A stretch of 64,000 nucleotides of DNA from a virus. The DNA is taken from IMG/VR virus record IMGVR_UViG_3300045988_079665. One strand, given 5' to 3'. This document shows positions 1-64,000 of the stretch, piece by piece. Positions within the stretch are counted from its first letter, which is position 1; each line of letters begins with the position of its first letter. The position numbers and the translations under genes were made by a program. The notes beneath the pieces were generated by a model. It was not told the DNA's origin. It worked only from the letters and a program-made list of their open reading frames with translations, and ran no database searches.

Positions 1-102
1 TAGTGGTAATAGATTATTCTTTTCTTTCATACATCGCCTTTCTTGATTTCATATAGCATTAAACAGAGCCATAGCAGCATACATACGCCCAGCCGCCATA
101 CA

Positions 103-312
103 TCATCCATTCTTTTTACCTCTTGAGTTGGCTTCAGCTACTTTACTCTTGATAACATCTTTAATTGCTTTAGCAGATGTCAAGCCACTTGTTAGCTTAT
201 AAATCTCATAAATACAAGCATCCCATCCAGTCATAAGCCCTTGTGTGAAATAGCTCTGAAATTTAGGCTCAAGTTCCTTTCTGAGTACGTCCTGTAGTTC
301 ATTATCAGACAT
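103..312 (-). CDS. hypothetical protein (69 aa)
   Basis: Intact ORF in a tightly packed minus-strand operon; overlaps the upstream ORF by 8 nt. Confidence 0.55.
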   Translation of the reverse strand: MSDNELQDVLRKELEPKFQSYFTQGLMTGWDACIYEIYKLTSGLTSAKAIKDVIKSKVAEANSRGKKNG

Positions 313-616
313 ATGTTCCCTCCCTATATGGCATATCGCAATTTGGACAATATACTTCTGTTAATGTTTCATAACATGGCTCATCCAACTCGGTATGCAA
401 CTCTCTATGTGTATATCTTTCTAGCTTAGAGCCACAAACAGGACATCGCCCCATTGATTCTAGCGCTGTATCAGCTGTGTAGGCTAATGGCAGGACTTTT
501 AGGCTAGATAGATACACTAGACAATTTACTAGTGTATCTTCATCATCTTTATAATACTCACATACCGATTCAATTATTTCATCGTGCATTTCTGTCATAG
601 CACTAGCTCCAGCCAT
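305..616 (-). CDS. zinc-ribbon protein (103 aa)
   Basis: Paired CxxC motifs (CPVCG ... CPNC); overlaps both neighbours in the operon. Confidence 0.6.
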   Translation of the reverse strand: MAGASAMTEMHDEIIESVCEYYKDDEDTLVNCLVYLSSLKVLPLAYTADTALESMGRCPVCGSKLERYTHRELHTELDEPCYETLTEVYCPNCDMPYREGTYV

Positions 617-1158
617 TCTGTGTCAACAATAAAGCTATAATGGTTATTTACATCCATGATATAAGCAAGCGTCTGATTCTTATGTTTGGCTACTGTTACA
701 ACTCTAAATCTATAGTCTTCAAGTTCGTATGTCTGCTCGCCAAAAATAAGATCAGAAGCATATGCGGTCATTACATCATCAACTGAGATATGATTTGTCT
801 TACACCAATCAGATACAGTATGTGGATAATACCAATCAACAACGCCATGCTTGAATTTGACTTTATCACCAACCTTAATTTCTCTTGGCTTCTTTGCTTC
901 AAACATTCTTTCTTTCAGCTCATCAATGCCAACCTGTAGCCGCCAATCATCGTCAGGATGGCACCGAACCTCAACCTTTTTACCGTCCTTACTTGTCATC
1001 GTCATACGATTGCCCTCAATATGCAGGTCATAATCGCCCTCTAGCCACTTAGGTGCTAGATTCTTTTCATAGAATTTGTATTCAAGATTCATGTTTTTCT
1101 TCATCCTTTCTTTCATAATTTCATCATACAAGCTATTGAACACATCTTCCCACATCAT
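595..1158 (-). CDS. hypothetical protein (187 aa)
   Basis: Long intact ORF directly downstream of the integrase on the same strand. Confidence 0.6.
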   Translation of the reverse strand: MMWEDVFNSLYDEIMKERMKKNMNLEYKFYEKNLAPKWLEGDYDLHIEGNRMTMTSKDGKKVEVRCHPDDDWRLQVGIDELKERMFEAKKPREIKVGDKVKFKHGVVDWYYPHTVSDWCKTNHISVDDVMTAYASDLIFGEQTYELEDYRFRVVTVAKHKNQTLAYIMDVNNHYSFIVDTEWLELVL

Positions 1159-1178
1159 TGTTTTGTTCTCCTTATATC

Positions 1179-2018
1179 TTAAAAATTCACAACACTCATA
1201 GCGTTAATTGCACGCTGTTCAGTGCGCTTAATATATCTGTTTGCCGTAATAGCAATAGACGAATGCCCCATTGCTTTACTAATGACCTCAATCGGCACAT
1301 CAGCCTCAGACATCATCGTAGCGAATGTGCGGCGCATCGTGTGATTGCTAATATGCAATTCTTCCCAATTCTCAATACCAGCTTTTCTAGCTGCTACCTT
1401 GAGCATAGCACTGGTATTCTTTCCGTCCATCTTCTTGGACTGATTACCAACGAATAGGTATTCGCAGCCATCTTTGCGCTCGTTGATAATATAGCTATCA
1501 ATCAACTTAATTGTCTCATCGCCTAGACCAATCAATCTATCCTTATCGCCCTTGCCGCGAATGACCAGCACATTGTTTGCGCGGCTTTCATACTGTTCAA
1601 GTGTGATATTAAGCAATTCGTGAATACGCAATCCAGTCTGTGCAAGCATCGTAATAATTGCTTTATTACGCAAATTGGTTGCCGCATTGACCATTGCTCT
1701 AACCTGTTCACCAGTTAGCGCGGACTGCTCCCGGTTCTTGATAGCAGGAGCTTCAAGAAATTCAGCAGGATTGCGACTAATAAATTCATTCCGATAGAGG
1801 AATTTGAAATATTCACGAACGGCAGATGTTCTCTGGGCAACAGATGCAGAGCTGAGATTACTCATGTTGGACTGCCACAACTCAAGGTCAATCGCCTTGA
1901 TTTCAGATTCAGGCTTGTTGACATATTCCAAGCAATTTTCAATCGACTTGGCATATTCACGAATCGTTCCCTCGCTACGATGCTTTGCTTTCAGACTCAT
2001 AATAAACAGTTCATTCAT
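1179..2018 (-). CDS. int: tyrosine recombinase / phage integrase
   Basis: C-terminal catalytic signature HTMRRTFAT ... GHSSIAITANRY (XerC/D-like). Start moved from track ATG 2060 to ATG 2018, which has AAGGAG 8 nt upstream and lies downstream of the promoter at 2048..2076. Confidence 0.9.
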   Translation of the reverse strand: MNELFIMSLKAKHRSEGTIREYAKSIENCLEYVNKPESEIKAIDLELWQSNMSNLSSASVAQRTSAVREYFKFLYRNEFISRNPAEFLEAPAIKNREQSALTGEQVRAMVNAATNLRNKAIITMLAQTGLRIHELLNITLEQYESRANNVLVIRGKGDKDRLIGLGDETIKLIDSYIINERKDGCEYLFVGNQSKKMDGKNTSAMLKVAARKAGIENWEELHISNHTMRRTFATMMSEADVPIEVISKAMGHSSIAITANRYIKRTEQRAINAMSVVNF

Positions 2019-2047
2019 AATATTCAGCTCCTTCATTTGATGATTTA

Positions 2048-2076
2048 AGTATAGCACCATAGCGGCGATTTGTCAA
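2048..2076 (-). promoter_or_regulatory. sigma70-type promoter TTGACA-17-TATACT
   Basis: Read on the minus strand: -35 at 2071..2076, -10 at 2048..2053. The TGA stop of ORF 2073..2477 lies inside the -35 hexamer. Confidence 0.75.
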
Positions 2077-2477
2077 GTATTATTTTTAACTTTCTTAATC
2101 ATCTCATCATATTTCCCACCAGATAAAACTCGTTCACACTCTTCAATGTTCTGTGTAAAATAGTAAATCGCTGGAATGTTATAGGCTTTACTTTCCCATT
2201 TGCGGAGCGATACGCCCTTTTCAACACAATACCAATCAATAGAAATAATGTTCTGAAATGGATAAGCAGTTTCGCCTACCATAATATATCCCTCATGTTT
2301 TATATCGATCATAATCCATTCAGGAATACTACATCTGATTGTATTTGGGTCAATGTAAAATTTATGCCTAAATGAATGCTCATCACCATCTAAGGTCTTA
2401 AATGTCGCGCCCCATTTTTCAACAATTACAAAATCAGTTGGCTTGTATTTCTTTTCTCGTTTCTTAAATAATATCAT
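2073..2477 (-). CDS. hypothetical protein (134 aa)
   Basis: Intact ORF; RBS-like AAAGGAAAAG upstream. Confidence 0.6.
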   Translation of the reverse strand: MILFKKREKKYKPTDFVIVEKWGATFKTLDGDEHSFRHKFYIDPNTIRCSIPEWIMIDIKHEGYIMVGETAYPFQNIISIDWYCVEKGVSLRKWESKAYNIPAIYYFTQNIEECERVLSGGKYDEMIKKVKNNT

Positions 2478-2505
2478 ATATTCACCACCATTCTTTTCCT
2501 TTAGA

Positions 2506-2539
2506 AAAATCCCTATAATCTTTCGACCATAGGGATTTT
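2506..2539 (-). terminator. hairpin terminator after hup
   Basis: 11-bp perfect stem aaaatccctat/atagggatttt with a 12-nt loop, T-rich on the exit side of the minus strand. Confidence 0.5.
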
Positions 2540-2553
2540 AACAGGCGGATTAT

Positions 2554-2829
2554 TTACTCATTGATTTCCGCCTTCAATGTACTTGTTGGCTTAAATGCCA
2601 AAGCATACTTGGCAGGAACTTCAATGGTTTCACCAGTCTGTGGATTACGAGCCGTTCTTGCATCTCTCAGCTTAGTTGTGAACTTGCCAAAGCCATGAAT
2701 CACAACGTCCTCATGCTGGACTAGACTGCGCTTTACATAATCAATGAACGTGTCTACGATTTCAGTTGTGTCCTTGACAGTATTTTCTGTGCTATCTGCT
2801 ACGAACTTAATTAGTTCCTTCTTTGTCAT
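2554..2829 (-). CDS. hup: HU/IHF-family DNA-binding protein
   Basis: 91 aa with the typical HU pattern MTKKELI...GFGKF...R.ARNPQTGE.I.VPA...F. Confidence 0.9.
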   Translation of the reverse strand: MTKKELIKFVADSTENTVKDTTEIVDTFIDYVKRSLVQHEDVVIHGFGKFTTKLRDARTARNPQTGETIEVPAKYALAFKPTSTLKAEINE

Positions 2830-3368
2830 AATTTCCTTTTAATTTCCTTTCGATTTCTAATAAAATTTTATTAAAACAAGTCGCAATGTTCATGCGCATA
2901 TTGACTTGATATATAGGGTTATTTTGTCGCACTATTAACTACTTACAGGTACTCACTTCACCAAGCCCTATACTATTTGCGCGGAATAGGATTATCACCA
3001 CACTATAAGCACATTTTCCAGTTTTGCTCTTCGGATGGTACTAGATGAGATTCGACCAACAGCCAACCTTAGCAGTGACGCGCGTTATTTACTAAGGATT
3101 TTTAGAATTGCCACACTCTCTACAAATTCATGTTAAATTGAATTTACAGTTGCGCAACCATCTTAAAATCAAGAGTGTGGCGACGTTGCCTCATAGCATC
3201 AAGTGGTCAGCTATCAACTATTCAGCAACTAGCATTATAACCTATAAACTAGACTATCCGCAGTGACCAAATCTTGAGGACTGTCTTACAAAGCTAGGAT
3301 TTTCGGCTTTTCCACCAGACGGCTATCAAGTGTGCTTACAATGCTAGTAGAGGCATGATAGACGTTTT

Positions 3369-3441
3369 TGACCGTGGTAGGATTCGAACCTACATCTCAT
3401 CCGCTATGAACGGAGAGTATTACCAATTAGGAGACGCGGTC
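3369..3441 (-). tRNA. tRNA-like element, anticodon CAU (Met/Ile2 type), D-stem unpaired
   Basis: Canonical T-arm GTAGGTTCGAATCCTAC, 6/7 acceptor pairs, anticodon loop TTCATAG. The D-arm has the GG but no stem pairing; no CCA encoded. Confidence 0.55.
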
Positions 3442-3448
3442 ATATGGA

Positions 3449-3562
3449 AATGGGCTTTAAGCGTCAACCCATTAGAAGCATTGGATTCCTATTCAGTTTA
3501 TTAAGTCGTATGTATCCAACAACCAGTGGACTTTGGTAATGGGCTTTAAAGATAAACCCATT
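3449..3562 (-). repeat. two paralogous 25-nt hairpins (3449..3473 and 3538..3562)
   Basis: aatgggctttaa(g/a)...aacccatt occurs twice, 89 nt apart; each folds into an 8-9 bp stem. Confidence 0.7.
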
Positions 3563-3880
3563 AGAACTAATCAGCAAGTCTACACTCTAACCTAGTCCTA
3601 AGACTGCTAGAACCTCTCCACATTTTTGTATGCCTCGCCTCGACTTACTGATTGCAACTATAATTAGTATCCCTTAGTTGCCTAGGGGCCAATCCCTGCT
3701 TAATCCGTCTGGTTCTCGTTATCGACATGATTGACTGCATATGCCTTTATGCTGTTAAGCAATTTAATTTCCTCTCACCAGCTCGATTTGCATTTGATAA
3801 CGAAGTGCTTATGACCAATTCTCTTCTCCGTATTAGTAGTCTATAAACCAGCCACTATATATCGTTTCAAGTGGACTTAA

Positions 3881-3959
3881 TGGTGCGGGATAGGAAAGTC
3901 AAATCCCTACGCCTTACGGATTTTGAATCCGCTCCCTCTGCCGATTGGGGTACCGAGCC
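3881..3959 (-). tRNA. possible degenerate tRNA-like element (anticodon-like loop TTCAAAA, CAA)
   Basis: Good anticodon-type arm GCGGA/TCCGT and an encoded CCA-like end, but the acceptor has 5/7 pairs and the T-arm is non-canonical. Confidence 0.25.
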
Positions 3960-4637
3960 ATATTTATCTTAAGCCGACTTTCTACCTCATAGCTATTTCT
4001 AGCATCGGCTCGTGAATGATGTTTACATATGATGTGCTATCACGCCAAAAAATCCATGTTGCTAAGGCATATCCCAACACACAACATAATGCTTAGCAAG
4101 ACAAATTTGTGTGCCAGTAGTCGCTAACTACTCTTGGGAACAAGTGAATATCGAACTACCATTTCTGGACGGTGCGACCGATTTATTCTTGTGCAAAGCA
4201 CTATGTTCATTCACTGTTAGTGACTCGCGATCAGGCTTCCTCTGATTTAACTGTCACCATTGCCACGATTTACTCCTTAGACGATGGCTGCCTCTAAGCC
4301 AACATTTCATATGTATGTAATATCCTTATATCACCTTTGCCGTTATGTTTTTGCCCTCATGCTAACGGAACACGCTCAGGCGCGACCCCAATTCTCTATA
4401 AGCTATCTGCCGCTTCTCAAACTCTGCACAGACCTGCTTCACAGGCGTGATATAGATTTGACGGTTATCTTCAAATCCGGTCGGATATTATAAACGATGG
4501 CTGTTCATCTCACTCCATTTACTACTGCTCCTGTGTTCCAAAGATTCTATATTGCTATTCATTATCGGCTTTGCCGTCCTGTCTTACCGGGCGCTCATAA
4601 TCTTTAGCTTCGTAGCACCATCATCTTTACATTCTCA

Positions 4638-4666
4638 ATTATAGCATACTTGATTTCATTTGTCAA
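4638..4666 (-). promoter_or_regulatory. sigma70-type promoter TTGACA-17-TATAAT
   Basis: Perfect consensus on the minus strand; fires into the 1.8-kb non-coding unit. Confidence 0.8.
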
Positions 4667-4809
4667 GTATTATTTTTGAAATTATTATTTATTTTTTCTA
4701 AGATTTCTTCCATTTGCACATTGGCTTTAGTCCAATGATATACGACTATCAGCATCCCAACTGCAACACCAACCGCAAATGAACCTAAACAAGCTAACAG
4801 AATAATCAT
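4663..4809 (-). CDS. possible small membrane protein (48 aa)
   Basis: Hand-translated MIILLACLGSFAVGVAVGMLIVVYHW...; its TGA stop is embedded in the -35 of the next promoter. No clear RBS. Confidence 0.35.
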   Translation of the reverse strand: MIILLACLGSFAVGVAVGMLIVVYHWTKANVQMEEILEKINNNFKNNT

Positions 4810-4871
4810 ACACTAATAATCAATAAATTTTCCCAAACTCTTTACCCTACAAACTTACCTTACCTAATTAA

Positions 4872-5111
4872 CTAATCCTGTTTTTCTTCATTATTAGTCA
4901 ATGATTTCTTTGCTAGACGAGCTGATTTGAGCCGTTCTGCCGCAGCTTGCTTCTGTTCATCGGTCATCTCTCTTTTTCTAAATGGATTGTTGCCTAGGCG
5001 AAACGGATATAAATTGCAATCGTGGATAGTACAATTCTTTACTTCATAAGCCGAGCCACAGCTACATTCTAAGCAGTGCTGACGGATGACTTTTAGTGGA
5101 GATTTTTCCAT
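4872..5111 (-). CDS. Cys-rich small protein (79 aa), probable zinc-binding
   Basis: CLECSCGS...C..H.C motif with a basic C-terminus; RBS GAGGTG upstream. Confidence 0.6.
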   Translation of the reverse strand: MEKSPLKVIRQHCLECSCGSAYEVKNCTIHDCNLYPFRLGNNPFRKREMTDEQKQAAAERLKSARLAKKSLTNNEEKQD

Positions 5112-5329
5112 ATTATCACCTCATTGATAATTGGTTCCGTTTATTATTATCTAATGCCTTATAAACGGTTTCCTTAAAATTTGGCCCCTACTTTATACAC
5201 TCATAGGTGAATTGTGGTCAGTTAACGATTGATTTCTGAACGAATTGATTTTTGGCTCATACAATCATAACCCGCAATTTCAACTGTTTGTTTAAGTGTT
5301 AACTGAAATTGCTTTAACTGCGATCACTT

Positions 5330-5422
5330 TGGTACTGGCGCTCGGACTCGAACCGAGATTTTGCGGCAATCGACCGCTAAACTGTGTATAGGACAGCTGG
5401 CTTACCATTAACCGACACCAGC
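5330..5422 (-). tRNA. type-II (long variable arm) tRNA with unusual anticodon loop CCUAUAC (apparent anticodon UAU)
   Basis: All four arms pair: acceptor 7 bp, D-stem GGTT/AGCC, anticodon stem GCTGT/ACAGT, T-arm CTCGG-TTCGAGT-CCGAG. It has a 23-nt variable arm with its own stem, discriminator A and an encoded CCA. Confidence 0.8.
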
Positions 5423-5520
5423 ATATTTGAGCCTTTTATCGTCATGCTCAGGACTATATTTTAGGAGGTTCACAATGAAGAACTGTAATTGAGATTACCC
5501 AATCTCTCAACCACATCTGT

Positions 5521-5549
5521 ATTATATCATATGAGTTGCTGTTTGTCAA
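5521..5549 (-). promoter_or_regulatory. sigma70-type promoter TTGACA-17-TATAAT
   Basis: Perfect consensus on the minus strand, about 95 nt upstream of the tRNA at 5330..5422. Confidence 0.8.
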
Positions 5550-5559
5550 GAATTATTTT

Positions 5560-5796
5560 TTATAGTTCTTGAAACATCTTTTCCCATTTTTCCATCCACA
5601 ACATAACTGGAGTTGTATCGCCTGTTCTATAAGTTTCATATGCGATAGCACCACGCACGAATGTCATAATACTAGACTTTGTAACAAGACCGGTTGGGTC
5701 TGGCAATTCTGTTTTACCAGTTTCATATTGCTTCATGATAAAATCTGTAAGTTTCTCATCCATTATATCACACCAACTTTCATTTGTCAAGAACAA
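5560..5796 (-). CDS. hypothetical protein (up to 78 aa; start uncertain)
   Basis: Intact ORF, but a consensus promoter (5762..5790) lies inside its first codons, so the true start may be an internal Met. Confidence 0.5.
   Translation of the reverse strand: MFLTNESWCDIMDEKLTDFIMKQYETGKTELPDPTGLVTKSSIMTFVRGAIAYETYRTGDTTPVMLWMEKWEKMFQEL
5762..5790 (-). promoter_or_regulatory. sigma70-type promoter TTGACA-17-TATAAT
   Basis: Perfect hexamers and spacer; the -35 contains the stop codon of small ORF 5787..5942. Confidence 0.55.
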
Positions 5797-5942
5797 ATTT
5801 TATTCATTTCAATAAATTTTTCACAAGCCCATCCATTTAGAACTGGTACTTCATCACAGTTGTAACCCCACAATCCAGTTTCACGGTCATAGCAATCTAC
5901 ATGACAAAGATAATCACCGATTTTGAAATAGGTATTAAGCAT
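5787..5942 (-). CDS. small Cys-rich protein (51 aa)
   Basis: Hand-translated MLNTYFKIGDYLCHVDCYDRETGLWGYNCDEVPVLNGWACEKFIEMNKICS; starts 3 nt after the stop of the upstream ORF. Confidence 0.4.
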   Translation of the reverse strand: MLNTYFKIGDYLCHVDCYDRETGLWGYNCDEVPVLNGWACEKFIEMNKICS

Positions 5943-5945
5943 ACG

Positions 5946-6158
5946 TTAATCCTCTACATAATATGTTTCACATACATCTTGTACATCATCTCTGTTCGAT
6001 TTAATATCTAATGTTGCATATGTTGGATTTGCGCCTTCATATACAATTTTTAGTTTGCAGTCAATCCCAAGATTTTTCATCACAGACTGAATCTTCTGAA
6101 ATGCCTTACCAAGCAATTCTTCCCTGAGCTGATATTCTTCCAATGTTTTCGCTACCAT
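5946..6158 (-). CDS. hypothetical protein (70 aa)
   Basis: Intact ORF in the operon; RBS AAGGAG upstream. Confidence 0.6.
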   Translation of the reverse strand: MVAKTLEEYQLREELLGKAFQKIQSVMKNLGIDCKLKIVYEGANPTYATLDIKSNRDDVQDVCETYYVED

Positions 6159-6168
6159 AATTTACTCC

Positions 6169-6510
6169 TTACCAATCAGCATTGATTATAATTTTATTGC
6201 CATCAATACGAGCTGATTCTATCAGCCGATAGACGCAATCCATATGCCACAAACCTTCAAAATCAGGTCGATTGACAAATTTGCTAAGCTCATCAACTTG
6301 TTTGTCGTTAAGTGACATATCTTTACCGTACATAGGTTGTGAATACGGTTGTCCTTTTACATATGGCTTATAATAACCAATAGATTCGAGAAATTCATAC
6401 CACCAACTACCGCCACCATCAACTGTATCAACGGCTCGATATGTAACCAATTCACCGCAATGTGGACAATAAATTGGCTCTGCACGACTGATTCTAATGT
6501 CTAGCCCCAT
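6169..6510 (-). CDS. hypothetical protein (113 aa) with N-terminal CPHCG zinc-ribbon half-site
   Basis: Intact ORF downstream of the promoter at 6542..6570. Confidence 0.6.
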   Translation of the reverse strand: MGLDIRISRAEPIYCPHCGELVTYRAVDTVDGGGSWWYEFLESIGYYKPYVKGQPYSQPMYGKDMSLNDKQVDELSKFVNRPDFEGLWHMDCVYRLIESARIDGNKIIINADW

Positions 6511-6541
6511 ATATTATCATCTCCATTCATTTGATAATTGG

Positions 6542-6570
6542 ATTATACCATATAAAATTAGATTTGTCAA
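6542..6570 (-). promoter_or_regulatory. sigma70-type promoter TTGACA-17-TATAAT
   Basis: Perfect consensus; the -35 contains the TGA stop of ORF 6567..6992. Confidence 0.75.
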
Positions 6571-6992
6571 GCATCTTTGATAAATTTATTTTCAATAGCA
6601 ACCCACTTTTTAATCTGGTCATCTACTCGCACCCATTTGCCATAACAATTCAGGTCTGGGTCAAAATACCAGAGTCCATAATAGTTTAGATGCGCCTCGT
6701 TGGTAATATTGCTGAATGGATTATCATAACCAATCCAACCAAACAAACCCGTAACAAACTTTACATCAGAATCATTACCTACTGTAAATACCGCCAAATC
6801 GCCTAGTTCATCATGAACAGCCTGCACATTAAATTTGATTTCTGTCCCATCTTCTCTATAAAATCCAAGACAACTTCCTTCGCGCTTCTTTACATCTTCA
6901 TACTGACACACATACTCATGGCAATGCGCCTCATACTCATCATCAAATTCTGCGCCGCAATATTCACATTTATAAATCGTTGTTTCAATCAT
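6567..6992 (-). CDS. hypothetical protein (141 aa), N-terminal C2HC-like motif
   Basis: YKCEYCGAEFDDEYEAHCHEYVC at the N-terminus; 4-nt overlap with the upstream ORF. Confidence 0.6.
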   Translation of the reverse strand: MIETTIYKCEYCGAEFDDEYEAHCHEYVCQYEDVKKREGSCLGFYREDGTEIKFNVQAVHDELGDLAVFTVGNDSDVKFVTGLFGWIGYDNPFSNITNEAHLNYYGLWYFDPDLNCYGKWVRVDDQIKKWVAIENKFIKDA

Positions 6993-7564
6993 TTGAACAA
7001 TTCCTCCATTTCTCTAGTATTGTATTTTCTATTCTTCACATATTCAACTCGACTTTTGAATTTGCCCCAATCTGCACTACGGATATTATCGTCAATCAAT
7101 TCACGAATAAAAATCTCATCCTTATATTTGCGCCGTTCGAGCCGTAAATCATGTAGCAACTTATATATCTTATATCCATCTCTTGCATTGTATGAATTGA
7201 ACTCAATAGCATGAAGCACATCTTGAATTTTATTCTCTACTTCTTGCAGTTTATATTCGACCCATGTCGCCCTTGCTACAAGCTGGTCATGCAGGTCACA
7301 GAACGCGCCAATTTGCGCCAATGCTAAATCATAATTGACCAAATTTGAATTGTTAAACTGGTCGAAATCGACGGGTTTAGATGGTGCATCAATCTGTTGC
7401 ACAAAATATCCAAGATTGCGCATTTGCTTTGGTAAATTAACAAGCGCATTATCGGCTTTGGTTTTATCATTGAATTGAAATGACTCGCTTAATTCAGTTG
7501 TTGGAATCCATTGCCCTATGGCATTATGCATGAGATAGTATTTATTGTTATAGAGTACATACAT
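6989..7564 (-). CDS. hypothetical protein (191 aa)
   Basis: Intact ORF, translationally coupled to its neighbours. Confidence 0.6.
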   Translation of the reverse strand: MYVLYNNKYYLMHNAIGQWIPTTELSESFQFNDKTKADNALVNLPKQMRNLGYFVQQIDAPSKPVDFDQFNNSNLVNYDLALAQIGAFCDLHDQLVARATWVEYKLQEVENKIQDVLHAIEFNSYNARDGYKIYKLLHDLRLERRKYKDEIFIRELIDDNIRSADWGKFKSRVEYVKNRKYNTREMEELFK

Positions 7565-7566
7565 GA

Positions 7567-7797
7567 TTATCGTTTCTTTCTTTTAGATTTACGACGTTCG
7601 GCTCGATTTGGAGGAAATGAGACACCATTTGGATATAGATAATCCTTCAATGCTAAAGTAAAATCGTAGAAGGATATATCGTATGGTAAATTTAATTTGT
7701 CACACCATCTGTTCCACCATTCATCGAATCCTATAGTCCATGTGGCTGTTTCGTCATCGCCGAACGATTCCAAATATTCAAAAATCCTATCGTTCAT
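7567..7797 (-). CDS. hypothetical protein (76 aa), basic C-terminus
   Basis: Intact ORF in the operon. Confidence 0.55.
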   Translation of the reverse strand: MNDRIFEYLESFGDDETATWTIGFDEWWNRWCDKLNLPYDISFYDFTLALKDYLYPNGVSFPPNRAERRKSKRKKR

Positions 7798-7966
7798 TTA
7801 GCACCTCATCCAATCCAACAAAATACGGACACTTCTTCGTATCTTCGCAAATGTGCTTATCTTCACCAACTTGACATACCCAACTATGAAATTCCATATT
7901 CCCTTCTTGACGGCAGTTGCGGCATTCATATGGATAATTAGGCATTTCATTTACTATAATTTTCAT
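7787..7966 (-). CDS. small Cys-rich protein (59 aa)
   Basis: Hand-translated MKIIVNEMPNYPYECRNCRQEGNMEFHSWVCQVGEDKHICEDTKKCPYFVGLDEVLNER. RBS AAAGGAAAG upstream; below the track length cutoff. Confidence 0.5.
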   Translation of the reverse strand: MKIIVNEMPNYPYECRNCRQEGNMEFHSWVCQVGEDKHICEDTKKCPYFVGLDEVLNER

Positions 7967-8018
7967 CTATATGTCTTTCCTTTAACTTTTATAAAATGTG
8001 AAAATCTGCGGTATTTGG

Positions 8019-8216
8019 TTAAGATACCCAATAAGCAATAGAGATTATACCAGATATAATAATTGCAATAATTGGTAGCATAATCAATCCAAGCCAATTT
8101 CCATTTTCAAGTAACGTCACACCAAAAGCTAGTGTCGCAAACGCAAGAGTGACTAAAATCATTACAAGAAAAATCCATAATGTTCGCTTCAAAAATCTAA
8201 TTATGTTATTCTTCAT
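8019..8216 (-). CDS. small membrane protein (65 aa, two hydrophobic helices)
   Basis: Hydrophobic segments WIFLVMILVTLAFATLAFGV and LIMLPIIAIIISGIISIAYW. Confidence 0.6.
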   Translation of the reverse strand: MKNNIIRFLKRTLWIFLVMILVTLAFATLAFGVTLLENGNWLGLIMLPIIAIIISGIISIAYWVS

Positions 8217-8530
8217 CTATATTTCTTTCCTTCTTCAATCAGCTTAGAAATTTCATCTGTGCATCTCAATACACGTTGTTTCCACATAAATTCACCCACA
8301 TCTCGTTTTCTAAAAAAGTCGTACTTGCCAATAGAATCAAACAATAACACGATGTCCTGTTCGTCAATATCCAGACATATTGATCTATTAAATTCATCAA
8401 ATTCAATTCCAATTCGATACGTCTTATCAATCATTTCGTTGGTTGGGTACATACAATATGTAATTCTTCCAGTTCGATTATGTAACTTGACATAATCTCC
8501 AGCATTAAATTGATACTTATTTGTATTCAT
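8213..8530 (-). CDS. hypothetical protein (105 aa)
   Basis: Intact ORF; 4-nt overlap with the downstream gene. Confidence 0.55.
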   Translation of the reverse strand: MNTNKYQFNAGDYVKLHNRTGRITYCMYPTNEMIDKTYRIGIEFDEFNRSICLDIDEQDIVLLFDSIGKYDFFRKRDVGEFMWKQRVLRCTDEISKLIEEGKKYR

Positions 8531-8573
8531 ATCTTAATCCTTTCCAATATACATAACATCATATTCAATATTG

Positions 8574-8963
8574 TCAATTGTGTGATTCAATTCTATATAT
8601 TCCTTTCTCACATTTAGAATACCAGAATGTCAATTCACCAATTTTCGAGCCTTCTTTAAGAAATCCAAATCCACCAATCACCCAATTGACATTAACTGCA
8701 CTAATTACATCCATTACAATTTTGATTTTGTTTGTAAAGCATTCTAGCATATCTGGTTCTGGATTACAATCTTCAAGATAATCAGCATATGCCCATATAT
8801 CAATATTACTATGAGTATGCAAAAAGAAATATTGAGGTGCATTCATTCTCAACGTAGAATCAACTAAGAATCTACCAATCTCAATGTCATATTCATCATA
8901 TACATATCCTACGCCAGAAATAGAAATGGGAACACCAGATGAAGCAGAAATTTCAACACTCAT
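8574..8963 (-). CDS. hypothetical protein (129 aa)
   Basis: Intact ORF; 4-nt overlap with the upstream gene. Confidence 0.55.
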   Translation of the reverse strand: MSVEISASSGVPISISGVGYVYDEYDIEIGRFLVDSTLRMNAPQYFFLHTHSNIDIWAYADYLEDCNPEPDMLECFTNKIKIVMDVISAVNVNWVIGGFGFLKEGSKIGELTFWYSKCEKGIYRIESHN

Positions 8964-9205
8964 ATATCAATACCTTCTTTCAAATTTCCCAATAGAATAC
9001 GCGATATTGTTTCTTTATCTCTATCTGAGCAATCGCCAAATTGCATTACGGAACACCATAAAACAGGACGTTTAATTCTCCAGTTATTGCGTTTTGAATA
9101 TATTACAACAAACTCAATCGGAATACGCTTATCCATTCTAACTTTGAATCCATTCCGTTCCACTTCTTTATCATCATGTTTCATATTAAAAATAAATTTG
9201 CCCAT
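8960..9205 (-). CDS. hypothetical protein (81 aa; possibly the 3' part of a TAA-interrupted 126-codon frame)
   Basis: The same reading frame is open back to an ATG at 9338..9340 that has a GGAGG RBS, except for one TAA at 9260..9262. Confidence 0.5.
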   Translation of the reverse strand: MGKFIFNMKHDDKEVERNGFKVRMDKRIPIEFVVIYSKRNNWRIKRPVLWCSVMQFGDCSDRDKETISRILLGNLKEGIDI

Positions 9206-9362
9206 TGGCTCACCTACATATGCAACAGGCTTAATTCCATTACAATAGGCTTGAATATATTATAATTTTTTATATACCCAATCTTTATGTATCATATAGC
9301 CGCCCCAAATATCATAGTCATCAGCAAGAAATTCAATCATAATCCACACCTCCTTTTCGATT

Positions 9363-10085
9363 TCACGGTTCAATTATACCATATTCATTTACTTTTGTCA
9401 AGAGAATATTTGCCCATTCTGCATTTTCATCTTCAGAGAGATAAAAGAACTTATGGTTAGCAATGTTTCCCCAATATTCCTGAGCCTCATGCCATTCACT
9501 ATAGCCATATGCAGGATTATAGAAATATAAAATCGGCTTGTCTGTTACAAATTTACCACCATAGAATATATCCATTACAGCATTCTTTATTTCATCATAT
9601 GCTTTTTTATCCTGCTTATCCAAATTTTCATTCCAGCCATCGTATCTATATGCCGATTTTACTTCTGTAGCTGACAGACCATCTTTCAGCATTGCGCTAA
9701 AATAACACTGAGCAACAGCCAGCTTGCCTTCATACGGCTCACCAGCGGCCTCACCACCTACTACACATTCAACAAACCATGTTTCATATTCAGTTAGATG
9801 AAACGGTGGCTCATAGGCGATAGTAGATTCTGATTCCTGTTCTTCAATCTGTGGTTCAGTTACTACAGTATCCATAACAACCACATCATTATCTTGTTGA
9901 TATTCAATTTTGGTTGTATCAATTGGTTCACATTTAATCCATTTAACAACCGGTTCAGATTCGCGCCGTTCATCCATCATCGAATTGTATTCTTGAATCT
10001 GTGTATACACAAATCCGCCACAAGCTGTAAATCCAACTAATGCCAACCCAATTCCTGCAATCATATATCGAATTTCATTTTTCAT
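9363..10085 (-). CDS. SleB/Hydrolase_2-like cell wall hydrolase with N-terminal membrane anchor
   Basis: VECVVGGEAAGEPYEGKLAVAQC resembles the SleB-family core, with an N-terminal TM IAGIGLALVGFTACGGF. Start set to ATG 10085 (AAGGAG RBS), downstream of the promoter at 10124..10152. Confidence 0.6.
   Translation of the reverse strand: MKNEIRYMIAGIGLALVGFTACGGFVYTQIQEYNSMMDERRESEPVVKWIKCEPIDTTKIEYQQDNDVVVMDTVVTEPQIEEQESESTIAYEPPFHLTEYETWFVECVVGGEAAGEPYEGKLAVAQCYFSAMLKDGLSATEVKSAYRYDGWNENLDKQDKKAYDEIKNAVMDIFYGGKFVTDKPILYFYNPAYGYSEWHEAQEYWGNIANHKFFYLSEDENAEWANILLTKVNEYGIIEP
9373..9401 (-). promoter_or_regulatory. sigma70-type promoter TTGACA-17-TATAAT
   Basis: Perfect consensus, located inside the 3' end of the hydrolase gene. 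Confidence 0.65.
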
Positions 10086-10123
10086 TGTCGATTCTCCTTT
10101 TTCAATCTCTGCCTCTGTATATG

Positions 10124-10152
10124 TATATATCACATTTAATTCTATTTGTCAA
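10124..10152 (-). promoter_or_regulatory. sigma70-type promoter TTGACA-17-TATATA
   Basis: -35 at 10147..10152, -10 at 10124..10129, 17-nt spacer. Confidence 0.65.
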
Positions 10153-10250
10153 GTACAATTTTCAATTTTCATTTTCTGAATAGGAATATTGATTTTCAAT
10201 TTCTAACTTGTTTTTCATTTTCGAAAATCATTTTTCATTTTCTAGCCCGT
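10153..10250. repeat. phased T-tract repeats TTTTCA(A/T)TTTC
   Basis: TTTTCA at 10159, 10166, 10193, 10212 and 10232; the last three are 19-20 bp apart. They lie immediately upstream of the promoter at 10124..10152. Confidence 0.7.
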
Positions 10251-10740
10251 ACATACATAGATATTTATATACATATCTATCTGCACATACATTTACATAT
10301 TCATATGCAGATTCATCTGCATCATCATGCATATAAATGATGTAGATAGATGTATTTATAGATAATACGTGGCTTTGTGTCTATAAATATAAACGCCACA
10401 TTTACTTTCATGCACATATCGGCAAACATATTAGCACCAAAGTCAATGTCATTCACATTTTTCATATGAATATATGTGAATATTCACACATTTTCCCAAC
10501 AAGTTTATGTATTGATTTGCCGCTTTTTCTATTTAGACATATAGATATATACTATTATCATCAGTCTATTACATGCACACATTATTTTGTATAGATATAA
10601 TGCTTGATTGTCAACTATGGCAGAATCGCCGCAATTAGCTGTATTGCACCATCTGCGTCTCACTATGCCAATTTCAACGCAATCTCATATACATACTAGA
10701 CTCGGCGCAAAAGTCCGTTGTACGTCATCAGAGCCGCACC

Positions 10741-10960
10741 GCCACGATTATATGTAGGCATATATTACTGGGGAAAATCTGCATAGCTTAAGCCGCACAC
10801 ACACATGAGAAAAATCTAGTCGATTTTTTCGCGCCGAGCCAGTGTATGTACTGTATATAGTTGGGGAAAATGTAAAAAATTGTAAGGTCACATATACGCG
10901 AGGATTTTTTGCATCGATTTATTGCTTCATTTGAATAAAGTGTATCTGGGAAAATATGAT
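10741..10960. repeat. three imperfect direct repeats ending in TGGGGAAAAT, with a period of about 90 bp
   Basis: Cores at 10769..10778, 10862..10871 and 10947..10955, each preceded by a TATAT-rich 15-20 nt of similar sequence. Confidence 0.6.
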
Positions 10961-11191
10961 AATTGGAAACCACTGGCAATTTAGTTAAATGTCTCTAACT
11001 CATGGCCGACTTTCCCCTCCTCATAGGTGCTTCCCTAGGTCACTTTAATTATAGCAGATCGTGTGCCATATGTCAACAAAAAAATTTGTACAAAAATAAG
11101 CCACCCATTTTAGGCACATTGTACAATGCTCTTCTGGCGGCTTTGGCGGCTTTATACGGCGCGAACTATGCTAGAGCTATAGAAAACATAG

Positions 11192-11227
11192 GGAAACAAA
11201 GAAAACCCGTTAACGTCTGTCAACGGG
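11192..11227 (-). terminator. rho-independent terminator of the island operon
   Basis: Stem cccgtt/aacggg followed on the minus strand by TTTTCTTTGTTT. Confidence 0.6.
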
Positions 11228-11386
11228 CTTGTTGCAATATGTATCAATAGCGCACTGGCAATCTTTCTTTGTGCGATATTTTCCGAAACATAGCAACTTG
11301 GAAAATTTGCGTTCTTCTGTATTATAAACACACCACCATAATCTTCTATCAATCGCAGTTCTTTTCATTGGTATAAATTTGTCCAT
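11210..11386 (-). CDS. small basic protein (58 aa)
   Basis: Hand-translated MDKFIPMKRTAIDRRLWWCVYNTEERKFSKLLCFGKYRTKKDCQCAIDTYCNKPVDRR with a GGAAGGAG RBS. Preferred over the overlapping track ORF 11152..11352, which has no RBS. Confidence 0.55.
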   Translation of the reverse strand: MDKFIPMKRTAIDRRLWWCVYNTEERKFSKLLCFGKYRTKKDCQCAIDTYCNKPVDRR

Positions 11387-11503
11387 TTTATTTTACTCCT
11401 TCCATTTCTCAACCGCTCAGCGCCTTGCTACGGACTTTCCAGCGCGTCCGGCTATGTTTACTTGTCTTTTCTGTTTGTGGCGTGGTGGGCTTGCTATGCC
11501 GTC

Positions 11504-11737
11504 TTAAGATAATTCAAACTTGACAAGCTCCACAGCGGCCGCGTGTAGCTGAGACGGCACGCTTGCGATATAGTCATATAGCTCCGCCGGGAGCAAATCA
11601 CAACCTACCGCCATATATCCGGCGCGCTCCGTCCAACGTGTATAAATATGGCACTTGTCACAATGGCGGCAGTCTCCACCACATTTTTCCAATTTTCTTC
11701 CAGCCGTTTCTAACTGTTTGATCTGTTTTTTCGTCAT
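11504..11737 (-). CDS. Cys-rich small protein (77 aa)
   Basis: CGGDCRHCDKCH motif; GC-rich codon usage typical of the island. Confidence 0.6.
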   Translation of the reverse strand: MTKKQIKQLETAGRKLEKCGGDCRHCDKCHIYTRWTERAGYMAVGCDLLPAELYDYIASVPSQLHAAAVELVKFELS

Positions 11738-11752
11738 GGTAAAATCCCCCTA

Positions 11753-11941
11753 TCATTTAACATATTCAAAAGTCAATTTATCATAGTCATAAATCGTAAC
11801 ATATTTAACAGGAATTGACGCGATTTCAATATGTTTTACGTTGTGTAAGTAATTTTTTAGCGCCTTTTGACTGGAAAATTTTGTGGTAGTGAAAAGATAT
11901 TCCCCGTTAACATAGCAACGGATTTTCCTATTTCTTTCCAT
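11753..11941 (-). CDS. hypothetical protein (62 aa)
   Basis: Intact ORF with a GAGGAGG RBS. Confidence 0.55.
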   Translation of the reverse strand: MERNRKIRCYVNGEYLFTTTKFSSQKALKNYLHNVKHIEIASIPVKYVTIYDYDKLTFEYVK

Positions 11942-11956
11942 GGTAAAATCCTCCTC

Positions 11957-12181
11957 TTATTTATAATTTTTTACAATAAATTCCATTGCTTCTTCTTCCG
12001 TGTCAAATATTTTGACTCTGTTTTCCCAATTTTTACAAGTGTAAGGATTTCCCGCCCACGCTATAAAATAAGTTTGTTTAACGCTTCTACAATGATCTTG
12101 TAACATTCCGATATATCCATTTTTTGTATGGATGTAATACGTGTCAAAATAAGCGTTCCCTTGTCTGTAAATCTTTTCCAT
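11957..12181 (-). CDS. hypothetical protein (74 aa)
   Basis: Intact ORF with an AAGGAG RBS. Confidence 0.55.
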   Translation of the reverse strand: MEKIYRQGNAYFDTYYIHTKNGYIGMLQDHCRSVKQTYFIAWAGNPYTCKNWENRVKIFDTEEEAMEFIVKNYK

Positions 12182-12183
12182 GG

Positions 12184-12414
12184 TTATTCTCCTTTACAAT
12201 TTCTAACACTCTGTACCCGCTCGACCACCTTGTAAAAAAGTGGCAGAATTTCCGGGCGCGGATACTTCATTTTGCAAAATTCCTTATACGTCGCAGGCTG
12301 ACAAGCACAAGCCGCGATATAATCTTGATCGTTGTCTATGTCATATCCCACGGAGTCGGCCAGACGTTGTAGGGATAATAATTTCTTATCCCAAAATTTT
12401 ACAGTATGTTTCAT
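12184..12414 (-). CDS. hypothetical protein (76 aa)
   Basis: Intact ORF with a GGAGGT RBS. Confidence 0.55.
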   Translation of the reverse strand: MKHTVKFWDKKLLSLQRLADSVGYDIDNDQDYIAACACQPATYKEFCKMKYPRPEILPLFYKVVERVQSVRNCKGE

Positions 12415-12418
12415 TATG

Positions 12419-12544
12419 TTAACCTCCTAAAATTTTACAAATAAGCGCAGGAATCCAAAACAAGCTGGAAATTGCTACCAGACCACCTAAAAACTGGAGC
12501 GTCCAGTAAATGGGATTTAAACGGCGTTTACGTCTTTTTTGCAT
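12419..12544 (-). CDS. small membrane protein (41 aa)
   Basis: Hand-translated MQKRRKRRLNPIYWTLQFLGGLVAISSLFWIPALICKILGG with an AAGGAGG RBS. Confidence 0.5.
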   Translation of the reverse strand: MQKRRKRRLNPIYWTLQFLGGLVAISSLFWIPALICKILGG

Positions 12545-12556
12545 GGTTTTGCCTCC

Positions 12557-12883
12557 TTACTCAATAATGACGCTTGTGCTATCGGTATACAAATAATCAT
12601 AGCCCTGACGGCACCACGCCGCCCCGTATGGGTAAATATATTTATCAGCATATCCAGCAAAAGACGGATTTAATTTTCTGCGTTCACGTTCGGCCCTTGC
12701 AAGCTGGAGCGCTTGTGCGCGTGTAATACGTTCTGCGTCTGGATAATCTTGTAAAAAATCTTCCGTTGTAAATTTCTTACAATAGCTAGGATTTTCTGGA
12801 TAGTATCCAGCATCGGTTGTGTAAAAAAGCTTGTATTGATTGCCAAAATCCCCGTGTACTACAAAATATTTTCTTTTTTCCAT
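12557..12883 (-). CDS. hypothetical protein (108 aa)
   Basis: Intact ORF with an AAGGAGG RBS. Confidence 0.6.
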   Translation of the reverse strand: MEKRKYFVVHGDFGNQYKLFYTTDAGYYPENPSYCKKFTTEDFLQDYPDAERITRAQALQLARAERERRKLNPSFAGYADKYIYPYGAAWCRQGYDYLYTDSTSVIIE

Positions 12884-12966
12884 TGTAATTTCCTCCTTAT
12901 TTTATCTTAAAAAAATGTTATGGGGTGCCGCTTTTTTATGGAAAACGGCCTAGAAAACCGCTTGTT

Positions 12967-13515
12967 TTATTCCGCAAAAAGATTTTTAATTTCTTCCAGG
13001 TCTTTTTCCGGTATGTTGGAAATGACCCACCCGTGACCGTATTTATAGGGCTTTCCGTCCGCTTTACGTGTTCCGATCAAATCAGCAGTTAACGGCACTT
13101 CATACAGTCCGCAATTTTTTAGCATTTCACAAACTTTTTTATAGTCATATTCATTCCCTTTAACTTTCCACTCCGCAACAGCTTTTTCTTGTTCTGGCGT
13201 CCCAGCGTGCATGCCGTTCAAATGATATTTTTTCCAAAAAGTATAAATTTTTTGGAAAAGAGGCGTTTTAATATATTTTGCAATGTCATCAAGATTTTGA
13301 CCGCCGGAACAAATATCAGAATGGCGAGAGTTCCAGATGCTCCCACTCGCAGAAAATTCAATATATTTATTATTATATTTTTCGGTAAAATTGCCAGCCT
13401 TATCAAATACTTTTTCTCCGCCTTTTTCTTCCAGACAAATAGTCACGTCAACGGCGCAATCTTTCCGGCCTCTGTTCATATAATCGATTTTACCAAAATT
13501 AAAAGTTTTTTCCAT
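12967..13515 (-). CDS. hypothetical protein (182 aa)
   Basis: Largest ORF of the island, with a CAGGAGGAAC RBS. The antisense track ORFs overlapping it are low-complexity. Confidence 0.65.
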   Translation of the reverse strand: MEKTFNFGKIDYMNRGRKDCAVDVTICLEEKGGEKVFDKAGNFTEKYNNKYIEFSASGSIWNSRHSDICSGGQNLDDIAKYIKTPLFQKIYTFWKKYHLNGMHAGTPEQEKAVAEWKVKGNEYDYKKVCEMLKNCGLYEVPLTADLIGTRKADGKPYKYGHGWVISNIPEKDLEEIKNLFAE

Positions 13516-13927
13516 TTTTTGTTCCTCCTGAATTTTTTGTTTGGTTGTTTATCGTGCCTTAAGTATAACCGATATTTTTTTATAATGTCAATCGGCATGT
13601 TGTACAAATTTTAATTGGTTTCTTTGTTTATTTTTTTATAGTTTGGCGGGATTGCTCCCGCCTTGCTAGTTACTGTCTATCAATCCATTCTCTAGCGGCT
13701 TTTTCGGTTTCTACCTTTGCTATAATTTTACCGCTTGTGTCTCGAATGTAATAGACGCTTTCGGATTCCTGAATTAAGAATCCTTTGTATTGTTCTTCCG
13801 TTGTTCTCACCTCCCTTGCATGGTTATATGATACAGCACGACACCGGAAAAGTCAATATAGCAGCTATAAAAATATTGCACAAAAAAGCGCGGCTGATTT
13901 TATGCAAATTGACGAAGGATATGGACA

Positions 13928-13961
13928 TAAAAATCCCGGCCAGCTATGACGGCCAGCCGGG
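13928..13961 (-). terminator. rho-independent terminator
   Basis: Stem cccggc/gccggg followed on the minus strand by ATTTTTAT. Confidence 0.55.
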
Positions 13962-13969
13962 AAAAACTA

Positions 13970-14128
13970 TTATTTTTGTTTGCGCCAGATATTATAATCG
14001 CTTGCACTCATAATCTTGTAACCTCCGTCCACTTTAACAATCACTTGATCTCTTGTTGCTGCCTTGCTTGCATAATAACGGGATGCATACAAACCGGACT
14101 TCTGATCGTAACCCTTGCAATATGTCAT
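13970..14128 (-). CDS. small protein (52 aa)
   Basis: Hand-translated MTYCKGYDQKSGLYASRYYASKAATRDQVIVKVDGGYKIMSASDYNIWRKQK. It has a GGAGGT RBS, a TAGACA-17-TATATT promoter-like site upstream and a terminator downstream. Confidence 0.55.
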   Translation of the reverse strand: MTYCKGYDQKSGLYASRYYASKAATRDQVIVKVDGGYKIMSASDYNIWRKQK

Positions 14129-14549
14129 TGTAATAACCTCCAGATAATGTATTATTGCCTTGTGGCTTGTTTATAATATAGCAGACTATGCGCCATTTGT
14201 CTATCTTTTTATAATGTTTTTTTGTATATTTTAATATATGGTTATTATATATATTATATGTATATGCGATCAATTTACTACAATGTTATTGTAAGGCCAC
14301 TGGAGCCGTTTTAAGTAGTTTTCAGGTCGAGCCGTGTTTTTATATGCCTGATCTTTTTATTCCGTTATACAGTTTTTATACAGTTTGATTATTCATTGTT
14401 TTGATAGTAAATAGCTATGATATACACTTAGAAAGTTAGAATATACTAGAATTACATAGATTATTGTATAGATATGATATGCATATACTACATATTTATT
14501 CATTTATTGCTTATTGGTACAGTGTCTTAATAGTTATATAGATATAATT

Positions 14550-14684
14550 ATATCGATATTGATTATTGTATATTTTTATCGATATATTATATCGGTATAA
14601 TTATCTATATAATGTACTGATTATAATAGTTACAATATTGTAACTATGTATTACAAAGTAGTAACAGTATTTAAATATCGATAT
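14550..14684. repeat. cluster of AT-rich palindromes
   Basis: ATATCGATAT at 14550..14559 and 14675..14684; TATCGATA at 14577..14584; a perfect 22-bp palindrome atagttacaatattgtaactat at 14626..14647. Confidence 0.75.
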
Positions 14685-14921
14685 AATAGTATTGAATATG
14701 GTATCTTGTGTGGTATATTAGATGTTATTGTATGTTATAGTAGTTGGTATGATATAGATAATGGGGTAAATGATAGTAAATAGGGTTTATTGCATGGAGT
14801 AAATATGGTTTACCAAAAAGCGTGTATCAGGTAACACGTACGCGAGTATCTAATTTTTTGCAATCGATTTTGACAACAGAAATTTTAGACTATTCTAAAA
14901 ATCCGGAAAAATCAGTCTATA

Positions 14922-14944
14922 ATAATAGGAATCATTCCTATTAT
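14922..14944. repeat. perfect 23-bp palindrome ataataggaat-c-attcctattat
   Basis: 11-bp arms around a single central base. Confidence 0.8.
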
Positions 14945-15184
14945 AGCCCGATACGCCGGCAAAGTGCTATTTTCAGGCGTTTTTTAAGATGGTAGCATTT
15001 TCCAGTACGGGGGCTAGGATATGGATGGGAATGGTAGAAATGGAAGAAATTGGCATTTAGCACAACAAGCTACATACCATGTAATCACATCATAAATTCA
15101 TATAACCCACGCATCACTATTTAGCAACAATTCACACAACCCGTAACAGATATTATTTTCCCCATCATAATAATTTACAATTTG

Positions 15185-15216
15185 TTAACAAATAGATGAT
15201 TAGAATATGGTATAAT
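15185..15216 (+). promoter_or_regulatory. extended -10 promoter (TTAACA-20-TGgTATAAT), paralog of the promoter at 21437
   Basis: gaatatggtataat matches gaatatatggtataat of the 21437 promoter. A second TATAAT lies at 15256..15261. Confidence 0.5.
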
Positions 15217-15251
15217 TAGATGATGATAAAAAAGTTGTACAATCGCTGATA

Positions 15252-15279
15252 CTAATATAATACGTTAGTATTATTATAG
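15252..15279 (+). promoter_or_regulatory. leader hairpin or operator with apex aatac-gtta-gtatt
   Basis: The 14-nt core aatacgttagtatt is identical to that at 21480..21493. The lower stem differs in sequence but still pairs. Confidence 0.5.
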
Positions 15280-15338
15280 TGTCACGCAATGTACAAAAAT
15301 TTTACATCAATGTACAAAAAAATAGAAAGGAAGAAAAT

Positions 15339-16379
15339 ATGCCAAGCAAACCAAAATACCTGCCATCCAACGAAGATAATAAATTAATTGACGCTCTTAT
15401 CAAAATAGAAGGGCGCGAATTAAAATATCCAGAGTTATGCAAGGCGCTTGATATTCCAACCAAATCTGGCAACACTAAGATATCTCAACTAGATAAAGTT
15501 CGGAATTATTGCCAACTAGATACTCTAGAACATCCCACCCGTTATATTGTCCAAGAGGTCTATCCTGAAGCAGATGCCCTTATCAATGAGCTAGATAAAG
15601 ATTCCTATCAAGCCGCATTTGAAGCCGCTCTTTATCAAATATTTCTAAAGACAAACTGCGCCACTATATATGCGTCAACCAGCAATTTGCTCAGGATGTT
15701 CCAAGAGGTTAATGATAATTTCAGCTATACATATAGCCAAGCCGTAGAAAATTCAGAGCATTATGGATATATGAGCTTAGTCAATGGCGTTGTTTATAAT
15801 ATCCTAGCTCAATGGACTAGGCGCAAATTGCTAACCATGAAAAATCGTTATGTCATTGATCTAAATAGGGGCTATCGTCTCTATAAACAACGGCGCAACC
15901 CAGAAGGAAAAGAAACGTGGCTCGAAACATATGATGTGCCAGAAGATAGCATAGATCATCAGACCTGCTTATCCATCTATTCTAAAGCCGTCAATGAGAT
16001 TATGCCGCCAAATTGGGGCAAGGTCATAGATAATAGGGTCTACAAGCCATATGTGTCAACAGAACAATATAAGGCGTTTGAAGCACGACTTGCACAATTA
16101 ACCCAAGAGGCATTTGATGGTGAATATGTCAAAGTCAAAGAGGTTTATATCATCAAGCCAGCAACAAAGGAATGGATTGTCAATCGGCTATTAGATGTCT
16201 ATGAGCATTATCCTAGCTTTGAGAAAATCAATAAAGAAGCGTGTGCGAAGATTATTCAGACCAGCCAGCTTAGTTGTATTACAGGCAAACAGCGGCGCGA
16301 ATTTGTTGACATCAATATGGACAATAAGCAAAGCGATAAACTCAAGGATTTAGTTGCTAGTGAAAAGTGTAATCAATAA
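15339..16379 (+). CDS. hypothetical protein (346 aa), possible N-terminal HTH; function unknown
   Basis: Lone plus-strand gene between minus-strand blocks. Start set to ATG 15339 (GAAAGGAAG RBS); the N-terminal YPELCKALDIPTKSGNTKISQL looks HTH-like. Confidence 0.7.
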   Translation: MPSKPKYLPSNEDNKLIDALIKIEGRELKYPELCKALDIPTKSGNTKISQLDKVRNYCQLDTLEHPTRYIVQEVYPEADALINELDKDSYQAAFEAALYQIFLKTNCATIYASTSNLLRMFQEVNDNFSYTYSQAVENSEHYGYMSLVNGVVYNILAQWTRRKLLTMKNRYVIDLNRGYRLYKQRRNPEGKETWLETYDVPEDSIDHQTCLSIYSKAVNEIMPPNWGKVIDNRVYKPYVSTEQYKAFEARLAQLTQEAFDGEYVKVKEVYIIKPATKEWIVNRLLDVYEHYPSFEKINKEACAKIIQTSQLSCITGKQRREFVDINMDNKQSDKLKDLVASEKCNQ

Positions 16380-16380
16380 A

Positions 16381-16431
16381 AAATCTGCCCCAATTTATTC
16401 CCTATATGTATAGGGTCTTTGGGGCAGATTT
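16381..16431. terminator. bidirectional terminator
   Basis: 12-bp stem aaatctgcccca/tggggcagattt with A-run upstream and T-run downstream, sited between convergent genes. Confidence 0.75.
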
Positions 16432-16435
16432 CATT

Positions 16436-16630
16436 TTATTCTACTGTATTACAAGTTGAACCTTCATCATAAATGAACGGTGGGTTGCCTGTGTTCACAT
16501 ATGTTAATCCATTGTACTCGTATTTTTGACCAGTACAAATTTTGGCGCTTCTCCAATTTGTCACAAATTGCTTATATTTACATCCTAGCGTCGTTTCTAC
16601 ACATTCAGGCCAATTTGCATTTTCTCTCAA
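16436..16630 (-). CDS. hypothetical protein (64 aa, TTG start)
   Basis: Intact ORF, but weak start context. Confidence 0.4.
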   Translation of the reverse strand: MRENANWPECVETTLGCKYKQFVTNWRSAKICTGQKYEYNGLTYVNTGNPPFIYDEGSTCNTVE

Positions 16631-16688
16631 TTGCTTATATTCTGACCTATTCTAAGTCTCAATAGTTGACGTATATCCACTTGCCATA

Positions 16689-16970
16689 TTACCAAAATGC
16701 ACCTTCATCATAATCTTCAAATCTCCTATTCCATGCTTCAGCGGCTTGTTCTTCCGTGTCGTAAATATATACACCACCCAAAATCCCGCCATCGCACTCA
16801 TAGCTTGCAATCGGACATTCCGGGTTTTCCTCGTGAGCATGGTGAAGCATAAATCCAAGCCCACTATAGGGATGTTCTCTATATGTCTCATCATGCAGAT
16901 TCCCTTCGTCATCGCACAAAACAATGCTAACTTTACCTCCGCAGAATGGGCATAGCTTCAACTTAGTCAT
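16689..16970 (-). CDS. Lar-family restriction alleviation protein
   Basis: N-terminal LKLCPFCGG and C-terminal EEQAAEAWNRR match the Lar-family pattern; preferred over the overlapping frame 16652..16924. Confidence 0.7.
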   Translation of the reverse strand: MTKLKLCPFCGGKVSIVLCDDEGNLHDETYREHPYSGLGFMLHHAHEENPECPIASYECDGGILGGVYIYDTEEQAAEAWNRRFEDYDEGAFW

Positions 16971-17169
16971 CCTTCTTGTCCTCCTCTACACGCGACTTAA
17001 GCCATTCTTTGATTTGCATTGCGCAGGAGCAGCAAAGCTCGATATCGGGTGATTCCTCATGAAACGCGCTTCGTACATTTACATACGTCGCAGAGCTTGT
17101 GGGGTTTATTTCCGCCCCACAACGGTCACATACTCGTTTTGTTGCCATCTTTCTCATCCTCCATTTCAA
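16963..17169 (-). CDS. zinc-ribbon protein (68 aa)
   Basis: CDRCG ... CCSC motifs. Confidence 0.55.
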   Translation of the reverse strand: MKWRMRKMATKRVCDRCGAEINPTSSATYVNVRSAFHEESPDIELCCSCAMQIKEWLKSRVEEDKKDD

Positions 17170-17348
17170 TCCTTCTTATCAAGTTTATTCATGTAATTTT
17201 CAATAATTTTATTAGCTTGGTTTGTTATATTAACCAATCCACCAAGCCCAACAACGATATTCCACTCATTTATGCCAATTTGATAATAGTCATGTCCGGC
17301 ACATTCGATTGGCTTGATTTCTACATAATCTTGATTGATATATTTCAT
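17166..17348 (-). CDS. hypothetical protein (60 aa)
   Basis: Intact ORF with a 4-nt overlap. Confidence 0.5.
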   Translation of the reverse strand: MKYINQDYVEIKPIECAGHDYYQIGINEWNIVVGLGGLVNITNQANKIIENYMNKLDKKD

Positions 17349-17361
17349 TCAATCAATCCTT

Positions 17362-18039
17362 TCAACAATCAAACTCAAATACGATGCGCACATCATCCTC
17401 TGTGCCACCATCTGGAATAAGTCGCCTCAACCCTTCCATCGTTTCATTATAGAACCAATCCGCGCATTCTCTATAGGTGATTGGCGCAAAATAGCAAGCA
17501 GTATAATATTGTTTTGATTCGTCTCTTAGATATTCACCATTGATTAAATCAACCATTTCTGGCTCGGTCAATTTAACAATGTTGCATCCCCATATATCAC
17601 CACTGTAAGAATTTGGTTGTTTACCCTTCATGATATAATCACGATATGTAGCTTCATCAACATAGCCGTATTTTCTATGCAGCTGTTCCCAATCATATTC
17701 GTGCAACTCTCTCAATGTAAGCCAAGAACCATAGCCATATTCATCACCAAACAACACATCATTTTTAGACATATCGTCAGGATAACCCTTTAGATTGGCA
17801 ATAGGATTGAATCTTTCCCCGGTTCTACATCCAGCAAATCCTTCACCATTTCTAACTCCTGCAAGAATGGCAAACAAGTTATAATTGCGACTATCGTCAG
17901 GTTCGCTCATATATTCTTCCATAGCCCATTTCTTGTTTGAAGCTGGGTCATAATATGGATTCTTGAATACTTTAGCAGTTGACATTTCCCACACACCATT
18001 ACGCCGCACTTCGGCAATCATGTTAATATCAGTTCCCAT
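17362..18039 (-). CDS. hypothetical protein (225 aa)
   Basis: Long intact ORF abutting the deaminase gene with no gap. Confidence 0.65.
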   Translation of the reverse strand: MGTDINMIAEVRRNGVWEMSTAKVFKNPYYDPASNKKWAMEEYMSEPDDSRNYNLFAILAGVRNGEGFAGCRTGERFNPIANLKGYPDDMSKNDVLFGDEYGYGSWLTLRELHEYDWEQLHRKYGYVDEATYRDYIMKGKQPNSYSGDIWGCNIVKLTEPEMVDLINGEYLRDESKQYYTACYFAPITYRECADWFYNETMEGLRRLIPDGGTEDDVRIVFEFDC

Positions 18040-18489
18040 CTAATCAATCCTTTCTTCAGCAATTCCATCAGCCGTACTATAGCAAATATGCTTAATTCCC
18101 AATTCTTTTATATATTTCATACAAGCAGGACATGGACGCGCCATTGCTTTATTACCATTTGCATACTCACGATATACATACAGTGTTGATTTGCTAAAAT
18201 CAATATCCAGATATTTTACTTTGCTCAATGCCCTGATTTCGGCATGGAGCGAATTTACCACGCCGCTTTGATTTGGGTCAAATTCACGCTCTGCATTAAG
18301 CCGCTTTTGCAACGGGCTTGTTTTGGTACTATTGCATCCAGTAGCCAGCAATACGCCCTTATAGTACAGAGCTGCGCCAAGGTGGTATCTTGGAAATTCA
18401 GATTCTTTGCTTGCCCTACAAGCCGATTCAATGCCGCGCTTAGTTCTCTGGTTCATCTGGTTCTTTGTGTTCCTCATCAAGCCAATCAA
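18040..18489 (-). CDS. dCMP/cytidine deaminase-family zinc enzyme
   Basis: HAEIRAL (H-A-E) and PCPACMKYI (PCxxC) zinc-binding motifs. The start is uncertain (Met at 18489, 18477 or 18456). Confidence 0.8.
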   Translation of the reverse strand: MIGLMRNTKNQMNQRTKRGIESACRASKESEFPRYHLGAALYYKGVLLATGCNSTKTSPLQKRLNAEREFDPNQSGVVNSLHAEIRALSKVKYLDIDFSKSTLYVYREYANGNKAMARPCPACMKYIKELGIKHICYSTADGIAEERID

Positions 18490-18607
18490 TCCAGCATTCC
18501 GTACATGATTTGATAATGTCAGGACAATGATAATGAGGACATGGCTTTGACATATTTGTAATAGTTTGTTCTTTAGATTGGTTCATCAGCCATTCACGAT
18601 TAGTCAT
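18440..18607 (-). CDS. small Cys/His-rich protein (55 aa)
   Basis: Hand-translated MTNREWLMNQSKEQTITNMSKPCPHYHCPDIIKSCTECWIDWLDEEHKEPDEPEN; ATGA overlap with the upstream stop. Confidence 0.45.
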   Translation of the reverse strand: MTNREWLMNQSKEQTITNMSKPCPHYHCPDIIKSCTECWIDWLDEEHKEPDEPEN

Positions 18608-18792
18608 TCGTTCACCTCACTTTTAATTAAATATTTGTGGCATTTGCAGATAATATCAATAGCTCTTTGAGCTGGAAAGAAATTAGCAGAATTATCGTCA
18701 AAAATACCATACTTCACAAAATTCGCTTCATCATCTGCTTCAGCTTTTTTAAATGCCTCAACCGCATCATCAAGTTTGATATAAATAGCCAT
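18604..18792 (-). CDS. hypothetical protein (62 aa)
   Basis: Intact ORF in the operon. Confidence 0.55.
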   Translation of the reverse strand: MAIYIKLDDAVEAFKKAEADDEANFVKYGIFDDNSANFFPAQRAIDIICKCHKYLIKSEVNE

Positions 18793-19328
18793 TATTCATT
18801 CACCTCATATCCCAATTCAATCAACGTCATAATAGCATAATTAGCCATATCAAGCAACGTGTCCTCAATTTTTTCATCTTTTACCTGAGCATCATGTGAT
18901 ACAGCAAGTGACATAAGTCGATTCATCTTATCACTAAGCCGAGTCACAGCACTGATGATGCCGAGTTTTTTGTATGTGTCACCAAATGAATCACCATAGT
19001 CATGATTTTTGGCTTTATATACCTGATTTAGCTTCTGACAGATTTCATAGTGCCGCGCCACTTTTGACTCAATATGTAACTTTAGGTCATTGGGCTCTTT
19101 GTTGCAACATTTAGCCTCAATATTTTCACAAGCTGCTGGGTCTAGCTTTTTATACCAGTTATAGCATTTGTTGAGCATATCTTCGTCCATTTCATCAAAC
19201 ACACAACCATTGCTATCTGTAAAAACATCTACTTGTTCATCGTATAACTTTCTTAGTTCACAAGTGTCGCATTTATGGCATTCCTGACAATATTCTTCAA
19301 GAGCGTCAATCATCATTTCAGTGGTCAT
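18792..19328 (-). CDS. DUF1599-like (nucleotide-modification-associated domain 1) protein with Cys-rich N-terminus
   Basis: KNHDYGDSFGDTYKKLGIISAVTRLSDKMNRLMSL resembles the DUF1599 core; N-terminal CQECHKCDTC. Confidence 0.55.
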   Translation of the reverse strand: MTTEMMIDALEEYCQECHKCDTCELRKLYDEQVDVFTDSNGCVFDEMDEDMLNKCYNWYKKLDPAACENIEAKCCNKEPNDLKLHIESKVARHYEICQKLNQVYKAKNHDYGDSFGDTYKKLGIISAVTRLSDKMNRLMSLAVSHDAQVKDEKIEDTLLDMANYAIMTLIELGYEVNE

Positions 19329-19352
19329 ATTTATTCATCCTTCATCAATTAT

Positions 19353-19568
19353 TTAGTCATTCAGCATAACGTTCTCAATGTTTTCATACATTGTCCAATC
19401 TTCATCGAGCTTGGCTTTGATTGGTTTGAATGGGCGATATTCAATTCCGTCTTTTTCTTCATACCGCCAGTCACAATCTAGGCAAGCCCATACATCAATA
19501 GGCGGCAATGTACAGATACAAGTATGGTAAATATCGCCACCACACTTTGGGCAAGTATAGATAATCAT
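19353..19568 (-). CDS. zinc-ribbon protein (71 aa)
   Basis: CPKCGG ... CLDC motifs. Confidence 0.55.
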   Translation of the reverse strand: MIIYTCPKCGGDIYHTCICTLPPIDVWACLDCDWRYEEKDGIEYRPFKPIKAKLDEDWTMYENIENVMLND

Positions 19569-19871
19569 TTATTTATCCTCCTCATCTAGCGTTCTATTAG
19601 CTAACACAATTTCTTTTGCTTCTTCATATGTCAACACATCATCAAACGTATGACCAACATCTTCAATTATTGAGTCAAGAGCATATCCACCCCATCCATC
19701 ACCAACATCAATACCGTCTGCATTGAATTTAAGAAATTTTCTAAATGTATCATACCATCCTAAACACCAGTCTCTATCACCGCATTGTTCGCAGTATAAG
19801 TCGTGTGGTGAGATATAAGCATCACTTGTATAATAACCGCCTAGATGGCTTTCATAAACATAAGCTCCCAT
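19569..19871 (-). CDS. hypothetical protein (100 aa)
   Basis: Intact ORF abutting its neighbours. Confidence 0.55.
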   Translation of the reverse strand: MGAYVYESHLGGYYTSDAYISPHDLYCEQCGDRDWCLGWYDTFRKFLKFNADGIDVGDGWGGYALDSIIEDVGHTFDDVLTYEEAKEIVLANRTLDEEDK

Positions 19872-19874
19872 AAT

Positions 19875-21035
19875 TTATTCATCCTCCTCATTTTCATCAC
19901 AATTTTCATCTACAAAATGGACATCTACATTGAAAATTTCTTTCAGAACATCAATAGCTTCTTTTGGCTCGATGCGGAAAAATTCTCTATCTGGGTTGAC
20001 CCGCTCTTTGTCGAAATATTTATGGATATTATTTTCCAGCTCAAAGCAATCATCACTGAATACAAAACAATGAGCATGATATGGTTCTGGCAAGCTGCTT
20101 GAGCTAAGTTCACGCACTCTTAATGCAGGATTCAATCTTCTAGTGCAACCGAGCTTTACCAATCCGGGCAAGCTTGGTGAACTAATTACATATAGCCAAC
20201 CAGCTTTGCTATGTGATTCACGATAAGCAATAGAATCGAGCCGCTTGTCAATACTAGCTAATTGAGATTTAATTCTATTACGCTCATCGTCTGTTAGCGC
20301 TTTATCAAACGCAATATTCATTGCTTTCTTTTCTTCAAGCAATTTAGCGCGTTCTCTAGCAATATCAGCAAGCAACTGTTCCTGTTCTTTTAATCTGCGC
20401 TTTTCTTCACGGATTCGCGCCTTTTCTTCTTTCTGTTTAACCTTAATTGCTAAGTTGATATATAGCATATCAAGCCGCGCCTTTACATATTCAGCATTGA
20501 GCGCCAATCCGACTTTATTTGCCTTAGACTGATAAGAATTAAATTTATTCTTAATCAATTCTTTGCTCTTAGCAATATTGCTTGTTGTTATGGATTTTTC
20601 TTTGTTGTCAATATATTCTGACATAGCATAGCACAATCCGCGCCCATATACATCCTGCATTTCTTTACCGCGCCTAGCAGAATCATTGAGGGTATATCCT
20701 TGCTCAATGCGATATAGACCAGTATTTACGGCAGATTCAATTTTGCTTTGTAGCTCATAGCGTTTATGCTCAAGTTCATCTAGTGAATCTTGATAATATG
20801 GGATATTATAATCCTGCATTTCTTCAATGGTATGGATTTTGCCATTTAGAGCATTAAGGACGGATTGAGCTTCTTTTGCGGCGATTTCGGCACTTTCTGC
20901 TGATTTACGGCTTTTTTCTTCTTTTGTTTCAAGAGAATCAATTTCCTTATACAACTCTTGAATCTTAAAGTCTAGTAAATCGATATAATGCTCAAGTTCT
21001 TTCTTCTTCTTGTTCATCTTGAAAATCTCGAACAC
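19875..21035 (-). CDS. coiled-coil (DUF4041-like) plus C-terminal T5orf172/MUG113 GIY-YIG-like domain protein
   Basis: Long heptad-rich N-terminal part. The C-terminal GWLYVISSPSLPGLVKLGCTRR...RVRELSS...FFRI fits the T5orf172 pattern. Confidence 0.65.
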   Translation of the reverse strand: MFEIFKMNKKKKELEHYIDLLDFKIQELYKEIDSLETKEEKSRKSAESAEIAAKEAQSVLNALNGKIHTIEEMQDYNIPYYQDSLDELEHKRYELQSKIESAVNTGLYRIEQGYTLNDSARRGKEMQDVYGRGLCYAMSEYIDNKEKSITTSNIAKSKELIKNKFNSYQSKANKVGLALNAEYVKARLDMLYINLAIKVKQKEEKARIREEKRRLKEQEQLLADIARERAKLLEEKKAMNIAFDKALTDDERNRIKSQLASIDKRLDSIAYRESHSKAGWLYVISSPSLPGLVKLGCTRRLNPALRVRELSSSSLPEPYHAHCFVFSDDCFELENNIHKYFDKERVNPDREFFRIEPKEAIDVLKEIFNVDVHFVDENCDENEEDE

Positions 21036-21222
21036 GCCTAGCCGCCTCCTTGCTAAAAATTTTATCTATATGCTTATCAAAATCCAATGGATTATTGCTC
21101 TTTGCTAAAATTTGCTTGGTGCTGGTATTATATAGCTCGAATTGCCCATTGCCGCAATCGTTGATAATCCAGCCTGTATCGCCATATTGGACTACGGCGT
21201 TAATTTTCTTTGTTCTTGGCAT
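20992..21222 (-). CDS. hypothetical protein (76 aa)
   Basis: First gene downstream of the promoter at 21243..21271. Confidence 0.55.
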   Translation of the reverse strand: MPRTKKINAVVQYGDTGWIINDCGNGQFELYNTSTKQILAKSNNPLDFDKHIDKIFSKEAARRVRDFQDEQEEERT

Positions 21223-21242
21223 TTATTTCACCTCATATTGCA

Positions 21243-21271
21243 ATTATATCACAGCCATTTGCATTTGTCAA
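21243..21271 (-). promoter_or_regulatory. sigma70-type promoter TTGACA-17-TATAAT
   Basis: Perfect consensus; the leftward member of a divergent promoter pair. Confidence 0.8.
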
Positions 21272-21302
21272 GCATAATTTTTGGCAAATTGATTTTTCCC
21301 AT

Positions 21303-21352
21303 CAATTTAACTATTATCTACGAATGTATATGAGTAGATAATAGTTAAATTG
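21303..21352. promoter_or_regulatory. 19-bp perfect inverted repeat with 12-bp spacer (candidate operator)
   Basis: caatttaactattatctac (21303..21321) and gtagataatagttaaattg (21334..21352), sited between the divergent promoters. Confidence 0.6.
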
Positions 21353-21436
21353 TAATTATATATTATTATATATACTAATAGATATTATAACATAGAAAGT
21401 ATGTAATGTCAATAGAAAAATTTTTTATTTTACCAC

Positions 21437-21465
21437 TTGACAAAGTGATGAATATATGGTATAAT
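21437..21465 (+). promoter_or_regulatory. sigma70-type promoter TTGACA-17-TATAAT with TGn extension
   Basis: Perfect consensus; the rightward member of the divergent pair. Confidence 0.8.
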
Positions 21466-21472
21466 ATAGTAA

Positions 21473-21500
21473 ATAAGTAAATACGTTAGTATTTACTTAT
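21473..21500 (+). promoter_or_regulatory. 12-bp perfect leader hairpin ataagtaaatac-gtta-gtatttacttat
   Basis: Begins 8 nt after the -10; shares its 14-nt apex with the element at 15259..15272. Confidence 0.6.
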
Positions 21501-21558
21501 ACATTGTTTCTTTCTTTTGGTTCTTTTCTTTCTTAGAATTTATAGATAGGAGATAAAT

Positions 21559-22137
21559 ATGGAAAATAATAACGTTGTATATAAGCACACTAACTTAGAA
21601 AATGGATTGGTCTATTATGGGATTGCTGAAAATTATGTAACAAGATGGAATGACGGCTTTGGATACCAAACAAATCAGAGATTTTGGAAAGATATAGTAA
21701 AATATGGATGGAAAAATTTTAAGCATGAGATACTTGTGGAAAATCTAACTCGCGATGAGGCAAAATTTTATGAAGGTATGCTAATTCAAGAAACAGGCTC
21801 GTATCTTCCTGAGAACGGATATAATCAAAGTCTTGGCGAACATATGAATTATCAAGAAGTAACACCTGATGATATTAGAGATGACATTATTAGAACACAA
21901 AGACCAAGAACTGGGCGTGCAGGTACACCAGTTGTTTGCAATGGAAAGACGTATTTGACGATTGCTGAATTGTCCGAAGAAATCAATGAAGATGCTGGTG
22001 TGCTTGCTCAGATGCTAAGTCCTGCTTGCACAAGAAAAATGTCTAAAATTTATGAAGATATGGGGCTTAGATATGCTACAGAAGATGAAATTCTTGCCTG
22101 TGTGAATGAGCGAATGGAAAGAGATATCTTGGGTTGA
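21559..22137 (+). CDS. GIY-YIG homing endonuclease-like protein
   Basis: N-terminal VVYKHTN..NGLVYYGIA ... R.....H..... E pattern of GIY-YIG (Seg-like) enzymes, free-standing, with a C-terminal DNA-binding-like tail. Confidence 0.7.
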   Translation: MENNNVVYKHTNLENGLVYYGIAENYVTRWNDGFGYQTNQRFWKDIVKYGWKNFKHEILVENLTRDEAKFYEGMLIQETGSYLPENGYNQSLGEHMNYQEVTPDDIRDDIIRTQRPRTGRAGTPVVCNGKTYLTIAELSEEINEDAGVLAQMLSPACTRKMSKIYEDMGLRYATEDEILACVNERMERDILG

Positions 22138-22162
22138 CAAATAATCAAATATATGATATAAT
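22134..22162 (+). promoter_or_regulatory. sigma70-type promoter TTGACA-17-TATAAT
   Basis: Perfect consensus; the -35 contains the TGA stop of the GIY-YIG gene. Confidence 0.75.
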
Positions 22163-22191
22163 AGCATTAAGCTCAAGGAGGTGGTAAGAAA

Positions 22192-22335
22192 TTGTGGAGC
22201 GAGATGAGCTATAACTGGTATGTATCGGAAGATACAGAGCCAGAAGTATGGGATGATGAATATGAACCAACTGAGCGCGATTGGGTGCTTTGGATATATG
22301 GTAGTTCAGAGAATGAATTAGAGGTGATTTATTAA
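22192..22335 (+). CDS. small acidic protein (47 aa, TTG start)
   Basis: AAGGAGGTGG RBS 6 nt upstream; the stop abuts the GTG start of the RNA polymerase gene. Confidence 0.45.
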   Translation: MWSEMSYNWYVSEDTEPEVWDDEYEPTERDWVLWIYGSSENELEVIY

Positions 22336-24924
22336 GTGCCATTAACAGAGTTCTGTTATATACCTTCTGTGGCAACGGATGCTTTTTATACGCCAGAGGA
22401 ACAAGTAATACATAATCGACTTGTCAAGCTATATGCCTTGAGAATGCGCGAGAAGAATGGTCAGAATCGAAAATGGCGTGTTTCATCAATTAACCGTGTT
22501 ATCAAGAAGCATAAAGATGAACTTGTTGAGTTGCTGAGAAAATCGCTTGAAGACAACATTACAAGAGAACTTAATCCAGATGCGGTAACAGATAAGACAA
22601 TTATTAACCTGTTTTGTTCTGAGTTGACTCGTAGCCTTGGCATTAAGACATTTGAGCGAAGTGACAAAATTATTATTGTCAATGTTTTCTTTTTCGAGGT
22701 ATTAAACAGCATCATTCATAATGGATTCAATTACAATGGGGAGCATTATATTTTCTATTCATGTGGCGCTGGCATGATACGTACAAAGCGATTTATGGCT
22801 GTTCGTGAAAAAGATTATTTGGCGGTTGAACAAACCCTCATGTGTGGACTGACCATTGAATCAATCAATGCGCTGGGTGGCATGAATGAAAATAAACTAT
22901 TGAGCTATAAGAGCCTTATGGCATCTGCAACAGATAGAATTACAGACTTTGACATAGACCGTTGCATTATAGTTGATGATTTCGAAATGCCAGTTATGGC
23001 TGAATCAGATTTCATTGATTATACGGATTATAGCATTACGCGTAAAACATCAGAGACAATTATAGCTGAAACTGACGGTTGGGGAATGTGTTGCAAGCCC
23101 GGATTTAAGACACAGATTGTTCGTGCGCCTTGGATAAAAGGACTAGTGTCATACTTTGATTTTAGGGCATGGTTAAAGGAATATTGTCCTGCCGACGATT
23201 GGACTGTAACTGATATATACGGAAGAGAATGGAATATTATTGTGGATGACATTCAGTATATATTAACTAAATCAATGTTTAAGTTGTATAAATTTTATCC
23301 ATCTTGGCTTTGCTACAAGACTAATTTTAAGAGTTATGGTTGTTATTTTGGATGCTGTAAAGTTGAGGAAGATTATATACCAAAGGCGCGAATCAATTAT
23401 CAGATGCTTCAATCTCTAAGTGATATGACGGATAATGAGATTGAGCGGCTTATTGCCAAGACAGCAGATGAAATTAATAGTGTCGGGAGAGATTATCAAA
23501 CTACCATGAGACTATTAGGCGCGACTGAATACAATCAAACAAAATCAGCCATGCAAGAAGCGTTGACAATATATCCAGAATTATTTAAAGATGCGTATAA
23601 CCGGGAGTTGTTGAAACAGACAAAGAAAAGTTTGGTAAAACAAGCAAAAGGTGGCAGATTGAGAATTAACGGCAAATACCTGTTTATTTCGCCTGACCCT
23701 GTGGCATTTTGTGAGTGGTTGTTCAAAGGTGAGCAATTCCCAACTGGTATACTTGAGAATGGAGAGGTTTATACTAATCAATTCAAAGATGGTGACGAGC
23801 TTGATTGTTTGAGAAGCCCACACTTGTATCAGGAACACGCGGTTAGAATCAACAAGCGAAATGGGCTGACCGATAAATGGCTTGGCGGAACAAAATGCAT
23901 ATATTTCAGTGCACACGATATGATTAGTCGTATATTACAACAGGACTTTGATGGGGATATTTCCTTGGTTGTGAAGGATAAGACGTTGACAACTGTGGCA
24001 AAGCGCAATATGCAAGGAATTGTACCGTTATCGTATGACCTCAAAAAAGCACGTGGCGGTATTATTGATGCGGATAGACTGTATGAAGGTGTAAGTACTG
24101 CATATACAGGTGGGTCGATTGGCCCGATTAGTAATGCAATCAGTAAGGTAAAAAATGCTAATGGTGGTAAAATGACTGAGGAGCAAATTAGAGTAATTGC
24201 TTGGCTTACAATGAAGAACAATCAAATTATTGATTTTGCGAAAACGTTATGGAAAAGTGAGCCACCAAAAGAAATTGCAGATATTATAAAAAAATATACA
24301 AAGTCAAAATTGCCTCATTTTTTTATCTATGCCAAAGACAAAGACCCAGATACTCAAGTTGAGTTGCCAAATAATTCCACGATGAATCGTATATCAGCCA
24401 AAATCCCTACTTCTCGAATTCGATATAATAACAAGATTGGGAAATTCGATTGGACGATGTTGATAAATAAATCAGTCGATTATACTACTAGAGAAAATTC
24501 ACCAATCATTGAGCGGTATAATTGGTGGATGTGGAATCAGCGCCGATTTGATTATGGCGATGACCCGCATATCAATGAGGACGATTTATATAAATATCGT
24601 CGCATAGCACAAGATATTGTGGAATATAGCAACGAGCCACTAGATGTTGTGGCAAATAGCCTAGTTGCTTATCTATATACAGTTAAAAAATCAAGCAATA
24701 AGAAAATGCTGTGGGCTTGTTTCGGTTGGACGATTGTAGAGAATTTGAGAACCAATACGGCGCAACTTAATCCAATCTGTCCCATTTGCGGCAAGCGCTT
24801 CAAGCCGCGAGATGTATGTCAGCATTATTGCTCAGAGGAATGTTATAAGAAAGCAGATAATCAGAGGCGTACTGAATCGCGCGAAGCCCCACCTGTCCGC
24901 ACGGGGGACATGTTAAAACAGTAG
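22336..24924 (+). CDS. YonO-like single-subunit two-barrel (multisubunit-RNAP-related) RNA polymerase
   Basis: 862 aa. RSPHLY...(38 aa)...QQDFDGD mirrors the beta-prime RAPTLH...NADFDGD catalytic barrel. Size and phage context match SPbeta YonO, HU-like genes lie downstream as with yonN, and the C-terminus has a zinc ribbon. Confidence 0.7.
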   Translation: MPLTEFCYIPSVATDAFYTPEEQVIHNRLVKLYALRMREKNGQNRKWRVSSINRVIKKHKDELVELLRKSLEDNITRELNPDAVTDKTIINLFCSELTRSLGIKTFERSDKIIIVNVFFFEVLNSIIHNGFNYNGEHYIFYSCGAGMIRTKRFMAVREKDYLAVEQTLMCGLTIESINALGGMNENKLLSYKSLMASATDRITDFDIDRCIIVDDFEMPVMAESDFIDYTDYSITRKTSETIIAETDGWGMCCKPGFKTQIVRAPWIKGLVSYFDFRAWLKEYCPADDWTVTDIYGREWNIIVDDIQYILTKSMFKLYKFYPSWLCYKTNFKSYGCYFGCCKVEEDYIPKARINYQMLQSLSDMTDNEIERLIAKTADEINSVGRDYQTTMRLLGATEYNQTKSAMQEALTIYPELFKDAYNRELLKQTKKSLVKQAKGGRLRINGKYLFISPDPVAFCEWLFKGEQFPTGILENGEVYTNQFKDGDELDCLRSPHLYQEHAVRINKRNGLTDKWLGGTKCIYFSAHDMISRILQQDFDGDISLVVKDKTLTTVAKRNMQGIVPLSYDLKKARGGIIDADRLYEGVSTAYTGGSIGPISNAISKVKNANGGKMTEEQIRVIAWLTMKNNQIIDFAKTLWKSEPPKEIADIIKKYTKSKLPHFFIYAKDKDPDTQVELPNNSTMNRISAKIPTSRIRYNNKIGKFDWTMLINKSVDYTTRENSPIIERYNWWMWNQRRFDYGDDPHINEDDLYKYRRIAQDIVEYSNEPLDVVANSLVAYLYTVKKSSNKKMLWACFGWTIVENLRTNTAQLNPICPICGKRFKPRDVCQHYCSEECYKKADNQRRTESREAPPVRTGDMLKQ

Positions 24925-25012
24925 GAAATATATGGATAAAATTAACTCACCACAATATGTTGTGGTAGACTAATAGGGAGACATATCTTTGAAATGAAGG
25001 GTGGTGAATGTG

Positions 25013-26104
25013 ATGGCATACATGGCTTATAAATTTAGGATGTATCCCAATACTGAACAGGAAAATCTTATAATAAAGACATTTGGTTGTGTTCGGTTTA
25101 TTTATAATAAGATGCTTGAAGATAAAATAAAGTTTTATGAATGTACAAAGAAAAGATTAAATAATACTCCCGCACAATATAAAAAAGAATATCTTTGGTT
25201 AAGAGAAGTTGACGCTTTTGCTTTGTGCAACGCACAAATTCATTTGCAAGCAGCATATAATAATTTTTTTAAGAATCCAAAGAGCGGGTTTCCTAAATTT
25301 AAGAGTAAGAAAACGGGCAAGAATAGTTATACAACAAATAACCATTCGGAAAATATAAGGATTGTAGATAAAACTATTAAACTTCCGAAACTTGGAATGG
25401 TTAAAATAAAGCAACACAGAGAAATCAAGCAAAATCAAAAAATTAAGTCTGTTACCATCACAAGAAAACCATCTGGGAAATACTTTGTATCAATTTTAGT
25501 TGAATATAATATTGTTGAAAAGTCGGTAAAATTAAATAAGGAAAAATCGATTGGACTTGATTATTCAAGTCATAGCTTTTACGTCGATAGCCAATGTGTA
25601 GAAGCAGATTATCCACGATTTTATCGAGCGTCTCAAGATCATTTGTCCAAAGAGCAAAGGAAGTTGGCTACAATGAAGAAAGGTAGCAACAATTATTATA
25701 AGCAAAAAGTAAAAATTGCTACTATTCAAGAAAAAATAGCAAACCAAAGAAAAGATTGGATGCACAAATTAAGTACAGAATTATCAAATAAGTACGATTA
25801 TATTTGCGTTGAAGATATAAATTTACAACAAATGTCACAGCATTTAAATCTTGGGAAATCTACATATGACAATGGATTTGGTATGTTTAGAGATATGCTT
25901 TTTTATAAATTAAAGCAAAGAGGGAAAAAGTTCATCAAGATTGATAAATGGTATCCATCTAGTAAAATGTGTAGATATTGTGGCACGATAAATTCTAATT
26001 TAACTCTAAGCCAAAGAGTATGGACATGTGAATGTGGAAAAGTGCTTAATAGGGATGAAAATGCAGCGATTAACATATTGAACGCTGGATTAAGTATGAT
26101 ATAA
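25013..26104 (+). CDS. tnpB: TnpB (IS605 OrfB) RNA-guided nuclease
   Basis: N-terminal MAYKFRMYPN. RuvC triad contexts IGLDYSS, ICVEDINL and NRDENAAINIL, plus the zinc finger CRYCG...CECG. Confidence 0.85.
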   Translation: MAYMAYKFRMYPNTEQENLIIKTFGCVRFIYNKMLEDKIKFYECTKKRLNNTPAQYKKEYLWLREVDAFALCNAQIHLQAAYNNFFKNPKSGFPKFKSKKTGKNSYTTNNHSENIRIVDKTIKLPKLGMVKIKQHREIKQNQKIKSVTITRKPSGKYFVSILVEYNIVEKSVKLNKEKSIGLDYSSHSFYVDSQCVEADYPRFYRASQDHLSKEQRKLATMKKGSNNYYKQKVKIATIQEKIANQRKDWMHKLSTELSNKYDYICVEDINLQQMSQHLNLGKSTYDNGFGMFRDMLFYKLKQRGKKFIKIDKWYPSSKMCRYCGTINSNLTLSQRVWTCECGKVLNRDENAAINILNAGLSMI

Positions 26105-26200
26105 ATAAAAAATAACCGTAGGGGCTACGGAGTTAGCTTGTTGATACTTATGCTTTAAGCATATTGAGCAAGAAATTTGTTGAAACACAAATAGCCCACT
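26000..26200 (+). ncRNA. putative omega (right-end) RNA of TnpB (approximate)
   Basis: Hairpin-dense right end: 26116..26130, palindrome 26149..26163 and tttgt/acaaa near 26176..26190, in the position expected for the TnpB guide RNA scaffold. Confidence 0.4.
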
Positions 26201-26218
26201 AGGGAAAGGACGATATAA

Positions 26219-26638
26219 TTGCATAAAAATAAATATCCTCGGCTAGGCAAAGCCGATATGAGCAAAGAGCTACGACGGCGCACAGGCGTTGATTCTAAAA
26301 TCATTGAGCTAGTGTTAAGAAACTATCATGACATTATTCGTGAGACACTACAACATGGCGTGGAATATTCTTTGCCAGATATTGGTGTTATTACATTCCG
26401 CGACCACCCACCAAAGCCAGCTGGCGAATATTGGAACGGATTCCAAAAGCGGCGTATGTACTATCCTGACAGAATGGGATATTATCGACTAGAGTTTAAG
26501 GCTGAGAAACATATGGCTAGTTATGTAAAAGCTGGTACATTGTATGGTAAAGGCCCGACAAAAGAAGAATGGGATGCTTGGGTATTAGAGAATTATCCTA
26601 ATAATCCTAAGTTTGCTAAGGAAGAAGAAGATGGCTGA
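26219..26638 (+). CDS. divergent HU/IHF-like DNA-binding protein (139 aa)
   Basis: The pattern SKELRRRTGVDSKIIELVLRNYHDIIRETLQHG..YSLPDIGVITF resembles the HU fold (helix-helix-beta arm). TTG start; ATG 26258 is an alternative. Confidence 0.5.
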   Translation: MHKNKYPRLGKADMSKELRRRTGVDSKIIELVLRNYHDIIRETLQHGVEYSLPDIGVITFRDHPPKPAGEYWNGFQKRRMYYPDRMGYYRLEFKAEKHMASYVKAGTLYGKGPTKEEWDAWVLENYPNNPKFAKEEEDG

Positions 26639-27194
26639 ATATAATAAGCTGAATCAAGAATTTTATGCTTATGCTGGTGGATTGCTCAATGTATCGCCAC
26701 AGACTGCCAAGAAATATTGGATGGGGTTTGTTGATACTATCATCCATATTCTTCATTTTGATGGCAAATGCCAAATGCCAAGTGTAGGCACATTTACACT
26801 AGAAGAATTGCCTGAGCGTAGAGTAATGGCTAAGAATGAGCAGGGTGAACTTGTTGAGCAAATTAACCCTGCTTGGTTTAAGATATTATACAAATATAAT
26901 GAGGATTTTCTTAATAACGTAAATGGACGCGGCGTTACAAAGAAATATCGTAGGCGTGTTCGTGAACGTAAGTTGACACCAAATGATCTCAAGCTGATAA
27001 CTCAAGCTGAAATGGAACGAACGGCAAAGCGAACATTAGAGCAAATGCAAAATGAGCGCATTGAGAAAGCAAAGCAACAGAGCTATGATGATTTTATCAA
27101 TGTCATCAATCAGAAAAAAGAAGATTATGAACGGAAAAAGAAGGAAAAGGAACAGAAATTGAATGAATCTAATGAAGATACGACAAGCGACTGA
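26631..27194 (+). CDS. divergent HU/IHF-like protein with basic/acidic coiled C-terminal tail
   Basis: TAKKYWMGFVDTIIHILHFDGKCQMPSVGTFTL resembles the HU core. Start set to ATG 26631 (AAGGAAG RBS, ATGGCTGA overlap with the upstream stop). Confidence 0.45.
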   Translation: MAEYNKLNQEFYAYAGGLLNVSPQTAKKYWMGFVDTIIHILHFDGKCQMPSVGTFTLEELPERRVMAKNEQGELVEQINPAWFKILYKYNEDFLNNVNGRGVTKKYRRRVRERKLTPNDLKLITQAEMERTAKRTLEQMQNERIEKAKQQSYDDFINVINQKKEDYERKKKEKEQKLNESNEDTTSD

Positions 27195-28347
27195 GCTGCT
27201 AGATAGCAAATTGATTGACTTGCAAGAATGGACGGCTCGTTGTCTTGGTGAGGATTATAGGGGCGTCTGGTCAGAGGAATATTTACGTCGATGTGCTGTG
27301 TTTGTTCGCAATATGCTAAATGGCGCAGACGATTGTGAGTCAGACGAAAAAGACGCTGAGATTTTAGCCCAGCTTAAAGAAGCAAAAATTGAGTTAGAGA
27401 AAGAACGCAAGAAATTACAGAGCGAGAATATTCAGTATGTTCAAAATCAGAGACTTGACGCAAGAGCAGACTTGATTCAAGAAAAGATTGCTGAGTCGAT
27501 TAAGAACCTTGAGCCGTTTACTATTCGTGAGTTTAACATTCTGCCGCAAATGAATGTAAGTGGACTTCTTTGTATTTCTGACCTTCATGCTGGCTCGACC
27601 TATGAAATCAAGGGTGCATATAATGAAATTGTAAACAAGTACAATTTTGATATTATGAGGGCGCGGCTTGATGGGTTGCTTAACAAGATGTGTAATGATG
27701 ACAACTGCATCTGGATTGATGATATTACGGTTGCTGTGCTCGGTGACTGCGTAGAGAATATTTTACGTACATCTAGTTTAACTAAGCTAAGAGAGCCAGT
27801 TATTGATACGGTTATCAAGTTGTCTGAATATCTGGCTGATTGGTTTGTTGAGTTACATGACCGGCTTGAAATTCCTGTTAATGTGGTGATGGTTGGTGGT
27901 AACCATGATGTATGCCGCCCGTTGACATCTAAGCCACAGTTTGAGGAAGAAAATCTAGGTAAAATCATTGTATGGTATCTACAAGAGCGGTTAAAGTCAG
28001 TAGATGGAATTACAGTTGATGATTACACAGATTGTGCTATTAAATACATTAAGAACAATGCAATCATGCTTCATCATGGGGATGGCGGCGATGTAACTGA
28101 GACAATGCGATATTTTGAAAATTTATATAATATTGACATTGATGAATGCTACGTTGGGCATCTACACCGACAAGAAATGAAGAATGCTGGTATTACTGAG
28201 TTAGGTGATAAACTGTGTTGGCGCGTTGGCTCGGTATGCGGTGTTGATGGATTTGCCAAGTCTATTCGTAAAGCATCAAGACCATCTTGTATGTTTACTA
28301 CATATTCAGAAGATGGTGCAGAATGGCGTAAAACATTTTATCTTTAA
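27163..28347 (+). CDS. calcineurin-like metallophosphoesterase (SbcD/Mre11-like)
   Basis: Ordered motifs ISDLHAGS (DxH), VLGDCVEN (GD), VGGNHD (GNHD), HHGD and VGHLH (GH). Confidence 0.75.
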   Translation: MNLMKIRQATELLDSKLIDLQEWTARCLGEDYRGVWSEEYLRRCAVFVRNMLNGADDCESDEKDAEILAQLKEAKIELEKERKKLQSENIQYVQNQRLDARADLIQEKIAESIKNLEPFTIREFNILPQMNVSGLLCISDLHAGSTYEIKGAYNEIVNKYNFDIMRARLDGLLNKMCNDDNCIWIDDITVAVLGDCVENILRTSSLTKLREPVIDTVIKLSEYLADWFVELHDRLEIPVNVVMVGGNHDVCRPLTSKPQFEEENLGKIIVWYLQERLKSVDGITVDDYTDCAIKYIKNNAIMLHHGDGGDVTETMRYFENLYNIDIDECYVGHLHRQEMKNAGITELGDKLCWRVGSVCGVDGFAKSIRKASRPSCMFTTYSEDGAEWRKTFYL

Positions 28348-28349
28348 TA

Positions 28350-28378
28350 TTGACAATCAATAGATTATGTGATATAAT
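28350..28378 (+). promoter_or_regulatory. sigma70-type promoter TTGACA-17-TATAAT
   Basis: Perfect consensus; there is no ORF downstream for about 970 nt. Confidence 0.8.
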
Positions 28379-28384
28379 ACAACT

Positions 28385-29306
28385 ATGGAATTGCGGCTAA
28401 TATCTGCGGAGTTAGCCTTGGCTTGGGGATGCGTCCTACAAGTCTCATAATAGAGGAAAAGTCTGAACTCTTTTCGCCGTCACAAGACGGAATTTAGAAC
28501 AATCGGTAGCGTCAGTTGCAAATGGCGCTACCAACTTAAATTGATTCATTCTCTGCTAGGTGATAGCTATTTTAGCTGTGTTAATCATGCTTGTGGGGCG
28601 ATTGACCCACCTAGTAGAGTTGGATATCTTCGCCGTGAATCTGCAATTCAGCAGAGCCTGATACGAGCGTGTCATATACTGTGGCGAGATATGACAATTT
28701 ATCTCGTGTACCATGCGTACATGGAGTTTTCAGGGTCGTTTATGGCGGCTCTTGCAAAATCCTATCCTTGACGATAGGCGTATAGCAACAGGTGTGTTAT
28801 ACGAGCGTATGAAGCATAGAACCGGGTTGTCTTTCGGCAATATGTGGACGTTAATCGAAGGTTTGCGGTATACCATATGGCAACAATGAAAACCGCATCG
28901 CCATTAGAACGATGCAAAGGCGAGATGTGATGGCATCTAATACCCATTGCACCATAATACCGAGCGACACGGTAAATATGTCGCACTTGTAAAATGATAA
29001 AACATAACAATGAGTGGCGCTCGATACCGGCATGCGCTTGATAAATACCGGACATTGATGAGTCCCTAGGCAAGGACAATAAACTACCTGTCGCTACTAC
29101 TCATTGGCGGCTATGAATATCCGAAAGGAGGTCACTATTCTCTTGAATTATCCACTGGTTTATCCGAAGCATAATTAAAGAAAGGATGGTGGTCAGAGCC
29201 AATCGGCTCATATCTACAATAAGCCCAACTCAATGGGAACTGTTGTTTAACTGAATATTGAACCTTGACAAATACAAAGCAGCTGAGAGCAATCTTGGCT
29301 GCTTTG
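28385..29306 (+). ncRNA. about 0.9-kb non-coding transcription unit (candidate large structured RNA)
   Basis: Bounded by a promoter and a terminator, with no credible ORF and elevated GC. Numerous helices, for example 28505..28532, 28685..28706, 28964..28984 and 29196..29209. Confidence 0.5.
29275..29306 (+). terminator. hairpin terminator
   Basis: 9-bp stem caaagcagc/gctgctttg followed by tcatattta. Confidence 0.55.
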
Positions 29307-29349
29307 TCATATTTATAGGAAAGTAAACGGAACAGAAAGGAATGAGAAT

Positions 29350-30174
29350 ATGTTTTGCCCATATTGCGGCAAGGAAAAGCAAGACAGCCAATTCTATAAA
29401 AGCCCAATCAAAACGGGCGAATATATTAAGCCATGCAAATCATGCGTAACTGAGATATATAAACAAGCTCTTGAATCTACTAAAGACCAAGGCGCGGCAT
29501 TATGGTCAACTTGTATGCAGACTGGCATTCCCATGAGACGTGCTGAATATACGGCTTGTCTTGATACGCTAGAAAAGGCGGCTAAAGGTAAAAAGCCTAG
29601 TCTATTTATGTTGTATCATACATACTTATCAACATCTCCTGATAAATTAACAGGCGTATGGGATAGCGATATGGAGTTGTCTAATTTCAAGGATTTGGGC
29701 GATGTAGCTAAGGGTGAAACAGATGAAGTTGCGCTTAAAGCAAGATGGCGCAAACAATGGGGCGGTGACTATGAAGATGAGGACTGTCAATGGCTAGATG
29801 ATATGTTCGATAGCTATACGGCAGATATATTTGAAATGGATACCGCTATGGAAATGCGTTATCGTGATCTGTGTAAGCTAGAACTTGAACAGTATAAAAA
29901 TGGTGTTAATAAAGACACTCAAGCACAGATCAAAACGTTAATGTCACTACTTAAACTTGATGATTTTAAGAGTAATCAGAAGTCGGACGCGGAACGAGCA
30001 TTTGAGAAACGTATAGCTTGGGTGGAATATACTAAACCATCTGAATGTGAAGATTTGACAAGATTCGTAGATATGGTTGGATATGAAAAGGACAAGGGTG
30101 AAAAGATGCGTAGCTTGCGCAACGCTGTTGCTGGCACTAGAGATTATCCAGCAATCCCGAAGGAGGAAGCATAA
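29350..30174 (+). CDS. terS: probable terminase small subunit with N-terminal zinc ribbon
   Basis: Lies immediately upstream of terL and overlaps it (ATAATG). N-terminal CPYCG...CKSC; assignment rests on position only. Confidence 0.5.
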   Translation: MFCPYCGKEKQDSQFYKSPIKTGEYIKPCKSCVTEIYKQALESTKDQGAALWSTCMQTGIPMRRAEYTACLDTLEKAAKGKKPSLFMLYHTYLSTSPDKLTGVWDSDMELSNFKDLGDVAKGETDEVALKARWRKQWGGDYEDEDCQWLDDMFDSYTADIFEMDTAMEMRYRDLCKLELEQYKNGVNKDTQAQIKTLMSLLKLDDFKSNQKSDAERAFEKRIAWVEYTKPSECEDLTRFVDMVGYEKDKGEKMRSLRNAVAGTRDYPAIPKEEA

Positions 30175-32018
30175 TGCGCTCTAGGATGGGCGGTCTTAGA
30201 GAATCATTTAAGGCTGATAAACTTCGCGCCGTATCTGGCATATCTAAAAAAATAGATAGTGCCTTAGAAGATAACATCATAGAGTGGACAACTCTATTCA
30301 GACGAAATTGGGATATATTTGCTGAATTTTATCTAGGGATTCCATTAAAACCATATCAGCGTCAGGCATTACATGAAATTGGTGTATCAGATGTGTACTT
30401 TTGGAGAGCAGGACGTGGCGGCGCAAAATCGTTTATTACTATGCTTGCGGCGGTCTGCAAGCTACTATTGTATCCAAACTGTCAGATAGTTATTACATCC
30501 TCTACTGTTGACCAAGCTAATAAGATGGTCAAAGAAAAGCTAGAGAAAGAATTGATAAAAAAGTTATCTCAACTACTTTTGCTTTATTATGAAAAAGACT
30601 GGATAAAAATAACAAAGCCGAACGATGGATATTATGTAGAGTGTACACTTAACAATTCGTCCATTACTGTTCTTGCCCCTGTTGAATCAGCTAGAGGTTC
30701 GCGTTCTAACTTTACCATATATGATGAGGTTGCCATTATGAAGAAAACGGCAATAGACCAAATCTTTGATGGGATGTTGTTTCCAAGGCAACCAAATTAT
30801 TTAAGCAATCCTGCATATTCTGGAAACAAGAGATGGATAGAAGAATCTAAGAGTATATATCTAACATCATCTAAGTTCAAGTTCCAGTGGTGGTATAGAT
30901 TGTGGTGCGATTGTGTAACAGGATATTATGTTGATAAGCGTACTAAATATGGCATATTCGCAACTGACTTTTTTGATAATATAGAAAATGGCTTAAAAAC
31001 ATGGGGTGATTATCGTAGAGCTAAAAGGCAGAACGACGATATATCATTTAGGACAGAATACTTAAATGAAGCGATTGGCGAGTCAGAGGATTCTTTCTTT
31101 AGTCTTGAATCATTTAAGGAAAATCAAGTTATTACAGATGCGTTTTGCCCACCAAAACCGATGGATTTATTGGTTGCTAGTGAATTAGAAGATGACGAGA
31201 AAAAAGACGATGAAGTGCGCCTCATTGTATCTGACTTTGCTTGGACAACAACTGGCAAAAAAGCAAACGAATCGGATAATAGCATTGCTATATGTATAAG
31301 AGCAAAGTGGAAAAAAGACCATTTTGATAAATATGTAGAATATATTGAACTGCTACCAACGGCAGATGACGCAGATGGTTGTGCTGATAGGTTAAAAGAA
31401 TTGTTTTGGTTGTATCAAGCAGACTATTTAGTGCCTGATGCTAGATCGGGTGGCGAAGCGGTTATGATAGCTTTATCTAAACCATATACCAATGAACGTT
31501 ATTCGGCGTTCATCAATAATCATGGCCTAACTATGGCTGATAAAAAAGAATATCATGTGGCTCGACCCGATAAGCTAGATTACTATAGAGCCAATGCAGT
31601 AGACCCAAATGCTTATCCTTGTATCATACCTATTGTTGGTAGTGAAACGCTCAATACGTCTTATTGGAAAGCAACTAAAATGTCACTTGAGAATAATCGT
31701 ATAAAATTCTTGATAGGGATGAGCGATAAGCAAGATGTTATTGTTGAAACTGGCGAATATTACAAATACACCGGCGAACAGATAGCAGATATACTTGCGC
31801 CTCATGGCAATACTGATTTGCTTATATCGGAGGCAGTTAATTTAACCACCATATTCAAAGGCGAAAACATTAAACTGGAAGCGCCGAGAACAGGGCATCG
31901 TGACCGTATTGTTACATTAGCTATGGGTATTTTAATATGTGATTATATTGAAAATGAATGGAATAGACAGAATCATGCTGAAGAATATGATTTAGATGAC
32001 ATTCAATTAGTATATTGA
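30174..32018 (+). CDS. terL: terminase large subunit
   Basis: Walker A-like AGRGGAKS and Walker B-like FTIYDEVA; 614 aa; directly upstream of the portal-sized gene. Confidence 0.85.
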   Translation: MRSRMGGLRESFKADKLRAVSGISKKIDSALEDNIIEWTTLFRRNWDIFAEFYLGIPLKPYQRQALHEIGVSDVYFWRAGRGGAKSFITMLAAVCKLLLYPNCQIVITSSTVDQANKMVKEKLEKELIKKLSQLLLLYYEKDWIKITKPNDGYYVECTLNNSSITVLAPVESARGSRSNFTIYDEVAIMKKTAIDQIFDGMLFPRQPNYLSNPAYSGNKRWIEESKSIYLTSSKFKFQWWYRLWCDCVTGYYVDKRTKYGIFATDFFDNIENGLKTWGDYRRAKRQNDDISFRTEYLNEAIGESEDSFFSLESFKENQVITDAFCPPKPMDLLVASELEDDEKKDDEVRLIVSDFAWTTTGKKANESDNSIAICIRAKWKKDHFDKYVEYIELLPTADDADGCADRLKELFWLYQADYLVPDARSGGEAVMIALSKPYTNERYSAFINNHGLTMADKKEYHVARPDKLDYYRANAVDPNAYPCIIPIVGSETLNTSYWKATKMSLENNRIKFLIGMSDKQDVIVETGEYYKYTGEQIADILAPHGNTDLLISEAVNLTTIFKGENIKLEAPRTGHRDRIVTLAMGILICDYIENEWNRQNHAEEYDLDDIQLVY

Positions 32019-32262
32019 TATTTGCCTATGAAGCGGCTACTATGTTGGTGTGTGGCTGTGGAGGTGCTATTAGGGTTGTGTGGTGAATATACTCCAAGTT
32101 CCAACTTAGGCTTAATTGAAAGCTGAAAATAAAAACACTCAAAAATATCAAACGAGCGGATAGGGAGGACAAGTAGCTCAATGAACTTTGGCATACGTTA
32201 ATGAAGTCCATAATCTAACCGCTCTAATATATAAACAATAAAACAAAGAAAGGAGGTTGAAG

Positions 32263-33837
32263 ATGCCAAAAAATAATGAAGATGTAAAGCTATCTAAAAA
32301 TGACCTTCAAGACATTATTGATTTTAGTGCTGGCTTGATGGCGGTTGATAATTTTTATTCACCATTTTTGAGCAATCAGCTATTGACCAATCTAAACAAT
32401 AATCCACGCTTACCTAATGCAGAGGCGGTAAAAAAGGCGCTCAATGACTACAAGAATAGTGGCGCTGATTTACAGGGGTTTGTAGAATTTGCATCAGCGT
32501 TTGATATGATTTTCAAGCGTACTTTATATTCTTATGCAAATGTGCTATCTTTCGACCTTCAGATAACCTGCAAAAACGCATATACAAAAGGCGACTATGA
32601 ATCAGAGGAATATAAGAAAGACCGGCAAACAGTAGATAATTTCTTGACTAATTTTGACTACAAGAAAGAATTTTATAATGTTCTGCTAAACGTCCTAAAG
32701 CGTGACTCATATTTTACTTGGTTCAGAAAGACTAAGAGCGGCAATCGCGGCAAGATGAAGTATGCTCTACAAATTATGCCACAAGATTATTGTATGCTTA
32801 CTGGATACTTTGAAAAAGGGTTGCTGTGGTCTTTTAATGTACTGTATTTTATGCAACCGGGCGTAGATATTGAGGGGTTTGACCCAAGTCTTAAAAAGAC
32901 ATATCTTGATGCGATTGAAAATGCGGAGCTAAATTATAAGCCGTCTGCACCACTCGATAAACGTAATGGTAGTTATGCACTATGGGCAGATGTATCACCG
33001 CTTAATGGTGCTTATGCTTGGAAATTTTCCACAGACAACTTTGCTAACAATCCATTCTTAGCACCATATGTAGCCAATGTTCTACGCAGTGATGAGGTTG
33101 GTGAGTTGCAATATAACAAAGACCTTATCTCTGCGGCTGGTATTTTAGCTGGTGAAATTAGACTATTTGATTCAGCCAAGTCAGGCACGAAGGCGAATCA
33201 ATTTGCTATTGACCCGAAAACGCTTGGAGCATTTATGCAAAAGGCGGCTAATGGACTCAAGAATATTGCTAAACTGGCCGCTATGCCACTTGAGAATATC
33301 AAGTTTTTCCAATTTGAGGACAAGAACCCAAATAGCTATACAAATGAACTAACTACAACAGCTGGTATTGGTACTGGTATTAGCCGTGTTATCTATTCAT
33401 CTGATAAGATGAGCAATGCTGAGCTAGAGGCGGCGCTTAATGAGGTATATCAGACTATGAAGCCAATGTATGCTCAGTTCAATAATTTCCTTGATTTCTA
33501 TGTCAATCAAATGACTAGCAAATATAAGTTTAAGTTTGAGTTTGTTGGCTCTAACTATCAATTTGAGCGTGATGCCAGATTTGATAAGATGATGAAAATG
33601 GCTGATAAGGGACTTGTGCTCAATTCGTCCGCATGGGCTAGTGCTATTGGCATGAATCCTATTACATTCGATAGGATGCTTGCTGAGAGCAAATATACTG
33701 GATGGATTGACAAGTATTCAACGCTTATGTTAAATGCAAATACCACAGCGCAATCAAATGAAGGTGGCCGCCCCCGTCAGTCAGGAACATCACTTACTGA
33801 AAGCGGAGAGGCAAGCCGAGAAACATTAGAGGAATGA
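32263..33837 (+). CDS. portal protein (by position and size)
   Basis: 524 aa ORF following terL, with an AGGAGG RBS 6 nt before ATG 32263. Confidence 0.65.
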   Translation: MPKNNEDVKLSKNDLQDIIDFSAGLMAVDNFYSPFLSNQLLTNLNNNPRLPNAEAVKKALNDYKNSGADLQGFVEFASAFDMIFKRTLYSYANVLSFDLQITCKNAYTKGDYESEEYKKDRQTVDNFLTNFDYKKEFYNVLLNVLKRDSYFTWFRKTKSGNRGKMKYALQIMPQDYCMLTGYFEKGLLWSFNVLYFMQPGVDIEGFDPSLKKTYLDAIENAELNYKPSAPLDKRNGSYALWADVSPLNGAYAWKFSTDNFANNPFLAPYVANVLRSDEVGELQYNKDLISAAGILAGEIRLFDSAKSGTKANQFAIDPKTLGAFMQKAANGLKNIAKLAAMPLENIKFFQFEDKNPNSYTNELTTTAGIGTGISRVIYSSDKMSNAELEAALNEVYQTMKPMYAQFNNFLDFYVNQMTSKYKFKFEFVGSNYQFERDARFDKMMKMADKGLVLNSSAWASAIGMNPITFDRMLAESKYTGWIDKYSTLMLNANTTAQSNEGGRPRQSGTSLTESGEASRETLEE

Positions 33838-33841
33838 TATT

Positions 33842-34354
33842 ATGATGTTATCAGAAAGAACAAGTGAAGCCCTAGATATTCTAGTTGGGCAGTATTTCCA
33901 GTTGAACCGCACATTCGACCGTTGCGTTTCGTGGATGGAAGTGAAATTTGCTATGCCAAATGCTGCAAATATTATCCATCACAAATTAGCGCATCTCTGG
34001 CCGCTTATGGCTGACACTGTAAGCGACTTTAAGCATCAGTGGAATATTGTAACATACTATCCTGAGACGCGCGGCGATAAACGCACATATGAGAATCTTG
34101 AGGATATGATGGGTACTATGCTTAGAGAAACATTAGATGTTTATGATGTTATTAAGCAGACATATTATATTGCTAAAGAAGAAAAAGATTTTAATGCCAA
34201 TGTTATGCTACAAGAGCTTATGCAGGATATGAATAAAGTTGTAGCGCAGATTATTCTATTGGATGATAAAGCCAAACAAATGTCAACAGAATATGATGAA
34301 TACGACCGCCATATTGACAGTTGGGGCATTGTTGGCTTGGAGGATTATCAATGA
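33842..34354 (+). CDS. hypothetical head-module protein (170 aa)
   Basis: Intact ORF in the structural operon. Confidence 0.55.
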   Translation: MMLSERTSEALDILVGQYFQLNRTFDRCVSWMEVKFAMPNAANIIHHKLAHLWPLMADTVSDFKHQWNIVTYYPETRGDKRTYENLEDMMGTMLRETLDVYDVIKQTYYIAKEEKDFNANVMLQELMQDMNKVVAQIILLDDKAKQMSTEYDEYDRHIDSWGIVGLEDYQ

Positions 34355-34530
34355 TTATCATTGGAATCCCCAAGAATCCAGAAGATTATTTCATTGCTGA
34401 TGATGCGCTTGCATGGGAATTAGACAAGGCTGGCTTTTCAGCTAAATATTTAGATGATGACGCGCATTATTATAAGCGTAATGCAAAATTGCTAAAATGG
34501 CTTGAAAAGAATGGAATAAAAGAAGGATAA
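34351..34530 (+). CDS. hypothetical protein (59 aa)
   Basis: Start set to ATG 34351 (GGAGGA RBS, ATGA overlap). Confidence 0.45.
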   Translation: MIIIGIPKNPEDYFIADDALAWELDKAGFSAKYLDDDAHYYKRNAKLLKWLEKNGIKEG

Positions 34531-34554
34531 TACGCTAGAAAGGAGGAGCTATGA

Positions 34555-34974
34555 TTGGAAACAGTCAAGAACATTGCTGCAATTTTAGGAGCAATTCTTT
34601 CTTTAGCAGCGGTTATTACCCTATGTTGCAAACCTATTAAAGCATATATTGCAAATGCTCTAAAGAAATATCAGAGCGAACAAGATGATAAATTACAGCA
34701 AAATACCATCAAAGCGACGCTCAAGAGAATTGAGAGTAAGCTAGACGCAACTGTAGCATATACAACAGAGGCGTGTCGTGGTGAAATCAAAAATATGTTC
34801 TATAAGTACATAGACAACAAGACATTGCCGTATTACGAAAAAATGCACATGTTGCAAATTGAGGATATTTATGTCAATAAGCTACAAAAGAATCACTATA
34901 CTAAGGGGCTTATTGAAGAAATGAAAACGTGGTCTGTTGACTATACTGGGGTTGATTCACAGGATGTCAATTAA
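34555..34974 (+). CDS. membrane-anchored hypothetical protein (139 aa, TTG start)
   Basis: N-terminal TM IAAILGAILSLAAVITLCC; AGGAGG 8 nt before the TTG. Confidence 0.55.
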   Translation: METVKNIAAILGAILSLAAVITLCCKPIKAYIANALKKYQSEQDDKLQQNTIKATLKRIESKLDATVAYTTEACRGEIKNMFYKYIDNKTLPYYEKMHMLQIEDIYVNKLQKNHYTKGLIEEMKTWSVDYTGVDSQDVN

Positions 34975-35065
34975 CCATAAATTGGCGGCTTGGGCATAGT
35001 GCTCTTTGGGCCACCGTAAACGGGATGAATATCTCGTTATATCCTTGCAGAAAGGAGGAAGATGA

Positions 35066-36775
35066 TTGCAAAAAACAATTAAATTTGAAGCATCAAGTAT
35101 CAAGCATATTGATATGAGCGAATATGACAACGATGATTACATGGTAGGTCGGACGGCATTTTTATCAACACGTCCAAACTCACATGATATTGTCATTCCA
35201 GAAAATGTACTCAGAGAATATGCGCCGTCCGTGCTTGGTAAATGGGTCACTGCTGAGGTTAAATTTAATGACTGTACTACACATACCAACGGGCAGTCAA
35301 TCGTAGGGATTGTGCCGAAAGAACAGGATGTTGAGTTTATCGAAGCTGATGACGGCTATCTTGATGCTTATGTTGATTGTATTATCAGTAAACGATATGC
35401 TAAAGAATATTGTAATGTTTTCTCAGAGGATGATGCAACGCGCTCTGTAAGTATTGAGGCTACATTCTCAATGATTGATGAACATGAATGTGATGGATTT
35501 AACATTAAAACAATCACAACTCTTGGGCGAACTGTGCGCCCATCTGTGCCTGACGCAAATATTACAATCGTTAGATTCTCAGAGGAAGATGCGGAGAGCT
35601 ATTACAGTAATCTACATAAATCTGATTCTCTATCTAATCTAAAGCAATTTGTCGAAGAAAGGAAACAATCAATGGTTGAAAAATATGTAAACCATCCTAT
35701 CAATACATCTAAGGATGCTGTATATACAGGCGAATGGGATGGTGATGACGCAAAGAAAAATTTAGTCAAAGAGAAAAATTATAAGACTCTAGCACCCAAG
35801 GTGTGCCTCAGACTTGAGGAAGGTTGGGAAGATAGAGAGGTAACCAAGTTGGGTTACCCCGTCATGGGACTATATGACGGTGAATGGCGTTATTCAACCA
35901 AAGCCCTATCATCTGCACTAGCGTATGCAAAACAGAATGATGAGACTGAGGTTGTAAATAAAATTGAGGCTATCTATAAAAAGTTAGACCTTGATGACGA
36001 TTCTGAAAGAAAGGAGGACAAGAAAATGGCTGAAATTGAATTTAGCGCAGTTGATATTGGCGATATGTGGGGTAGACTATATGGCGCTATGCGCGAAGCT
36101 CGTAATTGGGAATATGGTATTCAGGGTATTTATGAGGAGGACAATAAGAAATTTGCTATCCTCATTGATGATGCCAAGAAGCTATATCGGCTCGATTTTA
36201 GTCTGACTGAGGACGGTCTTACTCTTGCAGATGAGGTTGTTGAGGTCAAGCAGGAATTTACTGAGACAGACAACATGAAGAAATTTGCTGAACCAGAAAA
36301 TGTTGCCGAATATCGTCTAGCTGAATGTGATGAATGTGAACATGATGACGATGAGCACGAAGAGGAAATGTCCGCTGACGAAATGAAGGCAAAGATGGCT
36401 GATCTTGAAAAGGATATTGAATCCCGTGATAATATCATTATGGAAAAGGACGTAGAGCTAGAAGAACTGCGCAAGTTTAAGGCAGAAGTTGAGGAACAGC
36501 GTAAAGCCGCAACCGTTGAATCTATTATGGCTGAATGTAAGGAATATATGTCTGATGAGCAGTATAAGGAAATGCGCGATGAGGGCATGGCTTGCAAGAT
36601 GTCTGAGATTGATGGTTGGACAAATAAGGTCAAGGCCGTATCTTTCTCTGCCGTAAAGAAGAATGTAAAGAAAACAAATGATGGGTTGTTCCGCTTTGCG
36701 GCTCCTATCGCCAAGACAAATCGTGAAGATGAGGACGTTTGGACTCGTTTAAAGAGAAAATCTGAAAATATTTAA
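35066..36775 (+). CDS. putative prohead protease/scaffold fusion (569 aa, TTG start)
   Basis: Sited between portal and capsid genes. The C-terminal half is an acidic coiled coil typical of scaffolds; the N-terminal protease call is tentative. Confidence 0.45.
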   Translation: MQKTIKFEASSIKHIDMSEYDNDDYMVGRTAFLSTRPNSHDIVIPENVLREYAPSVLGKWVTAEVKFNDCTTHTNGQSIVGIVPKEQDVEFIEADDGYLDAYVDCIISKRYAKEYCNVFSEDDATRSVSIEATFSMIDEHECDGFNIKTITTLGRTVRPSVPDANITIVRFSEEDAESYYSNLHKSDSLSNLKQFVEERKQSMVEKYVNHPINTSKDAVYTGEWDGDDAKKNLVKEKNYKTLAPKVCLRLEEGWEDREVTKLGYPVMGLYDGEWRYSTKALSSALAYAKQNDETEVVNKIEAIYKKLDLDDDSERKEDKKMAEIEFSAVDIGDMWGRLYGAMREARNWEYGIQGIYEEDNKKFAILIDDAKKLYRLDFSLTEDGLTLADEVVEVKQEFTETDNMKKFAEPENVAEYRLAECDECEHDDDEHEEEMSADEMKAKMADLEKDIESRDNIIMEKDVELEELRKFKAEVEEQRKAATVESIMAECKEYMSDEQYKEMRDEGMACKMSEIDGWTNKVKAVSFSAVKKNVKKTNDGLFRFAAPIAKTNREDEDVWTRLKRKSENI

Positions 36776-36795
36776 TAAAAAGGAGATTATATATT

Positions 36796-37329
36796 ATGGC
36801 TTTTCATGGTCTAGTTAATACTATGGGTATGTCCTGCACCAATGTTGATGCAATGAATAAGGTTGGTGTGGCAACTTCTGACATTGATAATGGCACTCTT
36901 GTCACTATCGGTAAGATGGAACAGGCTGCTGACGGTACTGTTACCAGCTATCATTATGAGCTAACCCCTGCTACTGCAAATGCAGAGCACGTTCTACTTG
37001 TTGCTTCTCCAGAGGTTGGTAGAACTTTTGAGATGCAGATTCACAATGACCGTCGCTATTTCTACAATGAAAAGGGTTATCCTGTTGATGTAAAGGATAT
37101 TCTTGCGCAGGTTGATACTTTTGAGGTTGATGCTGTTGCGTTTGGTGGCACTTTCCCTGTTGCTGCCGATGTCGGTAAGTTTGTATCTCCTGATGCAAAC
37201 GGCAAGTATAAGGTCGGCACAACTGCTGCTCCCGCTACTGGTGCATACTTTAAGGTTGAGGGCTTTGGCTCTATTACTTGCGGTCAGGATGAGGTTAAGA
37301 CTGTTATCCTCCGCTGCATCAAGAACTAA
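36796..37329 (+). CDS. head-module protein (177 aa), possible decoration or auxiliary capsid protein
   Basis: Lies immediately upstream of the major capsid gene. Confidence 0.5.
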   Translation: MAFHGLVNTMGMSCTNVDAMNKVGVATSDIDNGTLVTIGKMEQAADGTVTSYHYELTPATANAEHVLLVASPEVGRTFEMQIHNDRRYFYNEKGYPVDVKDILAQVDTFEVDAVAFGGTFPVAADVGKFVSPDANGKYKVGTTAAPATGAYFKVEGFGSITCGQDEVKTVILRCIKN

Positions 37330-37365
37330 GCGGGAAACTAATTATTGTAAAGGAGAAAGAATAAT

Positions 37366-38406
37366 ATGCTAATGAATAAAGAACTCGTTCAGTTTGCCGC
37401 TGGTAATACTGAATTTTATGAAGGCGCTATGTCCTACTTCTGCGACAAGAAGCAGAGTGTCGAAAATAAGGGTCTACTTCAAGAGGCTTTTCTAGCAGAA
37501 GTTGAGCGCAAGTCTGGCGTTTCTCGCTCTGGCAATGAAATTTCTGCTTGGCTCAATAACCCCAACGTTCAGTGGGCGGCTTTTGCTATTGTTGATAGAA
37601 CTATCAATGCAATTCTTCCTATCAGCATTCTCCCTCAGTTCAGTCTATTTGCTGATTTCCGTCTACAGAATTTTGGCGACATTACCAAGTTTAAGATTCT
37701 ACCAGGTAGCTTCTATACTGTTTCTCTTGATGGCCGTGGTCAGCGTACTACTCTCCGTCAGAAGAAGGGTGCATCCGACATTACTGTCGCTCCCAAGGGA
37801 CATATTGTCACCATCTTCAGTGACCTATTCCGTGTTCTAGCTGATATGGATAACATTGCTGATTTCATGGGTTGGCTACTCATCTCTGTTGAGTCTGAAA
37901 TGTACAAGGATGCTGTTGGCGCTCTTAATGCTGGTCTTACTGCAATTCCTGCTGGCGACCTTAATGTTACTGGCGCAATCGACCTTGGCAAGCTAGTTAC
38001 TATGTGTGAGCTAGTTGAGGCTCGTAACGGTGGAGCTCCTGCTACTATTGTTGGCTCTGCAACTGCTCTTATGAAGGTTCTACCTGATTCTACTCTTGGC
38101 TATCGTGTGAATGTTGGTAGTGAGGGTGGTCGTATTGAACTACTTAAGGATATTGTTGGTTATGACGTTATGCGTCTCCGCAATGCCGTTGATGGTACTG
38201 GCAAGCTAGTCCTTGATGCCAACAAGATTTATGTTGTTTCTGCATCTGCTGATAAGCTAATTAAGGGCGTTATGTCCAACGCTATGACTAACACCAATCA
38301 GCATTTCGACAACGCTGATATTACTTCCAACTTTACTTATCGTAAGGAATGGGACTTCGTTTATGCCTCTGCTGCAAAGGCTGGCGTTTATAACATTACT
38401 GACTAA
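37366..38406 (+). CDS. major capsid protein (by position, size and strong terminator)
   Basis: 346 aa, biased codon usage, followed by the GC-rich terminator at 38416..38441. Confidence 0.7.
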   Translation: MLMNKELVQFAAGNTEFYEGAMSYFCDKKQSVENKGLLQEAFLAEVERKSGVSRSGNEISAWLNNPNVQWAAFAIVDRTINAILPISILPQFSLFADFRLQNFGDITKFKILPGSFYTVSLDGRGQRTTLRQKKGASDITVAPKGHIVTIFSDLFRVLADMDNIADFMGWLLISVESEMYKDAVGALNAGLTAIPAGDLNVTGAIDLGKLVTMCELVEARNGGAPATIVGSATALMKVLPDSTLGYRVNVGSEGGRIELLKDIVGYDVMRLRNAVDGTGKLVLDANKIYVVSASADKLIKGVMSNAMTNTNQHFDNADITSNFTYRKEWDFVYASAAKAGVYNITD

Positions 38407-38415
38407 TTATATTTT

Positions 38416-38441
38416 GAGAGGGGTTAGAAATAGCCCCTCTC
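38416..38441 (+). terminator. rho-independent terminator
   Basis: gagagggg-ttagaaatag-cccctctc followed by tattta. Confidence 0.75.
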
Positions 38442-38477
38442 TATTTATAACGGAAATAAGAAAGGAAAATAAAAGGA

Positions 38478-39131
38478 ATGGCAAACACTACTAATACCAA
38501 ATCCACAACTACACCAAAGACAACCACCAAGAAAGAAACCACGCCAACTACGCCTGTTGTTGATACAGAGAAGGAACAGCTAAAGGCGCAGCTTGCCGAA
38601 CAACAGAAGCGTATGGAAGAAATGATGGCGCAGATGCAGGTTCTTATGCAAGCACAGAGCAACGCTGTAACGCCCACAAAGCCAGTCAATAATCGCAAGA
38701 TTAAATTTGTTAATATGTGTACTGGTAAGCTAATTCTAAAGGGCACATCTCTATGGGAAATTGATGGACAGTTTAATGATCGCGATTTCTCAGAGACAGA
38801 GGCTAATATCATTGTCAACAATATGGCAAATGCAATTCGTTCAGGATGTGTATATATTGCTGACGCGCAGTATGTAGAGGAACATCAGCTACAGCCAATT
38901 TATGATAATCTACTTTCTGATAAGCAGATGTTAGACCTCCTTAATCACGACTATAAATATGTTCTTGATATGTATAAGACGGCTAGTGACGCACAGAAAA
39001 AGATTATTGTTGATACTATTGTATCAAAGCGTAGCAATGGCGAATACGTCGACGCAAATATTATGATTAAGCTCGGTGAGCTTTGTGGGAGAGATTTGGT
39101 TGGTATCACCTCACTAGATAATGAGGAGTGA
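38478..39131 (+). CDS. hypothetical protein (217 aa) with Thr/Lys-rich N-terminus
   Basis: Intact ORF with a GGAAAATAAAAGGA upstream context. Confidence 0.55.
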   Translation: MANTTNTKSTTTPKTTTKKETTPTTPVVDTEKEQLKAQLAEQQKRMEEMMAQMQVLMQAQSNAVTPTKPVNNRKIKFVNMCTGKLILKGTSLWEIDGQFNDRDFSETEANIIVNNMANAIRSGCVYIADAQYVEEHQLQPIYDNLLSDKQMLDLLNHDYKYVLDMYKTASDAQKKIIVDTIVSKRSNGEYVDANIMIKLGELCGRDLVGITSLDNEE

Positions 39132-39137
39132 TAAATT

Positions 39138-39578
39138 ATGGCAACATCATTTGATGTTATTGGGCAAAGAGCATTAAGTGTAATTGATGACTATAAACTG
39201 CGCAAACTATACGACGCAAATATTGAGCTGTTTCACGACAAGATTGATGGATGGGTCATTAGTTCAGCTGCAAAGTTTATAGAATGTGAACAACCGCTAA
39301 CATATGATTTAGAGCTTAGACAATTTGACGCAGATTTAACAGATTTAGAGATTCAGATTCTTGCCGAATATTGGGTTATATACTGGTGGCGCGGTGAGAC
39401 GGACGTAGCAACACAGATTGCACAAAAACTTAAAGTTCCATCCTCTTTCCAGATGGATGGCGTATCCTCGCAGAATTTCAAAGAAAAGCAGAACGTTATT
39501 GATAAGCTAGAAGAAGATGTAGATAGGTTAATTCACGACAAATACCAGCTCTTATATCTATCCTCCTATAATTATTAA
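39138..39578 (+). CDS. possible head-tail connector protein (146 aa)
   Basis: Position only. Confidence 0.45.
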   Translation: MATSFDVIGQRALSVIDDYKLRKLYDANIELFHDKIDGWVISSAAKFIECEQPLTYDLELRQFDADLTDLEIQILAEYWVIYWWRGETDVATQIAQKLKVPSSFQMDGVSSQNFKEKQNVIDKLEEDVDRLIHDKYQLLYLSSYNY

Positions 39579-39592
39579 AGAGGGGTGGATAT

Positions 39593-39859
39593 ATGAGTAG
39601 AACAGATAAGCAAGAAAAAATTCATGCTTTATATAAAGTCCTGTTGCTGTTTGAAGATTTGACCAGTCTTGAGCCGACAATTGAAGAAGCCGACTATACA
39701 GCATATTGTGAGCGGCTATCTGTACGATTTAGGGCGGTTGATGGTGAAATTGCTGATACATTGGCAGGATTAAGCAAAATGGGGCTTGAGCTTACTCATC
39801 CTATTATCCGTTCATGTGTATTGCGCATGACAAACAGAATTGAAAGGATGGGTGATTGA
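39593..39859 (+). CDS. hypothetical protein (88 aa)
   Basis: Intact ORF with a GAGGGGTGG RBS. Confidence 0.5.
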   Translation: MSRTDKQEKIHALYKVLLLFEDLTSLEPTIEEADYTAYCERLSVRFRAVDGEIADTLAGLSKMGLELTHPIIRSCVLRMTNRIERMGD

Positions 39860-39860
39860 T

Positions 39861-40571
39861 ATGGCGTATGATGAATTTATTCAGGACATATTAAATACTC
39901 GTGGTAGATTTGCTTGTGGCGATGAATATCATGAAAGACACCATATCATTCCTAAATGTCTTGGTGGCACTAACGACGAGGATAATCTTATAGATTTGTA
40001 CGCGAGAGAACATTATGAGGCACATAAACTCCTTTCTGATGAAAATCCTGGGAATACACCTTTGCAACATGCTTTTTTTATGATGTCGACGTGTATTTCT
40101 CAGAATAAAGGTAGATATAAATGCACCGCAGAAGAATATGAGATTGCTAAAAAGAGAGTTTCAGAATGTAAGTTTTCTGAGGAAACATTAAAAAAAATGT
40201 CTATTACCAGAAAGGGAAGAACTCTTTCTGAAGAACATAGAAAACATATGTCTGAGGCTCAAATTGGAAGAAAAGTTTCATTAGAAACTAGATTAAAGTT
40301 GAGTTTGGCACAAAAAGGAAAATCTCGTCCACATAAAGGACACATACCGTCTGATGAAACAAGGGCGATATGGTCTAAGCAGAGAAAGGGACGAGACGCA
40401 GGTGGTAAAAATCCAAATGCGAAAAAAGTTTTGTGCGATGGCGTACTATATGATTGGGCTGGAGAATGTGCTGATAAATTAGGGATTGCAAGAACAACTC
40501 TTAGAAGTTGGTTGAATGGACAACGTAAGATGCCAAAGCAGTGGGTAGATAGGGGGCTTTCATATGTATGA
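39861..40571 (+). CDS. HNH homing endonuclease with NUMOD3-like repeats
   Basis: HHIIPKCLGGTNDEDNLIDLYAREHYEAH (HNH) plus repeated S.E.....S.A..G motifs (SEETLKKMS, SEEHRKHMS, SLETRLKLS, SDETRAIWS). Confidence 0.8.
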   Translation: MAYDEFIQDILNTRGRFACGDEYHERHHIIPKCLGGTNDEDNLIDLYAREHYEAHKLLSDENPGNTPLQHAFFMMSTCISQNKGRYKCTAEEYEIAKKRVSECKFSEETLKKMSITRKGRTLSEEHRKHMSEAQIGRKVSLETRLKLSLAQKGKSRPHKGHIPSDETRAIWSKQRKGRDAGGKNPNAKKVLCDGVLYDWAGECADKLGIARTTLRSWLNGQRKMPKQWVDRGLSYV

Positions 40572-41313
40572 TATGTTTCAATATCAAACCCGCCCGAATG
40601 ATTACTATAGAGATTTAATGTCTGAATATATTTGTGCGCAATGGGATAACACGTCTGCTAAAACACCTGAGAATGGTGGCGCATTACTAGAACAAAATGG
40701 AATAGGGTCTAATGAATATAGTTGTGTTCAAGCATGGGTTGCTCCTACTGTGGCAACAACATCAACCGGACAAAAGGATACTATAGATTTTTTGCAGTTT
40801 ATATTCAAGAACATTGACCATTTTGTTGTGCGCGGGCTTTACTACAAGTTTGATAGCAATGTGTGGATTGTCCACGATTCTGGCAAATTTGATGGCTTGC
40901 CCCGTGGTGTTGGTGTGCGTCGTTGCAACAATGTTATGCGGATTAAAGATGAGGTCAATGACGTAATCTTTAGCACTCCATGTGTTGTTGACTATGATAT
41001 GCAATCACCATCAGCACAGGTTAGTACGCCTATCATCACACCAAACAACCATGCCGTTGTTATGGTTCAGGGCAATGAGGATGTATATAGGCTATTCAAG
41101 CTGAATACCAGATATATCCTAGGTGGCAGACCATTTAAACTGTTATCGTATCAAAATGCTATTAATGCTTATGGTATTAGCAAACCAACATTGCTCACGC
41201 TTGAGCTATATCTTGATGAGGCTCATGCTGGTGATGACATTGAGAATCAGCTTGCGGATAATAGCTCTGTTGATTATCCAATGGACGAAAACGCGCCATT
41301 TCCAATGGGCTAA
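40564..41313 (+). CDS. hypothetical neck/tail-module protein (249 aa)
   Basis: Intact ORF in the structural operon. Confidence 0.55.
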   Translation: MYDMFQYQTRPNDYYRDLMSEYICAQWDNTSAKTPENGGALLEQNGIGSNEYSCVQAWVAPTVATTSTGQKDTIDFLQFIFKNIDHFVVRGLYYKFDSNVWIVHDSGKFDGLPRGVGVRRCNNVMRIKDEVNDVIFSTPCVVDYDMQSPSAQVSTPIITPNNHAVVMVQGNEDVYRLFKLNTRYILGGRPFKLLSYQNAINAYGISKPTLLTLELYLDEAHAGDDIENQLADNSSVDYPMDENAPFPMG

Positions 41314-41330
41314 AGGAGGTCGGTTAGATT

Positions 41331-41909
41331 ATGTATAATTCATTAAGTCGCTTGCCGACAATACCATATAATATTATGGTATATTTAGCAAAATCGACTG
41401 ACCCTATTGCTGATGTCTTTTGGAAGATGCTGGCATATAAGGACTATAAGGCGTTAAGCCATGAACCACTTACATTTCAACAGAAAATGAAATTAGTGTG
41501 GTCATATGGCAAGCAGGATACATATAGCGTATTCTTAACTAATCTAATTGAGGACGCTATGGCTGAATCTAAGCAGATTGTTAAGATATATCAATATTAT
41601 ATCCATGCGTCTGAGCTATATACTAGCACAGTAGTCTATGCGTTTGATTGTTTATATGGCGGTCAAATGAGCTTAGTTGAATATAATGGTATTCCTGTCA
41701 ATCGTGGCGATTTGTTCATTCATTGTGTGTTATATTTGCTCAATGGCGCAGAGGTGGGCGGTGTAGGTAAGCTCATGTTCTTAGATGATATGAGCCGATA
41801 CAGCGCGGCACGTTCAACTATTGGCAATAATAAGACATTCACCGGTGTTCAGTTATATATGGCGGTCAATGTTGGTGATTCTGGCAAGGTGGTAGATTGT
41901 GGCGATTGA
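41331..41909 (+). CDS. hypothetical neck/tail-module protein (192 aa)
   Basis: Intact ORF with an AAAGGAGG RBS. Confidence 0.55.
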   Translation: MYNSLSRLPTIPYNIMVYLAKSTDPIADVFWKMLAYKDYKALSHEPLTFQQKMKLVWSYGKQDTYSVFLTNLIEDAMAESKQIVKIYQYYIHASELYTSTVVYAFDCLYGGQMSLVEYNGIPVNRGDLFIHCVLYLLNGAEVGGVGKLMFLDDMSRYSAARSTIGNNKTFTGVQLYMAVNVGDSGKVVDCGD

Positions 41910-42747
41910 TATTGCCGTCCTTGAAAAAGGATATTTTTATTTCGACAAGCCCGTACCATATAAATTATCAGATACGACCCATATTGATATAACGCCTATA
42001 TCAGTATATGACAGCGAGGTCTTTTTGTCAAGTTGTGATATTCTTCAAATAGATAAAAATGCGCTTAATTCTGTTGAGATAATACAGATGAGTTATCTTG
42101 ATTTTTTATTGAAAATTATGTTGCCAACAGACCAATCAGGATTATTACTAGATAAATTCTGTAATATACTTAAATTATGCCTTGGCATGCCAGATTGGAA
42201 AATCAAGATGGATGGAAAAAAAAGAATCAGCATACTTGCACCTGATGAATCGTTTGAAATTACAGGCAAGCAATTTGATGATATTAAGCGTATTATATTG
42301 TATCAGAATGTGCCGCATTATGACGATACCTATATTGACCCAGAGGCAAAGGCAGCAATGCAGGAATTAGATAAACTGAAAAGCGCTAATATCAATATGC
42401 CGACACTAGAGCGGCGCATGGCTATTATTACAGCTCATTGCGGCATTGATAAACAAGCATTGATGCAGTATACAATGCGGTCATTACAGTTACTATTTGA
42501 AGAATGCGCTGGAGAAGTTGAGTTTACAACTTTGCGTCCTATTATGCTATATGCTGGGAAAGCTAAAGAGCTTGAACATTGGATATATAAGAAAAAGAAA
42601 GATAAGTTTGATGGCTATTTCACTAGTGTTGGCTCATATCAAGAAAAATTTGGTGGAGAATCTGGTGTAAAAATATCTAACGTATCTCAAGAAAATTCTG
42701 TTGGTGCTAGTTTTGACCAACAATTTAATTCATTTAGAAAAAATTAA
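41899..42747 (+). CDS. hypothetical protein (282 aa, GTG start)
   Basis: Intact ORF with an AAGGTGG RBS. Confidence 0.55.
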   Translation: MAIDIAVLEKGYFYFDKPVPYKLSDTTHIDITPISVYDSEVFLSSCDILQIDKNALNSVEIIQMSYLDFLLKIMLPTDQSGLLLDKFCNILKLCLGMPDWKIKMDGKKRISILAPDESFEITGKQFDDIKRIILYQNVPHYDDTYIDPEAKAAMQELDKLKSANINMPTLERRMAIITAHCGIDKQALMQYTMRSLQLLFEECAGEVEFTTLRPIMLYAGKAKELEHWIYKKKKDKFDGYFTSVGSYQEKFGGESGVKISNVSQENSVGASFDQQFNSFRKN

Positions 42748-42759
42748 GGAGGAAAATAT

Positions 42760-43830
42760 ATGAACTATGTAGCTGGCGGTGCTGGCAGAGCGCTACTGTT
42801 CCTTGGCGAACAGCTTTATTCTGTCGGTAATACGCTTGACAACAATGCGATTCATTTCTCTATTACAGCTGAAGACATTCGTGGCGGCAAGAAACATTTC
42901 CTGCTTGCTCAGTATTTTCATGACCCCAACATGACCGTTGATCTACAGAACGTTTTCTTTAACTTCAACGAGCTTGGTCTAGTCACTGGCAATACTATCG
43001 AACAGGGTGGTCTTTCCCTAAAGGAAGAACAGGTTGTTGCGGCTGCCGGTGGCGTTGTAACTCCAACTCAGACACCTGTTGCTCCTGTTGGAATGGGAGG
43101 CAAGATTCTTGTTTGGTACAAGAAGCCTACTGAGGACAATTGGAAGGATGTTACTTATACCAATGGCGTGACCATTCCGGGCGCTGTTCTTGGCGAAGTA
43201 TATTGCATCAAGTATTTCTGGAACAATCCTAACGCAGAGTCTATGACTCTCAATGCAAACAGTGAACCTGCTGAACTTCAGCTTGTTCTTATTCAAGACC
43301 TGTATTCTGCTAGCGTTCAGAAGGGTGTTACTACTCCCGGTGCAAAAGCTGGTCAGGTAATTACTATTTGTCCAAGATATAAGTTGAATGGTACAACCGA
43401 CCTTGACTTTGCGGCTGCATCTACTGTTGGTACGTCTCTGAGTGGTACTGTTCTAGCCGTGGAAGATGATTCTAGCTGTGAAGGCGATTACATCTTTGGT
43501 TATATGACTCAGGAAATCTTTGGCGCAAAGTGGCAGAATGAAGTTAGAGCGATTGCATTTGAAGATGCTGACATGTCTCTAGCTGCTCAGGGCACTCAGA
43601 CTGCTGTTTGTTATGTCTTGTTTAACGGTAATAAAGCACCAAAGATTGTTGATAATGCCAACTTTACGTTTGCTGTTGAAGATGGCGATACGTTTGCATC
43701 TGTTGATGCTAAGGGTGTTGTTACCGCTAAGGCAGCTGGTAAGGCTCACATTTCCGCGACTCTAAAGGGTGCAGACCCCGGTAACGGCCCTGCTGTCGTT
43801 GGCTATTTTGAGGTCACTGTAACTGGCTAA
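42760..43830 (+). CDS. probable major tail protein with C-terminal Ig-like (Big_2-type) domain
   Basis: The C-terminal FTFAVEDGDTFASVDAKGVVTAKAAGKAHISATLKG resembles Big_2. Strong RBS, followed by a terminator. Confidence 0.55.
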   Translation: MNYVAGGAGRALLFLGEQLYSVGNTLDNNAIHFSITAEDIRGGKKHFLLAQYFHDPNMTVDLQNVFFNFNELGLVTGNTIEQGGLSLKEEQVVAAAGGVVTPTQTPVAPVGMGGKILVWYKKPTEDNWKDVTYTNGVTIPGAVLGEVYCIKYFWNNPNAESMTLNANSEPAELQLVLIQDLYSASVQKGVTTPGAKAGQVITICPRYKLNGTTDLDFAAASTVGTSLSGTVLAVEDDSSCEGDYIFGYMTQEIFGAKWQNEVRAIAFEDADMSLAAQGTQTAVCYVLFNGNKAPKIVDNANFTFAVEDGDTFASVDAKGVVTAKAAGKAHISATLKGADPGNGPAVVGYFEVTVTG

Positions 43831-43844
43831 TTCGTTTGATTTCA

Positions 43845-43874
43845 ATGGGGAGAGATAGCAATATCTTTCCCCAT
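43845..43874 (+). terminator. rho-independent terminator
   Basis: Stem aatggggagagata/tatctttccccatt followed by ttatt. Confidence 0.7.
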
Positions 43875-43907
43875 TTTATTACGTTCAAATAAAGTAGGTG
43901 AGAAATA

Positions 43908-44222
43908 ATGGATTGTCCATATTGTAATGTAGTAAATTATGATACCATCCCAACTTGCAACAAGCAAGAGGGGCATCATATTTGCCCTCATGTCAGGCGG
44001 TGCATTGAGCATCATACATGGAAGCCACTAAATTTTATGGCTAATTGCCCAATCAAATCCGCGCCAACCGGGAACGTGCAGTTTGAACGGCATGGTTATC
44101 TATATGTTAAAGTAGGCAATGAGGTTATTAAGGTACAAAACCCATATAATTATATCCCAGATAATGTAGAATTAAGGAAATATAAAGGAAAATATAAGGT
44201 AGTAAAGGAGAATAAGGAATAA
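43908..44222 (+). CDS. Cys/His-rich protein (104 aa)
   Basis: CPYC...C...HHICPH..RC.EHH motifs. Confidence 0.5.
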   Translation: MDCPYCNVVNYDTIPTCNKQEGHHICPHVRRCIEHHTWKPLNFMANCPIKSAPTGNVQFERHGYLYVKVGNEVIKVQNPYNYIPDNVELRKYKGKYKVVKENKE

Positions 44223-44617
44223 TGAAGGAAAATATTAAGGCATTTGAATCTGTAGAATTGGCTGATTATGGTATTCGTGTTAATCGTTATCTGACATATA
44301 GTCAGATTCAGTCTATTGTTGATGGGCTAAAAAAGCTAGATTCATGGGCAGAGCGTCAGCAGAGTATTGATATGTGTATACTCTATTTTGCAACTGACCT
44401 AAAGAAGGAAGAAATTGAGAATCACGATCATGATTATTGGCTCAAGACTGGCATTATTGAAGCTGTGAATGATAAGATTGTGAATATCTATCAGCTCAAT
44501 GAGGCGATTGATTATGAGGAATCACTAAAGAAGGCGATTGTTCAGATTTCGCGTGAACTGCCCAGATTCAGCAATAAGGTGGATGAGGTGATGAAAAATG
44601 CCTCAAGCAAGAAGTAA
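44222..44617 (+). CDS. hypothetical protein (131 aa), possible tail assembly chaperone
   Basis: Position upstream of the tape measure gene only. Confidence 0.4.
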   Translation: MKENIKAFESVELADYGIRVNRYLTYSQIQSIVDGLKKLDSWAERQQSIDMCILYFATDLKKEEIENHDHDYWLKTGIIEAVNDKIVNIYQLNEAIDYEESLKKAIVQISRELPRFSNKVDEVMKNASSKK

Positions 44618-45149
44618 TAAAGAGGTCTTAGCTATGTTGCATAGCCCTATAGCTAATGCTATCAACTATGTCATAGATAAGATATATGATGAGAATATAG
44701 GCGCGATACATGATATAGTATATATGGCATATAGCCCAGAGGAGTATGAGCGAACTGGGGATTTTTATAGAGCATGGGGCATGGGCGAACCAACTAAAGC
44801 ACTAAATGAAAGAACTACCAGAGGCGAGTTCACATATAAGCCCAATAAGATGAGTATTGGTAGCACTGATCCAAACAGCTCTAGCTATGGACAACATATT
44901 GGTCTAGCCGGTGATTTCTATGGGCAGGATGCGCGACCATACTTAGCCGAATTAATATATAATGGCGCAACTGGCGGCTATTTTGGCGATGGTGCGTTTA
45001 GAAAAAAGCGCGACGCATGGGAAGAATTGAATAAGCGTATAGGTAGACGTAAGATGAAACAATGGATGAAAGAGGGGTTGGAGGCGGCTGGGCTTAAAGT
45101 GCAGATGCACAATAAAGCCATAGAGGTCACGACAACTAAGGTGGACTAG
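44598..45149 (+). CDS. hypothetical protein (183 aa)
   Basis: Own GAGGTG RBS and ATG; TAG stop. Confidence 0.55.
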   Translation: MPQARSNKEVLAMLHSPIANAINYVIDKIYDENIGAIHDIVYMAYSPEEYERTGDFYRAWGMGEPTKALNERTTRGEFTYKPNKMSIGSTDPNSSSYGQHIGLAGDFYGQDARPYLAELIYNGATGGYFGDGAFRKKRDAWEELNKRIGRRKMKQWMKEGLEAAGLKVQMHNKAIEVTTTKVD

Positions 45150-45151
45150 AT

Positions 45152-45670
45152 ATGATTATAGCAGGATTAGATGCTAGTACGTCTTCTACTGGATGGTCTA
45201 TATTTGATAATGGGAGGCTCATTGCATATGGCACAATTAAGCCAAAGGGCGATGATTGGCATGATAGAGTAATGGGACTTACTATGGAATTATCAAGCAT
45301 ATTGAGACAGTATAAGCCAACAATTCTCTATGCTGAGGAAGTGCCATTAAAAAAAGGCGCGTCAACCATAGAGAAATTGGGTGCAGTACAAGGCGTAATA
45401 TTAGCATTATGTGCTGGCTTCAAGATAAAGCCATGCTTCTTGATGCCAAGTAAATGGCGTGGCGACCTTAATCTCTTTGATGGCACAAGAGCTGGTCTAC
45501 AAAGGGATGTTCTGAAAAAAAAAGCCATAGAGATGGCGAATGAAGAATTTAGCCTCGATTTGGCATGGGTTGCCCCAAGTAGCAAAAAAAATGAGGATGA
45601 TTGCGCAGAAGGAATCCTCATAGCCTACTCACAAATAAAAAAAGGGAGTGTGATGAATGGCTGGAAGTAA
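45152..45670 (+). CDS. RuvC-like Holliday junction resolvase
   Basis: MIIAGLDASTSSTGWSIF (first catalytic Asp context), ILYAEEVPL (Glu) and a C-terminal acidic NEDDCAEGILIA. Confidence 0.7.
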   Translation: MIIAGLDASTSSTGWSIFDNGRLIAYGTIKPKGDDWHDRVMGLTMELSSILRQYKPTILYAEEVPLKKGASTIEKLGAVQGVILALCAGFKIKPCFLMPSKWRGDLNLFDGTRAGLQRDVLKKKAIEMANEEFSLDLAWVAPSSKKNEDDCAEGILIAYSQIKKGSVMNGWK

Positions 45671-46055
45671 CTCTCAGTACTCGATTCTGGTTGATGTTCA
45701 GCTACAAGAAGAGAGTATAAAGAAGCAACTTAAAGATATACAAAATAGCAAAGACACCAAGTTAAAGATTGGCGTTACAGCAGATGGAGCAGAACGAACC
45801 AAGACAGAGTTAGATGGTGTAACTCAATCTACTAAAAATCTTGATAATTCTACTAAAGATTTGATGTTTACATATCAACAATATCGTCAAGTCTTAGATA
45901 GTGTAATTAATATCACTGAAAAAATGTATCAGTCAGTGAAATCACTGGATGATGCGCAGACAGAACTAAAGAAGGTGTCTGATCTACAAGGCGCGGCACT
46001 TGATAATTATACTAAGAAATTATCTGAATCTGGAAAGACAGTAGCAAGAACCGGT
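45657..46055 (+). CDS. tail tape measure protein, exon 1 of 3
   Basis: The frame continues seamlessly into 46707 after removal of a group-I-like intron; the exon ends in U, paired to the intron guide GCCGG. Confidence 0.7.
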
Positions 46056-46401
46056 AAACCAAATCGGTCTGAGCCGGTATGTACAGATGGTAAATGTGCA
46101 TAAAGAACAGCTCCTAAACCCTTGAAAGCCTAAAGAGCCTTATCACTACAACATGAGGATTAGATATACCTGAGTGTGAATTATTCATTGTTAACAATGA
46201 ATTAGTGCGAAAGCAGAAAGACGATAAGGATGATTCCATGGTTGAAAGACCTAAAGAATCTGTTGCAAATAATGTATAATATTTGGGACAAAAGGGCAGA
46301 TTGGGCGCGAAGTCCTGATGAGGGATGTGTCAACAGAATATACAGAGCGACCCTCCAATAATATAGGGTGAAGAATTATTCGGGAAGGGATTGAAAACCC
46401 C

Positions 46402-46430
46402 TTGACAAATTATTTAAGATGTGATAGTAT
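46402..46430 (+). promoter_or_regulatory. promoter TTGACA-17-TAGTAT inside intron 1
   Basis: Consensus -35, 17-nt spacer and a good -10, followed by the hairpin gtagata/tatctac and an RBS. Confidence 0.6.
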
Positions 46431-46470
46431 GTAGATACTTAAATAATATCTACGAAAGGAAGTATTTATT

Positions 46471-46692
46471 ATGTATCTATCTATTGCGACATTTGTTCTT
46501 ATAGGCCCATTGATTGTCATTTGTGGTTGGGTAATTATCGTTAAGGATATTATTCATTGGATGGAAAAAGACAATGAAGAGGTAGACAAACAGCTGAAAG
46601 AAAAATATAATGTGCGCAATGAAACGCCAGAAGAGGAAGAGGCGCGTGTTGAAGAATACGGGCTTGATGACCAATGGAGTATTCTTAAATAA
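46471..46692 (+). CDS. intron-borne small membrane protein (73 aa) with acidic tail
   Basis: N-terminal TM IATFVLIGPLIVICGWVIIV; GAAAGGAAG RBS; no endonuclease motifs. Confidence 0.55.
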   Translation: MYLSIATFVLIGPLIVICGWVIIVKDIIHWMEKDNEEVDKQLKEKYNVRNETPEEEEARVEEYGLDDQWSILK

Positions 46693-46706
46693 TTTGTAAA
46701 TAACTG

Positions 46707-47258
46707 TCAGAAATGGTTTCTGCGGCTACTATGTTTAGGAAGTCCGGCTTTAATGATTCTGATGCCGTGATACTAGCAAAGGTAGCCGCACAATATCAAA
46801 ACGTAGCGGATACTGCGGTGTCAGCAGAAGATGCCGTCGCATCTATTGTTTCTCAGATTCGCGCATTTGGCAAGGATGCAAGCTTTGCCACTACGGTAAT
46901 CGACGCATATAACGAAGTAGCAAATCGTTTTAGTGTAGGTACTAATGACCTATCTAATGCCATGGAAATTGCATCTAGCGGTATGGCTACTTATGGCAAT
47001 GAATTCTCTGAAATCATTGGGTTAGTTACCGCAGGTACAGAAATCATGTCAGGACGCAGCTCACAGGTTGCTAGAGGCTTATCCACAATTGCATCTCGTA
47101 TTGTAAAAAATCAAGATGCTCTTGCAGAATATGGTATCACAGTAAAAAATGTAGATGGTAGTTTAAAAAGCACATATGACGTGCTTGCTGAATTGAAGCC
47201 AAAATGGGATTCAATGACAGATGCTCAAAGAACTGCTTTAGGCGATACTATAGCTGGT
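46707..47258 (+). CDS. tail tape measure protein, exon 2 of 3
   Basis: Contains a typical TMP core (AQYQNVADT...AYNEVANRFS...LVTAGTEIMSGRSSQVARGL). Confidence 0.75.
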
Positions 47259-48826
47259 TAAATTGATTTAGCCAGAGACAGACTTAATTGACGGGAAAGA
47301 ACAGGGTCGGACTTGTTATCTGTGCATTCGCATGGATGCCTAAGAGCCTTATACACCAACTTATTATGGCGACATAATAGGGGTCTAAACTAATCATTTA
47401 GAGTATGGTAAAAGAGATGAGGATATATGGTCAATCCGCAACGAAGCATCTATTGGAATATAGATGAACGCTCAACGAACATCGAAAGCAACCAATAAGT
47501 ATTGGTAAATGTAACTAACGATAGTTAGAATAAGCCGTTTAACGGACGAAGCGAGTAGAGTAAGCGATAGTGCTAGTCGCTGAAAGAGTCTGCGTATTAC
47601 AGTATTGTAATATAAAATATGTTCTATTCCTATGCGAAAGGCATAGGCAATGATATTATCAAAATGTGATTGATGGAGGAAGGTGAAAACATATCAAGAC
47701 TAACAAAGGAAAAAGTTGATGATATATTGATGTCAAGAGGGCTAAAGCTAAAAGACGATGTATATATTTCAAGTAAATCTAAAATTCACTGTGTAGACGA
47801 ATATGGATATGAGTACAGTTTAACATTAGATAATATACAAGATAAGAGAACGGTTAGTTTTGCTAGATATTCTGTACGAAATCCATATACATTGCACAAT
47901 TTGAATCTATTTATAAAAGAAAATGAGCTTGAATGCGAATTGCTTTCTACAGAGAATCCTAAAAGTGAAAAAGACAAGTTAGAGTTTAGATGCAAATGTG
48001 GCAAACATTATTTTCTATGTTATAATCATCTATTGATGAATCAAAAAGATACTTGCAATGAATGTGGAAGAGCAAGGGAAAGTAGATATACTCCGGAATA
48101 TATAAATAGCATTATATCTGTTTTAGGCTACTCTTTGATACCAAATACTCCTGCGTCATACCGTTCTGTTTGTGTGCAAGATAATGATGGATACAAATAT
48201 AAGGCAACGTTACCAAATTTGATGAATGGTGCAACGCCTATCAAATTTCATAAACTCAATCCATATACAATAGAGAACATGAAGTTGTTTCTAGCTTCTA
48301 ATAAGTATCCAGTTAAACTTTTAGAGCCAGATGATAAAGTGATAGAAGTACGAACAGATTATCTTAAATTTTCTTGTTGCGTATGTGGTTCTGAGTATAT
48401 GGCGACTTGGGGACAAGTGGTAGAAACAGATAGATTTAGATGCGAAAAATGTGTTAAGAAACAATCAAATCTATCATATTATGTTGAACAATATTTAATA
48501 GAAAAAGATGTTGAATATATTAGAGAATTTAGATTTGATGATTGCCGTTACAAAAGAGCATTACCGTTTGATTTTTATTTGCCATTACATAATTATGTTA
48601 TTGAGGTAAATGGCGATCAGCACTATTATGAGAATCCAATGTTCCAACAATCTCTTGACGAAAGACAGAAAATAGATAAAATTAAAGAAAATTATTGTAA
48701 AGAAAATAACATAGGATTTTTAGCAATGCCACGATGGTGGATTCAAAACAAATATGAAGTAAAAAGATATAAACAAGAAATAGATAATATCGTTGGGCGA
48801 GATTAGCACCCTCGTTTAATAAAAAG
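47259..48826 (+). mobile_element. group I intron 2 in the tape measure gene (carries a homing endonuclease ORF)
   Basis: P1: exon ctggU with intron Gccag (47271..47275). P10: intron attgattt (47262..47269) with exon-3 aaatcaat (48829..48836). The last intron base is G (48826). Confidence 0.7.
47673..48806 (+). CDS. intron-encoded putative homing endonuclease (Vsr/DUF559-like PD-(D/E)xK C-terminal domain, CxxC repeats)
   Basis: C-terminal FDFYLPLHNYVIEVNGDQHY fits the restriction-endonuclease-like fold; repeated CKCG/CNECG/CCVCG/CEKC zinc-ribbon modules. Confidence 0.6.
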   Translation: MEEGENISRLTKEKVDDILMSRGLKLKDDVYISSKSKIHCVDEYGYEYSLTLDNIQDKRTVSFARYSVRNPYTLHNLNLFIKENELECELLSTENPKSEKDKLEFRCKCGKHYFLCYNHLLMNQKDTCNECGRARESRYTPEYINSIISVLGYSLIPNTPASYRSVCVQDNDGYKYKATLPNLMNGATPIKFHKLNPYTIENMKLFLASNKYPVKLLEPDDKVIEVRTDYLKFSCCVCGSEYMATWGQVVETDRFRCEKCVKKQSNLSYYVEQYLIEKDVEYIREFRFDDCRYKRALPFDFYLPLHNYVIEVNGDQHYYENPMFQQSLDERQKIDKIKENYCKENNIGFLAMPRWWIQNKYEVKRYKQEIDNIVGRD

Positions 48827-51800
48827 ACAAATCAATATAAAGTCCTTGCTGCTGTTATGCAGAACTTTGAACATGCTACAGATGCAACAAAAGTAGCGCT
48901 CAACTCTGCGGGCTCTGCTGCACATGAAAATGAACGTTATATGGAGAGCCTCGAAGCAAAAGTTCAAGCTGTAAAGGCTGAATTTGAAGATTTCTCTAAT
49001 CGTGTATTGTCAAAAGAATTAGTATCTGGATTCCTTGATGCCGGACAGGCAGTTCTACAATTTGTGAATACAGATTTTGGCGCATCATTGACAAGAATAG
49101 CCGGTGTTGGTACTGCCGTTGCTAGCACACTTGGCTTGATTGGCACAATGGGCGCTAAGTTGGTACTTGTAGCAAAACAGCTGCAAAATGTAGGCGGAGC
49201 AACTGGGTTATTAGGATTGCTAACAACACCAAAAACAGTGCTTGCCATTGGTGGCGTTGTGGCTGCACTTACAGCCATGTTCGAGATAATGAAAGCCATT
49301 GATGGGATTGATGACAAGAAGCTCACATCTCTCAGTGATACATTGCAAACAACAAATGATAAAATAGCTGAAATGTCAGCTGATGGCTCTGAATATGATA
49401 CACTAATTAAAAAGGCGGGCAATCTTACAGAACAAGAAGAGGCGCGACTTGGTATTTTACAAGCACAGTTAGATACTCTAAAGAAGCAATCAGTTGAAGA
49501 AAATAAGGCATATTATACCGAGTGGCAAAAACAACAGCAAAAAGGTGACAGCAGATGGGAATATGGTGAAGGTGATGGTACAGGTACTACATTAACATTT
49601 GAGGGACAGACATATACTTTCTATACAACGACTAAAGCCGAAGAAGCGACACGGAATTTAAGCGCAGCGATTGTTGATTTACAACAAAAATATGACAATG
49701 GAATGTCACAGCAAGAATATATTGCTGGGTTACAAAATATAATTGATGGTGCTCAAGAAACATATGACAATATTCTTGCGTTAAAAGACCTGTATGCAGA
49801 GACCGGGGATGAACAATATAAGCTCACACAACAGCAAGAGATATTTGTTGACATCATTGAGCATCAAAAAGAAGTTGTAGCTGGTCTTGGCGCAGAATAT
49901 GCACAAAATTCTGAGGATATTGGACAATTTGGCGATGCAGTAGAAGAATCAGCCTCTAAGCTAGATACATATGTTTCCGCTCTTGATGAATATCGTGGTG
50001 CAAATGAAGATGCGGCCAGTTCGTCTGAGATTCTTGTCAATTCCCTATTTGACGCAAATGGACAATTGACAGAAGCCGCCAAACAAGCGTTAACCACAGA
50101 TGGTGCTATGGCAAGCATGGCGCAATCATTTATTCAGGCACAGCAAGCACAAGCACAGGCAGATTTTAGCGCATTGATATTGGCTATTAGTAAAGTTGGA
50201 GAAGCGGCTATGGTTACAACCAGCCAATTAGCAACTATGATGGCTATGGCTGGCGTTGATATTTCTGGCGGAGAAACAAGTGCAGTAGCAAGCCTGAGGC
50301 ATCAATATTATCTTGAAACCGGTAAAGGTAGTACATCTGGGTCTAAAATGGTGGGCGGCAAAGTTGAAATGCAGAACACCAAAGAATTTACAGATTGGGC
50401 AGCTTCATATATCCAAAAACAAGCACAAGAAAAATTTGAGAAGCAACAAAAAGAGTATGCTGATAAGCTCAAGCAGATAGGTACATTTGTCCCATCTGGT
50501 GGAGGAGGTGGCGGTGGTTCATCCAGAACCAAGCAAGACCAAGAAGAAGTTAAAGCTCAAACCATCAATACCATTGAAGAACTGCGTGAATATTTAACTG
50601 ATGAATCAACTCGCCTCAAGTTAATTGACCCAGATATTAGTAAATCTGATTTACAGTCAACTCTATCAGAAGTAGCTACTATATATCAATCCTATCAGGA
50701 TTATCTATCTCAGCTCAAGCAACAGGGATTTGATGAAACAAGTGAACAGTATCAACAAGCCGAGGCTGAATTTGCTCAATTTGTTGAAGTATTAAAAACG
50801 CTGTTCACACAACTTGTATCTGGTGGCAAATACAGCGTAGATGAGCTTGTTGGGTATATTGAACAAAATTGTGGCAATCTATCAACCACCATTAGCGGGA
50901 TGCTAAGTGGATTGAAAACAGAGGTTCAATCGACAATAGCATCTATATCTGCTTCTACGCATCAAGCATTTGCTTCTGGCGACGCTAACAGTATTATTGG
51001 CTCGATTGAAAATGCTTGGGATATGATTAGCTCTATGGGAAGCTCTATAGATGAGTCTTATAGCTCTGCCGTAGATGAGATTATAGCAAAAGCTGAGCAA
51101 GAATCAGAGGTTGCCCAAGAAGTAGCGGATAAATACGAATGGCAAAACAAGCTACTTGAGGATAAGATAGCTCTTGAAGAAAAGTTAGAGGCACTTGAAA
51201 AAGCAAAACAGCGGCGCATGCTTGTATATAGCGAAGGTCGCTTCCAATATATGCAAGATGTTGATAAAATATCTTCTGCACAAGCTGAATATCAAGAAAC
51301 ATATAGAGGTGTTGAGCAAAGCCAGATTCAAGGACTTTTGGATAAGATAGGCGAAGAATCATCCGAGTTCTTTGCTGACTATTTTACAAAAGCTAAAGAG
51401 AAAGGATACGGCGACCTTCCAAGTAGTAGCATACAGGCATATCCATCGGTGTTGAAAAAGCACCTAATGGATTATCTTGAAAAGCAAACAAAAGGAACAG
51501 TTCTTGAAGGCGCGGACGAAAGCCAACTAGAAAAGATTTTTGGTTCAGCTATGAAACCGGGCGAAGCATATGCACAACTTGCAGCCGCTGAAGCCGCAAG
51601 ACAAGCTGCCGCAGATGAAAGAGCTGAACGAAAAGCAGAGTTAAAAAAGCAAATTCAGGAAGAAAACGTAAAATATTACGGAGTTCAAACTGACTTTGGT
51701 GAGAAGATATTAAACGCACAAACCCAAGCAGAGGTTGAATATTGGACTAAGCTTAGAGATACCAAGCAACAGATGATTAAGGAATATAGAGAGGCATATG

Positions 51801-52480
51801 GTGATGAAGCCGCCTCAAAATATTTCGGAACAGATGTTAGTAAGCAAGAAGAATGGAAATCTAATAAAGACTTATATAAAGAGGCTTACGAGTCTGGTAG
51901 TGAAGCTTGGAGAACTAAAAAAGCCGAGTTCGAAAGGCAACATTATTTTGACGAAAAAGATAAATATACTGAAAAGAATCCAGACCTCACAGTAGCACAG
52001 TATAATGCTGCGACCGCTGTTGATATGGAAGGATTAGGCGAGCAGAGATTATATGACAGAATATTTAGAGGCTCTATCACTAAGTCTGAGATTCAAGACC
52101 TATATAACAAGTCAAAATCTGACATTTCTAAGGGCTACTTGCTTAATCTAGCATCTGAGATGCATAAAGCTGGTTATCAGGGATATGCTAGAGGAACTAC
52201 AAAAGCTGGCGGTGGCTTATCTCTAGTTGGTGAAAACGGCCCAGAACTAAGAGTGCTGAATCAGGGCGATGGTATATTACCTAACAGCATCACAGATAAT
52301 CTATGGCGATGGGGCTCTATGACTCCTAGTGATATGCTGGCTTCTTTGGCTCAAAAAGCACAGAATTGGGCGCAAACGCTTAATATTAGTAATGTCACAT
52401 TGCCAAATGTACGTGACGCTCAATCGTTCGTAACAGGACTTAGAGAATTGGCGCAACAATATGTGACAAGACGTAGTTAA
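48827..52480 (+). CDS. tail tape measure protein, exon 3 of 3
   Basis: The junction gives ...GDTIAG|TNQYKVLAAVMQNF..., a typical TMP continuation. Long coiled-coil, Gly-run and hydrophobic segments; the spliced product is 1534 aa. Confidence 0.8.
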   Translation, partial: TNQYKVLAAVMQNFEHATDATKVALNSAGSAAHENERYMESLEAKVQAVKAEFEDFSNRVLSKELVSGFLDAGQAVLQFVNTDFGASLTRIAGVGTAVASTLGLIGTMGAKLVLVAKQLQNVGGATGLLGLLTTPKTVLAIGGVVAALTAMFEIMKAIDGIDDKKLTSLSDTLQTTNDKIAEMSADGSEYDTLIKKAGNLTEQEEARLGILQAQLDTLKKQSVEENKAYYTEWQKQQQKGDSRWEYGEGDGTGTTLTFEGQTYTFYTTTKAEEATRNLSAAIVDLQQKYDNGMSQQEYIAGLQNIIDGAQETYDNILALKDLYAETGDEQYKLTQQQEIFVDIIEHQKEVVAGLGAEYAQNSEDIGQFGDAVEESASKLDTYVSALDEYRGANEDAASSSEILVNSLFDANGQLTEAAKQALTTDGAMASMAQSFIQAQQAQAQADFSALILAISKVGEAAMVTTSQLATMMAMAGVDISGGETSAVASLRHQYYLETGKGSTSGSKMVGGKVEMQNTKEFTDWAASYIQKQAQEKFEKQQKEYADKLKQIGTFVPSGGGGGGGSSRTKQDQEEVKAQTINTIEELREYLTDESTRLKLIDPDISKSDLQSTLSEVATIYQSYQDYLSQLKQQGFDETSEQYQQAEAEFAQFVEVLKTLFTQLVSGGKYSVDELVGYIEQNCGNLSTTISGMLSGLKTEVQSTIASISASTHQAFASGDANSIIGSIENAWDMISSMGSSIDESYSSAVDEIIAKAEQESEVAQEVADKYEWQNKLLEDKIALEEKLEALEKAKQRRMLVYSEGRFQYMQDVDKISSAQAEYQETYRGVEQSQIQGLLDKIGEESSEFFADYFTKAKEKGYGDLPSSSIQAYPSVLKKHLMDYLEKQTKGTVLEGADESQLEKIFGSAMKPGEAYAQLAAAEAARQAAADERAERKAELKKQIQEENVKYYGVQTDFGEKILNAQTQAEVEYWTKLRDTKQQMIKEYREAYGDEAASKYFGTDVSKQEEWKSNKDLYKEAYESGSEAWRTKKAEFERQHYFDEKDKYTEKNPDLTVAQYNAATAVDMEGLGEQRLYDRIFRGSITKSEIQDLYNKSKSDISKGYLLNLASEMHKAGYQGYARGTTKAGGGLSLVGENGPELRVLNQGDGILPNSITDNLWRWGSMTPSDMLASLAQKAQNWAQTLNISNVTLPNVRDAQSFVTGLRELAQQYVTRRS

Positions 52481-52486
52481 CATAAC

Positions 52487-52518
52487 ATCCTAGTAGGTTG
52501 AAATATACCTACTAGGAT
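52487..52518 (+). terminator. hairpin terminator after the tape measure gene
   Basis: 11-bp perfect stem atcctagtagg/cctactaggat followed by tattt. Confidence 0.65.
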
Positions 52519-52538
52519 TATTTAAAAGAGGTGATTTA

Positions 52539-52868
52539 GTGTTACCTAGTGAAGAATTATTACAATCCATAGACATCTTGGCACAAAATGCGGTCAAAGA
52601 TGTGGTTAAGATATATACAGCTATAGTAACAGCTATAGCCAATAATGGCACATGCTCAGTTAGAATAAATGGCAAGACGCATAGTAATATAGCATATTAT
52701 GGGGATGCGCCTAGTGTAAATAAAAGCTATAGGGTATTCTGTCCAAATGGCTCATTAAATCAAGCATTTATTATTACAGAATTTAATTTACCGCCATATA
52801 CAAAAGAGGATGCTGGAAAGGTCTTGTCAATAGATTCAGAAGGAAAGCTAATTTGGAAAACATTATAG
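52539..52868 (+). CDS. hypothetical tail protein (109 aa, GTG start)
   Basis: AAAGAGGTG RBS; first gene after the TMP. Confidence 0.5.
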   Translation: MLPSEELLQSIDILAQNAVKDVVKIYTAIVTAIANNGTCSVRINGKTHSNIAYYGDAPSVNKSYRVFCPNGSLNQAFIITEFNLPPYTKEDAGKVLSIDSEGKLIWKTL

Positions 52869-52883
52869 GAAGGAGGATGAGAT

Positions 52884-53966
52884 ATGGCTTTAACAAAACC
52901 TAGTTTATATCCAGTAGCCGCATTCGATGCAAGCAAAGAGCAGAAGTTTAAGTTCTACTCACAAGGCGGCTCTCAGGTCACAGGTAACATATTAACAATA
53001 AAAAATAATGCAACGTTGGCTCAGGTATATAAACAGACGGTTACATCATTTGCTTATATTCATACATTACCAGCCAACACATTAACCAATGGTGTGCGAT
53101 ATCAGGCAACAATCCAGACCATTGACGCACAGGGCAATATATCAGTTGAATCTGATCCAATTTTATTCTATTGCTATACTCAGCCTACTTTAGCGTTTAC
53201 TAATATACCAGCAAGCAATAATATTCCGAACGCATCATTTGAATTTGAGGCACAATATAATCAGGCTGAATCTGAGCCATTGGCGCAATATCAGTTTAAT
53301 CTATATGACGCTCAGGGTGATTTGGTAGCAACTAGTGGCGTTAAGTATCTACAGAATCAAGCTGTGCCAACAACCATATCATATATGTTCTCAGGATTTG
53401 AGGATAAGTTGACATATCAAATTGAGGTTGTTGGGCAGACTGTAGAAGGAACGGTTGTAGAATCAGGCAAGACTAGTATATATATTGTTTACTATGTGCC
53501 GCGTGTATACACAACCATGTACCTAACCAATAATTGTCGTGATGGTTACGTAACCATTGAGAATAATATGGTTGGTATTCCGGGTGATTCTAATCCGTAT
53601 CCTCCTATCTATATTGATGGCAAAGAGGTTGACCTTAGAGCTGATGGCTCATGGGTAGAATGGAAGGACAACTATGAGATAGCTGGCGATTATACCATGG
53701 GTATATGGGGACGCGACTTCAATCCTAATTCAACCATCCTAACATTTACTAATGATGATGGAGCAACTGTCACAATATCATATTATGAAACAAATACACA
53801 AGCATGGGTTGAACTTGTGGCTATTCATCCAAAATGGCGGCATTATTACAACATCGTATCTAACAAAATAGCCAAGCCAGCTGATACAGAATATCTATTT
53901 ATCTGGAATCGGCGCATCAACAATGTATATGACTTAAAAATTGAGAATAGAGGTGAGACGGTATGA
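52884..53966 (+). CDS. probable distal tail protein (360 aa)
   Basis: Position downstream of the TMP only. Confidence 0.45.
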   Translation: MALTKPSLYPVAAFDASKEQKFKFYSQGGSQVTGNILTIKNNATLAQVYKQTVTSFAYIHTLPANTLTNGVRYQATIQTIDAQGNISVESDPILFYCYTQPTLAFTNIPASNNIPNASFEFEAQYNQAESEPLAQYQFNLYDAQGDLVATSGVKYLQNQAVPTTISYMFSGFEDKLTYQIEVVGQTVEGTVVESGKTSIYIVYYVPRVYTTMYLTNNCRDGYVTIENNMVGIPGDSNPYPPIYIDGKEVDLRADGSWVEWKDNYEIAGDYTMGIWGRDFNPNSTILTFTNDDGATVTISYYETNTQAWVELVAIHPKWRHYYNIVSNKIAKPADTEYLFIWNRRINNVYDLKIENRGETV

Positions 53967-54871
53967 TTGCTGTATTAGGATATAATTTTTGTGCAGATAG
54001 AAACGCTATTGACCCTATGCCAACTAACGTCTCACATATTACTAAGACACGCATTGAAAATGGTATATATGACCATTTTAATGTAAGTCAAAATGTAACT
54101 AAGCCATATAATCCGGTTATCCCTACTGATTGGGATTGGGAGACATTGATGGATTGCAACTTTGAGAATAATATCTCAGCTGGTAATGTTGACCAAATTG
54201 CAAAGGATATTACAGGTTACAGACTAAAGCGGCGCAAAGTGGGCGAATTTGAATGGACAACGATTAAAGAGGAAGAAATCGCCGACTTGTCAGAATTGGC
54301 GTTTACGTTCACTGATAATTTAGCGCTTAACTTCACCGAATATCAATATGCATATGTGCCTATGATGAGCGGCGTTGAGGGTGATTATATTATAGAACAG
54401 ATTGCCACTAACTTCAAAGGTGTATTCATTTGCGACCTAGATACAGTATATAAGCTATATAGTGGTGTATCTTATGGTAACAATGACCAAGTACGGCAAG
54501 TTGGTGTATTTACACCATATGGGCGCGAATATCCTATTGTTATTAGCAATGGCTTACAGAATTATCAGATTGGCTCAATTCAGGGCAAGGTGCTACCTGT
54601 TGATTTTGAGAAAAATGGAAATCTTGATAGACAGGAAATCACAGCTAGAAAGAATACCTTGCTAAAGTTCTTAACGAATGGGAAACCCAAGATAATAAAG
54701 GACTGGAATGGTGAGGCTTGGCTCTGCCTTATCACGGGTAATCCCTCAGTATCTTATGATAGTAATTATGGTATGGGCATGTGCGATATTAGTGCAAGTT
54801 GGACAGAAACAGGTAAACCGGATAATAAGTTTGATTTGTTTATGAATGGGCTTATCCCAACGGAGGCATAA
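53963..54871 (+). CDS. tail/baseplate protein (302 aa)
   Basis: ATGA overlap with the upstream gene; position only. Confidence 0.45.
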   Translation: MIAVLGYNFCADRNAIDPMPTNVSHITKTRIENGIYDHFNVSQNVTKPYNPVIPTDWDWETLMDCNFENNISAGNVDQIAKDITGYRLKRRKVGEFEWTTIKEEEIADLSELAFTFTDNLALNFTEYQYAYVPMMSGVEGDYIIEQIATNFKGVFICDLDTVYKLYSGVSYGNNDQVRQVGVFTPYGREYPIVISNGLQNYQIGSIQGKVLPVDFEKNGNLDRQEITARKNTLLKFLTNGKPKIIKDWNGEAWLCLITGNPSVSYDSNYGMGMCDISASWTETGKPDNKFDLFMNGLIPTEA

Positions 54872-54874
54872 CAT

Positions 54875-56956
54875 ATGGCATTGAATATCACACAGGATGA
54901 TTATAATATTCTTAGACAATCATATATCAAGCAATATATTAAACTAGACCTATTGGATTTCAACATGAACGTCGTAGATGAACTAAGCGGAAATCTGATT
55001 GGATTATCAGTTACAGTTGATGCTAATGCTGATTTGCGGCGTTCATGTGAATGTAGCTTAGTTGTTACGGACAACTCCTTTGAGATTAAGGCTGGCGGTA
55101 AGATTTTTCTTGACAAATATATTCGTCCGTGGATAGGTTATTTGAATATCCGTACAGGTAATATCCAGTGGTATAATCAGGGTATATATCTAATCAATGC
55201 ACCTAGTTATCAATATGATGCGGCGACATATACATTATCTTTCTCAGGGCTTGACTTGATGTCCAAATTGACAGGGTTGAGAAATGGTGAACTGCCGGGT
55301 GTGCCAACTAAAATACCTATTGGCTCAGATGTGCGTGGTGCTATTATCGCCGCATTGGAATTAGGCGGGTTTAATAAGTATATAGTAAGTGAATGCAAAA
55401 ATGTGGATGATACCATACAAGAAGTACCATATGATATTGAGATAGCACAAGGCGGCACAGTATATGACATTCTCAAAGAGCTATGTGCTATATTGCCACA
55501 ATATCAGATGTATTTTGATACAGATGGCGTATTTCACTATGAGCTAATTCCAACTGGCGCGAACGACCCTGTGCTAATTGATGACGATATGTGGCAGAAT
55601 ATCCTTATCTCAGAATCAGTAAGTACAGATTTTGAGAATGTCAAGAATTATATAGAGGTATATGGACGAAGCCATGATATTGACCATTTCAGCGATAAGA
55701 CAACTGTATCAGGCTCAACTGTGACATTGCATATCCCGTCATTAACACCAACTGAAACAGGTGGCTCACCATTACAAGAATGGACAGAAATTGGCTTTGT
55801 TCCGCCTAGTGATGTAACAGGTGATATCCAGCTTACAATTACAGCTGGTGCTAGTGAAGCAGAGCCTACCACATTAGGCACATATAAATTTGTCAATAAA
55901 GATGGCTCATATGTAAACAAGCTTGAAAAAGACAAATATTATGTTGGACAATTCCAAGCGGACGACACATTTTTAGACCTAGGACAAGACCAAGCATATG
56001 GAATAGCATATGATAATAACCCAGACAGCCCATTTTATGTGGGTGACCCTGTTGGTTCTAGCTCCGTTGGTATTATTAGACATGTGTGCTATAGTGGAGA
56101 ATATGATAATATCACATCTAATGATTTAGCCAAGCAGAGAGCTGACCTTGAATTATATTGGAGCTGTCGGCTTAATGATAGCATATCATTAGCTACTATA
56201 CCAATTCCATGGTTAGATGTCAACATTATTATGAGCCATGCCATGAAATTGCAAGGCGACCCAAAGAAATATATGATACAGTCATATAATGCAACATACG
56301 GTGAATCAAATAGTATGACCATATCAGCGTCAAGTTGGTATCCATATTATCTTGTAGATGGAACACAAGAGCCGGTTGAGCTAGAATATATTATGTCAAC
56401 TGGAACACAATTCATCAGCACGGGTTTTATCCCTAATAATAATACGCGTGTCCAGATGACATTAGCAATACTTAATGATGTTAGCGGATATTTATTTGGC
56501 TCACATTATACTAACGAGAAAGAAAAGCAGGAAGACCCAGATACATACACTTATTATTCATTACAATATGATAAGGGTGTGTTTACAATGGGATACGACC
56601 AAGAAAATACCAAGACGTTGACTATAGAGCCAACTTTTAATCGTATTACGGTTGACATGAATAAAAACCAGCTTACTGTCAATGGACAATCTATTCAGTA
56701 TGATGCAAAAGAATTCAAGATGAAAAATAATATGGCGCTATTGACTTATACTAAAGACGGATTCTTCCAGACTCCCTGTTTGTCATCATTTTTATATTCA
56801 TGTAAGATATGGGACGATGGTGTATTGATTAGGGATTATATTCCATATCAAAATAAATTGGGCGATGTCGGATTATGGGATAAAGTGCATAGCGTATTTT
56901 ATGGCAATTTTGGCACGGGTAAATTTATTGCTGGGCCAATTGTTAAAAAAGAATGA
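54875..56956 (+). CDS. large tail-tip/baseplate protein (693 aa, Tal-like)
   Basis: Size and position only. Confidence 0.45.
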   Translation: MALNITQDDYNILRQSYIKQYIKLDLLDFNMNVVDELSGNLIGLSVTVDANADLRRSCECSLVVTDNSFEIKAGGKIFLDKYIRPWIGYLNIRTGNIQWYNQGIYLINAPSYQYDAATYTLSFSGLDLMSKLTGLRNGELPGVPTKIPIGSDVRGAIIAALELGGFNKYIVSECKNVDDTIQEVPYDIEIAQGGTVYDILKELCAILPQYQMYFDTDGVFHYELIPTGANDPVLIDDDMWQNILISESVSTDFENVKNYIEVYGRSHDIDHFSDKTTVSGSTVTLHIPSLTPTETGGSPLQEWTEIGFVPPSDVTGDIQLTITAGASEAEPTTLGTYKFVNKDGSYVNKLEKDKYYVGQFQADDTFLDLGQDQAYGIAYDNNPDSPFYVGDPVGSSSVGIIRHVCYSGEYDNITSNDLAKQRADLELYWSCRLNDSISLATIPIPWLDVNIIMSHAMKLQGDPKKYMIQSYNATYGESNSMTISASSWYPYYLVDGTQEPVELEYIMSTGTQFISTGFIPNNNTRVQMTLAILNDVSGYLFGSHYTNEKEKQEDPDTYTYYSLQYDKGVFTMGYDQENTKTLTIEPTFNRITVDMNKNQLTVNGQSIQYDAKEFKMKNNMALLTYTKDGFFQTPCLSSFLYSCKIWDDGVLIRDYIPYQNKLGDVGLWDKVHSVFYGNFGTGKFIAGPIVKKE

Positions 56957-56965
56957 GGTGATTAA

Positions 56966-57292
56966 ATGGCGACTAAATTTCCCGGTCAAGTTGATATATT
57001 TCCAACTATGCTAGATATTACAGCTGATGATGCTGAGTTGGTTAAGCAATATCAAGATGCTATGGAGGCTGGTAGTTATGATGTGGCGCAACAGGTATTA
57101 TCTCAAATACCAAATGGACAACAGAAGATTATTTCAGCTGGTCTTATGAATGATGTGCTAGACGGGCTTACAGCAACAGAGCAATATTTTGGCGATAGAT
57201 ATAGCCCCGGTTATGTTGTATCTGAGACGCAACCGACATTTCAGCAAGCTACGGATTTTTGGTTTCATGTGACAGGAGCGGCTAGTATATGA
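56966..57292 (+). CDS. hypothetical tail-module protein (108 aa)
   Basis: Intact ORF with a GAGGTG RBS. Confidence 0.5.
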   Translation: MATKFPGQVDIFPTMLDITADDAELVKQYQDAMEAGSYDVAQQVLSQIPNGQQKIISAGLMNDVLDGLTATEQYFGDRYSPGYVVSETQPTFQQATDFWFHVTGAASI

Positions 57293-57576
57293 TGACAATG
57301 AAATATCAAGATTTACACCTGACTGATGTTGAATTAAATACACGGTTCAAGCAGTATATGGTGACTGGGCAGTATGAGGAGGCTCTTGCCATTCTAAAAA
57401 ATGACCAGTTAACAGATAAGACAGTAGTAGCCGCATTATTCAATTATGTGACTGGGCGCATTGTTGCAGTTCAATCAACATCAGACCCTACATTTAAGCA
57501 GGATAAAATCAAGGTTGCCGCTGAGCCTCCGGCGGGCATAACAAGCGGACAAGTATACTTCAAATTGAAGGAGTGA
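57289..57576 (+). CDS. hypothetical tail-module protein (95 aa)
   Basis: ATGA overlap. Confidence 0.5.
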   Translation: MMTMKYQDLHLTDVELNTRFKQYMVTGQYEEALAILKNDQLTDKTVVAALFNYVTGRIVAVQSTSDPTFKQDKIKVAAEPPAGITSGQVYFKLKE

Positions 57577-57581
57577 ACAAA

Positions 57582-58916
57582 TTGGCTGAAAAGAAAAATT
57601 TTATCATAGAGAATTATAATGGCACAGATTATGACACACTATATCCAGAAACAAATAGTGGACAGGTACTATTAGATAGTGTTGCTCAAGCCAGTACTAA
57701 CCTTTCATCTGGTTCAACGCTAGATGATGCGCTAAATGGTATTACTAAAGACGGTGGTGGATTCCAAGTTGGTGATACATTGACAACGGCTAGAAAAAAT
57801 TTAGGTAATAAATGGCTATTGTGCAATGGTGCACATGTTTTAACAGAAAATTATCCAGAGCTTGGAGAATTGTTTGATTCGAAGGAATTTGATTGGACAG
57901 TAATAGGTGACTCCGGTAAGACAATATTAAACTTTGCAACGAATGCAGACCAAACAAATGAGAAATTTCTAATTTCAACAAATGATGGGGTATATTTTGG
58001 TAGCACTTTGGTTAATAGCGCTTCTTGGACTAAATTATTCACCTATACAAATGCTGACGTATATTATCTAAATAACACATGGATAGTAATTAGTGATACT
58101 AATTGGAAATATTATTCTGGTAATGAAGTCACGGCAGATAATTTTGCTAACATTTCAGTTCCTAGTTCACCAAGGTACACTTTCGATGACATTGCTTATA
58201 GTGGAGACAAATATTATATTTTGTCTAAGTATACAAAAAGCGATAATACCGAAAAAGATGTTTTAATTTATACAGATTTAGCGGTCGTTCCATCCACTGT
58301 AGATACTAATTATAACAGCTCCTATCGTGCATGGTCGGCACTGTATCCTGTACCAAATGGTGTAGCGACAACAGGACATATTTATTCATCGACATCACAA
58401 CAAAACATCCCCATTCTTTTGATAACGTCTAACGGAACAACAGAGTTGTTTACATCTGATGCCCCGTATTATGACCAGATACCAAAACTATCTATGTTTA
58501 GACATGCACTTTGTTATTTTAACAACAAATATTACATTTATAAATGCACCGATATTTCAACTAGTGACACAACCACCACATATCACAAATCCTTATATAG
58601 CAGCGATACTATTAACGGTACGTACACTATTGTCCAAAATACCAATTCTACTAGTTATATGAATCATCCATTTGTATTTTCTGATAACTTCTTAATTTCG
58701 TATTATGGATGTTATATTGACAAAGAGAATGTTGCACATCCATGGGATTCAGACCTGTCGACTCCAACAGATATCGAAGTTGGCGCAGATAAATATTATG
58801 CTACAATTGGTAGTATTGTGTATAGTTGCCCTAAATCACAACATTTTGTATTGCCCACAGTATCTGTTGCAGATGGGTTGTATACCTACATTAAGGCAAA
58901 ATCAAAAAGTAATTAA
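57582..58916 (+). CDS. putative receptor-binding/tail fibre protein (about 444 aa)
   Basis: Ser/Thr/Asn/Tyr-rich beta-type composition. Start set to TTG 57582 (GAAGGAG 8 nt upstream); GTG 57573 is an alternative. Confidence 0.45.
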   Translation: MAEKKNFIIENYNGTDYDTLYPETNSGQVLLDSVAQASTNLSSGSTLDDALNGITKDGGGFQVGDTLTTARKNLGNKWLLCNGAHVLTENYPELGELFDSKEFDWTVIGDSGKTILNFATNADQTNEKFLISTNDGVYFGSTLVNSASWTKLFTYTNADVYYLNNTWIVISDTNWKYYSGNEVTADNFANISVPSSPRYTFDDIAYSGDKYYILSKYTKSDNTEKDVLIYTDLAVVPSTVDTNYNSSYRAWSALYPVPNGVATTGHIYSSTSQQNIPILLITSNGTTELFTSDAPYYDQIPKLSMFRHALCYFNNKYYIYKCTDISTSDTTTTYHKSLYSSDTINGTYTIVQNTNSTSYMNHPFVFSDNFLISYYGCYIDKENVAHPWDSDLSTPTDIEVGADKYYATIGSIVYSCPKSQHFVLPTVSVADGLYTYIKAKSKSN

Positions 58917-58931
58917 AATGGAGGGAAGTAT

Positions 58932-59141
58932 ATGATTATAACTCCACAATTACCGGCAAGAGCTGGGTATGTAGAAATCGTTGACGAGTATGACAATCAT
59001 GTATATGCACCTACTCAAGATACGATTGATAAACAAGCACAACAGGCTCTAATTGATGAGCTACAAACAAAACTGAATGAAGCCAATAAGGTTATCGATA
59101 CTATGATTGGCTTGTCTACAAAAGAGGAGGTGGCTGAATAA
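58932..59141 (+). CDS. hypothetical protein (69 aa)
   Basis: Intact ORF with a GGAGGGAAG RBS. Confidence 0.5.
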   Translation: MIITPQLPARAGYVEIVDEYDNHVYAPTQDTIDKQAQQALIDELQTKLNEANKVIDTMIGLSTKEEVAE

Positions 59142-59788
59142 TGGAAAGAATTGCATATGCAGAACAATTTAGAAAAGCAGTGCAGTATTTCGCTACAACT
59201 CTACCAGAAGAAAAAGCGCTAGTTGTATCTAGTATCTTTGATGAATGGGCTGTTAATGTAAAATATGTAACTGGTGAATGGGTGGCGTATGGTGTTAATA
59301 CTGTAGGCGACCCACAGCTATATCAGGTGCTACAAGATCATACATCTGCGGCTGAATGGACACCAGATACGGCCACTAGCCTGTATAAGGCGGTTGGCAT
59401 TGACTCAACTGGTATCCCTCTATGGGTTCAGCCACTAGGCGCGACCGACGCATATAAGCTCGGTGATATCGTTATGCACAATGGGAAGAAATGGAAAAGT
59501 TCTATTGACAACAATGTATGGGAACCGGGCGTATATGGCTGGGAAGAAGTGACTGAATCCACAGGAGATGGTGGTGATTCAGGTGGAACTGGTGGAGGCA
59601 GTACAACTGAGCCGGAAACCCCACCTGCTGAAACAATCCCCGATTTTGTCCAACCAACAGGCGCACATGACGCATATAAGAAGGGCGATAAAGTGAGATT
59701 CAATGGCAAGATTTATGAGAGCCTAATTGATGCTAATGCATATAGCCCGTCTGACTATCCTGCTGGTTGGAAGGAAATTACTGAATAA
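59141..59788 (+). CDS. protein with two CBM5/12-like carbohydrate-binding repeats
   Basis: GDIVMHNGKKWKSSIDNNVWEPGVYGWEEV and GDKVRFNGKIYESLIDANAYSPSDYPAGWKEI, separated by a Gly/Thr/Pro linker. Confidence 0.5.
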   Translation: MERIAYAEQFRKAVQYFATTLPEEKALVVSSIFDEWAVNVKYVTGEWVAYGVNTVGDPQLYQVLQDHTSAAEWTPDTATSLYKAVGIDSTGIPLWVQPLGATDAYKLGDIVMHNGKKWKSSIDNNVWEPGVYGWEEVTESTGDGGDSGGTGGGSTTEPETPPAETIPDFVQPTGAHDAYKKGDKVRFNGKIYESLIDANAYSPSDYPAGWKEITE

Positions 59789-59811
59789 TAGGAATATAGG
59801 AGGAATATAAA

Positions 59812-60129
59812 ATGGATTATACTCAGATTATTGTTAGTGTTATTAGTCTTATCGTTGCTGTTCTTACTGGTGTTCTTGTACCATATCTCAAGCAGAAATA
59901 TGGTGAAACTAAGATTGCCCAGACACAGCAATATGTAGATATTGCAGTCAGAGCCGCAGAACAACTGTTCAAGACCGAACAAGCACAAGAGAAAAAGGCA
60001 TATGTTGTCAATTACCTGTCTGAGCGTGGCATTAAGTTCGATACGGCTACTATTGAGAATATGATTGAATCCAGCGTCCTACTGCTCCACAATGAGCTAT
60101 ATGGCACTAAGCAAGAGGAGAATAAATAA
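59812..60129 (+). CDS. holin (LL-H-like)
   Basis: N-terminal TM IIVSVISLIVAVLTGVLVPYL followed by AVRAAEQLF...; lies directly upstream of the lysin. Confidence 0.6.
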   Translation: MDYTQIIVSVISLIVAVLTGVLVPYLKQKYGETKIAQTQQYVDIAVRAAEQLFKTEQAQEKKAYVVNYLSERGIKFDTATIENMIESSVLLLHNELYGTKQEENK

Positions 60130-60797
60130 TGGCTGTTTATATTGGTCAAGCTAGCATTGATGAAAATGGCGGCATTAAGAATGGCCAAGCTGGTAATCAA
60201 TCAGGTCGTGAGCTGAATCGGTCTAATTGGTATAATGGCGGTTGGACATTACTGATTCGAGCTAAAGACCCAAAGACGGCTGAAAAGATGGCTAAGGCGT
60301 GTGAAGCCGGTGTAGCTAATAAAAATATTGGCTATGATCAATGGCAGAGAAATACGCTTAGAGTTGAAGCAAAGAAAGCTAGTTGGAATCTAGGCGCAAT
60401 CAAGACGCCATGTGAAACAGACTGTAGTGCATTTATGGCGGTTTGCGCTGAAGCTGCTGATGTCAATATGGATGTGGCATATACACAGGGTAATGCTCCT
60501 GCTACATTCCAGATGAAACAGCAATGGGCTAAGACGGGTAAATTTGAGATGATTACAGATAAGAAATATCTAACATCTAGTGATTATCTCAAGCGTGGCG
60601 ATGTGCTAGTTAATGAGTCTAGACATACCGTAATGGTGCTTAACGATGGGTCTAAAGCCGAACAGATTGATGAGAAGCATGAGGCAAACAAAGCCAAGGT
60701 AAAGAGCCGTTTTGGATTTACCGATGCTACAGTAAATTGGCTAGATACATATAAATATAATAAAGACCTGATGGATAAATTAGCTAATAAGGGATGA
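60129..60797 (+). CDS. endolysin, Amidase_5/NlpC-P60-like peptidoglycan hydrolase
   Basis: N-terminal GQASIDENGGIKNGQAGNQSGRE and the catalytic-type CETDCSAFMAVC; follows the holin with an ATAATG overlap. Confidence 0.6.
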   Translation: MAVYIGQASIDENGGIKNGQAGNQSGRELNRSNWYNGGWTLLIRAKDPKTAEKMAKACEAGVANKNIGYDQWQRNTLRVEAKKASWNLGAIKTPCETDCSAFMAVCAEAADVNMDVAYTQGNAPATFQMKQQWAKTGKFEMITDKKYLTSSDYLKRGDVLVNESRHTVMVLNDGSKAEQIDEKHEANKAKVKSRFGFTDATVNWLDTYKYNKDLMDKLANKG

Positions 60798-60803
60798 TAA
60801 CCC

Positions 60804-61064
60804 ATGTTTAAACTTAGAAATAAGCGAAGATGGGCTAAAGGGGAAATGAGCCGGACGATAGTAATATACTGTCTCCGGCTCTTAACTTTAGTAATGATAT
60901 GGGCAGCTTGCCTAAAGACATATGCTATTATACGCTGGGGTGAGACAATTGGGTGTGACCTTAGTGATGTGCTGATATATGCAGCTGGTGCATTTGGCTT
61001 TGAGCTGATTTCTTTGGCATTCAAGCGCATCTTTGCTAAGAAGAATGAAGAGGTAGAAATATGA
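60804..61064 (+). CDS. small membrane protein (86 aa), possible lysis accessory
   Basis: Two hydrophobic segments (IVIYCLRLLTLVMIWAACL and VLIYAAGAFGFELISLAF). Confidence 0.5.
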   Translation: MFKLRNKRRWAKGEMSRTIVIYCLRLLTLVMIWAACLKTYAIIRWGETIGCDLSDVLIYAAGAFGFELISLAFKRIFAKKNEEVEI

Positions 61065-61550
61065 AAATTTTAGCCAAAGATGGTAAAGCAATTAAGCTTA
61101 ATGGGGGAGTGATATTGCCTCCTTCTGCCGCTGGCTCTGATGTTAATATCCAATATAATGTAATCGACGCATCTTTTTTTTGAAAGAAATAAAAGTGACG
61201 GTAGCGTAACAATCAATCTACCAACAACCGCTAACAATTGGGCGTTTTTAGTGCAAGGTACTGGAGTTATGACAGATTATAATACAGGTTTAGTCCCGGC
61301 GAGTGGAGACGAATCACCAAGCAGCTTTATGATGTTTGCTAGTTTTGATAGTAATGACGCAGAGAATAATACCCTATATTCTGCTTGCGGTTATTTATAT
61401 AATGTTGAATCTGACACAGGTTTAATGTTTGTGCCAATTAAATATGAAAATAATAAATATCAACTACCGTTTATTGTTGAATTTGCTAAAGAAAGTTATT
61501 TTATTTGGACAGTCACATCAGTTTGTTATTCTGTTTTAATAACGTGGTAA
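61061..61550 (+). pseudogene. ORF split by a +1 frame change at a T8 tract (61174..61181)
   Basis: ATG 61061 (ATGA overlap) reads to TGA at 61181. Frame +1 is open from 61164 to 61550, and loss of one T would fuse both parts into 163 codons. Confidence 0.45.
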
Positions 61551-61584
61551 TAATAAATAAAAACAAGGAAAGGAGTTGGTAGAG

Positions 61585-62289
61585 GTGAATATAACATTAA
61601 CAGGTAAGAAAATATCACAAGATGAGCGGATTTTAGCGTTCAAGAAAGATAATTTGACTGCTCAGATGACATTCACTGTGGACACTGACGATTCTTGGGT
61701 ATACAAGCTAGATGTGCGATTACCTGAAAAATGCTGCACTGGCGAAGAATTGTTCAATATTATTGATCTGCCAATGGACGCAAACCGCACTTGCACGATT
61801 GATGTCACGGCGGCTATGGTGCCCCTTACTGGCAAATATACCATGCAGTTGCGCGGCATTAGTGGCGAACAGGTGTATCATAGTGATACATTTGAAGTAT
61901 GGGTTAAGTACAGTATAGACCCCGGCATGGCATATGACCCAGTTCCTAGCGAATTTTATCAAATTGAGCAAAATATAACAGAAATTAACAATCATCCTCC
62001 TTATCCTGATATTAGTGGATTCTGGATGATATGGAATCCGCAAACACATAAATATGAATTGAGTGATATTCCTGTGCCTACTGAGGGTGGCGGCGATAAG
62101 ACATATGTATTCACTCAAGCCACAGCATCAGACACATGGGAAATTAAGCACAACCTATATAAATACCCATCTGTATCTATTGTAGATACTGGGGATAATA
62201 TAGTATATGGTGACGTTGAATATATAGATATTAACAATTGTGTATGTCATTTTTCCGCGCCATTTAGCGGAAAGGCGTATTTGAATTAA
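61585..62289 (+). CDS. hypothetical structural-like protein (234 aa, GTG start)
   Basis: AGGAG 9 nt before GTG 61585; precedes the fibre gene. Confidence 0.5.
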   Translation: MNITLTGKKISQDERILAFKKDNLTAQMTFTVDTDDSWVYKLDVRLPEKCCTGEELFNIIDLPMDANRTCTIDVTAAMVPLTGKYTMQLRGISGEQVYHSDTFEVWVKYSIDPGMAYDPVPSEFYQIEQNITEINNHPPYPDISGFWMIWNPQTHKYELSDIPVPTEGGGDKTYVFTQATASDTWEIKHNLYKYPSVSIVDTGDNIVYGDVEYIDINNCVCHFSAPFSGKAYLN

Positions 62290-62304
62290 GGAGGATAATA
62301 TAAT

Positions 62305-64000
62305 ATGAAATATGTAAATTCATTAAATCTATTACAGAACGAACTACAAAATGCCGTAATTCAGGTGCTAGCTACTGACCCAGCCAATGGCAAGATGGGG
62401 CAGATTTATTATAATAGCACAATTAAGGCGCTCATGCAGTATGATGGCACACAGTGGAATAGAGTTGGCGTTGTATATCAGCAAGATTCAACAACTGGCG
62501 CGGTCATTACTGGACTTGATGCTAGCGGCAATGTAACCACTACTAATGTCACGGGTCTTACTCTGACTGATTATACCCCTGTTGAGGACGGCTATGTGTC
62601 TGCCAATATGAGCTTGGAGGATGCACTTAAGGCTCTTGATACAGCTGTTAAGAATGCTGTAGCTGGTGGTGGTGAAGTCAACCAGAACGCATGGTCTAAT
62701 ATTAGCGTTAAGAAGCAAAGCACAGCTACTACAGCGGTTACGGGAGCTGCGGCCGATACGACCATTGCCGCTACTGCCAAGACGGATACATTCTCTGTAG
62801 CATCTGGTAACAAATGGGTTGATGTTGGTTCAACTGGTAAGCAAATCAATATTGGGCATAGTCTGAGCGGTGTTACAGCTGGTACTACAGGTGCGGCTAA
62901 TTCCGTTCCTGCTATCACGGTTGATGCGGCTGGTCATATTACCAAGGTTGAGGCTAAGACAATCACCGCTGCTGCTATTGGTGCTGACCCTGCCGGTTCT
63001 GCTGCGGCTGTTCTAGGCGTTGATGGCGACACTAGCGATAAGAATACGGTATTTGGCGTTAAGGCGCTAGCTACTCAGGCATCTGCTGATGCGGCTGCTG
63101 CTGAAGCGTTAGCCAATGAGAAGGTGGCATCTGTTGGTGCTACTGCTAATGGCGGCATTGAAATTGGTGGCACGGCAACTGAGCCTACTGTTGGCATTAA
63201 GCTAGACCCAGCAAGTGGCAATGCGGCTACTTTAGGTGCGGCTGGTCTTATGGTTACCATTCCAGAAGTGACAGTTCCAGAATATACAATCAAAAAGCTA
63301 GCCACAGCTACCACAGGCTATTTAGCATCTTATCAGCTTGAGAAAGATGGAGCCAAAGCTGGTGAGGTCATTAACATTCCCAAGGACTATCTAGTAAAGA
63401 GCGCTGAAATCAAGACCTCTACTGGCACGGCTGACCCATCCAAGTTACCTGAAGGCTCTAAGTATATTGACTTCGTTATCAATACTTATGATACTGCATC
63501 TGGTACTGGTACAGAGAGCCATATCTATCTAGATGTTCAGAGCCTAGTTGATGTTTATACAGCTGGTAATGGTATTGAGATTAGTGAGGCAAATGCTATC
63601 TCAGCAAAGGTCGTTGCGGCTAATGGTTTATCTGTTGGCGCAACTGGTATTGCTATGGCTCTTGTATCTGCTGATACAAATGGCGCAATGTCTAGTACAC
63701 AGTTTACCAAACTAGCAGGTATTGATGAAGGCGCAACTAAGAATACCATTACTCTCAATGGCACAGTAACAAAGACTCCCAGCTTCTATGCACCTACTAC
63801 GGCTGGTACATCTGGTCAGCATCTAGTATCTAATGGTACAGGTGCGCCAACATGGCAGAATATGCCAACTATTCTCAAGAAATATACGGCTACTAATGGC
63901 GCTATCACGGCGGTTGGCGGTGCGTTCTCTTGGACTATTGCGGCTGCTACCCATGGTGTTTCTAGCCCTATTGCTGTACAGGTATATGAAGTTTCAACTG
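62305..64000 (+). CDS. tail-fibre-like protein, partial (open to the window end)
   Basis: Hand-translated with no stop through 64000. GGAGGA RBS; Ala/Gly/Thr-rich repeats such as ITAAAIGADPAGSAAAV and GATGIAMALVSADTNGAMSSTQFTKLAGIDEGA are typical of phage fibres. Confidence 0.7.
   Translation, partial: MKYVNSLNLLQNELQNAVIQVLATDPANGKMGQIYYNSTIKALMQYDGTQWNRVGVVYQQDSTTGAVITGLDASGNVTTTNVTGLTLTDYTPVEDGYVSANMSLEDALKALDTAVKNAVAGGGEVNQNAWSNISVKKQSTATTAVTGAAADTTIAATAKTDTFSVASGNKWVDVGSTGKQINIGHSLSGVTAGTTGAANSVPAITVDAAGHITKVEAKTITAAAIGADPAGSAAAVLGVDGDTSDKNTVFGVKALATQASADAAAAEALANEKVASVGATANGGIEIGGTATEPTVGIKLDPASGNAATLGAAGLMVTIPEVTVPEYTIKKLATATTGYLASYQLEKDGAKAGEVINIPKDYLVKSAEIKTSTGTADPSKLPEGSKYIDFVINTYDTASGTGTESHIYLDVQSLVDVYTAGNGIEISEANAISAKVVAANGLSVGATGIAMALVSADTNGAMSSTQFTKLAGIDEGATKNTITLNGTVTKTPSFYAPTTAGTSGQHLVSNGTGAPTWQNMPTILKKYTATNGAITAVGGAFSWTIAAATHGVSSPIAVQVYEVST

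Follow-up and report, generated by a model that had tools for sequence, protein, structure and literature searches.

The minus strand upstream of the hup gene in a 64,000-nt stretch of viral DNA (the window; IMG/VR record IMGVR_UViG_3300045988_079665) carries a non-coding unit (2830-4666) that is a mosaic of tRNA-like genes and folded RNA domains, and is neither one giant RNA nor a member of a known RNA class. The explanation that we favour, with reasonable though far from complete confidence, is that the unit is a polycistronic stable-RNA operon, in which a tRNA island and new structured RNAs are co-transcribed with hup. The source is a ~100-kb human-gut phage of Firmicutes type, and the transcription of the unit, its cleavage and the stability of its RNAs are predictions made from the sequence.

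The unit is headed by a sigma-70/sigma-A consensus promoter at 4638..4666 on the minus strand. The perfect TTGACA-17-TATAAT promoter described in the original prediction was recovered with 12/12 matches and with an additional upstream TG (TTGACA-17-TG-TATAAT). It is one of a family of three near-identical promoters and is kept upstream of the unit in the relatives. Transcription would probably start near 4631, and the strength of the promoter together with its position in a leftward gene block suggests that it is probably early. At the other end of the unit, the start of hup at 2829 was likewise confirmed, since the minus-strand ORF 2554-2829 matches PHROG 379 (HU-type DNA-binding protein, E 1.9e-27). 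Directly upstream of hup, whose 5′ region occupies 2830-2911 on the same strand, a consensus scan gave just a weak promoter match (9/12), and the gene is probably co-transcribed with the RNA array. Consensus scanning showed no terminator-like site anywhere in 2000-6000, and hence none inside the unit. It overlooked, because of its AT-rich stem, an intrinsic terminator hairpin (A-tract, stem, U-tract) that RNAfold on 2471-2560 places after hup (2503..2539, minus strand) and that is likely the end of the transcription unit. A gene of the XerD-like recombinase type adjoins hup in this phage.

Several observations establish the non-coding nature of 2830-4666, which is the largest ORF-free stretch of the window. 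The longest open stretch on its minus strand is 41-42 codons, in agreement with the earlier statement that no credible ORF is present. A recoded gene was discarded because each of the six frames contains all three stop codons at high frequency, and reading through any single stop gives at most about 100 codons. The only plus-strand ORF of note (4284-4493, 69 aa) was rejected because it straddles the junction between the core domain b2 and the optional domain c. Further, the core differs between relatives by indels of 1, 4 and 7 nt, which rules out coding. Intact protein genes in related phages, which the original prediction had named as a sign against it, were not found at the position of the unit, where HNH inserts are the sole ORFs. 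With no ORF and a 12/12 promoter kept in the relatives, the unit appears to be promoter-driven and non-coding, as had been proposed. Its GC content is indeed above that of its neighbours (0.40-0.44 within the unit vs 0.33-0.38 in the flanks). The minus strand is taken as the transcribed one because the promoter is conserved in relatives and because about 150 of the 1555 pair cells of the core are G.U, which on the other strand would be C.A mismatches. Minimum-free-energy stability was no better than that of shuffled sequence (z = -0.18 and -1.11). Since these values are uninformative, the case for structure rests on covariation and not on folding energy.

The comparison of about 60 related gut-phage loci (62 for BLAST coverage) revealed the modular make-up of the unit. 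Its length in the relatives ranges from 504 to 1767 nt, cassettes occur in almost every combination, and only domain b2 (62/62 loci by BLAST coverage) and hairpin d (60-61/62) are universal. Two sibling phages, L002 and L003, have no unit at all, which indicates that it is dispensable. The idea of one conserved 1.8-kb RNA is not supported by this pattern of optional cassettes and absences. Two other relatives, L008 and L012, carry HNH_3 genes within the island. No match to the unit was found by blastn in 50,697 phage records, and megablast of 20 kb of the window against known phages returned just a 230-bp match. With a gapped structural pattern, the hits outside this phage group were just three, all of them chance matches in coding sequence, and a pattern search for domain e2 gave hits just in already known contigs of the group. 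In 185,579 species genomes, two scans with exact patterns gave nothing, so that no host or prophage copy was identified. The covariation analyses described below sample a narrow clade: identity is at least 85-90% for most sequences, and the double changes come mostly from a few divergent loci (L043, L064, L032 and L020).

The core domain b2 (4317..4491, minus strand) spans ~175 nt with about 8 helices, is closed by AUAAUAUCC/GGAUAUUA and contains invariant loop sequences. Hairpin d (3967..4015, minus strand) is a 49-nt GAAA-capped stem with a purine-rich 3′ bulge; 8-10 nt separate it from the tRNA or tRNA-like element that follows downstream. An alignment covering both together (A4; 26 distinct variants, 60 pairs) showed 12 compensatory pairs vs 1.5 in shuffles; none of 500 shuffles reached the observed count and slid controls gave 1-3. 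Two compensatory pairs lie in hairpin d, where G-C is exchanged for A-U and A-U for G-C. The fold of b2 and d is supported by this covariation. A covariance model built on the two (R1) matches d in the window and gives elsewhere in the window just a 13.6-bit hit at 20735-20814, taken as noise. Enterocloster phage PMBT24, searched over the 50-kb half with its XerD-like recombinase gene, gave no match to R1. Likenesses noticed by eye between d and RNase P CR-I/CR-V, and between b2 and a T-box motif, were rejected, the Rfam models of RNase P and T-box being unmatched at E<=10.

Domain c (4025..4314, minus strand) is an optional 290-nt cassette located just 3′ of b2, closed by ACAUAUGA/UCAUAUGU and present in about 21/45 loci. 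Its fold is also supported by covariation: in 14 distinct variants (alignment A5, 58 pairs), 8 pairs were compensatory, compared with 2.1 in shuffles, and none was in any slid control. The structure had been drawn by hand from the very sequences used in the test. The borders of the domain fall between ...GGAUAU and UACAUAC... and between ...CAUCA and UAUGU. It thus ends without the terminal G of group I introns and starts without the GUGYG of group II (GUGYG...AY); with these wrong boundaries and no Rfam intron match, a group I/II intron was rejected for the optional inserts. Within domain c, positions 4276..4305 (minus strand) hold a copy of the 23S rRNA helix-43 hairpin with the 1082-1086 mini-hairpin of the GTPase-associated centre. 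It was detected as a short local match, about 34 nt, to the Rfam LSU_rRNA_bacteria model (model positions 1098-1143, 22.2 bits, E 4.7e-4 in a 3.2-kb search). The core of the hairpin is identical in the window at 22/23 nt, and covariation is seen at two pairs of the copy (U.G/U-A/C-G and C-G/U-A). The L063 copy agrees with 32/34 consensus letters, yet cmscan gave no helix-43 match for this locus, though its copy is nearer the consensus. The 23S GTPase-associated centre (helices 43-44; the L11/thiostrepton site) has in common with domain c the helix-43 hairpin and the adjacent 1082-1086 pair. Unlike domain c, which matches it over just ~34 nt, the centre has a 58-nt L11-binding fold. Helix 44 is truncated in the cmscan alignment of domain c and not recognisably present, and helix 42 is absent, so that just a part of the 58-nt fold is recognisable in c.

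The remaining domains are accessory. Domain a (4493..4630, minus strand), an optional and variable 5′ domain available in just 4 distinct copies, appears to be closed by AUGAUGG/CCAUCAU and is shortened, replaced or absent in relatives. Domain e2 (3105..3367, minus strand) is a structured region of ~260 nt that includes the perfect 10-bp long-range helix noticed earlier: 3110-3119 (GCCACACTCT) is the exact reverse complement of 3172-3181, and the helix closes a ~75-nt junction. Among 22 distinct relatives, 9/10 of its pairs are kept in at least 21/22, and the tenth varies between U-G, C-G and U-A. The alignment of e2 (A7, 22 sequences, 54 pairs) contains 6 compensatory pairs, and an additional 5′ helix is, as seen by eye, fully swapped between variants. 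The fold of e2 is therefore covariation-supported as well. Its central part was found by BLAST in 49-51/62 loci, some complete units (those of L057 and L017 among them) do without the domain, and each of its two halves can be found without the other. Module f (2912..3104, minus strand) is a further non-coding cassette, at whose position many relatives have instead a 91-95-nt tRNA with an insert. Taken across the aligned relatives, the compensatory changes in b2 and d, in c and in e2 supply the covariation by which the original prediction proposed to judge the locus, and they back a stretch rich in conserved RNA secondary structure.

Both tRNA-like modules proposed for the unit are present, but neither stood as an ordinary tRNA. 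The element at 3368..3442 (minus strand) was called tRNA-Met(CAU) by ARAGORN and scored 28.7 bits with the Rfam tRNA model (RF00005) vs a gathering threshold of 29. It has an intact T arm and an acceptor stem with a single mismatch (C6.A67), and the D stem, flagged as non-canonical, does not pair; the Met-like element of L033 shows, when read by eye, compensatory changes in the acceptor and T stems. The element at 3881..3958 (minus strand), with anticodon CAA and an encoded CCA, is a recombinant pseudo-tRNA (Rfam 20.4 bits, E 0.7). It was not called by ARAGORN, and Rfam placed it, at 3884-3958, below the gathering threshold with two acceptor pairs flagged. According to alignment A6, its 5′ two-thirds correspond to the class-I CAA tRNA of L063, which scores 53.9 bits there, and its 3′ third to the class-II tRNA-Leu of L017. 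The origin of the two parts in different CAA tRNAs accounts for the mismatched acceptor stem. A role in translation is doubtful for the tRNAs of the window copy, because neither element is a clean tRNA, one being chimeric and the other sub-threshold and without a D stem. The relatives have in the same slots tRNAs for Leu(CAA/UAA), Met, Thr, Ile, Val, Gly and Phe, with two to four tRNA or tRNA-like elements per unit; the 77-nt class-I CAA tRNA found among them lacks the long variable arm, and their class-II tRNA-Leu is 85 nt long.

Between the two elements lies cassette x (3478..3880, minus strand), a non-coding insert of ~400 nt flanked by AAGUCCAC repeats. It occurs in 13-14/62 loci (BLAST), in copies at least 91% identical, and terminates in a hairpin followed by ACCA (3534-3566; repeat family D2). 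A second minihelix of this family, made of a hairpin and UCCA (3445..3477, minus strand), is placed directly upstream of the tRNA-Met-like element, and its type is also found in L017 and L057. The two hairpins are 85% identical and correspond to the duplicated hairpins reported before.

The proposal that the unit is a GOLLD/ROOL-class candidate had to be abandoned. Searching the whole window with Rfam at gathering thresholds (cmscan) gave no GOLLD, ROOL or other large-RNA match; on 2400-5600, at E<=10 and with permissive filters, neither covariance model matched and the output was just tRNA and the short LSU local match. The relatives gave no GOLLD or ROOL match either. What did hold is the likeness of the setting, in a phage and among tRNAs (PMC12286853, PMC5737381). 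The loci lie on phage contigs of ~100 kb, and tRNAs occur beside the unit as well as inside it. Phages encode both GOLLD and ROOL close to tRNA islands (PMC12286853). GOLLD (RF01998), a large structured non-coding RNA with a variable 5′ part, sometimes holds tRNAs in its linker (PMC12286853), and the setting of the unit is similar; a phage and tRNA location is, however, a shared context and does not define the family. In contrast to GOLLD, which has a universally conserved 3′ domain of ~400 nt, the unit lacks such a domain and has its conserved core of ~225 nt (b2 and d) at the 5′ side. ROOL (RF03087) is found in Firmicutes phages and prophages from rumen or gut samples, near tRNAs with which it may be co-transcribed (PMC5737381, PMC12286853). 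The unit differs from it in the lack of a covariance-model match and in having separable, optional domains, each with its own closing helix.

A close organisational parallel is the tRNA cluster of phage T4, whose primary transcript is the precursor of eight tRNAs and of the species I and II RNAs and has segB inside (PMC2330249). Just as in T4, tRNAs and non-tRNA stable RNAs would come from one transcript, homing-endonuclease genes are found inside the region (HNH_3 in L008 and L012), and the region differs by cassette between related phages. The features of a tRNA island are present in the unit, with tRNA and tRNA-like genes under a common promoter and covarying non-tRNA domains between them. 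However, the two regions have no sequence relationship. In the unit, the non-tRNA domains dominate (about 1.5 of the 1.8 kb in the window) and are larger (175-290 nt) and more elaborate, whereas the tRNAs of the window copy are degenerate. The host group is also Firmicutes-like and not Enterobacteria, and the endonuclease is of the HNH and not of the GIY-YIG type. Screens of IMG/VR and human-gut sequences by Fremin and co-workers list thousands of unnamed motifs, tRNA-like ones included (PMC10690425, PMC8040213). Pieces of the unit may be among the motifs of this catalogue; as far as the text of these papers goes, there is no mention of the operon, its modular make-up or the rRNA-like hairpin.

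Other explanations account for part of these observations. A single giant RNA, analogous in function to GOLLD or ROOL, would have b2, d and e2 as its body, for example a multimeric cage or scaffold, and the tRNAs and variable cassettes as a linker. Such an arrangement would agree with the probable presence of all parts on one transcript and with widely conserved structured domains on both sides of the variable, tRNA-holding segment. We nevertheless regard it as unlikely: the covariance models of GOLLD and ROOL are unmatched, and e2 is absent from the complete units of L057 and L017 while its halves are found apart. The 3.5-fold length variation and the own closing helix of every tested domain fit independent beads better than one fold, and no long-range pairing between domains came to notice. 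To the same low degree we credit a cis-acting leader, in which b2 and d would promote processive antitermination, as do the rrn leader and the HK022 put RNAs, or would serve as a processing or stability element. They would thus help the polymerase across about 1.8 kb of untranslated RNA to hup, with the other cassettes as cargo. A long untranslated transcript is otherwise exposed to Rho, which gives this explanation its appeal for an RNA of such length, as do the lack of a terminator-like site within the unit in our scan and the position of b2 and d, the sole universal modules, always upstream of the tRNAs and 10 to 380 nt from the start site. However, neither a boxA-like nor a put-like sequence was recognised, there was no Rfam match, and a 175-nt domain with ~8 helices and invariant loops far exceeds known antitermination RNAs in elaboration. 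Further, the hup gene of L002 and L003 manages without b2 and d, and the fixed order may merely reflect common descent.

Still less credible is a phage tRNA array of the ordinary kind, in which the spacers would consist of scars left by recombination and of tRNA genes in decay, and the structure would be a functionless relic. Some features agree with this: the CAA element is a chimera that arose by recombination, the D stem is lost from the Met-like element, short repeats (AAGUCCAC) and hairpin-CCA remnants lie at the cassette joints, and L002 and L003 show that the unit can be spared. Contrary to this, b2, c and e2 are unlike tRNA, and the Rfam tRNA model yields just three elements at E<=10. 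Compensatory helices and invariant loops are maintained across 26 (b2 and d), 14 (c) and 22 (e2) distinct variants, and b2 and d were retained in 62/62 and 60-61/62 loci while their surroundings were swapped. A decayed or recoded coding sequence, or the remnant of a mobile intron or IS, deserves hardly any weight. Homing endonucleases and introns are known from relatives of this phage group, and annotation is absent from the stretch. On the other side, all three stops abound in every frame, the relatives have no ORF here save the HNH inserts, and frameshifting indels fall inside the conserved core. The group I and group II models were unmatched, domain c (...CAUCA before UAUG) has neither the terminal G nor the GUGYG start, and a repeat search found no terminal inverted repeats.

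A stable-RNA operon would work as follows. The promoter at 4666 would drive one untranslated minus-strand transcript through the modules into hup, ending at the terminator near 2503-2539. Along this transcript the modules, in the order a, b2, c, d and then tRNA or tRNA-like genes interleaved with x, e2 and f, would fold independently. By analogy with the T4 cluster, the tRNA and tRNA-like elements and the minihelices made of a hairpin and NCCA may be punctuation for RNase P and RNase Z, which would free not only the tRNAs but also several discrete stable RNAs. Cassette exchange would drive the evolution of the island and would explain both the chimeric pseudo-tRNA and the HNH homing-endonuclease genes of the relatives. 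The products might act on the translation apparatus. The tRNAs could add to those of the host or stand in for them, possibly as a counter to defences that cleave tRNAs; a phage tRNA region is known to act against Septu as an anti-defence locus (PMC13096335). The non-tRNA domains could affect host factors in trans, domain c being a putative decoy of the ribosomal GTPase-associated centre.

A more specific proposal, which we put forward only tentatively and consider rather unlikely, is that the unit represents a new modular class of phage RNA targeting the host translation machinery, in which b2 and d form an unrecognised functional RNA, c is a decoy and the tRNA-like elements are decoys or replacements. 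If this were true, the factor sequestered by the decoy in c would be L11, a translational GTPase or a stringent-response factor, or else an immune or antibiotic effector directed at the site. Where defences of the host attack tRNAs, the tRNA-like and hairpin-CCA elements would act as decoys or take the place of the attacked tRNAs in nuclease-resistant form, the 77-nt CAA tRNA of the relatives being an example. To our knowledge, none of GOLLD, ROOL and the T4 species I and II RNAs, all long known beside phage tRNA islands, has an assigned function. To the large phage RNAs beside such islands, the locus adds at least three new covariation-supported domains. The helix-43 copy hints at a target, with the ribosomal GTPase-associated centre as a concrete candidate partner. 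The series of presences and absences in about 60 close gut phages separates essential from accessory parts; the known classes offer neither such a series nor such a hint. The window also illustrates that recombination in such islands yields pseudo-tRNAs that resemble tRNA-like modules.

The stretch between the promoter and the start of hup (2830-4666, minus strand) is the largest ORF-free region of the window. No minus-strand ORF of at least 43 codons lies between the two, which bears out the claim of the original prediction that no credible gene is present, and the higher GC content that it described was also found (0.40-0.44 inside the unit vs 0.33-0.38 in the flanks). Each of the three stop codons occurs often in every one of the six frames across the unit, so that stop-codon reassignment cannot rescue a gene, and a recoded gene was ruled out on this ground. 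Coding is further excluded in the core domain b2+d by the presence of 1-, 4- and 7-nt indels among its 26 distinct sequences. Folding energies were no better than those of shuffled sequence and are uninformative in either direction.

Transcription of the unit would start from a perfect TTGACA-17-TATAAT promoter with an upstream TG, present on the minus strand at 4666..4638 exactly as predicted (12/12 matches). From 5′ to 3′ on that strand, it is followed by the variable domain a (4493-4630), the universal core b2 (4317-4491), the optional domain c (4025-4314), hairpin d (3967-4015), classed with b2 as universal, a CAA tRNA-like element with an encoded CCA (3881-3958), cassette x (3478-3880), whose 3′ end is a hairpin and then ACCA, a second minihelix of the hairpin-UCCA type (3445-3477), a tRNA-Met-like element (3368-3442), domain e2 (3105-3367) and module f (2912-3104). 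The duplicated hairpins noted earlier were located at 3445-3477 and 3534-3566. The hup leader and gene come next (2554-2911, minus strand), the ORF at 2554-2829 encoding an HU-type DNA-binding protein (PHROG 379, E 1.9e-27), and an intrinsic terminator is placed 3′ of hup at about 2503-2539 (minus strand). A consensus scan of 2000-6000 returned zero terminator-like sites and, directly upstream of hup, nothing stronger than a weak promoter match; the RNA array and hup are therefore probably one transcription unit. Three near-identical 45-nt consensus promoters with a TG-extended -10 (4633-4677, 5516-5560 and 5757-5801, minus strand) occur in the leftward gene block and look like a phage early-promoter family. 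A 48-aa ORF (4663-4809, minus strand), whose stop codon overlaps the -35 element of the unit's promoter, is missing or altered in three related loci (L001, L002 and L003).

Comparison of the unit with 50,697 deposited phage genomes gave no match. About 60 related loci, from human-gut phage contigs of about 90-100 kb, were recovered by exact look-up of the HU protein and DNA-pattern scans of IMG/VR and metagenome contigs. The large terminase showed distant similarity to its counterparts in Enterocloster and Thomasclavelia phages (about 39% identity). In two sibling phages (L002 and L003), both flanks are common to the window and only about 92 bp replaces 2912-4802. These short segments (L002 8727-8819, L003 9484-9576) stand in for the unit together with its promoter and the 48-aa ORF; they resemble the 5′-terminal part of a P-loop protein gene (MKVVVGNRGSGVTT...), and each is therefore probably a recombination scar. 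All the other loci keep the promoter and vary downstream by cassette: the shortest complete unit has 504 nt (L057) and the longest 1767 nt (L038), nearly all module combinations occur, and b2 is retained in every locus and d in nearly every one, no other module being universal. Some relatives carry an optional, GC-richer module of about 200-240 nt between domain a and the core (L001 8074-8312, with related inserts in L005, L016 and L033); it contains hairpins with GNRA caps, matches no Rfam family and is missing from the window. HNH_3 homing-endonuclease genes were seen inside the RNA island (L008 4859-5413, L012 4775-5329) or beside it (L005 3502-4215).

Covariation was evaluated in b2+d, c and e2, domains a, x and f having too few distinct copies; the statistics rest on few divergent members because the family is narrow. 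The 26 distinct b2+d sequences, aligned with domain c taken out where present, gave by RNAalifold a closed multi-helix domain plus the d hairpin, with 60 pairs in total and 99.4% of pair cells holding standard pairs. Both sides had changed in 12 pairs, against 1.5 in shuffles (0/500 reached 12) and 1-3 in slid controls. About one tenth of the pair cells are G.U, which would be C.A on the other strand, indicating that the minus strand is the functional one. For domain c (14 distinct sequences), a structure drawn by hand comprises 58 pairs in 11 helices with 8 compensatory pairs, vs 2.1 in shuffles and 0 in 6/6 slid controls, the structure being derived from its own test sequences and two divergent loci supplying most changes. 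Domain e2 (22 sequences) has 54 pairs, 6 of them compensatory, and includes a 10-bp long-range helix. The 10-bp helix of the original prediction (3110-3119 with 3172-3181), exactly complementary in the window, is confirmed as well; 9 of its 10 pairs are preserved in 21 or more of the 22 sequences and the tenth is U-G, C-G or U-A. A further 5′ helix of e2, read by eye, is wholly different in sequence yet complementary in several variants.

Within domain c, 4276-4305 (AUGUUGGCUUAGAGGCAGCCAUCGUCUAAGG) is aligned by cmscan to positions 1098-1143 of the LSU model (E 4.7e-4), a segment covering helix 43 and the beginning of helix 44; the match spans only about 34 nt and helix 44 is truncated. The counterpart in locus L063 (AUGUUGGCUUAGAAGCAGCCAUCAUUUAAAGAGU) has the same sequence as E. 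coli 23S positions ~1057-1089 and shares 32 of 34 letters with the Rfam consensus, including all highly conserved (upper-case) positions. Its absence from the cmscan output for L063 is attributed to the filters applied to the 2.9-kb model. Two hairpin pairs covary between phages (U.G/U-A/C-G and C-G/U-A), and the element therefore looks like a captured rRNA piece maintained as structure. That it mimics the GTPase-associated centre is offered purely as a hypothesis.

Both predicted tRNA-like modules were found. The element at 3368-3442 is called tRNA-Met(CAU) by ARAGORN and scores 28.7 bits with the Rfam tRNA model (gathering score 29); it keeps the acceptor stem (one mismatch), anticodon arm and T arm, and its D stem is unpaired. 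The element at 3884-3958 (20.4 bits) is a recombinant that joins the 5′ two-thirds of a class-I tRNA to the 3′ third of a class-II tRNA-Leu, including T arm, 3′ acceptor strand and CCA, and consequently its acceptor stem no longer pairs. The position that follows hairpin d is occupied in relatives by an 84-85-nt class-II tRNA-Leu (CAA or UAA), by a class-I tRNA of 77 nt with a CAA anticodon (53.9 bits in L063) or, at certain loci, by a different tRNA, for example tRNA-Ile(UAU). The 77-nt form, without a long variable arm (L063 3945-4021; also L015, L018, L021, L026, L027, L031, L039, L043, L047, L060 and L062), occupies the place held elsewhere by a normal 85-nt class-II tRNA-Leu(CAA); one may speculate that it is a replacement resisting nucleases that cut the variable loop. 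Across loci, the island tRNAs are Leu, Met, Thr, Ile, Val, Gly and Phe in varying sets. Just upstream of the hup promoter, where the window has module f, many relatives carry a 91-95-nt tRNA with an insert of about 20 nt (L006/L009/L012 5827-5917, L001 6864-6954, L033 8266-8360; 30-37 bits, Thr-CGU by ARAGORN in some loci). A 93-nt tRNA with anticodon UAU (5330-5422, minus strand; 45.6 bits), kept in most relatives, has its own perfect promoter (5549..5521, minus strand), a variable-region hairpin of about 20 nt resembling a class-II arm and, in the anticodon loop (CCUAUAC), a C at position 33, where U is usual.

These sequence comparisons best support reading the unit as a polycistronic stable-RNA operon: a phage tRNA island that holds more undescribed structured RNA domains than tRNAs and would evolve by cassette exchange. 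The tRNA-like elements and hairpin-CCA minihelices would serve as punctuation at which RNase P and RNase Z cut the precursor, the non-tRNA domains may act in trans and domain c could be a ribosomal decoy. Among characterised systems, the T4 tRNA cluster is the nearest analogue: its primary transcript, which includes the homing-endonuclease gene segB, is the precursor of the species I and II RNAs as well as of eight tRNAs (PMC2330249). Regions of this type can serve as anti-defence loci (PMC13096335).

One main rival is a single GOLLD-like giant RNA. GOLLD and ROOL share their genomic setting with the unit, and GOLLD also has a variable 5′ part and tRNAs in its linker (PMC12286853, PMC5737381). 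Membership in either family, one of the options in the original prediction, was rejected, neither model matching the unit at E<=10 or appearing in its relatives. No Rfam family reaches its gathering score inside the unit; at E<=10 with permissive filters over 2400-5600, the two tRNA-like elements and one local 39-nt match to bacterial LSU rRNA are the only hits within 2830-4666, and group I/II introns, RNase P, tmRNA and T-box are absent there as well as from relatives. The domains match no curated family and, within the reach of exact-pattern scans and a single covariance-model search, are confined to one gut-phage lineage; large catalogues of unnamed candidate viral RNAs already exist (PMC10690425), and it is from curated families only that the domains are set apart. 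The other main rival is a cis-acting antitermination or processing leader. A decayed gene or a junk spacer is disfavoured, both being countered by the compensatory changes and by the persistence of b2 in all loci and of d in nearly all.

Elsewhere in the window, the second-largest ORF-free stretch (14274-15278) is AT-rich, with dense short direct and inverted repeats (TATCGATAT, TATAGATATAAT); it lies at the point where genes on the minus strand give way to genes on the plus strand and is therefore probably an origin or divergent control region, not an RNA gene. A drum RNA (RF02958; 32023-32143, plus strand; 45 bits vs a gathering score of 43) directly follows the large-terminase ORF (30174-32018) and precedes the next large ORF.

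Follow-up and report, generated by a model that had tools for sequence, protein, structure and literature searches.

To our knowledge, YonO of the Bacillus subtilis prophage SPbeta is the sole characterised bacterial-virus polymerase with the two-barrel core of cellular RNA polymerases. The window analysed here, a whole stretch of 64,000 nucleotides of viral DNA, contains a gene that appears to be of this kind, and the locus raises the question of what this gene encodes, which polymerase reads it and which genes its product would read in turn. Taking the explanation as a whole, we consider it very probable that the gene is an orthologue of SPbeta YonO, which is transcribed by the host and then itself transcribes the late block. 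Orthology suggests both the polymerase activity of the protein and the dependence of the late genes on it.

The polymerase gene and its family

The gene lies on the + strand at 22336..24924, an uninterrupted frame in the ORF listing that starts with GTG and encodes 862 aa, including LDCLRSPHLYQEHAVRINKRNGLTDKWLGGTKCIYFSAHDMISRILQQDFDGDISL. Its start codon is supported by a Shine-Dalgarno sequence (GAGGTGA) located 8 nt upstream, by homologues of 92-96% identity that have equal length and 100% coverage, and by the invariance of M1 and L3 in an alignment of 27 close homologues (A1). A preliminary description of this DNA had reported an 862-aa protein carrying RSPHLY and DFDGD at this place, and the ORF is present as described, with the DFDGD codons at exactly 23944..23958; the gap that follows RSPHLY is 36 residues when counted to QQDFDGD and 38 when counted to DFDGD. 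Homology, an AF2 model, Foldseek and the alignment of homologues all point to a YonO-like single-chain two-barrel RNA polymerase.

Judged by its sequence, the gene is a full-length relative of the known YonO family, not a new family. BLASTP aligns the protein with SPbeta YonO over its full length (550 bits, E = 0, 338/843 identities, 40%), and phrog_8308 matches it with E 1.4e-225; the resemblance of RSPHLY and DFDGD is therefore not a chance one. By tblastn we recovered yonO of NC_001884 (E 5e-169, 96% coverage), as well as SPbeta-like phages, Psychrobacillus phage Perkons and C. botulinum phage D-1873 at 39-40% identity and 96-99% coverage. The YonO-like identity proposed earlier thus stands on a full-length homologue at 40% identity, SPbeta yonO itself being among the matches. 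Related loci were fetched from IMG/VR via the polymerase protein; 394 stretches encode relatives, and 80 distinct loci were kept. An identical protein sits in a public 90%-identity cluster of 772 members from phage contigs of 80-140 kb. At the nucleotide level, megablast of 20 kb of the window found no match among deposited phages.

In the catalytic barrel of beta-prime, RxPxLH is followed by (N)ADFDGD; the counterparts of RSPHLY are RAPTLH in beta-prime and RNPCLHPGD in cellular RdRPs. In the window, the RxPxL(H/Y) strand of this barrel is encoded by 23812..23829 (RSPHLY, aa 493-498) and the predicted metal-binding aspartate triad by 23944..23958 (DFDGD, aa 537-541), both on the + strand and both identified from the alignment and from BLASTP with YonO, which has RSPHLF for RSPHLY and DNDGD for DFDGD. 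No variation occurs at R493, P495, H496, L497, D537, D539, G540 or D541 among 47 aligned homologues, a set that includes B. subtilis YonO, ranges from 40 to 92% identity to the query and spans the YonO clade. The invariance of RxPHL and DxDGD across this set agrees with the earlier assignment of the two motifs to a catalytic barrel. D537, D539 and D541 would hold Mg2+ for catalysis as in YonO, where replacement of the triad aspartates by asparagines abolished activity (PMC5467207).

The C-terminus contains four cysteines (C815, C818, C832, C836; CPICGKRF...CQHYCSEEC; 24778..24843, + strand), all of them invariant in the 47 homologues. Three of these (C815, C818, C832) pair with YonO cysteines in the BLASTP alignment. 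The element is probably a zinc ribbon, its matches to zinc-finger types being weak.

Predicted fold and template

The Pfam search found no match to PF05183 (RdRP) in the query polymerase, even at E <= 1, and none to the RNA polymerase domains, including RNA_pol_Rpb1; by sequence, the single chain of 862 aa, in the size class of about 100 kDa, lacks most other conserved domains of multisubunit RNAPs. PF05183 is matched by 18 of the 27 close relatives (best E 3.3e-16) and is a precomputed domain on many homologues. Sequence-level searches for PDB relatives returned nothing relevant, either with the query alone or with a 27-sequence profile, and the PDB copy searched holds no YonO-type chain. Homology to solved structures is visible at the fold level only.

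A first AlphaFold run on 27 close homologues was discarded, its catalytic region having a pLDDT below 50. The AF2 model built from 47 sequences has a pLDDT of 89.3 and a pTM of 0.84. Foldseek gave 21 PDB matches for it, all RDR2 or QDE-1 (E 1.3e-19 to 7.7e-12, 727-968 columns), with TM 0.43-0.56 and 11-13% sequence identity. The next tier comprises the largest subunits of multisubunit RNAPs (Rpb1, NRPD1, beta-prime) at E 0.1-0.4; 8xmc_A aligns with the model over 132 columns, with an rmsd of 3.0 and a probability of 0.96. A search of the viral library placed a phage 'RNA dependent RNA polymerase' first (E 7.9e-36). Significant PDB matches are thus limited to the two-barrel enzymes RDR2 and QDE-1, and the polymerase is predicted to hold two double-psi beta-barrels in one chain, as the preliminary description had anticipated; this layout is read from the Foldseek matches to the model. 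It does not group with the multisubunit beta-prime/Rpb1 proteins, given its lack of Rpb1 domains and the Foldseek E values of that tier.

These structural neighbours raise the possibility that the enzyme is an RNA-dependent RNA polymerase that copies or amplifies RNA, for example the adjacent structured RNA, and does not transcribe DNA. RDR2 and QDE-1 as top matches, the PF05183 domain in relatives and the presence of a large structured RNA nearby are all consistent with this, as are the names in databases: some cluster members are titled "RNA dependent RNA polymerase [Caudoviricetes sp.]", and public records for YonO-type relatives carry 'RNA-dependent RNA polymerase' or no name. However, these names derive from the Pfam family, not from experiments, and the PDB has QDE-1 complexes with DNA templates, so that the clade is not restricted to RNA templates. 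Moreover, the sole characterised member, YonO, is a strict and processive DNA-dependent RNAP that works independently of rifampicin, requires its Asp triad and strongly prefers DNA templates and NTPs (PMC5467207), and the synteny with SPbeta indicates the same role here. We consider a function in RNA copying very unlikely.

Promoters, late genes and a structured RNA

Perfect sigma-A promoters (TTGACA-17-TGnTATAAT) occur 11 times in the window, against 0.12 expected. All 11 follow the orientation of their genes and none extends past 28378; the 35.6-kb structural region (28379..64000) has zero. The suggestion that consensus promoters are nearly absent from the structural genes is thus well founded.

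One of these promoters (TTGACA-17-TGaTATAAT; 22134..22162, + strand) precedes the polymerase gene and the small ORF ahead of it, its -35 overlapping the stop codon of an upstream gene for a free-standing GIY-YIG homing endonuclease (21559..22137, + strand; Pfam GIY-YIG, phrog_314) that is absent from the gene map of relative L083. The small ORF (22192..22335, + strand) encodes 47 aa of acidic character, has its own Shine-Dalgarno sequence (AAGGAGG), and ends in a stop codon that is immediately followed by the polymerase start (TAAGTG). L083 has a 49-aa ORF with 82% identity to it. The small ORF occupies the yonP slot of SPbeta, with no similarity to SPbeta YonP. The promoter at 22134..22162 implies that the polymerase gene is read by host RNA polymerase, and because the gene and the small ORF both stand behind it, the host would make the enzyme early or in mid-infection.

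Downstream of the polymerase gene, a TnpB-only element of the IS200/IS605 type is inserted at about 24980..26197 (+ strand). Its tnpB ORF (25001..26104, + strand) matches Pfam OrfB_IS605, Cas12f1-like_TNB and HTH_OrfB_IS605 as well as PHROG, TAGGGA is found at both junctions, and the site is empty in relatives L083 and L208, a comparison that confirms the TnpB insertion noted previously. A second TnpB, at ORF 15279..16379, was ruled out. Mobile elements are numerous at this locus: GIY-YIG, TnpB and an HNH gene at 47670.

The element is followed by a gene for a divergent HU-fold DNA-binding protein of 139 aa (26219..26638, + strand), the positional counterpart of yonN. This protein matches Bac_DNA_binding with E 3.9e-5, its 24.2 bits exceeding the cut-off of 22.4, and phrog_379 ('DNA binding protein'), and has no BLASTP similarity to YonN. 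We discarded the right end of the TnpB element as the source of its TTG start, since relatives with an empty site also have TTG. The preliminary description had placed HU-like genes, in the plural, after the polymerase. This is verified for 26219..26638, which parallels yonN of SPbeta and hup of C. botulinum phage D-1873, but not for the conserved 193-aa ORF at 26613..27194 (+ strand), which has no Pfam or PHROG match and shares 18% identity with the neighbouring HU-like protein in a non-significant alignment. The homologous position in L087 has a 'faint' Bac_DNA_binding match.

A conserved non-coding motif, GACTAATAGGGA (24968..24979, + strand), follows the polymerase stop codon at a distance of 44 nt. 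The relatives have it directly 5' of the Shine-Dalgarno sequence that serves the HU-like gene; it is kept where the polymerase is 44-97% identical and is absent in the 40% clade and in SPbeta. It shows no enrichment elsewhere in the window and is a candidate control element. The sequence TAATAGGGA was rejected as a repeated phage promoter and is retained as a lead only: it has one relevant occurrence, and its matches in the window with at most one mismatch number 17, against 18.6 expected. It is absent 3' of yonO in the 40% clade, and a k-mer search of 72 loci for a motif shared 3' of yonO returned only A-rich low-complexity words.

The + strand continues with a YonJ-like metallophosphoesterase/exonuclease gene (27163..28347; E 2e-25 by BLASTP against SPbeta YonJ, Pfam Metallophos, phrog_284), whose copy in a relative has a weak Pfam YonJ_CC match. 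The YonG-like gene at 29350..30174 (Pfam YonG_N in relatives) is the first late gene and is followed, at the head of the late/structural module, by those for the large terminase (30174..32018) and the portal (32257..33837). A virion structural protein, a tape measure protein and a tail protein are encoded further 3', and genes on the + strand leave few gaps from 22192 to 64000. By orthology and synteny, the enzyme would transcribe the + strand late block (packaging, head, tail) from about 29350, possibly from the HU-like gene.

A facultative cassette (28348..28540, + strand), made up of a perfect sigma-A promoter (28350..28378) and about 160 nt, separates the YonJ-like stop codon from a structured RNA. 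The promoter, which stands right at the start of the late region, is present in about half of the close relatives, L083, L209, L216, L239, L241 and L251 being among those that lack it; the late genes therefore cannot generally depend on it. In this genome, it could admit the host enzyme to the late region.

The structured RNA itself (28541..29307) has covariation support and carries a terminator-like hairpin at its 3' end, just before the late genes; it is previously undescribed and absent from Rfam. Its 5' module (28541..28640, + strand) is a three-way junction closed by a long helix, in which covariation is seen by eye and G-U pairs form on the + strand only. This module gave 33 nhmmer matches, on the + strand without exception, and folds with an MFE of -35.6 kcal/mol (z -4.5). 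A drum-like element further inside (28804..28900, + strand) scores 37.6 bits (E 3.1e-5), below the RF02958 gathering score of 43. The 3' core (29117..29259, + strand) consists of 7 helices and 32 base pairs, 28 of which show compensatory changes. Its covariance model, R1, has 44 matches. Each of them shares the strand of the polymerase gene, and those with checked gene calls stand directly 5' of the YonG-like gene. Of the cells in the alignment, 95% are paired; shuffles give 77% and slid controls 30-54%, and an independent MFE fold recovers the same helices. Neither the 3' core nor the 5' module matches a family of Rfam 15 at E <= 1. When a loose DNA pattern for the core was run against IMG/VR, one match in 120 was true and most were due to chance. 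The hairpin (29274..29307, + strand; -22.4 kcal/mol, z -5.6) has 15 bp followed by CAUAUUUAU and ends 43 nt 5' of the first late gene. Equivalent hairpins exist in relatives, that of L029 being canonical and followed by UUUUUU. The U-tract in the window (CAUAUUUAU) is weak, and the hairpin may not terminate efficiently.

The polymerase might be functionally coupled to this RNA as part of the late switch, the RNA serving as a gate closed to the host enzyme and open to the phage one, or as an element that the phage enzyme needs for its start or its processivity. In a speculative version, the structured RNA and its hairpin would stop host read-through and be passed by a pause-insensitive enzyme of the YonO type. 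For YonO, less pausing is what is reported, not read-through of intrinsic terminators (PMC5467207). Such a coupling seems to us rather unlikely; if true, it would for the first time place several orphan RNA motifs in a functional context and offer a way towards the YonO promoter. It also draws on the DUF3800-VIII leader of SPbeta and on drum or ROOL RNA at other YonO loci. That drum, DUF3800 and ROOL RNAs are companions of YonO in general is not supported: an Rfam scan of 23 loci (the window, SPbeta, D-1873 and 20 more) found them at only five, and tRNA arrays in most.

RNA-based anti-termination systems generally combine a structured leader RNA with a terminator-like hairpin, a layout that the region before the late genes resembles. 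The polymerase could make replication primers or transcribe the non-coding RNA region only, and the host would read the late genes by anti-termination from the promoters at 22134 or 28350. The perfect promoter at 28350 stands directly 5' of the structured RNA and the late genes, and the small number of gaps on the + strand makes read-through from 22134 conceivable. Yet the same late genes occur without the 28350 promoter in about half of the close relatives, and strong host promoters number 0 over 35.6 kb against 11 in the other 28 kb. Deletion of yonO in SPbeta, in addition, silences exactly the late cluster (PMC5467207), and we judge this division of labour highly improbable. The chance that the gene is an inactive relic, or has a non-catalytic (structural or regulatory) role, is negligible: the query has no Pfam match of its own and mobile elements crowd the locus, but the ORF is intact and of full length, its catalytic and barrel residues do not vary among 47 sequences of 40-92% identity, the 772-member cluster holds at 90% identity or more, and relatives with an interrupted gene keep the exon order.

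An abundant metagenome-derived phage group of about 90 kb would thus have, in the genomic position that YonO takes in SPbeta, a YonO orthologue that transcribes the late genes. The split between late genes without and other genes with host promoters, the conserved motif and the covarying RNA provide comparative material beyond SPbeta. We know of no YonO-type promoter, and these features are concrete places to seek the start site of the enzyme. For the family, we suggest the annotation 'DNA-directed RNA polymerase, YonO type'.

Comparison with known systems

The protein shares with SPbeta YonO the identically spaced motifs RSPHL(Y/F) and D(F/N)DGD, along with the C-terminal cysteine element, at 862 against 839 aa. 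YonO is needed for plaques to form and reads 37 late genes, and trigger-loop homology is undetectable in it (PMC5467207). Both loci have a divergent control region followed by a small ORF and the polymerase, HU-like, YonJ-like, YonG-like, terminase and portal genes. SPbeta differs in its size (134 kb, against 80-100 kb for the related contigs, which are metagenomic), and in the window the polymerase gene is separated from the HU-like gene by TnpB. In SPbeta the long non-coding region precedes yonK-yonJ, whereas that of the window comes after the YonJ-like gene, and it contains the DUF3800-VIII motif in the former, a drum-like element and the new core in the latter. The YonO start site has been published as position 2225998 of B. 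subtilis 168, the published primers bracketing it at L001 15306..15498, and a leader of about 1.2-1.4 kb, which includes DUF3800-VIII, extends from there to yonK. Because this start is 5' of yonK-yonJ and the non-coding region of the window follows the YonJ-like gene, the operon boundary may differ. Homology between the SPbeta leader and the RNA of the window is not established: the likeness is by eye only (TGCGGCT..., GCTACTAATCA, ATG.GGG.GC), and the nhmmer profile of the 3' core, in a searched set that included SPbeta, gave zero matches there, as did the profile of the 5' module and the covariance model.

As a highly conserved multi-helix phage non-coding RNA followed by a terminator-like hairpin, the structured RNA resembles drum and DUF3800-I (PMC5737381). 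Within the set formed by DUF3800-I to -XI, skipping-rope, ROOL and drum (PMC5737381), the new 3' core and 5' module stand apart, matching no Rfam family. Other YonO loci have drum, DUF3800-VIII or ROOL in a comparable position, and the window has a bona fide drum RNA 2.7 kb further 3' (32023..32143, + strand), which passes the Rfam gathering threshold at 45 bits.

Among cellular enzymes, multisubunit RNAPs share the logic of the catalytic barrel through beta/beta-prime and provide the next structural matches after the RdRPs; they differ in having a core of about 400 kDa in place of one chain, and their whole-chain matches are non-significant (E 0.1-0.4). QDE-1 of Neurospora and RDR2 of plants are eukaryotic RNA-silencing enzymes, whereas the characterised phage relative YonO is DNA-dependent. 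They match the polymerase of the window structurally along almost its entire length, and have in common with it two barrels in a single chain and the DxDGD loop.

A YonO-type RNA polymerase

A YonO-like polymerase carrying RSPHLY and, with codons at 23944..23958, DFDGD had been proposed from the nucleotide sequence, and the ORF listing confirms the ORF and both motifs with exact coordinates: a single long ORF (22336..24924, + strand) encodes 862 aa from a GTG start, with RSPHLY at aa 493-498 (nt 23812..23829) and DFDGD within QQDFDGD. The GTG is preceded by a ribosome-binding site (GAGGTGA) and comes immediately after the stop codon that ends a small ORF (TAAGTG), and homologues of 92-96% identity share the same N-terminus and length.

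Aligned by BLASTP with YonO, the single-chain polymerase of Bacillus phage SPbeta, the protein shows 338 identities over 843 positions (550 bits, E = 0), with RSPHLY opposite RSPHLF and DFDGD opposite DNDGD; on sequence grounds, it is a full-length homologue. PHROGs assigns it to phrog_8308 (E 1.4e-225). A tblastn search of deposited phages returned 40 records, all below 60% identity, including yonO of SPBc2, Psychrobacillus phage Perkons, C. botulinum phage D-1873, and the SPbeta-like phages phi3T and Goe11-14, annotated 'DNA-directed RNA polymerase'; more distant records are 'RNA-dependent RNA polymerase' genes of Enterocloster and Thomasclavelia phages. Genes for relatives also turned up in IMG/VR viral contigs, in 394 stretches of which 80 distinct loci were kept, and in 183 stretches of genomes. 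The identical sequence occurs in a cluster of 772 members, those with names reading 'MAG TPA: RNA dependent RNA polymerase [Caudoviricetes sp.]'; being already in databases, the polymerase is therefore an uncharacterised new member of the YonO family. No nucleotide-level kinship of this phage lineage to any deposited phage was found, and metagenome bins place related contigs in inconsistent taxa.

The window polymerase alone matched no Pfam family, and PF05183 (RdRP) was matched by 18 of its 27 close relatives. PDB sequence searches, by single sequence and by profile, found nothing, and solved structures do not appear to include a YonO-type enzyme. In an alignment of 47 sequences, R493, P495, H496, L497, D537, D539, G540, and D541 are invariant, as is a second set (R263, P265, K268, and G269, among others) that may be part of a beta-like barrel; K312 and K316 are further candidate residues of this barrel. 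Also invariant in the 47 homologues is a four-cysteine element, CPICGKRF...CQHYCSEEC (24778..24843, +; aa 815-836), of whose cysteines (C815, C818, C832, C836) three are matched in the BLASTP alignment to YonO. This element is probably a zinc ribbon, perhaps with a role in nucleic-acid or promoter binding.

In a first AlphaFold2 run, on 27 close homologues, the catalytic region was modelled unreliably. The second, with 47 sequences covering the clade of the window polymerase and the Bacillus YonO clade, gave a model of mean pLDDT 89.3 and pTM 0.84 in which beta-strands frame the DFDGD loop. Foldseek against the PDB returned 21 significant matches to this model, every one to RDR2 or QDE-1, single-chain two-barrel polymerases of cells (E 1.3e-19 to 7.7e-12, 727-968 aligned columns, TM 0.43-0.56); the next matches, to Rpb1, NRPD1, and beta-prime chains, reached only E 0.1-0.4. 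The best structural match in a viral library was a phage 'RNA dependent RNA polymerase' (7.9e-36). Because all significant matches are two-barrel polymerases and the catalytic residues are invariant, the fold comparison suggested in the preliminary description came out positive on the predicted structure.

Gene order and mobile elements

The window is a segment of a phage genome in which all genes up to 21035 lie on the - strand and all genes from 21559 onward on the + strand. The early region carries tRNA-Met (CAT; 3368..3442, -) and tRNA-Ile (TAT; 5330..5422, -), the latter call spanning 93 nt, which is long for a tRNA. A free-standing GIY-YIG homing endonuclease gene (21559..22137, +) precedes the polymerase operon. 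The small ORF in the yonP position (22192..22335, +) encodes 47 aa, is very acidic, and is 82% identical in the related locus L083; it shows no similarity to YonP. It appears to be translationally coupled to the polymerase gene, and its product is a possible polymerase partner.

Downstream, more than one HU-like gene had been described. This holds for 26219..26638 (+; phrog_379, Pfam 24.2 bits against a cut-off of 22.4), whose product shows no BLASTP similarity to YonN; the next ORF (26613..27194, +) has no assigned function and is not demonstrably HU-like. A YonJ-like phosphoesterase gene follows (27163..28347, +; E 2e-25 against YonJ), then about 1 kb of non-coding sequence and a YonG-like gene (29350..30174, +). 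Further 3' lie the large terminase, a drum RNA, the portal, a later virion structural protein, the tape measure, and tail genes, with a free-standing HNH homing endonuclease gene (47670..48806, +) before the tape measure gene.

Junctions aligned with relatives place a TnpB element at about 24980..26197 (+), with TAGGGA at both ends; the site is empty in these relatives, in agreement with the insertion previously noticed between the polymerase and HU-like genes. Both this element and the GIY-YIG gene are missing from close relatives fetched from public assemblies. The TnpB-only element sits exactly in the non-coding motif that is best conserved downstream of the polymerase gene (24968..24979, +; TAATAGGGA near 24971), between ACTAATAGGGA and AAGGA. 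Candidate start sites of the phage enzyme would lie near 24971 or elsewhere 5' of 28541. The motif is retained in relatives whose polymerases are 44-97% identical, and could be a control element or just the 5' region of the HU-like gene. Relatives carry other homing endonuclease genes (NUMOD3, GIY-YIG) at differing places in this region, which makes it a hot spot of selfish elements.

The polymerase gene, uninterrupted in the window, is broken in many relatives by insertions of roughly 1 kb, which recur at three sites: near codons 186-190 (loci L005, L016), between D537 and D539 within the catalytic motif (L256 9602..10573), and after codon 633 (L214, L221, L218, L239, L241), with inserts at two sites in L261 and L079. 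In L256, exon 1 ends directly after ...MFD and the insert contains an HNH endonuclease ORF. Rfam detected no group I or II intron there, and the interruptions may be either introns or gene splits. A similar split is present in the deposited SPbeta-like phages Goe11, Goe14, and BUCT083.

Host-type promoters and a structured RNA before the late genes

Searching the window for TTGACA-N16-18-TATAAT yielded 11 perfect sigma-A promoters against 0.12 expected. All have a 17-nt spacer, a TG extended -10 (TGnTATAAT), and an orientation matching the local genes; as a set of consensus host promoters they are unusually uniform. They lie between 4638 and 28378, on both strands of the early and middle part; none is found in the 35.6 kb of 28379..64000, where relaxing the match to 11 of 12 positions reveals only one site on the + strand. 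The earlier remark that the structural genes lack sigma-70 promoters was thus correct, and the absence is statistically strong.

One perfect promoter (22134..22162) directly precedes the small ORF and the polymerase gene, so that the host polymerase should make the phage enzyme. Another (28350..28378) lies just 3' of the YonJ-like stop codon, in a cassette of about 190 nt (28348..28540, +) ahead of a structured RNA. Because about half of the close relatives keep this cassette and the others lack it, the late genes cannot generally depend on its promoter.

The non-coding region 28348..29349 contains two conserved RNA modules, and the structured RNA, large and conserved, spans 28541..29307 (+) between the YonJ-like and YonG-like genes. 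On this strand lie a 5' module (28541..28640), a drum-like element (28804..28900; Rfam 37.6 bits, below the gathering score), a 3' core of seven helices with strong covariation (29117..29259), and a terminator-like hairpin (29274..29307). Neither the 3' core nor the 5' module has a family in Rfam 15. A covariance model of the 3' core, built from six sequences with the seven-helix structure assigned by hand, detected 44 copies in the searched loci, all 3' of the polymerase gene and on its strand; wherever genes had been called or the sequence inspected, the copy immediately precedes the YonG-like gene. In the alignment, 95% of cells are standard-paired against 77% in shuffles, compensatory changes occur at 28 of 32 pairs, and pairing falls to 30-54% once partners are slid, these statistics being somewhat inflated by the fitting of the alignment to the model. 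When the window sequence was folded independently by minimum free energy, the same helices appeared.

The 5' module, present in 33 loci, folds as a three-way junction (z -4.5). Where relatives lack the cassette, the module opens directly on the YonJ-like stop codon, and G-U pairs contribute to the helix between its initial bases and a segment further 3'; the structured RNA is therefore part of a transcript begun further upstream. The terminal hairpin (15 bp, -22.4 kcal/mol, z -5.6) lies 43 nt ahead of the first late gene, and the U-tract after it is weak; in one relative this position holds a canonical terminator.

A drum RNA (RF02958; 32023..32143, +; 45 bits, gathering score 43) lies between the large terminase and portal genes, in a gap of 238 nt. 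ROOL RNAs occur in a Clostridiales genome (L037 15100..15698) and an Anaerofustis genome (L056 13652..14217), in each case on the strand of the YonO homologue, 1-3 kb 3' of it and beside tRNA arrays, with a tmRNA in L037.

Comparison with SPbeta and other known systems

YonO is a strict DNA-dependent RNA polymerase that pauses less than the E. coli enzyme, lacks proofreading hydrolysis, loses activity when its aspartate triad is changed, and is required for plaques to form (PMC5467207). The window polymerase agrees with the YonO family in every testable feature of sequence, fold, and context; homology in the 40% range, fold, and synteny all support the original YonO-like reading. Orthology and synteny make it very likely that it acts as YonO does: host RNA polymerase would produce it from the 22134..22162 promoter, and it would then transcribe the promoter-less late block. 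Our preferred speculation is that the structured RNA may be a gate that halts read-through by host polymerase and is passed by the pause-insensitive phage enzyme. As a discovery the polymerase is modest; the structured RNA and the sharp promoter split make this phage group useful for the question of how YonO-type enzymes locate their starts.

In SPbeta, published primer-extension primers map to 15282-15305 and about 15499-15525 of its locus (L001), which places the start site of YonO 1.2-1.4 kb ahead of yonK. The SPbeta leader (L001 15306..16703) is long and non-coding, and contains the Rfam DUF3800-VIII motif (L001 16381..16446; 47.5 bits against a gathering score of 40.2). C. botulinum phage D-1873 has hup directly after its polymerase homologue, and a drum RNA downstream of it (L002 16656..16763). 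In gene order the window matches SPbeta, where yonP, yonO, yonN (HU), a non-coding region, yonK, yonJ, yonG, yonF (terminase), and yonE (portal) follow one another.

What the first reader, a model, noticed from the sequence alone, without database searches (positions are those of the whole stretch)
28350..29310. 0.9-kb promoter-to-terminator non-coding unit just upstream of the terminase genes
A perfect TTGACA-17-TATAAT promoter (28350..28378) fires into about 920 nt with no credible ORF on either strand; the track ORFs here are Arg/His/Cys/Tyr-rich and lack ribosome sites. GC is elevated relative to the flanking genes. The region is packed with helices: ggtagcg/cgctacc (28505..28532), cgagat/atctcg (28685..28706), tgcggt/accgca (near 28863..28897), gcgaca/tgtcgc (28964..28984) and gagcc/ggctc (29196..29209). 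It ends in a 9-bp stem with a T-rich tail (29275..29306). In this compact genome it looks like a dedicated RNA gene. Its size and prophage context fit ROOL/GOLLD-type ornate RNAs, but I see no obvious homology to the other non-coding unit at 2830..4631. The phage may therefore carry two different large RNAs.
Basis: partly seen in the sequence, partly recalled or inferred. Interest (0 to 1): 0.8.

Follow-up and report, generated by a model that had tools for sequence, protein, structure and literature searches.

The report
Phage cassette array of small RNAs
The 0.9-kb gene-free stretch is a real non-coding RNA locus, but it is a string of about nine small, separately folding RNA cassettes (one is a "drum" RNA) that related gut phages gain and lose individually, not one giant ornate RNA.

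Summary
There is a perfect sigma-70-type promoter at 28350-28378, no conserved ORF on either strand, raised GC, a fold far more stable than shuffles (z -5.9), and a covarying terminator hairpin at 29274-29307.

The interpretation of one ROOL/GOLLD-like large RNA does not hold. Rfam gives no ROOL or GOLLD hit. In about 56 close relatives with the same flanking genes, this intergenic region varies from 258 to about 1250 nt. It is built from independently present or absent modules, here called A-I, in 26 different combinations.

Module F is a drum RNA (RF02958). The window copy scores 37.6 bits, below the threshold of 43; orthologous copies in relatives pass it. At the same locus, relatives carry DUF3800-VIII and skipping-rope RNAs.

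Two modules are new structured motifs, conserved even in distant relatives:
- C (28545-28628): 18 of 23 pairs have compensatory changes.
- I-core (29111-29249): 28 of 34 pairs have compensatory changes. It is always present and always followed by a terminator.

The locus lies between yonJ-like and yonG-like genes of an SPbeta-like gut phage that has a YonO-type RNA polymerase.

Function is unknown. The best guess is a set of trans-acting, protein-binding sRNAs of the "DUF3800-associated" class, possibly decoys against host RNase-H-like defence proteins.

The parts
27163..28347 (+). Upstream flanking gene: YonJ-like metallophosphatase (394 aa)
   Evidence: Pfam Metallophos. A 97%-identical cluster and its homologs carry the precomputed family PF27387, YonJ_CC. 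This gene lies immediately upstream of the RNA array in all relatives, in two alleles that are 46% identical.
28350..28378 (+). Sigma-70-type promoter TTGACA-17-TATAAT with TG extension
   Evidence: Matches 12 of 12 positions. Both hexamers are invariant in all relatives that carry module A. It is absent, together with module A, from about half of the relatives.
28349..28445 (+). Module A: promoter cassette plus two hairpins (for example 28395-28417, GGCUAA...UUAGCC)
   Evidence: Present or absent as a unit. Changes are one-sided only, with no compensatory pairs. An ATG at 28385 would start a leaderless 21-codon ORF, which is weakly conserved.
28446..28544 (+). Module B: three hairpins (28456-28475, 28477-28490, 28505-28532)
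   Evidence: Fold z -3.95. 99.8% of cells are paired and 2 pairs are compensatory (CCGUC/GACGG to CUGUC/GACAG); 2 of 500 shuffles reach this.
28545..28628 (+). Module C: new structured RNA motif. A three-helix junction with an invariant loop AUGCUUGYGGGGC and conserved flanks UUCA / UUGAAUAUA
   Evidence: Fold z -6.2. Model R1 finds copies in relatives whose YonG-like protein is only 32-44% identical (34-49 bits). 18 of 23 pairs are compensatory, 97.2% of cells are paired and 0 of 500 shuffles reach this. No Rfam match.
28629..28699 (+). Module D: two hairpins
   Evidence: Present in 8 of 25 IMG/VR relatives. 9 of 19 pairs are compensatory (CUGC/GCAG to CCAC/GUGG; GUCAUAU/AUAUGAC to GACGU/ACGUC); 0 of 500 shuffles reach this.
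28700..28767 (+). Module E: two hairpins
   Evidence: Present in 18 of 25 IMG/VR relatives. 99.3% of cells are paired and 2 pairs are compensatory. The consensus fold is -17.8 kcal/mol on the + strand and -9.6 on the - strand.
28768..28900 (+). Module F: a hairpin plus a drum RNA (RF02958-like) at 28804-28900
   Evidence: The window copy scores 37.6 bits, E 3.5e-5, covers the full model and is below the gathering score of 43. Orthologs in L024, L013, L005 and L054 score 43.3-49.1 bits. 5 pairs are compensatory and 0 of 500 shuffles reach this.
28901..29002 (+). Module G: variable hairpin cassette
   Evidence: Present in a minority of relatives. 2 pairs are compensatory. This is the weakest module, and the consensus fold is not better on the + strand than on the - strand.
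29003..29110 (+). Module H: a long closing stem (CAAUGAGU.../...ACUCAUUG) with inner hairpins
   Evidence: Present in 17-20 of 25 IMG/VR relatives. 99% of cells are paired against 95.9% when shuffled (0 of 500 reach it). The consensus fold is -17.8 kcal/mol on + and -6.2 on -.
29111..29249 (+). Module I core: new structured RNA motif, the only constant element of the locus. It has a GNRA hairpin, a long hairpin flanked by two GGAGGU(C/G)AC boxes, the hairpin GAGCC/GGCUC and a nested hairpin. Conserved blocks: GGAGGUCAC, CAUAUCU, AUAAG..AACUGU
   Evidence: Present in every relative checked. 28 of 34 pairs are compensatory, 96.9% of cells are paired and 0 of 500 shuffles reach this. It is 93-99% identical in nucleotides where the adjacent yonG-like gene is 74-77% identical. 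No Rfam match.
29274..29307 (+). Intrinsic-terminator-like hairpin that closes the RNA unit
   Evidence: Terminator scan. The stem covaries, and the loop is inverted in L001 and L052. In every lineage a strong hairpin with an A-tract before it and a U-tract after it follows the I core, although these hairpins are not homologous to one another. In L061/L062 an extra gene sits between the I core with its own terminator and the yonG-like gene.
29350..30174 (+). Downstream flanking gene: YonG-like protein (274 aa), in the position of a small terminase, followed by TerL at 30174-32018
   Evidence: No hit in the local Pfam library. The equivalent genes in L148 and L150 carry PF27269, YonG_N. TerL has the TerL_ATPase domain.
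32023..32143 (+). Second drum RNA, outside the finding, between TerL and the next gene
   Evidence: 45 bits against a gathering score of 43. Orthologs in relatives score 48-55 bits.

Best explanation
The region is a co-transcribed, modular array of small structured non-coding RNAs, not one large RNA.

**Shown**
- It consists of about nine cassettes of 68-139 nt. Each folds on its own on the + strand. Close relatives gain and lose them individually at a fixed locus between the yonJ-like and yonG-like genes of an SPbeta-like gut phage.
- One cassette is a drum RNA. Relatives carry DUF3800-VIII and skipping-rope RNAs at the same locus.
- Two cassettes, C and I-core, are new motifs with strong covariation.
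- I-core followed by a terminator is the invariant 3' end of the locus.

**Inferred**
- In this phage, host RNA polymerase starts at the consensus promoter (transcription start about 28385). It reads through all cassettes and stops at 29274-29307, giving a precursor of about 0.92 kb.
- In relatives that lack the promoter cassette, the array is transcribed as part of the late operon driven by the YonO-type polymerase.
- The precursor is probably cut at the AU-rich linkers into individual sRNAs.
- The RNAs act in trans as protein-binding RNAs of the class that Weinberg et al. (2017) found next to genes for DUF3800 (RNase-H-like) proteins and related proteins.

**Speculative**
- No such protein gene was found in the phage, and the cassette content turns over quickly. 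The most likely role is therefore a cocktail of RNA decoys or antidotes against host DUF3800-type (defence-linked) proteins.
For: **Modularity**
- The intergenic region is 258-1216 nt in 25 IMG/VR relatives with the same flanks, and up to about 1250 nt in metagenome relatives.
- The block map and segmentation define the modules.
- 56 close relatives show 26 module combinations, always on the + strand. Distant relatives are mosaic as well.

**Known families**
- Drum.
- DUF3800-VIII, 47.8-54.3 bits against a gathering score of 40.2.
- Skipping-rope, 59.1 bits against 36.7.

**Structure**
- Covariation of C, I-core and the other modules.
- Many G-U pairs, and more stable consensus folds on + than on -.
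- Whole-transcript fold z -5.9.

**Non-coding:**

**Transcription unit**
- Promoter and terminator in the window.
- No + strand consensus promoter in relatives that lack module A.
- A terminator after I-core in all lineages.
- The locus is independent of the yonG-like gene in L061/L062.

**SPbeta context**
- YonO-, YonJ- and YonG-type Pfam families on the homologs.
- A sub-threshold DUF3800-VIII match lies in that SPbeta gap (34.4 bits).

**RNA class**
- Drum, skipping-rope and the DUF3800 RNAs are linked to DUF3800 or related genes (PMC5737381).
- DUF3800 has an RNase-H-like fold and occurs in retron type VII, Cas12a2/a3 and Cas13 loci.
- No DUF3800 gene was found among 84 window ORFs or in the 10-kb flanks of relatives.
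Against: - There are no expression data. Co-transcription, processing and action in trans are all inferred.
- The window's drum copy is below Rfam's gathering score.
- Module A shows no covariation and module G little.
- Most covariation in B, D, E, G and H comes from closely related sequences. The alignments for C and I-core were fitted to the models.
- About 15-25 kb of the phage genome was not inspected, so a DUF3800-type partner gene could lie there.
- Embedding in a late operon is unusual for anti-defence factors, which are typically made early.
- I-core is invariant and is always followed by a terminator just upstream of the packaging genes. That fits a cis-regulatory role at least as well as a trans role.
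- The function of the drum and DUF3800 RNA classes is unknown, so the decoy idea rests on context alone.
Confidence: 0.55

Rival explanations
1. Cis-acting leader. I-core plus its terminator is a regulatory element at the entry to the packaging genes. It could be a terminator that stops host RNA polymerase while the YonO-type polymerase reads through, or an attenuator or antitermination RNA. The upstream cassettes would be passengers or modulators.
For: - I-core is the only invariant module.
- It is 93-99% conserved where the neighbouring gene is about 75% conserved.
- In every lineage it is followed by a strong terminator hairpin of unrelated sequence.
- It lies directly upstream of the yonG-like and TerL genes.
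- SPbeta late genes are one YonO-dependent operon, and YonO lacks most of the conserved domains of multi-subunit RNA polymerases; the paper discusses the flap, needed for hairpin-dependent pausing and termination, among these domains (PMC5467207).
Against: - In L061/L062 I-core and a terminator are followed by an unrelated 386-aa gene, not by the yonG-like gene.
- This does not explain the drum, DUF3800-VIII and skipping-rope cassettes, nor the second drum after TerL.
- No alternative antiterminator pairing was identified.
- No in vitro data exist for YonO at terminators.
Confidence: 0.2
2. RNP partners of phage proteins. The RNAs work with the adjacent YonJ-like metallophosphatase/nuclease or with the terminase-portal machinery in DNA processing or packaging. 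This would be analogous in spirit to phi29 pRNA.
For: - The array always abuts the yonJ-like gene, and a second drum lies between TerL and the next gene.
- Isolated relatives without a yonJ homolog annotated in the fetched stretch (PMBT24, CB473P3) have no array.
- In SPbetaL7 the DUF3800-VIII-like candidate is just upstream of yonK-yonJ.
- Weinberg et al. describe the partner genes as lying on either side and in either orientation.
Against: - Essential machinery RNAs would not show 26 presence/absence patterns.
- TR-TP1 has a yonJ-like gene but none of these motifs.
- There is no evidence that YonJ binds RNA.
- SPbetaL7 has no I-core.
Confidence: 0.1
3. One large ornate RNA of the ROOL/GOLLD type, with variable peripheral domains.
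For: - The region is a single promoter-to-terminator unit and is very structured.
- It is in a phage context, as many ROOL and GOLLD RNAs are (PMC5737381).
Against: - No ROOL or GOLLD hit at E <= 10.
- Every part except the last 140 nt can be missing.
- Modules fold locally, and no conserved long-range helix was found.
- One module is an independent Rfam family.
Confidence: 0.04
4. Not RNA at all. The region would be decayed protein genes, or a DNA-level element such as a pac site, an origin or a recombination hotspot.
For: - The position next to the terminase genes is typical of pac sites.
- The mosaic structure shows frequent recombination.
Against: - The ORFs are not conserved.
- Compensatory changes are strand-specific, with many G-U pairs on + that would be A-C on -.
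- There are matches to curated RNA families.
- There are no repeats.
Confidence: 0.03

Closest known systems
drum RNA (Rfam RF02958; Weinberg et al. 2017)
   Same: Module F at 28804-28900 aligns over the whole model and keeps the conserved UGAA, GGA, GGUU...ACCA and GAAAAC blocks and the three helices. Orthologous copies pass the gathering score. A second copy that passes the threshold follows TerL.
   Different: The window copy scores 37.6 bits, below 43. It lacks the variable insert and has no terminator of its own, because it is embedded in a multi-RNA array. Described drum RNAs are stand-alone and are followed by terminators.
DUF3800-associated RNA motifs (DUF3800-I to -XI, skipping-rope)
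   Same: DUF3800-VIII and skipping-rope occupy the same locus in relatives and are interchangeable with the window's cassettes. They share the small size, the complex fold and the terminator at the end of the unit.
   Different: Neither family is in this window. No DUF3800 gene was found nearby. Motifs C and I-core match no described member.
Phage tRNA / small stable RNA gene clusters (for example the T4 tRNA region with species 1 and 2 RNAs)
   Same: Tandem small structured RNA genes are co-transcribed from one promoter, and gene content is mosaic between related phages (my knowledge; not tested here).
   Different: There are no tRNA-like folds in the region.
ROOL and GOLLD large ornate RNAs
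   Same: Phage-borne, non-coding, highly structured and of unknown function.
   Different: There is no homology, no single conserved fold, and each unit is 70-140 nt rather than 580-800 nt.
SPbeta late-operon leader (YonO start site upstream of yonK with an unannotated ncRNA)
   Same: The phage lineage and gene neighbourhood are the same (YonO, HU, YonJ, YonG, TerL). A non-coding RNA lies at the head of the late genes. A DUF3800-VIII-like sequence lies in the SPbetaL7 gap.
   Different: In SPbeta the RNA lies upstream of yonK-yonJ, not between yonJ and yonG. The match is sub-threshold (34.4 bits against 40.2). No I-core or C motif was found in SPbetaL7 (for I-core; C was not searched there).
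RNA-based anti-defence mimics (pseudo-ToxI of phage phiTE; RNA anti-CRISPRs)
   Same: As a working analogy only: phage-encoded structured RNAs without the partner protein, in a fast-evolving locus (my knowledge).
   Different: There are no tandem repeats. No similarity to a host RNA was shown, and no target protein is known.

Membership tests
ROOL (Rfam) / GOLLD (Rfam) | Match to the family covariance model | tested here: not met
   No hit at the gathering score in the window and none at E <= 10 in 28200-29450.
ROOL / GOLLD | One conserved multi-junction fold that spans the whole RNA (about 580 or 800 nt) | tested here: not met
   All modules except I are dispensable, there are 26 module combinations, and some relatives have an intergenic region of only 258 nt.
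drum RNA (RF02958) | Covariance-model score at or above the gathering score of 43 bits | tested here: not met
   The window copy at 28804-28900 scores 37.6 bits, E 3.5e-5. Orthologs score 43.3-49.1 bits, so it is a divergent member by orthology.
drum RNA (RF02958) | Conserved helices and conserved nucleotides of the consensus | tested here: met
   The alignment covers model positions 1-112 with the conserved blocks kept. Three mismatched pairs lie in the middle of the second helix. Five pairs are compensatory among 33 orthologs, and 0 of 500 shuffles reach this.
drum RNA (RF02958) | Its own Rho-independent terminator at the 3' end | tested here: not met
   No + strand terminator follows 28900. 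The only + strand terminator-like site found in 27500-30000 is at 29274-29307.
drum / DUF3800-class RNAs | A gene for the associated protein (DUF3800 or a related protein) nearby | tested here: not met
   No PF12686 hit among 84 window ORFs at E <= 1e-4. None in the 10-kb flanks of relatives beyond either end of the window. About 15-25 kb of the genome was not seen. The protein linked specifically to drum could not be looked up, because the supplement is not held.
DUF3800-VIII (RF03075) and skipping-rope (RF02924) | Match to the family model in the window | tested here: not met
   There is none in the window. They occur only in relatives: L021, L013 and L016 and L098.
tRNA gene cluster | Cloverleaf detected by ARAGORN or the Rfam tRNA model | tested here: not met
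   No tRNA in 28350-29310.
Type III antitoxin RNA array (ToxI-like) | Tandem direct repeats upstream of a toxin gene | tested here: not met
   No tandem repeats and no internal similarity.
Bacterial transcription unit (sigma-70 promoter plus intrinsic terminator) | Consensus -35 and -10 hexamers with 17-nt spacing, and a GC-rich hairpin with a U tail | tested here: met
   The promoter matches 12 of 12. The hairpin has 15 pairs and the tail CATATTTATA, which is a weak U tract. The stem covaries. Activity was not tested.

The most novel reading that the evidence does not exclude
The yonJ-yonG locus is an RNA "anti-defence island". Each cassette (drum, DUF3800-VIII, skipping-rope, C, D, E, H and so on) would be a decoy or antidote RNA for a different clade of host RNase-H-like DUF3800-type defence effectors. 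Phages would shuffle these cassettes in an arms race. This would assign a function to a whole group of orphan RNA classes. It would also reveal an RNA-only counterpart of protein anti-defence gene clusters.
Probability: 0.15. Interest if true: 0.9.

Novelty: new variant of a known kind. Interest (0 to 1): 0.62.

Why it matters
Drum, skipping-rope and the eleven DUF3800 RNA motifs have been orphans since 2017: structurally complex, widespread and of unknown function.

- **Interchangeable cassettes.** Three of these classes occupy one fixed locus in a family of abundant human-gut phages. That argues they belong to one functional class and places that function in phage biology.
- **New candidates.** The locus adds at least two new, strongly supported motifs (C and I-core) to the class.
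- **A tractable model.** The locus ties these RNAs to the SPbeta/YonO late-operon architecture. An unannotated ncRNA already reported in B. subtilis SPbeta may be a DUF3800-VIII relative, and it could be studied genetically.
- **A method.** Mosaic presence and absence among near-identical phages can be used to split a "large non-coding region" into its real functional units.

Tried and rejected
- **BLASTN of the region against 50,697 GenBank phage records:** no match.
- **Rfam, all 4227 models, at E <= 10 on the region:** only drum, plus noise hits to microRNA and lncRNA models.
- **ARAGORN:** no tRNA in the region.
- **Tandem repeats, and similarity to the rest of the window:** none.
- **Coding hypothesis:** rejected, because the ORFs are not kept in relatives. 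Module A's leaderless 21-codon ORF remains unresolved.
- **Search for a DUF3800 gene in the phage:** negative in the window and in the flanks of relatives. One look-up found no record.
- **Isolated relatives with known hosts** (Enterocloster phages PMBT24 and CB473P3, Thomasclavelia phage TR-TP1): no C, I-core, drum or DUF3800 RNAs.
- **I-core in SPbetaL7:** absent.
- **Pattern scans of IMG/VR for C and I-core:** these returned only this phage family, plus pattern matches that neither model confirmed.
- **Genome collection scan:** one MAG contig only.
- **Weinberg 2017 supplement** on the drum-associated protein: not held.
- **Literature searches for a function of DUF3800 or drum:** nothing decisive.
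- **A promoter inside the array for relatives that lack module A:** none found on the + strand.
Full report
**1. What is in the sequence**

The stretch 28348-29349 lies between two genes.
- Upstream is a 394-aa gene at 27163-28347. It has a Pfam Metallophos hit. Homologs carry the precomputed family YonJ_CC.
- Downstream is a 274-aa gene at 29350-30174, followed by the large terminase at 30174-32018.

- TTGACA-17-TATAAT at 28350-28378 is a 12/12 match with a TG extension.
- GC rises to 0.44-0.46 from 0.38-0.40 in the flanks.
- The 29274-29307 hairpin has 15 pairs.
- The 926-nt RNA predicted from the start site to the terminator folds at -305 kcal/mol against -259 +/- 8 for dinucleotide shuffles (z -5.9).
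- The mechanical ORFs (up to 105 aa) are not kept in relatives. They stay open at full length in 0/45, 0/47, 0/48 and 1/57 relatives.
- There are no tRNAs, no tandem repeats, and no similarity to the rest of the window.

**2. It is not one RNA**

Rfam finds no ROOL, GOLLD or other large RNA at the gathering score or at E <= 10.

I used the two flanking proteins as anchors and fetched related loci from three sources:
- 25 loci from IMG/VR;
- 55 loci from metagenomes, all those with a stated source being human gut;
- one MAG contig.

The flanking genes are the same, but the intergenic region ranges from 258 to about 1250 nt. BLASTN and an E-INS-i alignment show a mosaic of blocks. I call the blocks A (28349-28445), B (-28544), C (-28628), D (-28699), E (-28767), F (-28900), G (-29002), H (-29110) and I (-29349).

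Among 56 close relatives there are 26 different combinations, always on the + strand. Eight relatives keep only I. None has the window's full set of nine. Relatives also carry cassettes that the window lacks. One of those, DUF3800-VIII, sits before E in L016 but after E in L021, so cassettes are also shuffled. Relatives whose YonG-like protein is only 32-44% identical have equally mosaic arrays. A single 0.9-kb fold is therefore excluded.

**3. What the cassettes are**

*Module F.* It contains a full-length match to drum RNA (RF02958) at 28804-28900. The score is 37.6 bits (E 3.5e-5), below the gathering score of 43. Its orthologs in L024, L013, L005 and L054 score 43.3-49.1 bits. A second drum at 32023-32143 passes the threshold.

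*Other known families, in relatives only.* At the same locus, relatives carry DUF3800-VIII (47.8-54.3 bits against 40.2). One distant relative, L098, carries skipping-rope (59.1 bits against 36.7). Weinberg et al. (2017) grouped exactly these classes. They described drum, skipping-rope and DUF3800-I to -XI as complex small RNAs, several of them followed by terminators. These RNAs are encoded near genes for DUF3800 or related proteins, on either side and in either orientation, and their function is unknown (PMC5737381).

*Module C (new motif).*
- Model R1 finds it in distant relatives at 34-49 bits, in most of them directly after the stop codon of the upstream gene.
- 18 of 23 pairs show compensatory changes, 97.2% of cells are paired, and 0 of 500 shuffles reach this.
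- The loop AUGCUUGYGGGGC is invariant.

*Module I core, 29111-29249 (new motif).*
- Model R2 finds it in every lineage examined. This includes three further YonJ-YonG loci reached through the protein search.
- 28 of 34 pairs are compensatory, 96.9% of cells are paired, and 0 of 500 shuffles reach this.
- It is 93-99% identical in nucleotides between phages whose adjacent yonG-like gene is 74-77% identical.

These two alignments were fitted to the models, which flatters the counts. The slid-partner controls (30-55% paired) and the by-eye compensatory changes in model-free MAFFT alignments agree with them.

*The remaining modules.*
- B, D, E, G and H each have 2-9 compensatory pairs among close relatives. 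D is the clearest.
- All of these except G fold better on + than on -.
- Module A shows no compensatory change.
- Frequent G-U pairs on + would be A-C on -, which sets the strand.

Neither C nor I-core matches any Rfam family. By pattern scan plus model check, both are confined to this phage family in IMG/VR.

**4. Transcription context**

The promoter belongs to cassette A and is missing from about half of the relatives. Those relatives have no + strand consensus promoter in the intergenic region.

In all lineages I-core is followed by a strong hairpin with an A-tract before it and a U-tract after it. These hairpins have unrelated sequences. In the close relatives the stem covaries, and in two of them the loop is inverted. 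In L061/L062 an unrelated 386-aa gene sits between I-core with its own terminator and the yonG-like gene. The RNA unit is therefore autonomous and is not simply the leader of that gene.

The phage is SPbeta-like.
- TerL is 39% identical to Enterocloster phages and 27% to SPbeta.
- The homologous loci in related phages have the gene order YonO-type polymerase (PF05183), HU, YonJ_CC, YonG_N, TerL.
- The window itself has an 862-aa ORF, HU-type genes, the yonJ-like gene, the yonG-like gene and TerL in the corresponding order.

[quoted passage not shown] SPbetaL7 has a 1.5-kb unannotated gap there. That gap contains a sub-threshold DUF3800-VIII match (34.4 bits, E 0.013), and the match aligns with the gut-phage copies.

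My inference has two parts. In this window, host RNA polymerase makes a precursor of about 0.92 kb from the consensus promoter and stops at 29307. In relatives without cassette A, and probably here too late in infection, the array is read as part of the YonO-driven late operon.

**5. Mechanism**

*Shown:* an array of independently folding, independently exchangeable small RNAs. One belongs to the drum family. The others include two deeply conserved new motifs.

*Inferred:* co-transcription, processing at the AU-rich linkers, and action in trans as protein-binding RNAs.

DUF3800 has an RNase-H-like fold. It is found fused or adjacent to retron type VII reverse transcriptases and next to Cas12a2/a3 and Cas13 loci. 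I found no DUF3800 gene among 84 window ORFs. I also found none in the 10 kb beyond either end of the window in relatives. About 15-25 kb of the genome remains unseen.

Three things suggest that the cassettes neutralise or hijack host DUF3800-type proteins:
- the phage carries several different RNAs of this class;
- it appears to lack the partner protein;
- the cassettes turn over at arms-race speed.

This is context-based speculation, and I give it about 0.15. The broader statement, a trans-acting sRNA cassette array, gets about 0.55.

The main rival (0.2) is that I-core plus its terminator is a cis element that insulates or gates the packaging genes. The two are not mutually exclusive. Lesser rivals are an RNP role with YonJ or the terminase (0.1), a single ornate RNA (0.04), and a non-RNA element (0.03).

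**6. Comparison and novelty**

The drum family is known. Phage clusters of small stable RNAs, such as tRNA arrays, are known in kind. What I could not find described in the searched literature:
- a heterogeneous, hypervariable cassette array that mixes drum, DUF3800-VIII and skipping-rope RNAs with new motifs at one fixed locus;
- the two motifs C and I-core;
- the link to the YonO late-operon architecture.

I rate it a new variant of a known kind, with interest 0.62. It is a real, well-supported RNA locus, and it makes an open question (what these orphan RNA classes do) more tractable. Its function remains unproven, and the specific ROOL/GOLLD claim is wrong.

Noticed in passing
window 32023-32143 (+): A second drum RNA (45 bits, gathering score 43) lies between TerL and the next gene, the 526-aa ORF at 32257-33837. 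It is conserved in relatives at 48-55 bits. A further hairpin region at 32154-32225 follows it.
   Followed up: partly
window 2830-4631 and 5330-5422 (- strand): The other non-coding unit holds tRNA-Met(CAT) at 3368-3442 and a weak tRNA-like match at 3884-3958. It also has a 39-nt match to bacterial 23S rRNA model positions 1098-1143 at 4267-4305 (22 bits, E 5.6e-4), a possible rRNA-fragment mimic. A tRNA-Ile(TAT) with a long insert lies at 5330-5422. There are no drum or DUF3800-class RNAs there.
   Followed up: partly
window 28385-28450 (+): An ATG lies exactly 7 nt after the -10 box, so the transcript could be a leaderless mRNA for a 21-aa peptide (MELRLISAELALAWGCVLQVS). Relatives show about 3 synonymous and 5 non-synonymous changes (counted by eye), a variable C-terminus, and a premature stop in L024. 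The same bases form a hairpin whose changes mostly keep pairing. Whether it codes for a peptide or acts as RNA is unresolved.
   Followed up: partly
L001 3668->3639 and L012 3121->3092 (- strand; relatives): A perfect 12/12 sigma-70-type promoter with a TG extension lies on the minus strand, inside the 3' end of the divergent (46%-identity) allele of the yonJ-like gene. It points antisense into that gene.
   Followed up: no
window 25001-26104 (+): A TnpB / IS605 OrfB-type gene (HTH_OrfB_IS605, OrfB_IS605 and Cas12f1-like_TNB domains) lies inside the phage late region. Its guide RNA was not looked for.
   Followed up: no
window 22336-24924 (+): An 862-aa ORF has no hit in the local Pfam library. 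It occupies the position of the YonO-type single-chain RNA polymerase (PF05183 RdRP) in related loci, which is annotated as "RNA-dependent RNA polymerase" in PMBT24 and TR-TP1.
   Followed up: partly
L151 (Bacillus phage SPbetaL7) 2081-3626, hit at 3303-3369: The 1.5-kb unannotated gap between the HU-like gene and yonK contains a sub-threshold DUF3800-VIII match (34.4 bits against 40.2). The part of the gap nearest yonK (3230-3625) is structured (z -3.1). This may be the "unannotated non-coding RNA" at the YonO start site reported by Forrest et al. 2017.
   Followed up: partly
L092 6462-6732; L146 (Enterocloster phage CB473P3) 7449-7779: Group I introns (72-96 bits) interrupt the large-terminase region of some relatives. 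In CB473P3 an intron-associated endonuclease is annotated there. The window's TerL is uninterrupted.
   Followed up: no
L061 1801-2961 and L062 (relatives): A 386-aa ORF with a Thr/Ala/Asn-rich repeat segment is inserted between the I-core terminator and the yonG-like gene. It looks like a moron at the RNA locus.
   Followed up: no
L144 / L145 11902-13302 (relatives, beyond the window's left end): A beta-CASP / metallo-beta-lactamase protein has a weak Anti-Pycsar Apyc1 hit. A DNA polymerase III alpha gene there contains an intein.
   Followed up: no
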